A stretch of 50,428 bases of DNA from Nemertoderma westbladi (taxonomy: Eukaryota > Animalia > Xenacoelomorpha): the NCBI GenBank assembly GCA_032718475.1, contig JAUCBJ010005789.1:1-50428 (forward strand), read 5' to 3'. Position numbers and translations under genes: made by a program. The notes under the pieces were generated by a model that did no database searches, was not told where the DNA came from, and saw only the letters and a program-made list of their open reading frames with translations. This document shows positions 1 to 50,428 of this stretch, piece after piece (position 1 is the first letter of the stretch; every line of letters starts with the position of its first letter).

Positions 1-33
1 TCCTTGTGACATGAATTAAAATTAGAGTCTCCA

Positions 34-960
34 TACTACTACTACTACTAGGTCGAGCGAACTCGGACAGTGGAAATGAGATCCTTCCAGGCTTCCCGAT
101 TCTCCATAGTTGTCGCAATTTCGTTTCTTACAAGTCCAGTATCCCTTTCAAGTTGGTATTTATGTGTTATAGCAAGTCGTCCACCTTTTGTCTTTCCTTG
201 TGTTGGTTGCCAGAAAAGTAGATCTGGTATGACTACTTGCTTCTCCAGATATGAAATAAACAATATAACAACACAATGCCAGCGACAATTACTTCTGGTA
301 TTCCATAAGCTCTTAGTATTTCCAGCATTTTAACTCTTTCGATGGAGTACAATGCTTTCTGGAAATCCACAAATTCCTTTAACCAACCTCCTTAGCGCCA
401 GTATCTGAGCTATTGTTGATCTATTTGGTCGAAATCCGTTTTGGCTCTTACGCAGTAGTTTCTCTATGTGAGGCCTAATCCTATATAGAATCATTTTATT
501 GTATATTTTGGCAGCTACCACAAGCGGACAGATCCCACGATAGTTTGTTGGTATACCGAGGTCTCCTTTCTTGGGGAGAGGCTTTAGTTGACCTTTAGTC
601 CAAATTGGTGGTGGCTTTTCCCCTTTTAACATCCGGTTGCAAACATTCAATAATGGTCTATTTAGCACTCCGGTTTTCCATACCTCCGCTGGGATTTCAT
701 CTAATCCACTCGCTTTATTATTGGACATGCTTTTAATGCTTCTTTGGAGTTCGGCAGGTGTGAAGTCCCCTGTTTCTATAGGTAGTGCCTTGTCAGTTAC
801 TTTGCTTGCAGGGCAGACCTCGATGTTTGGTGGCTGCCAAAGCAAGTTGCTGAAGTGATCTTTCCATTTCCCAACACGTTCTTCAGGACTATCGGCTTTG
901 AGGCGCCCCTTTGCACAACTTTTCCAACCATATTTACCTCATTTACAATTTGACAGGTAA
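34..960 (-). mobile_element. Decayed, 5'-truncated and internally deleted RTE-like non-LTR retrotransposon
   Basis: The minus strand encodes ADSPEERVGKWKDHFSNLL...KASGLDEIPAEVWK...LPKKGDLGIPTNYRGI...QNGFRPNRST, then after a frameshift FVDFQKALYS...LRAYGIPE. It then jumps straight to the C-terminal LLFWQPTQGK...MENREAWKDLI, so the YADD region is missing. The stop codon is the first unit of a (TAG)n tail at 34-50, as is typical of RTE elements. Confidence 0.85.
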
Positions 961-1969
961 GTCTTGATTGTTGATATATGTAAGCAGATGTAATCCATGT
1001 TGTTATGAGGTGCAAGATGTGTTTAGTAATAAAATAAAGGTGCAAGAGGTGTTTAGTAAGTAATAAAATAAATAAAGAAAAGGTTATACTTTTCTAGGTC
1101 CAATTTTTCTATAACTATGGGTGCCGTGTATGTATATGTATATGTATATTTTATAAATTGGCAATATTTCTGTAATGATATTCTGCTGTCGTAATATGTG
1201 GACAAATAATAGATTTACGATTAATTGTATTATGGTATTATGTTGTTACTGTTATTGAGCTCTGGTGTTTTTGTCTAGTTATTATTTGCCAATAAACTAT
1301 CTATCTATCTAATGTCTTCAATTTTATCCTTTATATATATACTTCTCCTGGCTGGTGTTACAGTATAGGCCACTTTAAGACTTATTTAGCTTTCTCAACC
1401 TTGAAATGATTTCGGTTGTGGTTGTTCGGTTTTTACTTTGTAGGCTATCTTTAGATCTCCTCTCTTACAAAGTAAACTCATAGTCTTGCCATGTCACATG
1501 CTGCTTTTGTTTGGCTAATTTCTTGTAGGGCTTTATTTGGGCCTCTCACAAAGCTCTAAGGCCCCCATTCACTGTGGAGACAAGCTTGAATACGAAGCTA
1601 TTGTACATAATAAGACCCAATTCAAATTGGCTCCCTTCCCTGTAATATTTGTTAGAGCAACGCTGTACTGAGGCTTTAGGTTAGGCAAACCATCTCGCGG
1701 GCGATGTGATGTGAAGACAGCTTGAAGCAGCTGCCCGATGATCCAGTTTCACGCGTGGGTAGGTTTAACGGAAATAATACGCTGCTGCTACAAGCGAGAT
1801 ACAGTCACAGAGCACAGAGGGCTGAGGGCACTCAGCTTATTGTAATGAATGCAGTTTGGCTTCAAGCCTAACTTACTGTATAAGTTATTGAGTTATCTTG
1901 AGAGGCATGTGGTCAGTAAATTGGGGAGCGGGGAAAACGGATGCAGAGTATATTGGTGCAGCTTTGTAA

Positions 1970-2364
1970 CAGGCCCGTAGCCAGGATTTTAAAAGGGCGG
2001 TTCGTTTTTTCAAAAAAGGGCATTTCTTTAATTTGTAAAAATAATGACAAATATCCATTGGTTTAGCCAGGGTTGTGGATGGATGATCTGAAACTCGATA
2101 CGAAATGTGTGGGGCACTTTTTAAAGCATATTGATACTGGGATAATGTGAACCATAACTGTTCTATGCAGCTGCTAATGTAACTTTAACATTTGCTTTGC
2201 CGGAAAGGGCTCTTTTACGAATAAGTGAATATAAAAAGAGAATATTTCTCAAAAAGGTGAGTATAAAAAGGGCACATTTCCCAAACATCGGTTCATATAA
2301 AAGGGCACTTTTCTCAAAAGGGCGATTCGTTCGAACCAACGAAACCCCCCAGGCTATGGGCCTG
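1970..2364. mobile_element. 395-bp MITE / non-autonomous DNA transposon with 13-bp TIRs and 5-bp TSD
   Basis: Left end CAGGCCCGTAGCC and right end GGCTATGGGCCTG are inverted with 1 mismatch. TGTAA directly flanks both ends (1965-1969, 2365-2369). AAAAGGGC-like motifs recur internally. Confidence 0.8.
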
Positions 2365-3558
2365 TGTAATCCAAGACTAAACACTGCTTATTGTATGAGA
2401 GTGTTTGCATCATACTATCAATACATTATGTAGCTTCGCCAATAAAATGGAAATAAAATTAATGAATTTGTTATTATAATGCGGGTTTGTTTGACTGTAT
2501 ATTCTTATAAAAGGATTAATCGGATAGGCCCGGGCCTATATTGTATGTTAAATAAATATTAGAAATAAGTAACACAGGAAAGCCCCATTACACGGAAAAT
2601 ATTATATTTACTGTTATACGCAAGTGGAAGTGGGGCCAACTAACTGGTACCTATAGCATAGCTAGTGAAGGTGCCAGCCAGTTTTGAAGGGTATGGGATT
2701 GGCTACACCAAAGTCGAATTTCAAATTGAATGGCCCTGAAAACTCAAAGATTGTTGGGTTAATTAAGCCTTAATAGCGGCAGGTGATAGTAATTGTCCTG
2801 GGTTGCTGAGCGGGTCGAGTAGTTATGTATAGAAGAGGTTTTGGCGAAACGAAGGGCTATAGAGGACAAGGGATTAACAGTTTTAGAATTAATATCACAA
2901 ACAAACCTACTTGGTGTTTATAGAGAGATTTAAGAGGTAAATTACCTAGAGATTTGTATATAGAAGCAGACGAATATTGGTAGTGACTAAAGGTTATACT
3001 GTACATCTACTGTAATAAGTTTATAATACGTAATGATTTGAGTGTAGCATTATAAGTACCTCCACAAAGTAGAATACCGTAGTGCAGATAAGGTGAATTA
3101 GAGAAAATTAGAATGCGTAAAGGAAAAATATAACGAAGTTTATAGAATATACCTGATATTTTACTAATTTTACCTACGTCGGTCTTCCAATTTAACTGAT
3201 TATCTTCCCAAATTCCAAGAAATTTCGTACTTTCAGTACGTCTAACATAGCGCGCGATTATGGAATTTGGGTAGAATTATTTACTGTATGAGGGACACCA
3301 CAGGTTAGCGGTTCTAGAGAAGAGGTATGGTTATCATTTCATTTCATTCATTTAATAATCAAATAAGATTGATATTTAAAATATATATTATGCACAATAT
3401 ATTAAGTAAAATATGGTAGTACGTCCAGAGATAAAAAAAAAAGAACAACAATTATTACTAAAGATCACAAAGATAAATTCCGTGTATGGGCTGAAGATTT
3501 ACAATAATTTAACTGCAAAGTTTATAGGCAAAAGCACAAAAATACATAAAATAGCGTG

Positions 3559-6500
3559 TTAGTATTGGACAGCTGTGTATTCCATAATGCGTTTTATTTT
3601 TGATTCAAGCGAAATAGATCGTAATGAAAAGCAAGAGCCAATGAATTGATCAGTAACTATGTTTGACACTGTGGGTTTTCCTATTTCGATTTGAGCGATA
3701 AGCCCAGGTGAGTCATACTTATAGGTGAGGATCGATTCCAGTCCTGGCAAGGAGAATGACTTCCGTGCGCCGACATAACTACTGGTAAGACCTCTGTAGT
3801 CCATTGGGTTACTACGGTTCTTTATGATACAGAATCTGAAACCAAGTTGGAGAGGTGTGTTAGGACAGGACAAAGAACGGAAGATAGTGCTAACGGAATT
3901 GCGATACGCTTCAATGGATAGAGGTCTACAGTGAGTCACTTGATATAGTGTTGCATTACCAATATAAGAGCCAAGGTGCAGGAGGCTCCTCAGAACTTTC
4001 CTATAGTAGCAATCTAACTTATCCACCTCAGAGGCGCTGAATGCTCCAATGTTGAACTTAAGGGAGTTGAGTAGTACTGGTAAAACCAGTGATCGCCATA
4101 GCTTGAAAATAACAACAGGCTCAAGCCACTGCGTCGTCCAACCATTGGTGTGAAACACTTGAGACATCATCGCAAGTGTTTGTACGGAATCAGATAATGC
4201 AGTATCTGAGTTAGTTAATTTGTATCCAAGTATGCTAAGGTGGTTGGAATTAGTGACCAAGGTACCAGCAATGTTAATAAAGCATGGGATATGTGCTTTG
4301 GTTCGGTGAATCATACACCATTTCGTTTTACTAGACTCTATGATTAGGTTGACCCGAGAAGCCTCAACTTTGATTATTTCCGACATTGCTTCAATGTCTG
4401 CAGGTGATGTCGCCAGTAATAAAAAGTCATCTGCATATGTAAAGGCGCCAAACCAAACCGAGTTTATTCTGCAGCCTAACTGAGAGTCCTCAAGACCTTT
4501 GATAATGCCCTTTGTGTATAAGTTAAACAGTGCTGGTGATAATAGGGAGCCCTGTTTCACACCATGCCGGACCCCGATTGGTGTAAGGTCGACGCGGTTT
4601 CCAAACTTAAGAAAGATGCAACTACATTGGTAGTAAGCTAGAAGAGTTCGAACAACATAAGGGTTGATGACTTCCAATAGTTTGTCGGCCAATATAAAAT
4701 GGTCCACTTCATCAAACGCTGACTTGAGATCGAGCTGACATACAAAAATATTAGAGTTGTTGGAGAGAAAATATTCAATGCATTCTAACATCGTACCGAT
4801 AACAATGTCTGTACCTATCCCTTTTTTATAAGCTGTCTGATGGTCATGGGTAAGAATCGGGCCCAAGTAGTGCACCAGGACGATACGTTCAAATACCTTA
4901 GCAAAAATGCTGATGGATGCTATAGGCCTATAAGATGTTGGTTCCAGTTTGTCTTTACCTTTCCCTTTAAAGAGGCTTGTAAGCAAAGAATGACCAAATA
5001 AAGATGGGACAGCGCCTAGGGAAAAGCAATTATTAATAATTTGACTCAATACATGGCAAATGGGATATGGGTCAAGATGGAGCAGGTGTTCCGCTGTAAG
5101 GGATGCACAGTCGGCGGCTTTCCTTTTAGAAAGGTTGAGTATAGCCTTCTGAATAGCGAGAGGTGAGATATTTGGCGGAGTAGAGTCACTACATGCTGTT
5201 TCAAGTTTGTCGTACATATTCCCGGCTTTGACAGGGTCATCATCATGTGATAAGTTTTTGTAGTAATGTGTTCTCAATTTGGATTGTGTGGACAATGGTA
5301 TTGGATCCTCCTGTGTTTTCCTCTTTATATTGCTCCAGAAGTGTCTCGGGTTGCTGCTGTGAATGCGCATCTGCTTGTGGACTCTGTTAGCAACTATATT
5401 TTTGCTGAGAAAATTTTTCATCCGGCGAGTGGCCCGTTTAGAATCCTTAAATGCAGTTCTAACAGCATCATCCTCATTTTTGCCCTGTTGACACCAAAGT
5501 TTATATAACTGGGAAGTAGTTTGGCTTCGCCTGCGTAGCATATTCGAGCGTATACGAATATTCCTGCTCAACCTAAGTGGCCTACGTGTTGGTATATGGG
5601 CATTAGCTGCATTAAATATTGCATCCTGGACCTGAATCATTTGATAATCGAGATTGGCCACAGATGAGTTACCGTTTGGTGATTTGTGATGGAGAAGGGT
5701 GCACAAAACTTTATTCACATCATCTTTATAATTTTCTATCTGTTTTTCACTAGCTCTATCCCAGTCGAAATGACGTAAGTTTCGAGTAGCACAGTGTACC
5801 TTAGTATCTATATCACTATCCTTATTGGGAGTGGTGGGGCCTATGGAGATATTCACAGCAATGGGAACATGATCTGAGAAATTTGTGACTGGGTCATCAT
5901 CAAAGACACGGCCAGTGTCTATCCAGGGAATGCACCTAGTAGTTGTTATAATGTGGTCAATATATGACTGTCCCCGCCCTCTAAAAGTACAGCAGGGACC
6001 AGTGAATGGTTGTAGTGTGTCAATGGCTGTCATTTTATTCGATTCAAGAAAGGCATGCAACATGTTTCCCCAAGGTGTAGCAGTAGCCCTTGCATATCGG
6101 GGTCCTTGCAATGGTCCAAGATCTGCATTTGTGTCAGCCAGAATGAAGGGTATATGAGAGTCATGTTGCTTCACAATAGCCTGCAATCGTCCAAGGAAAT
6201 CCTTATATAATAAGCTATCTTTATTTGCATCTGGTGCATAGCAGGACAATAAAAGAAGTTTCTCTTGATTGGAATCATCAGTCACCATTGTTATTCCCAC
6301 AATGTCATCACCAGATGAGACACAGGACCAATTGGTTGTAAGACTCTTTTTGAAGAATAGTGCACAGCCACCAGCACCTCGGCGTCTGTTAGGGTTGTTC
6401 ATTAGTCTACTAGATATGTGTACACAATGAAAATTATTGTCAAGAGTTTTCAAGAGATTTACACATTCAGTTTTATCGAGCCAATGTTCCTGTATTGCTA

Positions 6501-6723
6501 CGACATTGTGCTTGGTAAGTAGATCTGCAATATAGTGGCTACTGGTGGAGAACCCACGTACATTGTATGTTGCAAGACTTAGATGTGTGTAGCTATTATT
6601 CAACTTATCTTCTTCAGCAGCAAAGGAGACTGTGTTAAACCAATTGTCGGGCCTCAACAGGTCTTCGATACTGTCTGTGGTAATCTGTCTGCTCCCAGAA
6701 CTTGGACTTGTAGATCCACTCAC
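3559..6723 (-). CDS. LINE ORF2: AP-like endonuclease + reverse transcriptase
   Basis: Uninterrupted 1054 codons. Endonuclease motifs: TYNVRG, AIQEHWL, SCYAP, LADTNAD, SYIDHI, FSDHVP. RT motifs: LTAEHL, SYRPIAS, DLKSAFDEVDH, GVKQGSLLSPALFNLY, YADDFLL. No C-terminal CCHC finger is visible. The listed start is GTG, so the true start is uncertain. Confidence 0.95.
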   Translation of the reverse strand: MSGSTSPSSGSRQITTDSIEDLLRPDNWFNTVSFAAEEDKLNNSYTHLSLATYNVRGFSTSSHYIADLLTKHNVVAIQEHWLDKTECVNLLKTLDNNFHCVHISSRLMNNPNRRRGAGGCALFFKKSLTTNWSCVSSGDDIVGITMVTDDSNQEKLLLLSCYAPDANKDSLLYKDFLGRLQAIVKQHDSHIPFILADTNADLGPLQGPRYARATATPWGNMLHAFLESNKMTAIDTLQPFTGPCCTFRGRGQSYIDHIITTTRCIPWIDTGRVFDDDPVTNFSDHVPIAVNISIGPTTPNKDSDIDTKVHCATRNLRHFDWDRASEKQIENYKDDVNKVLCTLLHHKSPNGNSSVANLDYQMIQVQDAIFNAANAHIPTRRPLRLSRNIRIRSNMLRRRSQTTSQLYKLWCQQGKNEDDAVRTAFKDSKRATRRMKNFLSKNIVANRVHKQMRIHSSNPRHFWSNIKRKTQEDPIPLSTQSKLRTHYYKNLSHDDDPVKAGNMYDKLETACSDSTPPNISPLAIQKAILNLSKRKAADCASLTAEHLLHLDPYPICHVLSQIINNCFSLGAVPSLFGHSLLTSLFKGKGKDKLEPTSYRPIASISIFAKVFERIVLVHYLGPILTHDHQTAYKKGIGTDIVIGTMLECIEYFLSNNSNIFVCQLDLKSAFDEVDHFILADKLLEVINPYVVRTLLAYYQCSCIFLKFGNRVDLTPIGVRHGVKQGSLLSPALFNLYTKGIIKGLEDSQLGCRINSVWFGAFTYADDFLLLATSPADIEAMSEIIKVEASRVNLIIESSKTKWCMIHRTKAHIPCFINIAGTLVTNSNHLSILGYKLTNSDTALSDSVQTLAMMSQVFHTNGWTTQWLEPVVIFKLWRSLVLPVLLNSLKFNIGAFSASEVDKLDCYYRKVLRSLLHLGSYIGNATLYQVTHCRPLSIEAYRNSVSTIFRSLSCPNTPLQLGFRFCIIKNRSNPMDYRGLTSSYVGARKSFSLPGLESILTYKYDSPGLIAQIEIGKPTVSNIVTDQFIGSCFSLRSISLESKIKRIMEYTAVQY

Positions 6724-8590
6724 GACAGTGTATACCTTCCGGCCAGAAATATGGATTCAATAATCGTTCAAGGTTATTCAAGTCAGTAACTATTCTCATG
6801 TTTTTGGAATTTCTATCCTTGTCAAACCTTGTTGTTATGCGCTCAGTGTTAACATTCCTCTCTGATAGATAAGCAATAACATCCTCTTCGGAGTTGCCAC
6901 AGTTTATTCGACTGACAAATACCGAGGTTTTCCTCTTCACTTCAGTAGGTCGCAGTTGCGAAGGTCTATTTGGAGTATAGTTTGGTGGCTTTGTTACATT
7001 TCCTCGCACATCTACACATGCTCCTACATCTTTAATATTTGTAGCTTTCTGATTTACTAAGTTGGATTTGCTTAGTAGTTCCCTAGGGGTAAGCTGCGCT
7101 CTTGATTTAGTGGAAGATTTGGCGGAGAGGGGATTGTTTACATGGCCAGATGGTTCTGAAAGAGGTGCGTATCTGCTTCCAACTGGAATGCTGCCCTTCT
7201 TGCTACTGTTGAGATTTGGACGTGGTGGTTTAGGTTTAGCAGTATGCCTATGGTCCGGTGTTATCCATGTGCCTCCACTGAGAGGTTTGACACAGTTATG
7301 ATATCTCATATTTTCTTGAGATGGAGTCTTGAGCTGTGGATGAACCACTCTAGGTGGGCTATGAGCAATATGTTTAGGGGAAATCGAGTCCACAACAATA
7401 TACCTATCAGGAGATGGAGTCCTTTTTGGCAGGATAACAGAATTAGACTTTTCTGACTTTTCCACTGATGTTAGTTGAATTAATGTCTGTTCTAATCTTC
7501 CTAGTTGGCCTTGAAGGATTACTCGATTATGGCGTTCCAGGCTTAGTTCCTCTTGTATGCCTTTGATATTTTCATGGAGTGATATATTATCTTTTTCTAC
7601 TATGGCAAGCCTGGTTTGAATAGTAGATATGGCACTAAGAAAATCGTTTCTTAAAGAAGTTAAAGTGTATTCATCATCTGCAGTGTCAGCCTTTCTTAGA
7701 CGCTTTCTACAAGGTTCGGTTAGAAGCTTTTCGTGTAGACAGCGAAGAAGCTCAAAAATGTCATTAGCTACCTCAGCTGGTGATGATCGTGGTTTCAACT
7801 GCAGAGTAAAACTCTGTGTGGGTGTAAGGAATGGCTTGATAGACTGAAATAACTCATCCCGTTTGGCAAAATTATCTTTTATATCATTCTGAAGTATTTG
7901 CCGTATTGCTTCTTTCCTAGGGTGGGACATGAGGTCTATATCTATGTTTGTTTGGTTTAAATTTATTTTCGTGTCCATTGCTGATATCAATGGTGGAGAA
8001 GCAGATGTATTGATATTTATGTCCCTGATGCAATGTTGCAGCCAATTGCGTAGTTCATTACTATCTGAATATACTGGTTGTATGGTTGCACAGTCAGTAG
8101 ATAAGGCAAGGGCATACAAGCATACAAATGCACCACAGTCATATCCATTATGTTGCTTCGGGAATGGTGAAATGTAGGACTCATCAACTTTCCAAGGTTC
8201 AGAGCTATGATTGATCTTGTGGACAAGATTGAGTAGTTTACAGATAGTATGGGTTGTACTGTTTGCTGCTGTTTTGTTCATGCTGCATAGTGTATAAACT
8301 GATTTGGTTTGATTATCTGCTACATGTAGAACGAAGTGGGATCTGATGCATTCAGGAAATAGCATTAGTGGCATTGTAGCTGTGTTACAGACACAAGTAA
8401 TGTAGGAAATAGCACTGGACACATCGAAGTTGAACTGATTCAGTTTATCACACAGTGCAGAGTCAATGCACGCGACACTATCTACTCTGCGATCAAGTAT
8501 GGAAAGAAAAGAGTCCACAATAAGCGTGGACAGAAATTGGTCTTCTTTAAAGTAAGCCCAGTCAGGGTCACATGGCTTAAGGAGAACCAA
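6635..8590 (-). CDS. LINE ORF1: N-terminal Ulp1/SENP-like (peptidase C48) domain + coiled coil + disordered linker + C-terminal RRM-like domain
   Basis: FPECIRSHFVLHVAD...VYTLCSM...FPKQHNGYDCGAFVCLYA matches the Ulp1 pattern. A heptad-rich LRNDFL...LEQTLIQL segment follows. SVFVSRI...EEDVIAYL...LLNPYFWPEGIHCREW is the usual LINE ORF1 C-terminal motif. The listed start is TTG; the frame stays open about 29 codons further upstream without an ATG. Confidence 0.88.
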   Translation of the reverse strand: MVLLKPCDPDWAYFKEDQFLSTLIVDSFLSILDRRVDSVACIDSALCDKLNQFNFDVSSAISYITCVCNTATMPLMLFPECIRSHFVLHVADNQTKSVYTLCSMNKTAANSTTHTICKLLNLVHKINHSSEPWKVDESYISPFPKQHNGYDCGAFVCLYALALSTDCATIQPVYSDSNELRNWLQHCIRDININTSASPPLISAMDTKINLNQTNIDIDLMSHPRKEAIRQILQNDIKDNFAKRDELFQSIKPFLTPTQSFTLQLKPRSSPAEVANDIFELLRCLHEKLLTEPCRKRLRKADTADDEYTLTSLRNDFLSAISTIQTRLAIVEKDNISLHENIKGIQEELSLERHNRVILQGQLGRLEQTLIQLTSVEKSEKSNSVILPKRTPSPDRYIVVDSISPKHIAHSPPRVVHPQLKTPSQENMRYHNCVKPLSGGTWITPDHRHTAKPKPPRPNLNSSKKGSIPVGSRYAPLSEPSGHVNNPLSAKSSTKSRAQLTPRELLSKSNLVNQKATNIKDVGACVDVRGNVTKPPNYTPNRPSQLRPTEVKRKTSVFVSRINCGNSEEDVIAYLSERNVNTERITTRFDKDRNSKNMRIVTDLNNLERLLNPYFWPEGIHCREWIYKSKFWEQTDYHRQYRRPVEARQLV

Positions 8591-8704
8591 TCCCCGCTTC
8601 CTAGGCTGTGATGTGGCTGCACATACTACTGCTTCATCATTGAATCCTCGACTAAGGTCAGGGTAACTGGCACAAATTCAACATCTGATGAGCCCGATTC
8701 TCAC

Positions 8705-9190
8705 GATATGTCACGTGAGTGAATCCCTGGTATATGTCACGTGAGTGAATCCCTGGTATATGTCACGTGAGTGAATCCCTGGTATATGTCACGTCAATGG
8801 ATCTCTGGTATATGTCACGTCAGTGAATCCCTGGAGCATGTCACGTGAGTGAATCTGGTATATGTCACGTGAATTAATCCCTGGTATATGTCACGTGAGT
8901 GAATAAATCCCTGGTATATGTCACGTGAGTGAATCCCTGGTATTTGTCACGTGGATGAATCCCTGGTATATGTCACGTGAGTGAATCCCTGGTATTTGTC
9001 ACGTGGATGAATCCCTGGTATATGTCACGTGAGTGAATCCCTGGTATATGTCACGTGAGTGAATTCCTGTTATATGTCATGTGAGTGAATCCCTGGTATA
9101 TGTCACGTGATTGAATCCCTGTTATATCACGTGGTTGAATCCCTGGTATAGGTCACGTGAGTGAATCCTTGCTATATCACGTTGTTGAAT
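8705..9190. repeat. 26-bp minisatellite (TATATGTCACGTGAGTGAATCCCTGG)n, about 18-19 copies
   Basis: Period 26 read directly (TCACGTGAGT at 8711 and 8737). The array degenerates toward 9190-9240. Confidence 0.95.
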
Positions 9191-9292
9191 CTATATTATG
9201 AGTCGTGCTCTCGTGAGTTAGTAAATGTAATGTCACGGGAATGGATCATTGTTTGTATCACATGACTTTACTCACTTGCGTTTTTTGGACAG

Positions 9293-9484
9293 GCGGTAGG
9301 TGACGAGGGTATACAAGCGGTCGCCTCAAGCTGTCATCTACTTTCCTTCCTCTGTCTGTCTGGCTGCACCAATCTCACAGATGTTTCTCTCCACGCTTTA
9401 ACCACAGGCTGTAAGGACCTAAGGACCCTGGAACTAGCAGGTTGCGCCCAGTTTACCGACAACGGATTCCAGACGTTAGCTAGG
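9293..9484 (+). CDS. FBXL20: F-box/LRR-repeat protein FBXL2/FBXL20 family, internal exon
   Basis: ttttttggacAG|AVGDEGIQAVASSCHLLSFLCLSGCTNLTDVSLHALTTGCKDLRTLELAGCAQFTDNGFQTLAR|GTtggt; cysteine-containing LRRs; phase 0. FBXL2 versus FBXL20 cannot be resolved here. Confidence 0.9.
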
Positions 9485-9736
9485 GTTGGTTTCTCTATAA
9501 TGGCTGTTTGATTGTATGCGGTGTATCTGTATACAATAGGTTGATTGTAGATATTAGACAATATGTCGGTCTATAGACCGACTAGACTACAGTATACTGT
9601 AGTCAGATAGATATCGTTTATAGATATTATCCAAGAGTATAATTATATTTTTTTTATTATATTTATAATTACGTTATTTTTTACTTATTTTATGATGTAT
9701 AATCAATCACATACATATTTTATTAATATGATTTAG

Positions 9737-9838
9737 ATATGCAACCAGTTACAACGGATTGACCTTGAGGAATGCATACTACTAACTGATCAAAGCCTTA
9801 ATCACTTTGCAATATTCCTATCGCACCTCGAGCAATTG
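9737..9838 (+). CDS. FBXL20: FBXL2/FBXL20 family internal exon
   Basis: tttAG|ICNQLQRIDLEECILLTDQSLNHFAIFLSHLEQL|GTGAGT; matches the family DLEEC motif; phase 0. Confidence 0.92.
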
Positions 9839-10043
9839 GTGAGTCATAGTCTGCTATTTGTTAAGCTCACATCAGACTTCTGGCTGACGTCTCGCTCACA
9901 TCAGACTTCTTCTGACATCTGGCTTTACCTTTTGGAGACACGAGTAGATTTATGGAGGATTAAAAGAGTTTTGTTTGTTTATAATATTTGCATTGAAATT
10001 ATACATTATTTGTATTATAGTAAGTTCTTATGATAATTATGCC

Positions 10044-10440
10044 CCCTCTGGAACCTGTTCCTTTCCCTCAAATGGTAATATGATCGTTTATTGCTTTGGT
10101 TAGACTTAGAATAGCCCGTCCATGTAACCCGACCCGTCCCCTCAATTGGTAAAGTGGTCGTTTATTGTTTTGATTAGAAAAGCGCGCAGCTCTGTAACCT
10201 GCTCATTTCCCTTAATTTGTAATGTTATTGTTTTGGTTAGAAATGCCCGTCTCTGTTACAGCTCCTTTTCCTCATTTAGAACTGTGTCCGTTTATTGTTT
10301 TGGTTAGAAAAGGCCACCTCTGTAACCTGCTCCTTTCCCTCATTGGAAAAGTGATATTTTATTGTTTTTGGTTAGAAAAGCCGGCCTCTTTTACCTGCTC
10401 CTTCCTCACAACAATTGGTAATTGTTTTTGGTTATAAAAT
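10044..10440. repeat. Old degenerate tandem repeat of about 60-70 bp, about 6 copies
   Basis: CTCTGTAACCTGCTCCTTTCCCTCA...TTATTGTTTTGGTTAGAAAAG recurs with indels. A related piece lies at about 12065-12145. Confidence 0.75.
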
Positions 10441-10645
10441 GACTGTTTTGCTAGAGTCATATGGTAATCGATTATCGACAACATCCAGAAATTATTAAAT
10501 TTAGCACAGGTGCATATAGGGAAATATATGTCATTTTCCAAGTGGTATAAAGACTGGTAGAAACTTAGATCTGATAATGTATTTAGGCTACACAATAGAA
10601 ATTCAAAACAGCGCTGAGGTAGCACACCAATTCTATCACCGGAAT

Positions 10646-11314
10646 ATCACCTTAACTTTTGTATATCCCCCAGAGTCTCTCACTGTGAGTTAATCACCTT
10701 AACTTTTGTATATCCCCCAGAGTATCTCACTGTTAGTTAATCACCTTAACTTTTGTATATCCCCAGAGTCTATCTCACTGTGAGTTAATCACCTTAACTT
10801 TTGTATATCCCCCAGAGTCTCTCACTGTTAGTTAATCACCTTAACTTTTGTATATCCCCCAGAGTCTCTCACTGTTAGTTAATCACCTTAACTTTTGTAT
10901 ATCCCCCAGAGTCTCTCACTGTGAGTTAATCACCTTAACTTTTGTATATCCCCCAGAGTATCTCACTGTTAGTTAATCACCTTAACTTTTGTATATCCCC
11001 AGAGTCTATCTCACTGTGAGTTAATCACCTTAACTTTTGTATATCCCCCAGAGTCTCTCACTGTTAGTTAATCACCTTAACTTTTGTATATCCCCCAGAG
11101 TCTCTCACTGTTAGTTAATCACCTTAACTTTTGTATATCCCCAGAGTCTATCTCACTGTGAGTTAATCAACTTAACTTTTGTATATCCCCCAGAGTCTCT
11201 CACTGTTAGTTAATCACCTTAACTTTTGTATATCCCCCAGAGTCTCTCACTGTTAGTTAATCACCCTAACTTTTGTATATCCCCCAGAGTCTATCTCACT
11301 GTGAGTTAATCACC
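10646..11314 (+). repeat. 47-48-bp tandem repeat (14 copies) made of an intron 3' end plus the first ~27 nt of the next exon
   Basis: Unit ATCACCTTAACTTTTGTATATCCCCCAG|AGTCT(AT)CTCACTGT(G/T)AGTTA. The last copy is the real acceptor at 11286-11287. Confidence 0.95.
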
Positions 11315-11500
11315 GATGAAGGTATTCGCCACCTTGGAAGTGCACCCTCCGCTCCGGAACACCTGCGGGTTATCGAGTTAGACAACTGTCCGTTGATAAC
11401 GGACGCGTCATTGGAACACCTCTCGGGCTGTCTCAGTCTGGGACGGATTGAGTTGTACGACTGTCAGCTTATATCCCGGATGGGGATACGTAAATTGAGG
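11288..11500 (+). CDS. FBXL20: FBXL2/FBXL20 family penultimate coding exon
   Basis: cccccAG|SLSHCELITDEGIRHLGSAPSAPEHLRVIELDNCPLITDASLEHLSGCLSLGRIELYDCQLISRMGIRKLR|GTAAGT; closely matches the family motifs SLSHCELITD, ELDNCPLITD and ELYDCQ. Confidence 0.96.
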
Positions 11501-11591
11501 GTAAGTTAAGTTTCAAATATTTACTAATAATTAATTTATTAGACTTTCTATCACTAAAACTAGTTAAGAGAAAATCTTTCCGTACTTGCAC

Positions 11592-11860
11592 TTATACTGA
11601 GCGGACTCGAGCTGACCTCCCAGTATATAGATTCTGTCGCCGCCGCCGTAACGTGCATGTATCATGTCTGTCTATGTCTGACTCCCAGAAATAGATGGGA
11701 TTGGAAGATGCAAACCAAGAATGACTTGCATCAACCAAATAAACTGCCTCCCATATAATATAATACACAGTTTTGTCTAAGCAGACAAATTTGTGCGATT
11801 TATGAAATGTTATCCCTATGCGCAACTTGCGAAACGACCCCAAAGAACAGTTTATTGTAA
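11592..11860 (+). mobile_element. Possible DINE/HINE-like (Helentron-derived) non-autonomous fragment
   Basis: A short inverted pair TATACTG...CAGTATA is followed by (GCC)n and GTCT-like microsatellite and a TCCCA...TGGGA hairpin. The architecture is suggestive only and the right boundary is a guess. Confidence 0.3.
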
Positions 11861-13029
11861 ATGATAGTTTCCATAGTTAATAAGTAATACTGCACTGGAG
11901 CAAATTTCATTATTATTATTACTCAAACTCTATTTATACTTTAGTAGTTTAGTTTCATTATTTTACAACTTTAAGTCAGAGAAAATCCCATCTCACTACT
12001 CACTTGGTAACTTTGCTCACTTTATGGGATATAAACACTACGCCGACAATGACAAATATGAAACTATAACCTGTTCTAATGACTCACGTATTGTTTTGGT
12101 TATAATAACCTTCTACTGTAACCTGTTTCTTCTCCTCACTTGTAATTGATAGTAATTATTAATTATCATTAATATACGTTGTCGGTTTTTGTTGTCGGTT
12201 GTCGGCGTATACATATTTCTACAATGTTAGATAATCTTTGCTGAGATTAGGTTAAGTGATTCTGTTCAATGCGTTGTGGTCGGGTTTTTTTTTTTATTTT
12301 TTTGCAATAATTGTATTATTAAGTTTATTAAATAATTTTAAAATATAACAATAATTGTAATATTATTTATTATAATGCTATACAAAGTTTGTAATACCTA
12401 GGGCAATAGAACAATTCAAAAATTGTTTATGTTTGTAATATTTCCGAAATAAAATCAATGTGATAATAGCAATGTTGTAATTACGACCTAATAATAATTA
12501 ACTCTCCCCACAGACCTGCCCTGCCTACATGTTCAGGATTCACTTTACTAATTCTGACTAATTCTAAATAGACTAGAAGGTAGAACACCCTATATAAAAT
12601 TTTTCGATTTTGAGGTTTTGATCGATTCCGGGGAAATCGGTGGTGCTCTTTCTCGTGGTGTTGTCCGTTTTACCGTATCTCCACCCGTTACAGGTCTCAA
12701 TACCGTGAAAAATACCCTATGTAGCCTTTTTTGGAACAATATAGTATATTATCTTGTGGTAAACACAGAATTCGACATAGGGTATATTTCAATTGCACAT
12801 AGAGTGTTCTGACTAGAGAGTATAATGATAGGGTGTTTTGCAAACTCGTATATTAATACGTAATTGGATATTAAATAATGTTCTGTAACATTCCTAAGGA
12901 GTAATATAGAGGTACAATAAGAAATTAACCACCATAATAGCACATTCAAACAGGACGACTAAGAGAAACAGGACGACTAGGAGAATGAACAGGGAGTTGT
13001 TAACCGGAAATGGTGATGGGCCAGGTTTT

Positions 13030-16000
13030 GTGGAGGTGATGGAGTAGATGAACAGTGGATGTCGGAGGTAGATGGAGTGGGTGGACAGGGGATGTCGGAG
13101 GATATATATGGAGTGGGTGGACAGGGGATGTTGGAGGTAGATGGAGTGGGTGGACAGGGGTTGTCGGAGGTAGATAGAGTGGGTGGACAGGGGATGTCGA
13201 GGGTAGATTGAGTAGATGAACATGGGATGTCAGAGGTAGATGGAGTGGGTGGACAGGGCATGTCGGGGGATATTTATGGAATGGGTGGACAGGGGATGTC
13301 AGAGGTAGATGGAGTGGGTGGACAGGGGATGTCGAGGGTAGATTGAGTAGATGAACAGGGGATGTCGGAGGTAGATGGAGTGGATCGACATGGGATGTCG
13401 AGGGTAGATTGAGTAGATGGACAGGGGATGTCAGAGGTAGATGGAGTTGGTGGACGGGGGATGTCGGAGGTAGATGGAGTGGATGGACAGGGGATGTCGG
13501 AGGTAGATGGATTGGGTGGACATGGGATGTTGGAGGTAGATGGAGTGGGTGGAAAGGAGGTGTTGTTAGAGGTAGATGGAGTGGATCGACATGGGATGTC
13601 GAGGGTAGATTGAGTAGATGGACAGGGGATGTCAGAGGTAGATGGAGTTGGTGGACAGGGGATGTTGGAGGTAGATGGAGTGGGTGGACAGGTGATGTCG
13701 AGGGTAGATTGAGTAGATGAACAGGGGATGTCTGAGGTAGACGGAGTGGCTAGACAGGGGATGTCAGAGGTAGATTGAGTGGATGGACATGGGATGTCGG
13801 AGGTAGATGAAGTTGGTGGACGGGGGATGTCGGAGGTAGATGGAGTGGATGGACAGGGGATGTCGGAGGTAGATGAAGTTGGTGGACGGGGGATGTCGGA
13901 GGTAGATGAAGTTGGTGGACAGGGGATGTTGGAGGTAGATGGAGTGGGTGGACATGGGATGTTGGAGGTAGATGGAGTGGGTGGAAAGGAGGTGTTGGAG
14001 TTAGATGGATTGGGTGGATAAGGATGTCGGAGGTAGATGGATTGGGTGGACAGGGGATGTTGGAGGTAGATGGAGTGGATGGACAGGGGATGTCGAGATT
14101 GATGGAGTGGGTGGACAGGGGATGTTGGAGGTATATGGAGTGGGTGGACAGGGGATGTCGGAGGTAGATGGAGTGGAATGACAGGGAATGTCGAGATTGA
14201 TGGAGTGGGTGGACAGGGGATGTTGGAGGTAGATGGATTGGGTGGACAGGGGATGTCGAGGGTAAATGGAGTAGATGAACAGGGGATGTCGGAGGTAGAT
14301 GAAGTTGGTGGGCGGGGGGATGTGGAGATTGATGGAGTGGATGGACAGGGGATGTTGGAGGTAGATGGATTGGGTGGACAGGGGATGTTGGAGGTAGATG
14401 GAGTAGATGAACAGGGTGGGTCGGGGGTAGATTGAATGGGTGGACAGGAGGTGTTGGAGGTAGATGGAGTGGGTGGACAGGGGATGTCAGAAGTAGATGG
14501 AGTGGGTGGACAGGGGATGTTGGAGGTAGATGGATTGGGTGGACAGGGAATGTTGGAGGTAGTTGGAGTGGGTGGACGGGGATGTCAGAAGTAGATGGAG
14601 TGGGTGGACAGGGGATGTTGGAGGTAGATGGATTGGGTGGATAAGGGATGTCGGAGGTAGATGGATTGGGTGGACAGGGAATGTTGGAGGTAGATGGATT
14701 GGGTGGACAGGGGATGTCAGAAGTAGATGGAGTGGGTGGACAGGGGATGTTGGAGGTAGATGGATTGGGTGGACAGGGGATGTTGGAGGTAGATGGAGTG
14801 GGTGGACAGGGGATGTCAGAAGTAGATGGAGTGGGTGGACAGGGGATGTCAGAAGTAGATGGAGTGGGTGGACAGGGGATGTTGGAGGTAGATGGATTGG
14901 GTGGATAAGGGATGTCAGAGGTAGATGGATTGGGTGGACAGGGGATGTTGGAGGTAGATAGAGTGGGTGGACAGGGGATGTCAGAAGTAGATGGAGTGGG
15001 TGGACAGGGGATGTTGGAGGTAGATGGATTGGGTGGATAAGGGATGTCGGAGGTAGATGGATTGGGTGGACAGGGGATGTTGGAGGTAGATGGAGTGGGT
15101 GGACAGGGGATGTCAGAAGTAGATGGAGTGGGTGGACAGGGGATGTTGGAGGTAGATGGATTGGGTGGATAAGGGATGTCGGAGGTAGATGGATTGGGTG
15201 GACAGGGGATGTTGGAGGTAGATGGATTGGTTGGACAGGGGATGTTGAAGGTAGATGGAGTGGGTGGACAGGGGATGTCAGAAGTAGATGGAGTGGGTGG
15301 ACAGGGGATGTTGGAGGTAGATGGATTGGGTGGATAAGGGATGTCGGAGGTAGATGGATTTGGTGGACAGGAGGTGTTGGAGGTAGATGGATTGGGTGGA
15401 CAGGGGATGTTGGAGATAGATAGATTGGATGGACAGGGGATGTCAGAAGTAGATGGATTGGGTGGACAGGGGATGTCAGAAGTAGATGGAGTGGGTGGAC
15501 AGGGGATGTTGGAGGTAGATGGATTGGGTGGATAAGGGATGTCGGAGGTAGATGGAGTGCGTGGACAGGGGATGTCAGAAGTAGATGGAGTGGGTGGACA
15601 GGGGATGTTGGAGGTAGATGGATTGGGTGGATAAGGGATGTCGGAGGTAGATGGATTGGGTGGACAGGAGGTGTTGGAGGTAGATGGATTGGGTGGACAG
15701 GAGGTGTTGGAGGTAGATGGAGTGGGTGGACAGGGGATGTTGGAGGTAGATGGATTGGGTGGATAAGGGATGTCGGAGGTAGATGGATTGGGTGGACAGG
15801 GGATGTTGGAGGTAGATGGAGTGGGTGGACAGGGGATGTCAGAAGTAGATGGAGTGGGTGGACAGGGAATGTTGGAGGTAGATGGATTGGGTGGACAGGG
15901 GATGTCGGAGGTAGATGGATTGGGTGGACAGGGGATGTTGGAGGTAGATGGATTGGTTGGACAGGGGATGTTGAAGGTAGATGGAGTGGGTGGACAGGGG

Positions 16001-19000
16001 ATGTCAGAAGTAGATGGAGTGGGTGGACAGGGGATGTCAGAAGTAGATGGAGTGGGTGGACAGGGGATGTTGGAGGTAGATGGATTGGGTGGATAAGGGA
16101 TGTCGGAGGTAGATGGATTTGGTGGACAGGAGGTGTTGGAGGTAGATGGAGTGGGTGGACAGGGGATGTTGGAGATAGATAGATTGGATGGACAGGGTAT
16201 GTCAGAAGTAGATGGATTGGGTGGACAGGGGATGTCAGAAGTAGATGGAGTGGGTGGACAGGGGATGTTGGAGGTAGATGGATTGGGTGGATAAGGGATG
16301 TCGGAGGTAGATGGAGTGGGTGGACAGGGGATGTTGGAGGTAGATGGATTGGGTGGATAAGGGATGTCGGAGGTAGATGGATTGGGTGGACAGGGGATGT
16401 TGGAGGTAGATGGAGTGGGTGGAAAGGAGGTGTTGGAGGTAGATGGAGTGGGTGGACAGGGGATGTTGGAGGTAGATGGAGTGGATGGACAGGGGATGTC
16501 GAGATTGATGGAGTGGGTGGACAGGGGATGTCGGAGGTAGATGGAGTGGAATGACAGGGAATGTCGAGATTGATGGAGTGGGTGGACAGGGGATGTTGGA
16601 GGTAGATGGATTGGGTGGACAGGGGATGTCGAGGGTAAATGGAGTAGATGAACAGGGGATGTCGGAGGTAGATGAAGTTGGTGGGCGGGGGGATGTCGAG
16701 ATTGGTGGAGTGGATGGACAGGGGATGTTGGAGGTAGATGGATTGGGTGGACAGGGGATGTTGGAGGTAGATGGAGTAGATGAACAGGGTGGGTCGGGGG
16801 TAGATTGAATGGGTGGACAGGAGGTGTTGGAGGTAGATGGAGTGGGTGGACAGGGGATGTCAGAAGTAGATGGAGTGGGTGGACAGGGGATGTTGGAGGT
16901 AGATGGATTGGGTGGACAGGGAATGTTGGAGGTAGATGGAGTGGGTGGACGGGGATGTCAGAAGTAGATGGAGTGGGTGGACAGGGGATGTTGGAGGTAG
17001 ATGGATTGGGTGGATAAGGGATGTCGGAGGTAGATGGATTGGGTGGACAGGGAATGTTGGAGGTAGATGGATTGGGTGGACAGGGGATGTCAGAAGTAGA
17101 TGGAGTGGGTGGACAGGGGATGTTGGAGGTAGATGGATTGGGTGGACAGGGGATGTTGGAGGTAGATGGAGTGGGTGGACAGGGGATGTCAGAAGTAGAT
17201 GGAGTGGGTGGACAGGGGATGTCAGAAGTAGATGGAGTGGGTGGACAGGGGATGTTGGAGGTAGATGGATTGGGTGGATAAGGGATGTCAGAGGTAGATG
17301 GATTGGGTGGACAGGGGATGTTGGAGGTAGATAGAGTGGGTGGACAGGGGATGTCAGAAGTAGATGGAGTGGGTGGACAGGGGATGTTGGAGGTAGATGG
17401 ATTGGGTGGATAAGGGATGTCGGAGGTAGATGGATTGGGTGGACAGGGGATGTTGGAGGTAGATGGAGTGGGTGGACAGGGGATGTCAGAAGTAGACTGA
17501 GTGGGTGGACAGGGGATGTTGGAGGTAGATGGATTGGGTGGATAAGGGATGTCGGAGGTAGATGGATTGGGTGGACAGGGGATGTTGGAGGTAGATGGAT
17601 TGGTTGGACAGGGGATGTTGAAGGTAGATGGAGTGGGTGGACAGGGGATGTCAGAAGTAGATGGAGTGGGTGGACAGGGGATGTTGGAGGTAGATGGATT
17701 GGGTGGATAAGGGATGTCGGAGGTAGATGGATTTGGTGGACAGGAGGTGTTGGAGGTAGATGGATTGGGTGGACAGGGGATGTTGGAGATAGATAGATTG
17801 GATGGACAGGGGATGTCAGAAGTAGATGGATTGGGTGGACAGGGGATGTCAGAAGTAGATGGAGTGGGTGGACAGGGGATGTTGGAGGTAGATGGATTGG
17901 GTGGATAAGGGATGTCGGAGGTAGATGGAGTGCGTGGACAGGGGATGTCAGAAGTAGATGGAGTGGGTGGACAGGGGATGTTGGAGGTAGATGGATTGGG
18001 TGGATAAGGGATGTCGGAGGTAGATGGATTGGGTGGACAGGAGGTGTTGGAGGTAGATGGATTGGGTGGACAGGAGGTGTTGGAGGTAGATGGAGTGGGT
18101 GGACAGGGGATGTTGGAGGTAGATGGATTGGGTGGATAAGGGATGTCGGAGGTAGATGGATTGGGTGGACAGGGGATGTTGGAGGTAGATGGAGTGGGTG
18201 GACAGGGGATGTCAGAAGTAGATGGAGTGGGTGGACAGGGAATGTTGGAGGTAGATGGATTGGGTGGACAGGGGATGTCGGAGGTAGATGGATTGGGTGG
18301 ACAGGGGATGTTGGAGGTAGATGGATTGGTTGGACAGGGGATGTTGAAGGTAGATGGAGTGGGTGGACAGGGGATGTCAGAAGTAGATGGAGTGGGTGGA
18401 CAGGGGATGTCAGAAGTAGATGGAGTGGGTGGACAGGGGATGTTGGAGGTAGATGGATTGGGTGGATAAGGGATGTCGGAGGTAGATGGATTTGGTGGAC
18501 AGGAGGTGTTGGAGGTAGATGGAGTGGGTGGACAGGGGATGTTGGAGATAGATAGATTGGATGGACAGGGTATGTCAGAAGTAGATGGATTGGGTGGACA
18601 GGGGATGTCAGAAGTAGATGGAGTGGGTGGACAGGGGATGTTGGAGGTAGATGGATTGGGTGGATAAGGGATGTCGGAGGTAGATGGAGTGGGTGGACAG
18701 GGGATGTTGGAGGTAGATGGATTGGGTGGATAAGGGATGTCGGAGGTAGATGGATTGGGTGGACAGGGGATGTTGGAGGTAGATGGAGTGGGTGGAAAGG
18801 AGGTGTTGGAGGTAGATGGAGTGGGTGGACAGGGGATGTTGGAGGTAGATGGAGTAGATGAACAGGGTGTATCGGGGGTAGATTGAATGGGTGGACAGGA
18901 GGTGTTGGAGTTAGATGGATTGGGTGGATAAGGATGTCGGAGGTAGATGGATTGGGTGGACAGGGGATGTTGGAGGTAGATGGAGTGGATGGACAGGGGA

Positions 19001-22000
19001 TGTCGAGATTGATGGAGTGGGTGGACAGGGGATGTCGGAGGTAGATGGAGTGGAATGACAGGGAATGTCGAGATTGATGGAGTGGGTGGACAGGGGATGT
19101 TGGAGGTAGATGGATTGGGTGGACAGGGGATGTCGAGGGTAAATGGAGTAGATGAACAGGGGATGTCGGAGGTAGATGAAGTTGGTGGGCGGGGGGATGT
19201 CGAGATTGGTGGAGTGGATGGACAGGGGATGTTGGAGGTAGATGGATTGGGTGGACAGGGGATGTTGGAGGTAGATGGAGTAGATGAACAGGGTGGGTCG
19301 GGGGTAGATTGAATGGGTGGACAGGAGGTGTTGGAGGTAGATGGAGTGGGTGGACAGGGGATGTCAGAAGTAGATGGAGTGGGTGGACAGGGGATGTTGG
19401 AGGTAGATGGATTGGGTGGACAGGGAATGTTGGAGGTAGATGGAGTGGGTGGACGGGGATGTCAGAAGTAGATGGAGTGGGTGGACAGGGGATGTTGGAG
19501 GTAGATGGATTGGGTGGATAAGGGATGTCGGAGGTAGATGGATTGGGTGGACAGGGAATGTTGGAGGTAGATGGATTGGGTGGACAGGGGATGTCAGAAG
19601 TAGATGGAGTGGGTGGACAGGGGATGTTGGAGGTAGATGGATTGGGTGGACAGGGGATGTTGGAGGTAGATGGAGTGGGTGGACAGGGGATGTCAGAAGT
19701 AGATGGAGTGGGTGGACAGGGGATGTCAGAAGTAGATGGAGTGGGTGGACAGGGGATGTTGGAGGTAGATGGATTGGGTGGATAAGGGATGTCAGAGGTA
19801 GATGGATTGGGTGGACAGGGGATGTTGGAGGTAGATAGAGTGGGTGGACAGGGGATGTCAGAAGTAGATGGAGTGGGTGGACAGGGGATGTTGGAGGTAG
19901 ATGGATTGGGTGGATAAGGGATGTCGGAGGTAGATGGATTGGGTGGACAGGGGATGTTGGAGGTAGATGGAGTGGGTGGACAGGGGATGTCAGAAGTAGA
20001 CTGAGTGGGTGGACAGGGGATGTTGGAGGTAGATGGATTGGGTGGATAAGGGATGTCGGAGGTAGATGGATTGGGTGGACAGGGGATGTTGGAGGTAGAT
20101 GGATTGGTTGGACAGGGGATGTTGAAGGTAGATGGAGTGGGTGGACAGGGGATGTCAGAAGTAGATGGAGTGGGTGGACAGGGGATGTTGGAGGTAGATG
20201 GATTGGGTGGATAAGGGATGTCGGAGGTAGATGGATTTGGTGGACAGGAGGTGTTGGAGGTAGATGGATTGGGTGGACAGGGGATGTTGGAGATAGATAG
20301 ATTGGATGGACAGGGGATGTCAGAAGTAGATGGATTGGGTGGACAGGGGATGTCAGAAGTAGATGGAGTGGGTGGACAGGGGATGTTGGAGGTAGATGGA
20401 TTGGGTGGATAAGGGATGTCGGAGGTAGATGGAGTGCGTGGACAGGGGATGTCAGAAGTAGATGGAGTGGGTGGACAGGGGATGTTGGAGGTAGATGGAT
20501 TGGGTGGATAAGGGATGTCGGAGGTAGATGGATTGGGTGGACAGGAGGTGTTGGAGGTAGATGGATTGGGTGGACAGGAGGTGTTGGAGGTAGATGGAGT
20601 GGGTGGACAGGGGATGTTGGAGGTAGATGGATTGGGTGGATAAGGGATGTCGGAGGTAGATGGATTGGGTGGACAGGGGATGTTGGAGGTAGATGGAGTG
20701 GGTGGACAGGGGATGTCAGAAGTAGATGGAGTGGGTGGACAGGGAATGTTGGAGGTAGATGGATTGGGTGGACAGGGGATGTCGGAGGTAGATGGATTGG
20801 GTGGACAGGGGATGTTGGAGGTAGATGGATTGGTTGGACAGGGGATGTTGAAGGTAGATGGAGTGGGTGGACAGGGGATGTCAGAAGTAGATGGAGTGGG
20901 TGGACAGGGGATGTCAGAAGTAGATGGAGTGGGTGGACAGGGGATGTTGGAGGTAGATGGATTGGGTGGATAAGGGATGTCGGAGGTAGATGGATTTGGT
21001 GGACAGGAGGTGTTGGAGGTAGATGGAGTGGGTGGACAGGGGATGTTGGAGATAGATAGATTGGATGGACAGGGTATGTCAGAAGTAGATGGATTGGGTG
21101 GACAGGGGATGTCAGAAGTAGATGGAGTGGGTGGACAGGGGATGTTGGAGGTAGATGGATTGGGTGGATAAGGGATGTCGGAGGTAGATGGAGTGGGTGG
21201 ACAGGGGATGTTGGAGGTAGATGGATTGGGTGGATAAGGGATGTCGGAGGTAGATGGATTGGGTGGACAGGGGATGTTGGAGGTAGATGGAGTGGGTGGA
21301 AAGGAGGTGTTGGAGGTAGATGGAGTGGGTGGACAGGGGATGTTGGAGGTAGATGGAGTAGATGAACAGGGTGTATCGGGGGTAGATTGAATGGGTGGAC
21401 AGGAGGTGTTGGAGTTAGATGGATTGGGTGGATAAGGATGTCGGAGGTAGATGGATTGGGTGGACAGGGGATGTTGGAGGTAGATGGAGTGGATGGACAG
21501 GGGATGTCGAGATTGATGGAGTGGGTGGACAGGGGATGTCGGAGGTAGATGGAGTGGAATGACAGGGAATGTCGAGATTGATGGAGTGGGTGGACAGGGG
21601 ATGTTGGAGGTAGATGGATTGGGTGGACAGGGGATGTCGAGGGTAAATGGAGTAGATGAACAGGGGATGTCGGAGGTAGATGAAGTTGGTGGGCGGGGGG
21701 ATGTCGAGATTGGTGGAGTGGATGGACAGGGGATGTTGGAGGTAGATGGATTGGGTGGACAGGGGATGTTGGAGGTAGATGGAGTAGATGAACAGGGTGG
21801 GTCGGGGGTAGATTGAATGGGTGGACAGGAGGTGTTGGAGGTAGATGGAGTGGGTGGACAGGGGATGTCAGAAGTAGATGGAGTGGGTGGACTGGGGATG
21901 TTGGAGGTAGATGGATTGGGTGGACAGGGAATGTTGGAGGTAGATGGAGTGGGTGGACGGGGATGTCAGAAGTAGATGGAGTGGGTGGACAGGGGATGTT

Positions 22001-25000
22001 GGAGGTAGATGGATTGGGTGGATAAGGGATGTCGGAGGTAGATGGATTGGGTGGACAGGGAATGTTGGAGGTAGATGGATTGGGTGGACAGGGGATGTCA
22101 GAAGTAGATGGAGTGGGTGGACAGGGGATGTTGGAGGTAGATGGATTGGGTGGACAGGGGATGTTGGAGGTAGATGGAGTGGGTGGACAGGGGATGTCAG
22201 AAGTAGATGGAGTGGGTGGACAGGGGATGTTGGAGGTAGATGGATTGGGTGGATAAGGGATGTCAGAGGTAGATGGATTGGGTGGACAGGGGATGTTGGA
22301 GGTAGATAGAGTGGGTGGACAGGGGATGTCAGAAGTAGATGGAGTGGGTGGACAGGGGATGTTGGAGGTAGATGGATTGGGTGGATAAGGGATGTCGGAG
22401 GTAGATGGATTGGGTGGACAGGGGATGTTGGAGGTAGATGGAGTGGGTGGACAGGGGATGTCAGAAGTAGATGGAGTGGGTGGACAGGGGATGTTGGAGG
22501 TAGATGGATTGGGTGGATAAGGGATGTCGGAGGTAGATGGATTGGGTGGACAGGGGATGTTGGAGGTAGATGGATTGGTTGGACAGGGGATGTTGAAGGT
22601 AGATGGAGTGGGTGGACAGGGGATGTCAGAAGTAGATGGAGTGGGTGGACAGGGGATGTTGGAGGTAGATGGATTGGGTGGATAAGGGATGTCGGAGGTA
22701 GATGGATTTGGTGGACAGGAGGTGTTGGAGGTAGATGGATTGGGTGGACAGGGGATGTTGGAGATAGATAGATTGGATGGACAGGGGATGTCAGAAGTAG
22801 ATGGATTGGGTGGACAGGGGATGTCAGAAGTAGATGGAGTGGGTGGACAGGGGATGTTGGAGGTAGATGGATTGGGTGGATAAGGGATGTCGGAGGTAGA
22901 TGGAGTGCGTGGACAGGGGATGTCAGAAGTAGATGGAGTGGGTGGACAGGGGATGTTGGAGGTAGATGGATTGGGTGGATAAGGGATGTCGAAGGTAGAT
23001 GGATTGGGTGGACAGGAGGTGTTGGAGGTAGATGGATTGGGTGGACAGGAGGTGTTGGAGGTAGATGGAGTGGGTGGACAGGGGATGTTGGAGGTAGATG
23101 GATTGGGTGGATAAGGGATGTCGGAGGTAGATGGATTGGGTGGACAGGGGATGTTGGAGGTAGATGGAGTGGGTGGACAGGGGATGTCAGAAGTAGATGG
23201 AGTGGGTGGACAGGGAATGTCGGAGGTAGATGGATTGGGTGGACAGGGGATGTTGGAGGTAGATGGATTGGTTGGACAGGGGATGTTGAAGGTAGATGGA
23301 GTGGGTGGACAGGGGATGTCAGAAGTAGATGGAGTGGGTGGACAGGGGATGTTGGAGGTAGATGGATTGGGTGGATAAGGGATGTCGGAGGTAGATGGAG
23401 TGGGTGGACAGGGGATGTTGGAGGTAGATGGATTGGGTGGATAAGGGATGTCGGAGGTAGATGGATTGGGTGGACAGGGGATGTTGGAGGTAGATGGAGT
23501 GGGTGGAAAGGAGGTGTTGGAGGTAGATGGAGTGGGTGGACAGGGGATGTTGGAGGTAGATGGAGTAGATGAACAGGGTGTGTCGGGGGTAGATTGAATG
23601 GGTGGACAGGAGGTGTTGGAGTTAGATGGATTGGGTGGATAAGGATGTCGGAGGTAGATGGATTGGGTGGACAGGGGATGTTGGAGGTAGATGGAGTGGA
23701 TGGACAGGGGATGTCGAGATTGATGGAGTGGGTGGACAGGGGATGTTGGAGGTATATGGAGTGGGTGGACAGGGGATGTCGGAGGTAGATGGAGTGGAAT
23801 GACAGGGAATGTCGAGATTGATGGAGTGGGTGGACAGGGGATGTTGGAGGTAGATGGATTGGGTGGACAGGGGATGTCGAGGGTAAATGGAGTAGATGAA
23901 CAGGGGATGTCGGAGGTAGATGAAGTTGGTGGGCGGGGGGATGTCGAGATTGATGGAGTGGATGGACAGGGGATGTTGGAGGTAGATGGATTGGGTGGAC
24001 AGGGGATGTTGGAGGTAGATGGAGTAGATGAACAGGGTGGGTCGGGGGTAGATTGAATGGGTGGACAGGAGGTGTTGGAGGTAGATGGAGTGGGTGGACA
24101 GGGGATGTCAGAAGTAGATGGAGTGGGTGGACAGGGGATGTTGGAGGTAGATGGATTGGGTGGACAGGGAATGTTGGAGGTAGATGGAGTGGGTGGACGG
24201 GGATGTCAGAAGTAGATGGAGTGGGTGGACAGGGGATGTTGGAGGTAGATGGATTGGGTGGATAAGGGATGTCGGAGGTAGATGGATTGGGTGGACAGGG
24301 AATGTTGGAGGTAGATGGATTGGGTGGACAGGGGATGTCAGAAGTAGATGGAGTGGGTGGACAGGGGATGTTGGAGGTAGATGGATTGGGTGGACAGGGG
24401 ATGTTGGAGGTAGATGGAGTGGGTGGACAGGGGATGTCAGAAGTAGATGGAGTGGGTGGACAGGGGATGTTGGAGGTAGATGGATTGGGTGGATAAGGGA
24501 TGTCAGAGGTAGATGGATTGGGTGGACAGGGGATGTTGGAGGTAGATAGAGTGGGTGGACAGGGGATGTCAGAAGTAGATGGAGTGGGTGGACAGGGGAT
24601 GTTGGAGGTAGATGGATTGGGTGGATAAGGGATGTCGGAGGTAGATGGATTGGGTGGACAGGGGATGTTGGAGGTAGATGGAGTGGGTGGACAGGGGATG
24701 TCAGAAGTAGATGGAGTGGGTGGACAGGGGATGTTGGAGGTAGATGGATTGGGTGGATAAGGGATGTCGGAGGTAGATGGATTGGGTGGACAGGGGATGT
24801 TGGAGGTAGATGGATTGGTTGGACAGGGGATGTTGAAGGTAGATGGAGTGGGTGGACAGGGGATGTCAGAAGTAGATGGAGTGGGTGGACAGGGGATGTT
24901 GGAGGTAGATGGATTGGGTGGATAAGGGATGTCGGAGGTAGATGGATTTGGTGGACAGGAGGTGTTGGAGGTAGATGGATTGGGTGGACAGGGGATGTTG

Positions 25001-26900
25001 GAGATAGATAGATTGGATGGACAGGGGATGTCAGAAGTAGATGGATTGGGTGGACAGGGGATGTCAGAAGTAGATGGAGTGGGTGGACAGGGGATGTTGG
25101 AGGTAGATGGATTGGGTGGATAAGGGATGTCGGAGGTAGATGGAGTGCGTGGACAGGGGATGTCAGAAGTAGATGGAGTGGGTGGACAGGGGATGTTGGA
25201 GGTAGATGGATTGGGTGGATAAGGGATGTCGGAGGTAGATGGATTGGGTGGACAGGAGGTGTTGGAGGTAGATGGATTGGGTGGACAGGAGGTGTTGGAG
25301 GTAGATGGAGTGGGTGGACAGGGGATGTTGGAGGTAGATGGATTGGGTGGATAAGGGATGTCGGAGGTAGATGGATTGGGTGGACAGGGGATGTTGGAGG
25401 TAGATGGAGTGGGTGGACAGGGGATGTCAGAAGTAGATGGAGTGGGTGGACAGGGAATGTTGGAGGTAGATGGATTGGGTGGACAGGGGATGTTGGAGGT
25501 AGATGGATTGGTTGGACAGGGGATGTTGAAGGTAGATGGAGTGGGTGGACAGGGGATGTCAGAAGTAGATGGAGTGGGCGGACAGGGGATGTTGGAGGTA
25601 GATGGATTGGGTGGATAAGGGATGTCGGAGGTAGATGGATTTGGTGGACAGGAGGTGTTGGAGGTAGATGGAGTGGGTGGACAGGGGATGTTGGAGATAG
25701 ATAGATTGGATGGACAGGGTATGTCAGAAGTAGATGGATTGGGTGGACAGGGGATGTCAGAAGTAGATGGAGTGGGTGGACAGGGGATGTTGGAGGTAGA
25801 TGGATTGGGTGGATAAGGGATGTCGGAGGTAGATGGAGTGGGTGGACAGGGGATGTTGGAGGTAGATGGAGTGGGTGGACAGGGCATGTCAGAAGTAGAT
25901 GGAGTGGGTGGACAGGGGATGTTGGAGGTAGATGGATTGGGTGGATAAGGGATGTCGGAGGTAGATGGATTGGGTGGACAGGGGATGTTGGAGGTAGATG
26001 GATTGGTTGGACAGGGGATGTTGAAGGTAGATGGAGTGGGTGGACAGGGGATGTCAGAAGTAGATGGAGTGGGTGGACAGGGGATGTTGGAGGTAGATGG
26101 ATTAGGTGGATAAGGGATGTCGGAGGTAGATGGATTTGGTGGACAGGAGGTGTTGGAGGTAGATGGATTGGGTGGACAGGGGATGTTGGAGATAGATAGA
26201 TTGGATGGACAGGGGATGTCAGAAGTAGATGGATTGGGTGGACAGGGGATGTCAGAAGTAGATGGAGTGGGTGGACAGGGGATGTTGGAGGTAGATGGAT
26301 TGGGTGGATAAGGGATGTCGGAGGTAGATGGAGTGGGTGGACAGGGGATGTCAGAAGTAGATGGAGTGGGTGGACAGGGGATGTTGGAGGTAGATGGATT
26401 GGGTGGATAAGGGATGTCGCAGGTAGATGGATTGGGTGGACAGGAGGTGTTGGAGGTAGATGGATTGGGTGGACAGGAGGTGTTGGAGGTAGATGGATTG
26501 GGTGGACAGGGGATGTTGGAGATAGATAGATTGGATGGACAGGGGATGTCAGAAGTAGATGGATTGGGTGGACAGGGGATGTCAGAAGTAGATGGAGTGG
26601 GTGGACAGGGGATGTTGGAGATAGATAGATTGGATGGACAGGGGATGTCAGAAGTAGATGGATTGGGTGGACAGGGGATGTCGGAGGTAGATGGAGTGGG
26701 TGGACAGGGGATGTCAGAAGTAGATGGAGTGGGTGGACAGGGGATGTTGGAGGTAGATGGATTGGGTGGATAAGGGATGTCGGAGGTAGATGGAGTGGGT
26801 GGACAGGAGGTGTTGGAGGTAGATGGAGTGGATGAACGGGGGATGTTGGAGGTAGATGGAGTGGATGGACGGGGGATGTTGGTGTTGGTAGATGGAGTTA
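13030..26900. repeat. 33-bp G-rich minisatellite (GAGGTAGATGGAGTGGGTGGACAGGGGATGTTG)n, roughly 420 copies, with 2.2-2.5-kb higher-order repeats
   Basis: Unit read directly. A diagnostic variant block recurs at 14178, 16551, 19055, 21559 and 23799. Confidence 0.97.
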
Positions 26901-27238
26901 TAAAGGATTTGATAATGTTTATGATCTGGATGGAGAGAATAACATCGTACCAACAGTTAGCATATCCACGAAATCAGGGGATTTTGCATGGTAATGCCAC
27001 ACCACCAGCACAAAGCAGATGTCGATCTCCCGATGATAGACGTATTTGGGACTCTCATAAACACGCATTGCGCGATGCTGGTTGCAAATATAAGTGCAAG
27101 TTAGGCTGTAAAGAGAAGATGAATGGTGAACATCATCAGGATATTCAAGATAGCTACTGGAGTTTACATAGTAATGAACGTAAGCAGCTTCTAATGAGTT
27201 TTTTGAAAAAGTTTTTACTACATATTTCTCTGGTATAA
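26900..27238 (+). pseudogene. Transposase N-terminal remnant (Sola-like Cys motif)
   Basis: GCKYKCKLGCKEKMNGEHHQDIQDSYWSLHSNERKQLLMSF resembles the C-x-C-x3-C...I...(F/Y)W.L...Q motif I recall from Sola1-type transposases. It is truncated right afterwards and has no catalytic core. Confidence 0.5.
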
Positions 27239-28498
27239 TTTTGACATTAAATATAAATGCACAAGAATTAAACACCTATATTTCACTCCAGCCGTAAATC
27301 AAAAGTAATTCAACGGTAGTAAAATCACCCTATGTAAATTGGTGATATGCAAAACACCCTAACAATTGCAATTCGTCGACCGTAAAAACACCCCATGCGA
27401 AAATTTTCATTATTGTGATATGCAAAGCACCCTACCGATATTTCTTATCTCAGTGCTTAATGCCATGCGAATGAAAATTTAATTACTTTGATATCAACAA
27501 ATTTTCCAATCTTTCCTCTTCCTGAACATATACGGGTCTAAATCTCACGATTTCATGATTCATTATAGCAAACCGCCGAAGTCGAAGTCCATTTACTCAA
27601 AACATGATTTTTTGCGATAGGGTGTTCCGACGACGGCCTTCTGACGGCATAATTGTTTTAGCAACTACATGCTAATTATTCTGCTGTATCTTAACCCTAT
27701 TTATATTTTACAGTGCACTATTAGTTCACTATTATATGTAAGTAAGTAGTTAGGCTTTTATTATCATATCTTATTCCGATTTAGGATTTGGATTAATATT
27801 TTCTGTATCCTACTGGTAGTATATTTGGCTGATGATGATTTATACCGTAGTAAATATTAAATCGAAACTTTCCGCATACCGATAATTAAATTATCCTATT
27901 TTTTCATTCCCTTTTTTATAATAATTTTAAAACCATGGAATTTGGTTAGGGACGTTTTCATGGTCGGTGATTTCGTTTCTGATATCATCAGTGTTCCTGT
28001 TTGCCAAAAACTAGTCAGTCTGTCTTTCGAAATACCACCGACCAATGTGTTTTATTACATTGTAATAAAGCAGACATCTAACTTACATTTTCGATGTGGT
28101 GTGGTATGAATGGGCTATTATTGGGGGTTTTCTTAGTGGTGATATAATTTGCAATTTCAGTTTTATGTTTTATCTTTCTATGTCAGGATTCAGGCAACAG
28201 ATTTGTTATGTTAAAATAATTTTATTTTGATTTTTATGCTATCATGCCATAGTAGGTAGAACCGTAAACTAAACAGGTTGAGAAGCAGTACATATCTGGA
28301 ATCCTCATGACAAATTCTGTACAAAAATCGATCAAAAACTGTAATTTATTATAATTTTTGCATAAAAAAAGGCGACCCCCTAACCCGTATTAGATGAATT
28401 AATGTTCTATAGAACTACTTATCATCCCCAAGCGATCTACCCTTATCTCTGTTGATTTATTGAACTAGTTTAACCGCTTTGTTTGCTTTGTTTTCCAG

Positions 28499-28606
28499 CA
28501 AGCTCTACCCGATATCAAAGTACACGCCTACTTCGCGCCGGTCACGCCCCCTCTGTCTGTAGGCGGCAACCGACAACGGTACTGCAAGTGCTGCGCGTTG
28601 CTATGA
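28499..28606 (+). CDS. FBXL20: FBXL2/FBXL20 family last coding exon with C-terminal CaaX box
   Basis: ttttccAG|QALPDIKVHAYFAPVTPPLSVGGNRQRYCKCCALL*; VHAYFAPVTPP and a terminal CaaL are family hallmarks. Confidence 0.96.
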   Translation, partial: QALPDIKVHAYFAPVTPPLSVGGNRQRYCKCCALL

Positions 28607-28722
28607 CAATCAACTGGGTTACGGATGCGAATTATGTTGCCATGGCGACAAGTTCAACTACCAATAATTGCAATATTGTATAACAAATAATAATATCTTG
28701 AGTGAGATTCACTTACGACCAT

Positions 28723-29967
28723 GCCAGCTACCCTATACAGCCAGCTACCCTATATAGCCAGCTACCGGCCTAGATAGCCAGCTACAGCTACCCTAGCCAG
28801 CTACCCTATATAGCCAGCTACCCTATATGGCCAGCTACCCTATATAGCCAGCTACCCTATATAGCCAGCTACCCTAGCCAGCTACCCTATATGGCCAGCT
28901 ACCCTATATAGCCAGCTACCCTATATAGCCAGCTACCGGCCTAGATAGCCAGCTACAGCTACCCTATATAGCCAGCTACCCTATATGGCCAGCTACCATA
29001 TATAGCCAGCTACCCTATGGCCAGCTACCCTATATAGCCAGCTCCCCTATATGGCCAGCTACCCTATATAGCCAGCTACCCTATATAGCCAGCTACCCTA
29101 TATAGCCAGCTACCCTATATATAGCCAGCTACCGGCCTAGATAGCCAGCTACAGCTACCCTAGCCTGCTACCCTATATAGCCAGCTACCCTATATGGCCA
29201 GCTACCATATATAGCCAGCTACCGGCATAGATAGCCAGCTACAGCTACCCTAGCCAGCTACCCTATATAGCCAGCTACCCTATATGGCCAGCTACCCTAT
29301 ATAGCCAGCTACCCTATATAGCCAGCTACCCTATATAGCCAGCTACCCTATATAGCCAGCTACCCTATATAGCCAGCTACCCTATATAGCCAGCTACCCT
29401 ATATGGCCAGCTACCATATATAGCCAGCTACCCTATATAGCCAGCTACAGCTACCTTAGCCAGCTACCCTATATAGCCAGCTACCGGACTAGATAGCCAG
29501 CTACAGCTACCCTAGCCAGCTACCCTATATAGCCAGCTACCCTATATGGCCAGCTACCATATATATCCAGCTTCCCTATATAGCCAGCTACAGCTACCTT
29601 AGCCAGCTACCCTATATATCCAGCTACCGGACTAGATAGCCAGCTACAGCTACCCTAGCCAGCTTCCCTATATAGCCAGCTACCCTATATGGCCAGCTAC
29701 CCTATATAGCCAGCTACCCTATATGGCCAGCTACCCTATATAGCCAGCTACCGCTACCCTAGCCAGCTACCCTATATAGCCAGCTACCCTATATGGCCAG
29801 CTACCCTATATAGCCAGCTACCCTATATAGCCAGCTACCCTATATAGCCAGCTACCCTATATAGCCAGCTACCCTATATAGCCAGCTACCCTATATGGCC
29901 AGCTACCCTATATAGCCAGCTACCGCTACCCTAGCCAGCTACCCTATATAGCCAGCTACCCTATATA
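28723..29967. repeat. 17-bp minisatellite (GCCAGCTACCCTATATA)n, about 70 copies with variant units
   Basis: Unit read directly. The array starts about 117 bp after the FBXL stop codon. Confidence 0.96.
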
Positions 29968-30935
29968 TTACTGTCTACTGACTAAATATTATTAATTTGT
30001 GTTAACCGCTGTAAATCGTGTTGATGAGTCCTGTTAGCCTTAATAATTGCCGTTGTCATCGCCAACACTGCCAATCATTTAGTTAATTACATTCTTACTA
30101 ACTCGATTGTACAAAATGAATATGTTTAGATCGATTTTTGAAAAAAAATTAAGTAAATCAGTTAAACACGACTGGTAATATTTTGAGAAATATGGTTTTG
30201 ATTTTTCGGCAATATCTAGTGATGATGATGACATAATTTATTATAAATTAATTATTAATAATTAAGTATAATTAATTATAAATTAATGTTATAATTAATT
30301 AATTCGATTTTAAGAAACCCAGAGCATCAAGGGTATGTAGGCTCATCAGCTGTGTACTTTTTGATACCATATGGTGGATATCAATTCTATTCCTTTTCGT
30401 TGTATTTTCTCTATTTTTATATCTTTTTAAATTTTGGGTGCTTTTGTTTATTTGCTTTATTTCCATCCGTATTAGACGTAGACCAGTTGTTGTTGTACAT
30501 TGTAGCCGGTGGGTGTAATTACAAATAGCAATGTTCTGGGAAAAGGTAATTTTAAATGGGGTCATTATTACACTAGATCAAGACCAACGTAACAAAGTCC
30601 TTCAAATGTCATACCGGTAACTCAATTTATTATTATTGGACATCCAGAGTTTTTTTTAATTTAATATCCCGTACGAATAAATGACAGTAAATACTTCTTC
30701 CCGCCGCAGGGTTGCCATCGCTTGGAATACCTGGAATAATAGTCAGGCAATTTTATTTTTACTTGAAATGTCAGGGGATTATTGTAAGAATTGGACTTAT
30801 CTGGTAATTTCATATAATTTATGTATACAGGACATGTGTCATAATCGAAATTGTGTAAAAAAATTGTGCCCGCTTCATTCGCGATTCCATTTTCTCGCAC
30901 ACTAAATATATGAAGGTACACTCTATTACGTAGCC

Positions 30936-33900
30936 TAAGTGTCATAAGTCCAAGACAATTCCACACTTTAAGACATGCTATTTACCGGTGAAGTTTTGAA
31001 CACTTTGCCTTTAACAAATTATTATTGGACGTGAGGATTAGTGCGAGGTAAAGTGAAGCCCTATATCCCAGCGGATCTACTTTTTACTGCATAATATATT
31101 CAGTTAGAAGACATGTCCGCTAACTTAGAAGACAACTCTCCTAACTCTCAATATATTCACTATTCAGTTAGAAGACATGTCCGCTAACTTAGAAGACAAC
31201 TCTCCTAACTCTCAATATATTCACTATTCAGTTAGAAGACATGTCCGCTAACTTAGAAGACAACTCTCCTAACTCTCAATATATTCACTATTCAGTTAGA
31301 AGACATGTCCGCTAACTTAGAAGACAACTCTCCTAACTCTCAATATATTCACTATTCAGTTAGAAGACATGTCCGCTAACTTAGAAGACAACTCTCCTAA
31401 CTCTCAATATATTCACTATTCATTCAGTTAGAATACATGTCCGCTAACTTAGAAGACAACTCTCCTAACTCTCACAATATATTCACTATTCAGTTAGAAG
31501 ACATGTCCGCTAACTTAGAAGACAACTCTCCTAACTCTCAATATATTCACTATTCAGTTAGAAGACATGTCCGCTAACTTAGAAGACAACTCTCCTAACT
31601 CTCAATATATTCACTATTCAGTTAGAAGACATGTCCGCTAACTTAGAAGACAACTCTCCTAACTCTCAATATATTCACTATTCAGTTAGAAGACATGTCC
31701 GCTAACTTAGAAGACAACTCTCCTAACTCTCAATATATTCACTATTCAGTTAGAAGACATGTCCGCTAACTTAGAAGACAACTCTCCTAACTCTCAATAT
31801 ATTCACTATTCAGTTAGAAGACATGTCCGCTAACTTAGAAGACAACTCTCCTAACTCTCAATATATTCTCTATTCAGTTAGAAGACATGTCCGCTAACTT
31901 AGAAGACAACTCTCCTAACTCTCAATATATTCACTATTCAGTTAGAAGACATGTCCGCTAACTTAGAAGACAACTCTCCTAACTCTCAATATATTCACTA
32001 TTCATTCAGTTAGAAGACATGTCCGCTAACTTAGAAGACAACTCTCCTAACTCTCAATATATTCACTATTCAGTTAGAAGACATGTCCGCTAACTTAGAA
32101 GACAACTCTCCTAACTCTCAATATATTCTCTATTCAGTTAGAAGACATGTCCGCTAACTTAGAAGACAACTCTCCTAACTCTCAATATATTCACTATTCA
32201 GTTAGAAGACATGTCCGCTAACTTAGAAGACAACTCTCCTAACTCTCAATATATTCACTATTCAGTTAGAAGACATGTCCGCTAACTTAGAAGACAACTC
32301 TCCTAACTCTCAATATATTCACTATTCAGTTAGAAGACATGTCCGCTAACTTAGAAGACAACTCTCCTAACTCTCAATATATTCACTATTCATTCAGTTA
32401 GTAGACATGTCCGCTAACTTAGAAGACAACTCTCCTAACTCTCACAATATATTCACTATTCAGTTAGAAGACATGTCCGCTAACTTAGAAGACAACTCTC
32501 CTAACTCTCAATATATTCACTATTCAGTTAGAAGACATGTCCGCTAACTTAGAAGACAACTCTCCTAACTCTCAATATATTCACTATTCAGTTAGTAGAC
32601 ATGTCCGCTAACTTAGAAGACAACTCTCCTAACTCTCAATATATTCACTATTCAGTTAGAAGACATGTCCGCTAACTTAGAAGACAACTCTCCTAACTCT
32701 CAATATATTCACTATTCATTCAGTTAGAAGACATGTCCGCTAACTTAGAAGACAACTCTCCTAACTCTCAATATATTCACTATTCAGTTAGAAGACATGT
32801 CCGCTAACTTAGAAGACAACTCTCCTAACTCTCAATATATTCACTATTCATTCAGTTAGAAGACATGTCCGCTAACTTAGAAGACAACTCTCCTAACTCT
32901 CAATATATTCACTATTCAGTTAGAAGACATGTCCGCTAACTTAGAAGACAACTCTCCTAACTCTCAATATATTCACTATTCAGTTAGTAGACATGTCCGC
33001 TAACTTAGAAGACAACTCTCCTAACTCTCAATATATTCACTATTCAGTTAGAAGACATGTCCGCTAACTTAGAAGACAACTCTCCTAACTGTCAATATAT
33101 TCACTATTCAGTTAGAAGACATGTCCGCTAACTTAGAAGACAACTCTCCTAACTCTCAATATATTCACTATTCAGTTAGAAGACATGTCCGCTAACTTAG
33201 AAGACAACTCTCCTAACTCTCAATATATTCTCTATTCAGTTAGAAGACATGTCCGCTAACTTAGAAGACAACTCTCTTAACTCTCAATATATTCACTATT
33301 CAGTTAGAAGACATGTCCGCTAACTTAGAAGACAACTCTCCTAACTCTCAATATATTCACTATTCAGTTAGAAGACATGTCCGCTAACTTAGAAGACAAC
33401 TCTCCTAACTCTCAATATATTCACTATTCAGTTAGAAGACATGTTCGCTAACTTAAGACAACTCTCCTAACTCTCAATATATTCACTATTCAGTTAGAAG
33501 ACATGTCCGCTAACTTAGAAGACAACTCTCCTAACTCTCAATATATTCACTATTCAGTTAGAAGACATGTCCGCTAACTTAGAAGACAACTCTCCTAACT
33601 CTCAATATATTCACTATTCATTCAGTTAGAAGACATGTCCGCTAACTTAGAAGACAACTCTCCTAACTCTCAATATATTCACTATTCAGTTAGAAGACAT
33701 GTCCGCTAACTTAGAAGACAACTCTCCTAACTCTCAATATATTCACTATTCAGTTAGAAGACATGTCCGCTAACTTAGAAGACAACTCTCCTAACTCTCA
33801 ATATATTCACTATTCATTCAGTTAGAAGACATGTCCGCTAACTTAGAAGACAACTCTCCTAACTCTCACAATATATTCACTATTCAGTTAGAAGACATGT

Positions 33901-36900
33901 CCGCTAACTTAGAAGACAACTCTCCTAACTCTCAATATATTCACTATTCAGTTAGAAGACATGTCCGCTAACTTAGAAGACAACTCTCCTAACTCTCAAT
34001 ATATTCACTATTCAGTTAGAAGACATGTCCGCTAACTTAGAAGACAACTCTCCTAACTCTCAATATATTCACTATTCAGTTAGAAGACATGTCCGCTAAC
34101 TTAGAAGACAACTCTCCTAACTCTCAATATATTCACTATTCATTCAGTTAGAAGACATGTCCGCTAACTTAGAAGACAACTCTCCTAACTCTCAATATAT
34201 TCACTATTCAGTTAGAAGACATGTCCGCTAACTTAGAAGACAACTCTCCTAACTCTCAATATATTCACTATTCATTCAGTTAGAAGACATGTCCGCTAAC
34301 TTAGAAGACAACTCTCCTAACTCTCAATATATTCACTATTCAGTTAGAAGACATGTCCGCTAACTTAGAAGACAACTCTCCTAACTCTCACAATATATTC
34401 ACTATTCAGTTAGAAGACATGTCCGCTAACTTAGAAGACAACTCTCCTAACTCTCAATATATTCACTATTCAGTTAGAAGACATGTCCGCTAACTTAGAA
34501 GACAACTCTCCTAACTCTCAATATATTCACTATTCAGTTAGAAGACATGTCCGCTAACTTAGAAGACAACTCTCCTAACTCTCAATATATTCACTATTCA
34601 GTTAGAAGACATGTCCGCTAACTTAGAAGACAACTCTCCTAACTCTCAATATATTCACTATTCAGTTAGAAGACATGTCCGCTAACTTAGAAGACAACTC
34701 TCCTAACTCTCAATATATTCACTATTCATTCAGTTAGAAGACATGTCCGCTAACTTAGAAGACAACTCTCCTAACTCTCACAATATATTCACTATTCAGT
34801 TAGAAGACATGTCCGCTAACTTAGAAGACAACTCTCCTAACTCTCAATATATTCACTATTCAGTTAGAAGACATGTCCGCTAACTTAGAAGACAACTCTC
34901 CTAACTCTCAATATATTCACTATTCAGTTAGAAGACATGTCCGCTAACTTAGAAGACAACTCTCCTAACTCTCAATATATTCACTATTCAGTTAGAAGAC
35001 ATGTCCGCTAACTTAGAAGACAACTCTCCTAACTCTCAATATATTCACTATTCAGTTAGAAGACATGTCCGCTAACTTAGAAGACAACTCTCCTAACTCT
35101 CAATATATTCACTATTCAGTTAGAAGACATGTCCGCTAACTTAGAAGACAACTCTCCTAACTCTCAATATATTCACTATTCAGTTAGAAGACATGTCCGC
35201 TAACTTAGAAGACAACTCTCCTAACTCTCAATATATTCACTATTCAGTTAGAAGACATGTCCGCTAACTTAGAAGACAACTCTCCTAACTCTCAATATAT
35301 TCACTATTCATTCAGTTAGAAGACATGTCCGCTAACTTAGAAGACAACTCTCCTAACTCTCAATATATTCACTATTCAGTTAGAAGACATGTCCGCTAAC
35401 TTAGAAGACAACTCTCCTAACTCTCAATATATTCACTATTCATTCAGTTAGAAGACATGTCCGCTAACTTAGAAGACAACTCTCCTAACTCTCAATATAT
35501 TCACTATTCAGTTAGAAGACATGTCCGCTAACTTAGAAGACAACTCTCCTAACTCTCAATATATTCACTATTCATTCAGTTAGAAGACATGTCCGCTAAC
35601 TTAGAAGACAACTCTCCTAACTCTCAATATATTCACTATTCAGTTAGAAGGCATGTCCGCTAACTTAGAAGACAACTCTCCTAACTCTCACAATATATTC
35701 ACTATTCAGTTAGAAGACATGTCCGCTAACTTAGAAGACAACTCTCCTAACTCTCAATATATTCACTATTCAGTTAGAAGACATGTCCGCTAACTTAGAA
35801 GACAACTCTCCTAACTCTCAATATATTCACTATTCAGTTAGAAGACATGTCCGCTAACTTAGAAGACAACTCTCCTAACTCTCAATATATTCACTATTCA
35901 GTTAGAAGACATGTCCGCTAACTTAGAAGACAACTCTCCTAACTCTCAATATATTCACTATTCAGTTAGAAGACATGTCCGCTAACTTAGAAGACAACTC
36001 TCCTAACTCTCAATATATTCACTATTCAGTTAGAAGACATGTCCGCTAACTTAGAAGACAACTCTCCTAACTCTCAATATATTCACTATTCATTCAGTTA
36101 GAATACATGTCCGCTAACTTAGAAGACAACTCTCCTAACTCTCACAGTATATTCACTATTCAGTTAGAAGACATGTCCGCTAACTTAGAAGACAACTCTC
36201 CTAACTCTCAATATATTCACTATTCAGTTAGAAGACATGTCCGCTAACTTAGAAGACAACTCTCCTAACTCTCAATATATTCACTATTCAGTTAGAAGAC
36301 ATGTCCGCTAACTTAGAAGACAACTCTCCTAACTCTCAATATATTCACTATTCAGTTAGAAGACATGTCCGCTAACTTAGAAGACAACTCTCCTAACTCT
36401 CAATATATTCACTATTCATTCAGTTAGAAGACATGTCCGCTAACTTAGAAGACAACTCTCCTAACTCTCAATATATTCACTATTCAGTTAGAAGACATGT
36501 CCGCTAACTTAGAAGACAACTCTCCTAACTCTCAATATATTCACTATTCATTCAGTTAGAAGACATGTCCGCTAACTTAGAAGACAACTCTCCTAACTCT
36601 CAATATATTCACTATTCAGTTAGAAGACATGTCCGCTAACTTAGAAGACAACTCTCCTAACTCTCAATATATTCACTATTCATTCAGTTAGAAGACATGT
36701 CCGCTAACTTAGAAGACAACTCTCCTAACTCTCAATATATTCACTATTCAGTTAGAAGGCATGTCCGCTAACTTAGAAGACAACTCTCCTAACTCTCACA
36801 ATATATTCACTATTCAGTTAGAAGACATGTCCGCTAACTTAGAAGACAACTCTCCTAACTCTCAATATATTCACTATTCAGTTAGAAGACATGTCCGCTA

Positions 36901-39900
36901 ACTTAGAAGACAACTCTCCTAACTCTCAATATATTCACTATTCAGTTAGAAGACATGTCCGCTAACTTAGAAGACAACTCTCCTAACTCTCAATATATTC
37001 ACTATTCAGTTAGAAGACATGTCCGCTAACTTAGAAGACAACTCTCCTAACTCTCAATATATTCACTATTCAGTTAGAAGACATGTCCGCTAACTTAGAA
37101 GACAACTCTCCTAACTCTCAATATATTCACTATTCAGTTAGAAGACATGTCCGCTAACTTAGAAGACAACTCTCCTAACTCTCAATATATTCACTATTCA
37201 TTCAGTTAGAATACATGTCCGCTAACTTAGAAGACAACTCTCCTAACTCTCACAGTATATTCACTATTCAGTTAGAAGACATGTCCGCTAACTTAGAAGA
37301 CAACTCTCCTAACTCTCAATATATTCACTATTCAGTTAGAAGACATGTCCGCTAACTTAGAAGACAACTCTCCTAACTCTCAATATATTCACTATTCAGT
37401 TAGAAGACATGTCCGCTAACTTAGAAGACAACTCTCCTAACTCTCAATATATTCACTATTCAGTTAGAAGACATGTCCGCTAACTTAGAAGACAACTCTC
37501 CTAACTCTCAATATATTCACTATTCAGTTAGAAGACATGTCCGCTAACTTAGAAGACAACTCTCCTAACTCTCAATATATTCACTATTCAGTTAGAAGAC
37601 ATGTCCGCTAACTTAGAAGACAACTCTCCTAACTCTCAATATATTCTCTATTCAGTTAGAAGACATGTCCGCTAACTTAGAAGACAACTCTCCTAACTCT
37701 CAATATATTCACTATTCAGTTAGAAGACATGTCCGCTAACTTAGAAGACAACTCTCCTAACTCTCAATATATTCACTATTCATTCAGTTAGAAGACATGT
37801 CCCCTAACTTAGAAGACAACTCTCCTAACTCTCAATATATTCACTATTCAGTTAGAAGACATGTCCGCTAACTTAGAAGACAACTCTCCTAACTCTCAAT
37901 AAATTCAGTATTCAGTTAGAAGACATGTCCGCTAACTTAGAAGACAACTCTCCTAACTCTCAATATATTCACTATTCAGTTAGAAGACATGTCCGCTAAC
38001 TTAGAAGACAACTCTCCTAACTCTCAATATATTCACTATTCATTCAGTTAGAAGACATGTCCGCTAACTTAGAAGACAACTCTCCTAACTCTCACAATAT
38101 ATTCACTATTCAGTTAGAAGACATGTCCGCTAACTTAGAAGACAACTCTCCTAACTCTCAATATATTCACTATTCAGTTAGAAGACATGTCCGCTAACTT
38201 AGAAGACAACTCTCCTAACTCTCAATATATTCACTATTCAGTTAGAAGACATGTCCGCTAACTTAGAAGACAACTCTCCTAACTCTCAATATATTCACTA
38301 TTCAGTTAGAAGACATGTCCGCTAACTTAGAAGACAACTCTCCTAACTCTCAATATATTCACTATTCAGTTAGAAGACATGTCCGCTAACTTAGAAGACA
38401 ACTCTCCTAACTCTCAATATATTCACTATTCAGTTAGAAGACATGTCCGCTAACTTAGAAGACAACTCTCCTAACTCTCAATATATTCTCTATTCAGTTA
38501 GAAGACATGTCCGCTAACTTAGAAGACAACTCTCCTAACTCTCAATATATTCACTATTCAGTTAGAAGACATGTCCACTAACTTAGAAGACAACTCTCCT
38601 AACTCTCAATATATTCACTATTCATTCAGTTAGAAGACATGTCCGCTAACTTAGAAGACAACTCTCCTAACTCTCAATATATTCACTATTCAGTTAGAAG
38701 ACATGTCCGCTAACTTAGAAGACAACTCTCCTAACTCTCAATATATTCACTATTCATTCAGTTAGAAGACATGTCCGCTAACTTAGAAGACAACTCTCCT
38801 AACTCTCAATATATTCACTATTCAGTTAGAAGACATGTCCGCTAACTTAGAAGACAACTCTCCTAACTCTCAATATATTCACTATTCATTCAGTTAGAAG
38901 ACATGTCCGCTAACTTAGAAGACAACTCTCCTAACTCTCAATATATTCACTATTCAGTTAGAAGGCATGTCCGCTAACTTAGAAGACAACTCTCCTAACT
39001 CTCACAATATATTCACTATTCAGTTAGAAGACATGTCCGCTAACTTAGAAGACAACTCTCCTAACTCTCAATATATTCACTATTCAGTTAGAAGACATGT
39101 CCGCTAACTTAGAAGACAACTCTCCTAACTCTCAATATATTCACTATTCAGTTAGAAGACATGTCCGCTAACTTAGAAGACAACTCTCCTAACTCTCAAT
39201 ATATTCACTATTCAGTTAGAAGACATGTCCGCTAACTTAGAAGACAACTCTCCTAACTCTCAATATATTCACTATTCAGTTAGAAGACATGTCCGCTAAC
39301 TTAGAAGACAACTCTCCTAACTCTCAATATATTCACTATTCAGTTAGAAGACATGTCCGCTAACTTAGAAGACAACTCTCCTAAATCTCAATATATTCAC
39401 TATTCATTCAGTTAGAATACATGTCCGCTAACTTAGAAGACAACTCTCCTAACTCTCACAATATATTTACTATTCAGTTAGAATACATGTCCGCTAACTT
39501 AGAAGACAACTCTCCTAACTCTCAATATATTCACTATTCAGTTAGAAGACATGTCCGCTAACTTAGAAGACAACTCTCCTAACTCTCAATATATTCACTA
39601 TTCAGTTAGAAGACATGTCCGCTAACTTAGAAGACAACTCTCCTAACTCTCAATATATTCACTATTCAGTTAGAAGACATGTCCGCTAACTTAGAAGACA
39701 ACTCTCCTAACTCTCAATATATTCACTATTCAGTTAGAAGACATGTCCGCTAACTTAGAAGACAACTCTCCTAACTCTCAATATATTCACTATTCAGTTA
39801 GAAGACATGTCCGCTAACTTAGAAGACAACTCTCCTAACTCTCAATATATTCTCTATTCAGTTAGAAGACATGTCCGCTAACTTAGAAGACAACTCTCCT

Positions 39901-42820
39901 AACTCTCAATATATTCACTATTCAGTTAGAAGACATGTCCGCTAACTTAGAAGACAACTCTCCTAACTCTCAATATATTCTCTATTCAGTTAGAAGACAT
40001 GTCCGCTAACTTAGAAGACAACTCTCCTAACTCTCAATATATTCTCTATTCAGTTAGAAGACATGTCCGCTAACTTAGAAGACAACTCTCCTAACTCTCA
40101 ATATATTCACTATTCATTCAGTTAGAAGACATGTCCGCTAACTTAGAAGACAACTCTCCTAACTCTCAATATATTCACTATTCAGTTAGAAGACATTTCC
40201 GCTAACTTAGAAGACAACTCTCCTAACTCTCAATATATTCTCTATTCAGTTAGAAGACATGTCCGCTAACTTAGAAGACAACTCTCCTAACTCTCAATAT
40301 ATTCACTATTCAGTTAGAAGACATGTCCGCTAACTTAGAAGACAACTCTCCTAACTCTCAATATATTCACTATTCAGTTAGAAGACATGTCCGCTAACTT
40401 AGAAGACAACTCTCCTAACTCTCAATATATTCACTATTCAGTTAGAAGACATGTCCGCTAACTTAGAAGACAACTCTCCTAACTCTCAATATATTCACTA
40501 TTCATTCAGTTAGTAGACATGTCCGCTAACTTAGAAGACAACTCTCCTAACTCTCACAATATATTCACTATTCAGTTAGAAGACATGTCCGCTAACTTAG
40601 AAGACAACTCTCCTAACTCTCAATATATTCACTATTCAGTTAGAAGACATGTCCGCTAACTTAGAAGACAACTCTCCTAACTCTCAATATATTCACTATT
40701 CAGTTAGTAGACATGTCCGCTAACTTAGAAGACAACTCTCCTAACTCTCAATATATTCACTATTCAGTTAGAAGACATGTCCGCTAACTTAGAAGACAAC
40801 TCTCCTAACTCTCAATATATTCACTATTCATTCAGTTAGAAGACATGTCCGCTAACTTAGAAGACAACTCTCCTAACTCTCAATATATTCACTATTCAGT
40901 TAGAAGACATGTCCGCTAACTTAGAAGACAACTCTCCTAACTCTCAATATATTCACTATTCATTCAGTTAGAAGACATGTCCGCTAACTTAGAAGACAAC
41001 TCTCCTAACTCTCAATATATTCACTATTCAGTTAGAAGACATGTCCGCTAACTTAGAAGACAACTCTCCTAACTCTCAATATATTCTCTATTCAGTTAGA
41101 AGACATGTCCGCTAACTTAGAAGACAACTCTCCTAACTGTCAATATATTCACTATTCAGTTAGAAGACATGTCCGCTAACTTAGAAGACAACTCTCCTAA
41201 CTCTCAATATATTCACTATTCAGTTAGAAGACATGTCCGCTAACTTAGAAGACAACTCTCCTAACTCTCAATATATTCTCTATTCAGTTAGAAGACATGT
41301 CCGCTAACTTAGAAGACAACTCTCTTAACTCTCAATATATTCACTATTCAGTTAGAAGACATGTCCGCTAACTTAGAAGACAACTCTCCTAACTCTCAAT
41401 ATATTCACTATTCAGTTAGAAGACATGTCCGCTAACTTAGAAGACAACTCTCCTAACTCTCAATATATTCACTATTCAGTTAGAAGACATGTTCGCTAAC
41501 TTAAGACAACTCTCCTAACTCTCAATATATTCACTATTCAGTTAGAAGACATGTCCGCTAACTTTGAAGACAACTCTCCTAACTCTCAATATATTCACTA
41601 TTCAGTTAGAAGACATGTCCGCTAACTTAGAAGACAACTCTCCTAACTCTCAATATATTCACTATTCAGTTAGAAGACATGTCCGCTAACTTAGAAGACA
41701 ACTCTCCTAACTCTCAATATATTCACTATTCAGTTAGAAGACATGTCCGCTAACTTAGAAGACAACTCTCCTAACTCTCAATATATTCACTATTCAGTTA
41801 GAAGACATGTCCGCTAACTTAGAAGACAACTCTCCTAACTCTCAATATATTCTCTATTGAGTTAGAAGACATGTCCGCTAACTTAGAAGACAACTCTCCT
41901 AACTCTCAATATATTCACTATTCAGTTAGAAGACATGTCCGCTAACTTAGAAGACAACTCTCCTAACTCTCAATATATTCTCTATTCAGTTAGAAGACAT
42001 GTCCGCTAACTTAGAAGACAACTCTCCTAACTCTCAATATATTCACTATTCAGTTAGAAGACATGTCCGCTAACTTAGTAGACAACTCTCCTAACTCTCA
42101 ATATATTCACTATTCAGTTAGAAGACATGTCCGCTAACTTAGAAGACAACTCTCCTAACTCTCAATATATTCACTATTCAGTTAGAAGACATGTTCGCTA
42201 ACTTAAGACAACTCTCCTAACTCTCAATATATTCACTATTCAGTTAGAAGACATGTCCGCTAACTTAGAAGACAACTCTCCTAACTCTCAATATATTCAC
42301 TATTCAGTTAGAAGACATGCCCGCTAACTTAGAAGACAACTCTCCTAACTCTCAATATATTCACTATTCAGTTAGAAGACATGTCCGCTAACTTAGAAGA
42401 CAACTCTCCTAACTCTCAATATATTCACTATTCAGTTAGAAGACATGTCCGCTAACTTAGAAGACAACTCTCCTAACTCTCAATATATTCACTATTCATT
42501 CAGTTAGAAGACATGTCCGCTAACTTAGAAGACAACTCTCCTAACTCTCAATATATTCTCTATTCAGTTAGAAGACATGTCCGCTAACTTAGAAGACAAC
42601 TCTCCTAACTCTCAATATATTCTCTATTCAGTTAGAAGACATGTCCGCTAACTTAGAAGACAACTCTCCTAACTCTCAATATATTCTCTATTCAGTTAGA
42701 AGACATGTCCGCTAACTTAGAAGACAACTCTCCTAACTCTCAATATATTCTCTATTCAGTTAGAAGACATGTTGGCTAACTAACAATTGGAATTGTTGAC
42801 TTGGGGCCTTATGACACTTA
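30936..42820. mobile_element. Putative non-autonomous TIR element enclosing the 64-bp satellite
   Basis: Left TAAGTGTCATAAGTCCAAGACAATTCCA versus the reverse complement of the right flank TAAGTGTCATAAGGCCCCAAGTCAACAATTCCA: 13 bp perfect plus a gapped extension. Confidence 0.6.
31098..42782. repeat. 64-bp satellite, roughly 180 near-identical copies
   Basis: Unit CAGTTAGAAGACATGTCCGCTAACTTAGAAGACAACTCTCCTAACTCTCAATATATTCACTATT (CAG at 31101 and 31165). Variants are +TTCA, +CA and rare substitutions. There are no spacers. Confidence 0.98.
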
Positions 42821-45152
42821 AGTTATATAGCTTCTTTGACAGCCATTGGTCTGATTTGGTAGATTGCCGATATCTTGATATTTAAATACCCGCTAATTAT
42901 ATATGTAACTTTTTTTTAATATAATAAAACGGTCATGAATAAGATGAGAGTGGCCAATATAATAATGTAGGGTTTCTGAAGTTAGGGAATATTGGAACAG
43001 AAATAGAATGTAGGTGTTGATAAAGTTCCGACCTATTCCTAACAAATTAATTTCTTCATTCAGTCAGGTTGTCAATTAAATGAGAATACGGGCGTTAAAT
43101 TTTTTTTTAAATTATACAATATCAAATAGACGGCACTACAAGAGACAACAACGCGGCCCCTTTACCAAAACATTATCTATTGTATTCTAACATAAGGTCT
43201 ACATATGTGACAGTTAACCCCTTCCAAAAGACCCGTCTACATCAGTGACTCGCCCCACATGTATCTTACATAAACAAACATGCATCTTAGGGTATAATAG
43301 CGCTGCGTTACAACTGCTCTGTCAAAGTATTATCATAGTCGTACAATAAAAGTCCAGTTTCTTGTGGAGATAAAAAGATAAAACCAACTGAATTTATGGT
43401 GCTCTTACTTCTGTTATCATTGTTTATTTACAAAGAATATCGACCATATTTTTTATTGTTGTGTGCAATTTTAATCAAAATCCTTTAATATAGTGTAATT
43501 GATAGAAATGGCGTATTTACAGCCTTTAAAAATTACCATTTAGGTGTTTTCATAAATGGCTTTGAATTCAAAATGATTCGTTATTATGAATTGAAGAATT
43601 TATTGTTCAGTTACAAGCGTTTTAGTAAAAGGTGCCTTTTATACGAGGCCGCGTTTATATTTAGAGGGTGGTCTTTATAAATAAATGTTGTTTAATTATT
43701 ATTACTATATAGTTATCGAGTTTATATACATTATATCTGGTACATGCTAACCCTATGGCAACCTCCTTGTACGCAACAGACATGGTTACCGGCCAATAGC
43801 TTTCCTTTCGCCGGTTGCGCCCCAACACACTGGGACTTGTGTCGTGTAAAGGTACTGACTGCGCCAATATGCAGGTCGATATTGTGTTTGTATCTGGTAC
43901 GTTAAGTAGTTCGTTATGGTGCAAAATATTTTACAATGGCATCGCTGACTATTTTTATTTGCTGTGCTAGCAATCAATGTTAACATAATATTGTGCAAAC
44001 CCTTAATTAATAATGTACGTCGGTTTACTATAAATATAATTGTGCATTTTTTCGATATTAAAGTACTAAATTGAATTTATATTATTGCTATGTTTTATTG
44101 TGGTGCTCAATATCTCGAAATTGGAAGAGTAATTTAAAATATTTATGTTTGTTCTACATTGTGATTTTTGTTATATATTTGTTGCACTTGTTAGTTGTAG
44201 TCATGACTGCCAAGCATCAGTTGAGTTGTTGGCTAGTTTTTAGTGGTGCATTTATTTTTTTGTATATCTGTATAGCACATGTTTAATTTATTCGCGTTTT
44301 TCATTGTTTTTTTTTTTATTGTTGTATTATTTTTCGGTTATCTATACTTAATGTTGGATCGCTTTCAGTACGTATCATTATTTTGATACAAACACCACAG
44401 TGATAAAGTTTTGGGTAAAAATTAAAATTTAAACGTTTTGAAAACCGGAGGCTAATTAATTGTCGTGCTAGTCTCTATATGAACTAATGATTATAATTTA
44501 AGTGATATTGGTGTTGTTTATGGTAAACTAATCAAAACACTAAGGAGGGGCCCATATGGTGCTCAAATTGACCACCCCTGCCCGAATATTGGCTATTAGT
44601 GAACTAAAGAACGTGGTGTTGCTGAATCGTGATTATGGTTATAACTTAACAAACACGTGCATGTATGTATCCACCCACACAATGTTAATTAATTTAATAA
44701 TTAGTGCATGTATATTACTTTATTCTATATTTATCGGTGTATATAATATTATCATAAGGATATCTCGGGATTGTTTATATATTAATTTAAGTTGTATTTT
44801 ATTTTGTATATTTTGTAAATGTGGATAAATTCTTACATAGATATTTAGTGTTCAAAACTAAAGTTCCGGGGGCGTTCATAAGCTATGTCATCATATTCTT
44901 TAAATTTCCCATCCCCCAAAAATTCTCAGCATTGCCTCGGCACTCAATACTACAATAAGTACACGTTCGTGGGGCCTGTGCGCAGCACGAGACTCAGCCA
45001 ACCCCCCGACAACGGTTACCCGATAAAGCTGTAACCCGAGAAACTTGTTTGCTCTATTACCTCGTTAGCTTGCCTTCTTGTTATATAATGCGCATAGGAC
45101 ACTCTTATCAATTTACAGATGAATCTGATGGTTGGTTCTATAATTACAGCCA

Positions 45153-45205
45153 AGTACTCTGCGTTGATACCACTGCTTTAAGCAGTGGTATCAACGCAGA
45201 GTACT
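45153..45205. other. Sequencing adapter contamination: back-to-back SMART / PacBio ultra-low-input amplification adapters
   Basis: AGTACTCTGCGTTGATACCACTGCTT-T-AAGCAGTGGTATCAACGCAGAGTACT is two exact inverted copies of the well-known AAGCAGTGGTATCAACGCAGAGTAC(T) oligo. Confidence 0.97.
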
Positions 45206-45841
45206 CAAAAAACTTTAAAAAGTATTACATTCTGGAATTTCTGTGATATAAAATTCCGGGGGCTACTGTCCGGGGGCTATTCCTAATACTACATTGCAAT
45301 TTGTTAACTATGCTATACGGTGTGTTATTCAAGGTCTCCAGCGATATTACACCAGTTACACCGCATTTCTGCCGTCCAAAGTCAAAACAACGTAACTACA
45401 AATTTATAAATTTCCAGTTTATTGTAAAATGATTTATATCAATTAGTTCCATGTTCTCTGTGAAGGAGAACACCATATCTACTATAGTTTAGAATATAGC
45501 TAAAATACAAAACAATGTAACTCACACTTTCAGCTCTGAAAAACGAACAAGATCAACGTAAAAAACTGAAACAGATGAAAAACAAGGTATCTAACATATA
45601 GTTAAGTTGTTTTGGTTTTGTGAACTTCTTGTAAATGTGTAGATACGTTGTTATTGCAAATTTTCCAATATTATTGGGGTTGAGTTACGTTGTTTTGTCT
45701 CGAAAATGAGAGGGAAATTTAAAAATAAATAAATTGCCTACCGTCAGTACGGTACCAGTATGCCTGTACCAGTAGGCCTACACTGTACTTATGGATTAAT
45801 TTTAAGTTTTTAACTTGAACTTTTGATACGTTTGTATCACA

Positions 45842-46315
45842 ATGCCTTCTATATATAAACTTAAAGTCACTGATAAAGTTCAAACGCTCTGGCATATGAA
45901 ATGGTGGCCAGCTGAGGTTATTAAGGTTACAGGGAAATCTATTAATAAAGTTACTTTCCCAGGCTATTCCAAAAAATGGGATAAAGTATATAAGGACCTG
46001 AATAAAATTCGACGGGAGGGTAAGGTGCAGACTATGGCAGAGGAAGCGATTGAATTCCGTATAGCTACAGGCGTCCTCCAACTGGTAGTTGAACCCAGTC
46101 TAGCTACAAGCGTCGTCCCCCCACTGGTAGTTGAACCCCGTCTAGCTACAAGCGTCGTCCCCCCACTGGTAGTTGAACCCAGTCTAGCTACAAGCGTCGT
46201 CCTAGCTACAAGCGTCGTCCCCCCACTGGTAGTTGAACCCAGTCTAGCTACAAGCGTCGTCCCCCCACTGGTAGTTGAACCCAGTCTAGCTACAAGCATC
46301 GTCCCCCACTTGTAG
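45842..46315 (+). CDS. Small ORF: Tudor-knot/chromo-barrel-like domain fused to a 14-aa repeat (possibly a TE-derived pseudogene)
   Basis: ATG start. LKVTDKVQTLWHMKWWPAEVIKVTGKSINKVTFPGYSKKWD matches the W.PA.V...V.F.G(Y/W)...WD pattern of Tudor/chromo-barrel folds, followed by (VVPPLVVEPSLATS)n. Confidence 0.55.
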   Translation: MPSIYKLKVTDKVQTLWHMKWWPAEVIKVTGKSINKVTFPGYSKKWDKVYKDLNKIRREGKVQTMAEEAIEFRIATGVLQLVVEPSLATSVVPPLVVEPRLATSVVPPLVVEPSLATSVVLATSVVPPLVVEPSLATSVVPPLVVEPSLATSIVPHL

Positions 46316-46592
46316 TTGAACCCAGTCTAGCTACAAGCGTCCCCCCCCCCCCCCCCCACTGGTAGTTGAACCCAGTCTAGCTACAAGCATCGTCCCCCCA
46401 CTGGTAGTTGAACCCAGTCTAGCTACAAGCGTCGTCCCCCCACTTGTAGTTGAACCCAGTCTAGCTACAAGCGTCCCCCCCCCCACTGGTAGTTGAACCC
46501 AGTCTAGCTACAAGCGTCGTCCCCCCACTGGTAGTTGAACCCAGTCTAGCTACAAGCGTCGTCCCCCCACTGGTAGTTGAACCCAGTCTAGC
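46062..46592. repeat. 42-bp minisatellite (TAGCTACAAGCGTCGTCCCCCCACTGGTAGTTGAACCCAGTC)n, about 12 copies
   Basis: Unit read directly. One unit is partial and two have altered poly-C tracts. Confidence 0.93.
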
Positions 46593-46633
46593 GAACGAAC
46601 TTACTATTATTGACTGAAACTTAATTGTCTTAA

Positions 46634-46700
46634 ATTTAATTAATAAGACTCATATTAATAGTCAATAATTGACTTTTAATATGAGTCTTATTAATTAAAT
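46634..46700. repeat. 67-bp AT-rich near-perfect palindrome
   Basis: 33-bp arms (46634-46666 and 46668-46700) with 1 mismatch and a 1-nt centre. Confidence 0.9.
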
Positions 46701-48202
46701 AAAAATAATTATTATTAATTATTGTTCAAGTTATTATTTGGTATCATTCGCAATATGAAACAGAAAAGATTCTGAATTCTGAAATAAACTTTTTCTTCAG
46801 CCTGACTGTCGGATTTTACCAAAACAAGAAAAACGTATATTGAGTACTTACCTTGTTTTGGCTTTGCATTAATTTCATATACAACCTTTTGCTTCTGTAT
46901 CATTTACATTTTTTTGGGGGTGGATGCAGGACTAAAAAAACGTATATATAAAATCGTTTCCTGTACCGTCATTTTAATTGTTTTTAGTCTTTTAAGCTAT
47001 GTAACTTGTTTTCTTATAACCTACTATCAATATAACATTACCAGACCGTTTTTAATATTTATAGTTTTCGCTCAGGAAAAGATTGAAAAAATGAGTTACA
47101 AAAACGCAATTTACTCTAAAACTTACTTTTGTTAGATACAATGTTTTGACTTTGGACGGCAGATTTGTTCTTCTACCTTGTATAGCTGTTTGTTGGTACC
47201 AATGGAAAGATGGCCTTGCAAGGATTCCAAATATGTAACACAATTTGAATTTCGTTGAAAAATAGCTGAGATATTAGCGTTCAAATGTTGCATTGTTTTG
47301 CACCGGCGTGAGGCTATTTTATTCTATTTAATAAATAAACCACATTCTGGGATATTTTTCAAATGTATGAATAGCTACATAATAGTATGATTAAAGGGTC
47401 AGTAATGGTTGACCGATGCGCCTGTAAATAGCCTCTCGTCAACAAGTCAACCCCACCGACTAGCGGTACTGGCTGTTTTTGCTGACGGGGCTCTGTCGAA
47501 CAACGCGTCCCTGATAGCAGTAGAGGGGGTCTCTTTATTGAGAGGCAGTATTATTATTGCCGCGGAACTGCCCCAACTCATCACCTCTCCCACTCTCGCT
47601 CTCCGACGAAAATGAACATAAAATCAACATCAAAATCAACAATCAACCACACCGCGACACCCACCCACACCTACGATCTGAAAGATTGTACCCAATACAA
47701 AAAAAAACAGGATAAGTTGAATCATACAACTAAAGCGGTAAGCTTGCAAGACGAATGCATGATTTACTGAGAATATCAGTCATAATCTCACTTAATGGAA
47801 TACTGTACATATTGTTCAAAACTTTTACTAAATTAATTGCAATGCTCACCTATCATTTCGCGAGTGTCAATACATACTCTTACATACTCATGCATGTTAA
47901 AAATTAAGGTATAATTGGTACTGTACAAATCTGACAAATACTGGGATTGTAATTCAACTAGCATGATATAAACTAACGAACAAATTGGCAATTAATATGG
48001 CTGATATTTACTTCTTTTTCATGTATATTTTTCAGAAATATTTCAATTGCATTAATTTACATATTTCCAGGCCCTTTCATCCCATTTTACCAAATTTTTT
48101 ACTTTCAGGGATTTTAATTTCCATGCGGTATAGGGTTCCGCAACTTTTAGTGGCAACACTAGAGACATCTAACCCAGGGTAGGGTATTCCTTAAATACCC
48201 CC

Positions 48203-50428
48203 TGTAGGTGTTGGGCTGGGCTCCCATGGGTAAGATACAGCTAGCGCACTACCCAACTAACAAATTTCCAACTAAATCTTCCACTTTTTTTCTCTAAAAC
48301 GCTCAAACTACCGTTGTTAGCTTATTCAATTCCGCTAACCCAAACCCATAAAGTAAGTCGATAAGCAATATTGGGGGCCACGAGATTGGGTAATAACCAA
48401 CTCGTGTCACCCCAACAAAGTGGGAGGGAAAAGCACACAATGAGGGTCAGGGGCCAAACCCCTAACAGAGAGAGAACAGGTGGAGTGAAGGGAAACACTC
48501 CAGAAGGCGCCAACAGGGGCATAAACCAATCAGAGGGGGGAAAGGCACCGAGTGAGTACAGCAATAAGGCCACCCGTGCAATATAACCAGTTACCCAATA
48601 ATCAGTCATTCAGTTATCTCAGTGTCATATTGGTGCTAGCTAGGTTAGTAAGTTTAGTTAGGGAAGTGTCGGGGACTTTAATTACCGTTAACCCGCCTTC
48701 CGTGTACAGCAATCTATACCTATTGTTCGCGCTTTCAGACCTTTGGCAGTTTAATCCGCCAAATTAAGATGTCTTCTAGATATTAAATCGCTTTTTAGCC
48801 TATGACAAGTATTTGATTCACTACACTAGTCGAAACCAATCTGTGCGCGATCATTCACCCGCTGGATATTCCCGGGAGATTGGGTTCGACGGTTTAATTT
48901 TATTGCTATGTAAGCCTAATGTATTATTCGACTGACAGTATTATATAATCTCTGACAATATTATTCACCTTAGGGAATATTAACAGTTCCTTTAGGACGT
49001 GGCGCTTTATTTATATAAACAGAGTTATGACTTAAACTACTCACAACGATATGGCTTAATTATAATTCACATATATGGCGCATTCTTTAGGAATTGCTTC
49101 TTTAACAGACTCACTCATACACAATGCTGCACAATACTGCACACTAATCTGCCAATCTTCACTGATTTTAGTCACATATAAAAGGAACACAGACTGACTC
49201 ATGTAGGGTCTATCAAATAACATTAGATTCACTTCAAACCACTTTAACATAAGTCACAATCGTTATTGGTAACCTTTCTCTCTTACCTTCGGTATATCAA
49301 GAATATTGGGTTTTCGGGGTTATTTCTCGTTATTCCAATATAATAATTCATCAACAAATATAATGAATAACCGACAACAAATAGCAGTATACAGTATCGA
49401 TTGAGCAGGTAATTTTAGCAGTTTCAGCAGTTATACGTCAGTTATTAAAAGCCGTGTGTGCCGTGTGTCAGCAGTTAAAGGATATATGTCCTTATAATAA
49501 AACCTACTAGTGTTAAGCTAAAAAGCAGAAAGCACAAAACACTACAAAGCCGTTCTTTCGTGGCTTTGAAAAACTCGTGACTACTACTCTATACGAGGAT
49601 ACCAACTACCCTTATTCCACGAAGCTCCCGTTCAACACAGAGAAAGAGCAGTGAGATAGGAAAATTTCAGTTCAGTAGCTCTGTGATAGGTCAAAATCAA
49701 GGCTAACTCAAATTCTATTGGGAGATACAAAAACAAGGCTATGACGCAACCTTCCTAGGCTGGTTGGCCGATTAAACAGAGCCCAGATACCTGCGTACAG
49801 CAAATCAGCCAATAAGCTGGTAGCTTGCACTATTTTAGCTATAGATCCCCTTTAGAGTATTCTAGCGACCGGGGGGGAACTGGCCAACAAGGCAAACGAA
49901 TCAGTTATCCCACAAAAGCTTTTACACCGCTCCCAGAAAATGGGATTTAAGTCTATAAAATATACAAAATAACAGTTTCTAAAATATAAAAATACTCTAA
50001 ACAGTTAGTCTTTCTTGCGCGGACGGCGTTTACGCAGTTTTTTAAAGCTAGCAAGAGTCATTTTCTCTTTGGGGCGAGCCACTTTACGAGGAGGGCTGTA
50101 GCTCCTAGGCGAAGGGTGCAATATAATTGCATCAGAAGGTGCAGGGTTACGATCGGTATACCCGCCGGTCGAAGTACCTGGTTGATTAATATCAACCTCA
50201 GTGGAGTGAGGTCTAACGGCCTTTAGAGCGCGTCTCAGGACAGCAGCTCCTACGGGTCCTTGACGGGTCGTCTGGACACTAGCGGTGGGTGGACCGTGAG
50301 TAGTGAGGAACTTTCTCGGTTTAATGGTTCTCTCCAGCTCGCGTTCTCGGGTTCGATATTCATATGGTCGCCGAGATATTTCCTGTAGTTCAGGATGCGA
50401 GTTCACAAAGATGTCGCCATACTCCGGG
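48203..50428 (-). mobile_element. Possible 3' end of an LTR retrotransposon (ORF tail, weak PPT, 3' LTR)
   Basis: A minus-strand frame enters from the window edge and stops at 50005. About 70 bp later GGGAGCGG is followed by TGTAAAA (49926). Candidate ...TACA ends are at 48909 or 48203. No diagnostic domain lies in the window. Confidence 0.35.
50005..50428 (-). CDS. C-terminal fragment of an unidentified ORF running off the window edge (basic, low-complexity tail)
   Basis: The frame is open to the window end (PEYGDIFVNSHPELQ...KKLRKRRPRKKD*) and is GC-richer than its flanks. Confidence 0.45.
   Translation of the reverse strand, partial: PEYGDIFVNSHPELQEISRRPYEYRTRERELERTIKPRKFLTTHGPPTASVQTTRQGPVGAAVLRRALKAVRPHSTEVDINQPGTSTGGYTDRNPAPSDAIILHPSPRSYSPPRKVARPKEKMTLASFKKLRKRRPRKKD

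Follow-up and report, generated by a model that had tools for sequence, protein, structure and literature searches.

The window, that is the whole stretch of 50,428 nucleotides taken from contig JAUCBJ010005789.1 of Nemertoderma westbladi, contains on its minus strand a LINE element whose parts are collected in Table 1. The element has APE followed by reverse transcriptase (RT) in ORF2, a coiled coil and an RRM in ORF1, and a simple-repeat 3' tail, as is characteristic of LINEs. On the plus strand lie the exons of a host gene, which is presumably FBXL20/FBXL2-like by similarity; apart from the exon given in the table they are found at about 9738-9839, about 11290-11501 and about 28500. In one contig of run X4 the 9293-9484 exon is spliced directly onto the next exon and onto one from further upstream, and because the latter was not found in positions 1-3300 of the window, the LINE is placed antisense within a long host intron. 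In a comparison of 3290-3345 with 8691-9300 for a target-site duplication, no word of at least 8 bases is shared; many LINE clades make short duplications or none.

Table 1. Features of the element and of its surroundings in the window
Feature	Position	Strand	Remarks
Exon of the host gene, presumably FBXL20/FBXL2-like	9293..9484	+	Preceding intron contains the LINE in antisense orientation
26-bp minisatellite, 18 copies, abutting the 5' junction	8706..9177	none	Likely host intron DNA, not part of the element
5' end of the window copy, likely 5' truncation point	8664..8702	-	Contig comparison
ORF1 reading frame, 680 codons from stop to stop	8677..6635	-	ORF scan
C48 (Ulp1/SENP)-fold domain, ORF1-frame residues 28-222	8012..8596	-	Profile, sequence and predicted fold
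ORF1 helical N-terminal region (residues about 250-330) and predicted coiled coil (336-412)	7442..7930	-	
RRM-like domain, residues about 583-653, with the FWPEGI-CREW end motif	6719..6931	-	Common to 32 ORF1-like database proteins
ORF2, 1065 codons; APE about 6579-5857, reverse transcriptase 4950-4219	3559..6756	-	
3' UTR with short (AAATG/AATG)n tail at about 3353-3335	3335..3558	-	Sequence

Several further observations concern the surroundings of the element. Very large intronic minisatellites are present in this animal DNA, and the G-skewed and C-skewed arrays at 13000-27000 and 31000-43000 are huge, with long stop-free frames that are not genes. The minisatellite next to the element was considered as a coding sequence and rejected, as it has a 26-bp unit and stops in all three frames. 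Another tandem array, with a 47-bp unit (10646-11314), comprises 14 copies of a splice acceptor together with the first bases of the next FBXL20-like exon, which read SLSHCELIT, and the exon continues only from the last copy. A second LINE fragment, which we take to be RTE-like, lies on the minus strand at 35-938 (RVT_1 E 5e-7, with a (TAG)n tail near 35-50), and a tail similar to (TAG)n is found attached, at 8653, to a further copy of the main element. Run X4, apparently labelled as DNA, looks cDNA-derived or contains a processed copy since the host exons are joined in it without introns; the LINE 3' end 3454-3815 is also included in this run, with 1 difference. Its contigs do not reach the C48-fold domain, from which nothing follows.

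ORF1 residues 234-680 have the make-up of a normal LINE ORF1, with a helical region followed by the coiled coil, then a disordered linker and finally an RRM. In the predicted structure long helices occupy residues 336-412, and a beta-alpha-beta-beta-alpha-beta domain with pLDDT of about 98 occupies 583-653; the best PDB match of the profile of this end is the RRM protein hnRNP D-like (E 4e-4). It had been proposed in a preliminary description of this DNA that the frame runs on from a protease-like domain into a coiled coil and an RRM-like end with FWPEGI, and this is borne out, all the motifs named there lying in one stop-free minus-strand frame (8677..6635). ORF2 is open over 6756..3559 and contains RVT_1 at residues 603-846 (E 2.8e-23). 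Its APE motifs are YNVRG at 64, QEHW at 89, DTN at 208, IDHI at 266 and SDH at 294, with the invariant D208, D267 and H296; the Pfam APE families gave no score on ORF2, and an alignment from APE through RT was obtained with P0048 (PF03372 + PF00078, E 6e-39). The ORF2 described earlier as intact is an open frame with both domains, but it has no in-frame AUG before the APE motifs (first Met at 119, first motif at 64). It overlaps ORF1 by about 120 nt (6756-6635) in the +1 frame, and the contigs across this overlap have no gaps; on the sequence, frameshifting or a non-AUG restart would be needed for ORF2. In the relative P0050 the same RRM is fused to APE-RT in one frame. The ORF2 RT has 12 database relatives with 24-35% identity, and in a tree of 13 unlabelled RTs it stands, as P0002, on a long, unresolved branch near P0048, P0049, P0050 and P0055. 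These four are presumably RTEX/Proto2-like, and the 3' tail of the element is one that we take to be L2-like; no clade labels are given in the supplement of PMC11203168.

Ahead of the complete ORF1, the frame carries a domain which matches Pfam PF02902 over 8021-8620 with E 6.4e-5 and 23.3 bits against a curated cut-off of 20.7, the whole ORF1 frame giving 20.2 bits, just under this value. The score is low for the family: 12 fuller C48 homologs reach 44-103 bits compared with 23 here. In a phmmer search the domain matches yeast Ulp1 (1EUV, E 2.8e-5), and all of its PDB matches (13/13) are Ulp1/SENP. The AlphaFold model of the domain has pLDDT 87 and pTM 0.86; Foldseek pairs it with SENP5 (TM 0.79, E 2e-9), and in a structure comparison SENP5 reaches Z 23.5 with rmsd 2.2 A over 184 residues, within Z 19.9-23.5 for SENP5, SENP3, SENP1 and Ulp1. 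Since the alignment given to the model was made of 12 of the 13 C48 matches, the fragment P0033 being omitted, fold and sequence match are not independent results. As modelled, the domain fused to ORF1 is of the C48 fold, clan CE, partly led by the homolog alignment. The preliminary description had recognised this fold by eye, and a profile match above the cut-off, the phmmer and Foldseek results and the SENP5-like predicted structure all agree with it. Compared with SENP5, SENP3, SENP1 and yeast Ulp1 (PDB 9GNN, 9ME8, 2G4D and 1EUV), the same fold extends over the whole domain and the His, Gln and Cys are present, whereas identity amounts to 17-20%, and the acid residue and both Trp are replaced. 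A host SENP gene interrupted by a LINE was considered as another origin of the match and rejected: there are no introns, the ORF1 frame is shared and the junction is common to copies.

His114 (8338-8336), Gln175 (8155-8153) and Cys181 (8137-8135) all stand at the expected catalytic places. They had been named earlier as His85, Gln146 and Cys152, which are the right residues counted from a TTG (8590) and not from an AUG. What had been overlooked is that the triad is incomplete, the position of the catalytic Asp being occupied by Cys131 (8287-8285; YVDS in Ulp1 versus TLCS in the element). The substitutions can be judged against 79 homologs from the matches listed, namely 12 proteins and 67 non-identical ORF segments from 83 loci, each covering at least 95 profile positions. 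In this set the acid column reads D in 71, N in 5 and A, E and T in 1 each, with C in 0, that is D, N or E in 77/79. The Trp that follows the His is W in 77/79 of these listed homologs (Phe115 in the element) and the first tunnel Trp in 53/79 (Phe48); both are conservative changes at the two Trp positions of the Gly-Gly tunnel. The Asp of the WLxD motif, D in 47 and N in 12 of the 79 listed, is Thr in the element, and the Phe of the SFF motif, F in 33, L in 10 and Y in 9, is Ala; we take both of these positions to contact SUMO. His114, Gln175, Asn177, Asp180, Cys181 and Gly182 are each the commonest residue among the same 79 from the matches listed. A protein of 281 residues, P0030, resembles the element in its FLS motif and has Thr where the catalytic Asp would stand (23% identity over 207 residues).

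In SENP1, C603A, H533A and D550A each severely reduce SUMO1 hydrolysis (PMC9268427, accessible part), and the Trp after the catalytic His has been linked to diglycine preference (PMC6759571, likewise in part); no passage on the catalytic Asp was found in the accessible portion of PMC2172760. By its fold the domain belongs with C48, yet its triad is not that of the family, the third residue being Cys instead of Asp. The working deSUMOylase suggested earlier is thus not supported as stated, given the change of Asp to Cys131, that of the Trp after His to Phe, and the D550A precedent in the available text of PMC9268427. With one catalytic residue swapped for Cys, a weak or re-targeted remover of ubiquitin-like (Ubl) tags would be a likelier description than an ordinary SUMO protease.

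Between 80 and 85% of the element's words are present in three runs (X1, X2 and X3) from two samples. X1 comes from a different study from X2/X3, while X2 and X3 are one sample, contain window-identical pieces including the 5' junction and may not be independent. Contig depth is higher over the domain than over the host exon in X1-X3, which is not a copy number, and all counts of variants in contigs are lower bounds because contigs drop rare variants and can be mosaics of copies. Contig 6 of X1 (848 bp) covers 7835-8681 and so spans the domain and its junction to ORF1; it has 10 substitutions and 1 indel, an extra base at 8664, with no listed stop or frameshift inside the domain. Compared with the window, X1 shows 0/566 differences in host-side bases and 1/2165 over 5556-7720, and both window-type and variant versions occur in it at 7703-7864; against these values the 10 substitutions indicate that contig 6 is likely another copy and not an allele. 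Contigs leave the element for unrelated DNA at 8063, 8262, 8640 and 8701, and a different flank is seen also at 3334 (contigs only), a pattern of break points that would fit dispersed, 5'-truncated copies of an RNA including the domain. One dead version was found in sample S2, in which residue 162 is a stop, two bases are missing at 8134 next to the Cys181 codon and one base is added at 8578. A diverged relative in X1 and X3 matches only 8093-8140, and the ten codons before this match read RTYPKQDNTF, compared with SPFPKQHNGY in the window; P-K-Q-x-N before D-C-G is kept, so that the catalytic-loop motif has been retained at depth somewhere in the genome. The runs also contain a diverged sister family, about 85-90% alike in the ORF1 helical region (7792-7929) and in the ORF2 C-terminal region (3973-4434), which no listed contig links to the C48 domain. 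It had been asked whether the domain is a one-off chimera, and the diverged X1 contig across the junction and the several break points answer this in favour of other copies: as judged from the contigs, the fusion of the domain to ORF1 is real and a family trait.

Purifying selection had also been named as a point to check. Over residues 28-222, 7/14 substitutions among the contigs are synonymous, where 3.6 would be expected for the types of change involved (P about 0.04), in a test that is small and on contigs that may be mosaics of copies. Contig 6 of X1 taken alone gives 4/8 (P 0.11), the domain core gives 6/10 (P 0.01, for a region chosen after seeing the data), and ORF1 residues 223-342 give 7/11 against 3.2 expected (P 0.016). 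The signal in the substitutions is weak, and it points towards constraint.

There is no in-frame AUG in the ORF1 frame before residue 102, which itself lies inside the C48 domain. The extra base at 8664 is found in all of the X1 depth; with it, the upstream frame becomes one reading ESGSSDVEFVPV in the window, closed by a TGA at the junction with the 26-bp minisatellite. The string SSDVEFV, of low information, resembles what we take to be the consensus of a SUMO-interacting motif. Beyond 8701 one contig in each of X1, X2 and X3 continues with DNA unlike the window, and we infer that the extra base and the continuation are on the same contig. This alternative continuation is stop-free over ten codons (30 letters, by eye), for which there are about even odds by chance. 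Most simply, the window copy can be read as having lost its 5' part at 8701; the true N-terminus, possibly accompanied by further domains, would then lie outside the window. Such a copy likely could not make the domain protein from a normal start and is probably not a source of it.

A full HMMER scan of the 680 residues against 1.84 billion representatives gave 45 matches of one stretch each, of which 13 fall on the C48 domain and 32 on the RRM end. Pfam C48 is found in 13/13 of the former and 0/32 of the latter, many of which are fragments, and no protein with both C48 and the ORF1-RRM occurs among the 45. On the metagenome side 83 C48-bearing loci were compared (3 viral and the best 80 of 170 confirmed, among at least 595 matches): neither the ORF1-RRM nor APE stands beside C48 in any of the 83, a weak negative since many of the loci are short. 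An RT-profile match was obtained in 2 of these 83 (the 3 viral and the best 80 of 170 confirmed), and both were rejected as RT-C48 loci, since L029 lacks a Pfam RT domain and L045 has only a short piece of RT, on the opposite strand. Three metagenome contigs contain hAT-type transposase-like ORFs (hAT dimerisation domain or DUF659) with a C-terminal C48: L011:1603-4902, L017:1019-2848 and L008:253-2661. Word-indexed homolog searches returned no matches when the query was the whole of ORF1 or, at E 1e-20, the whole of ORF2, an exact 30-base pattern from the domain had 0 matches in metagenome contigs, and no relative was found for ORF2 among viral contigs or for ORF1 among prokaryote genomes. 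For the ORF1 homolog P0005, the ESM Atlas contains eukaryote clusters, two with PHD and none displayed with C48.

In the literature searched, from which most subscription papers were absent, Ulp1 on non-LTR elements was found only for NeSL/Utopia, and a word search of the main text of PMC5203782 and PMC13343379 gave no protease, peptidase, Ulp1, OTU or SUMO. The doubt expressed earlier about novelty is met in part: no curated family with the same layout was found in the searchable sources, but absence from print is not established, because Repbase, Dfam and most subscription papers were outside the search and the searched databases are poor in animal repeats. An Ulp1-bearing non-LTR element is known; the searchable sources gave no other case in which Ulp1 is placed on ORF1 in an APE element and has a His-Cys-Cys site.

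The explanation that we prefer, tentatively, is that the C48-fold domain fused ahead of the complete ORF1 may be a weak or re-targeted Cys-His protease which trims Ubl tags at the RNP. From full-length copies a single protein would be made, beginning with an AUG that lies upstream of 8701. L1 ORF1p multimerises on RNA through its coiled coil; if the ORF1p of this element likewise multimerises and coats the element's RNA, there would be many protease domains per particle, and this could offset a low rate. The substrate would be a Gly-Gly-ended tag (SUMO, NEDD8 or ubiquitin) bound otherwise than in the textbook SENP mode, and the Cys-His pair would give weak or altered activity on such tags. A ubiquitin-like substrate is favoured as a prior because mobile elements have captured Ulp1 and OTU domains repeatedly (PMC2836005; their recurrence is also covered by PMC4640811, both in the accessible parts). 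A bolder version, that of an APE-LINE lineage with an active His-Cys-Cys clan-CE protease on each ORF1p, which would strip host SUMO or ubiquitin from the particle or nearby chromatin or would mature a frameshifted protease-ORF1-APE-RT polyprotein in a virus-like manner, is in our judgement doubtful.

The state of the active site can also be read without any cutting at all, the module being catalytically dead and yet selected, so that it binds a Ubl tag or another host protein or scaffolds ORF1p. The acid residue is lost in every covering contig (no variant at 8285-8287, nor at His114 or Gln175 in the contigs that cover them), there is a weak synonymous excess and the fold is intact in the model, all of which would suit such a module; yet nucleophile, base and oxyanion residues are kept, and the surface residues that a binder would need are the ones changed, and we regard this reading as unlikely. 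The low profile score, the five changes at conserved positions, the dead version in sample S2 and the absence of a second example among the 32 ORF1 homologs could instead point to a decaying relic: a protease would have been taken up from some other element or gene, and stops would be absent from it only because ORF1 has to be read through it. Against decay stand the synonymous excess over the domain and its core (the latter a post hoc region) and the catalytic-loop motif kept in the diverged relative, which leave it improbable.

Viral clan-CE proteases process their own proteins, and a protease that cuts its own ORF1, or a frameshifted ORF1-ORF2 polyprotein, after Gly-Gly would account for an ORF2 that overlaps ORF1 in the +1 frame without an AUG of its own before the APE motifs, and for the fused arrangement in P0050. 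The sole Gly-Gly in ORF1 is at 468-469, in the disordered linker, and reads LSGG-T, which we take to fit the adenovirus protease pattern. The same pattern is present in 2/19 ORF1 homologs without a protease, so that one such site is near chance, and no frameshift signal was identified in the ORF1/ORF2 overlap; self-processing appears quite unlikely. Finally, the domain and ORF1 might not be one protein. The AUG at residue 234 (7978) has a strong context, the best among the in-frame AUGs, and begins the canonical part of ORF1, of a normal size of 447 residues, and in the window copy no AUG precedes the domain; the C48 stretch would then be a captured 5' fragment, in frame by chance. But 18 AUGs precede the one at 7978 (between 8720 and 7979), the 233 codons are stop-free and in frame, and the domain has a synonymous excess, which makes this very unlikely.

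The accessory domains of ORF1 tell something of the host factors on which a LINE particle depends or which threaten it, and a protease would be a new entry beside PHD, zinc knuckle and esterase. It would also be a further independent capture of Ulp1 by a mobile element, here by an APE retrotransposon. Action against SUMO-dependent silencing is a proposed role of transposon Ulp1, as far as the sources are accessible, and for the present element, to which the preliminary description extended it, it is a hypothesis. The domain, with its 195 residues and its naturally occurring change of Asp to Cys, offers a small and convenient case for a test. If the domain is inactive, it still documents the retuning or decay of captured enzymes.

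Among known elements, Dualen/RandI is likewise reported to encode APE together with a cysteine protease, of another fold (Josephin-like, deubiquitylase-type), in a single ORF that also carries a restriction-like endonuclease (RLE). Ulp1 domains on non-LTR elements with a restriction-like endonuclease are described for the NeSL elements of nematodes and for Utopia-1_TSP, whose single ORF combines zinc fingers and RT with a restriction-like endonuclease at the C-terminus (PMC4640811, accessible part). The single-ORF layout without APE is not that of the present element, which has two ORFs, an APE endonuclease, the protease on ORF1 and Cys at the catalytic Asp position. In Ginger1 and Mutator a C48 domain is likewise found on a mobile element and a role in transposition has been proposed; these are DNA transposons, and in Ginger1 the C48 is C-terminal on the transposase (PMC2836005, in the text available). 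The ORF1 types of the CR1/L2 lineage have PHD, RRM, CCHC, Tnp22 or esterase as accessory domains, and the table of ORF1 domains for 448 Repbase Jockey-superfamily elements has no protease entry in the accessible part of the same source (PMC4120745). Two close relatives of the element's ORF1, P0018 and P0022, carry an N-terminal PHD. Like the ORF1s of the CR1/L2 lineage (PMC4120745, accessible part), the element described here adds an accessory domain to an ORF1 of the coiled-coil/RRM kind.
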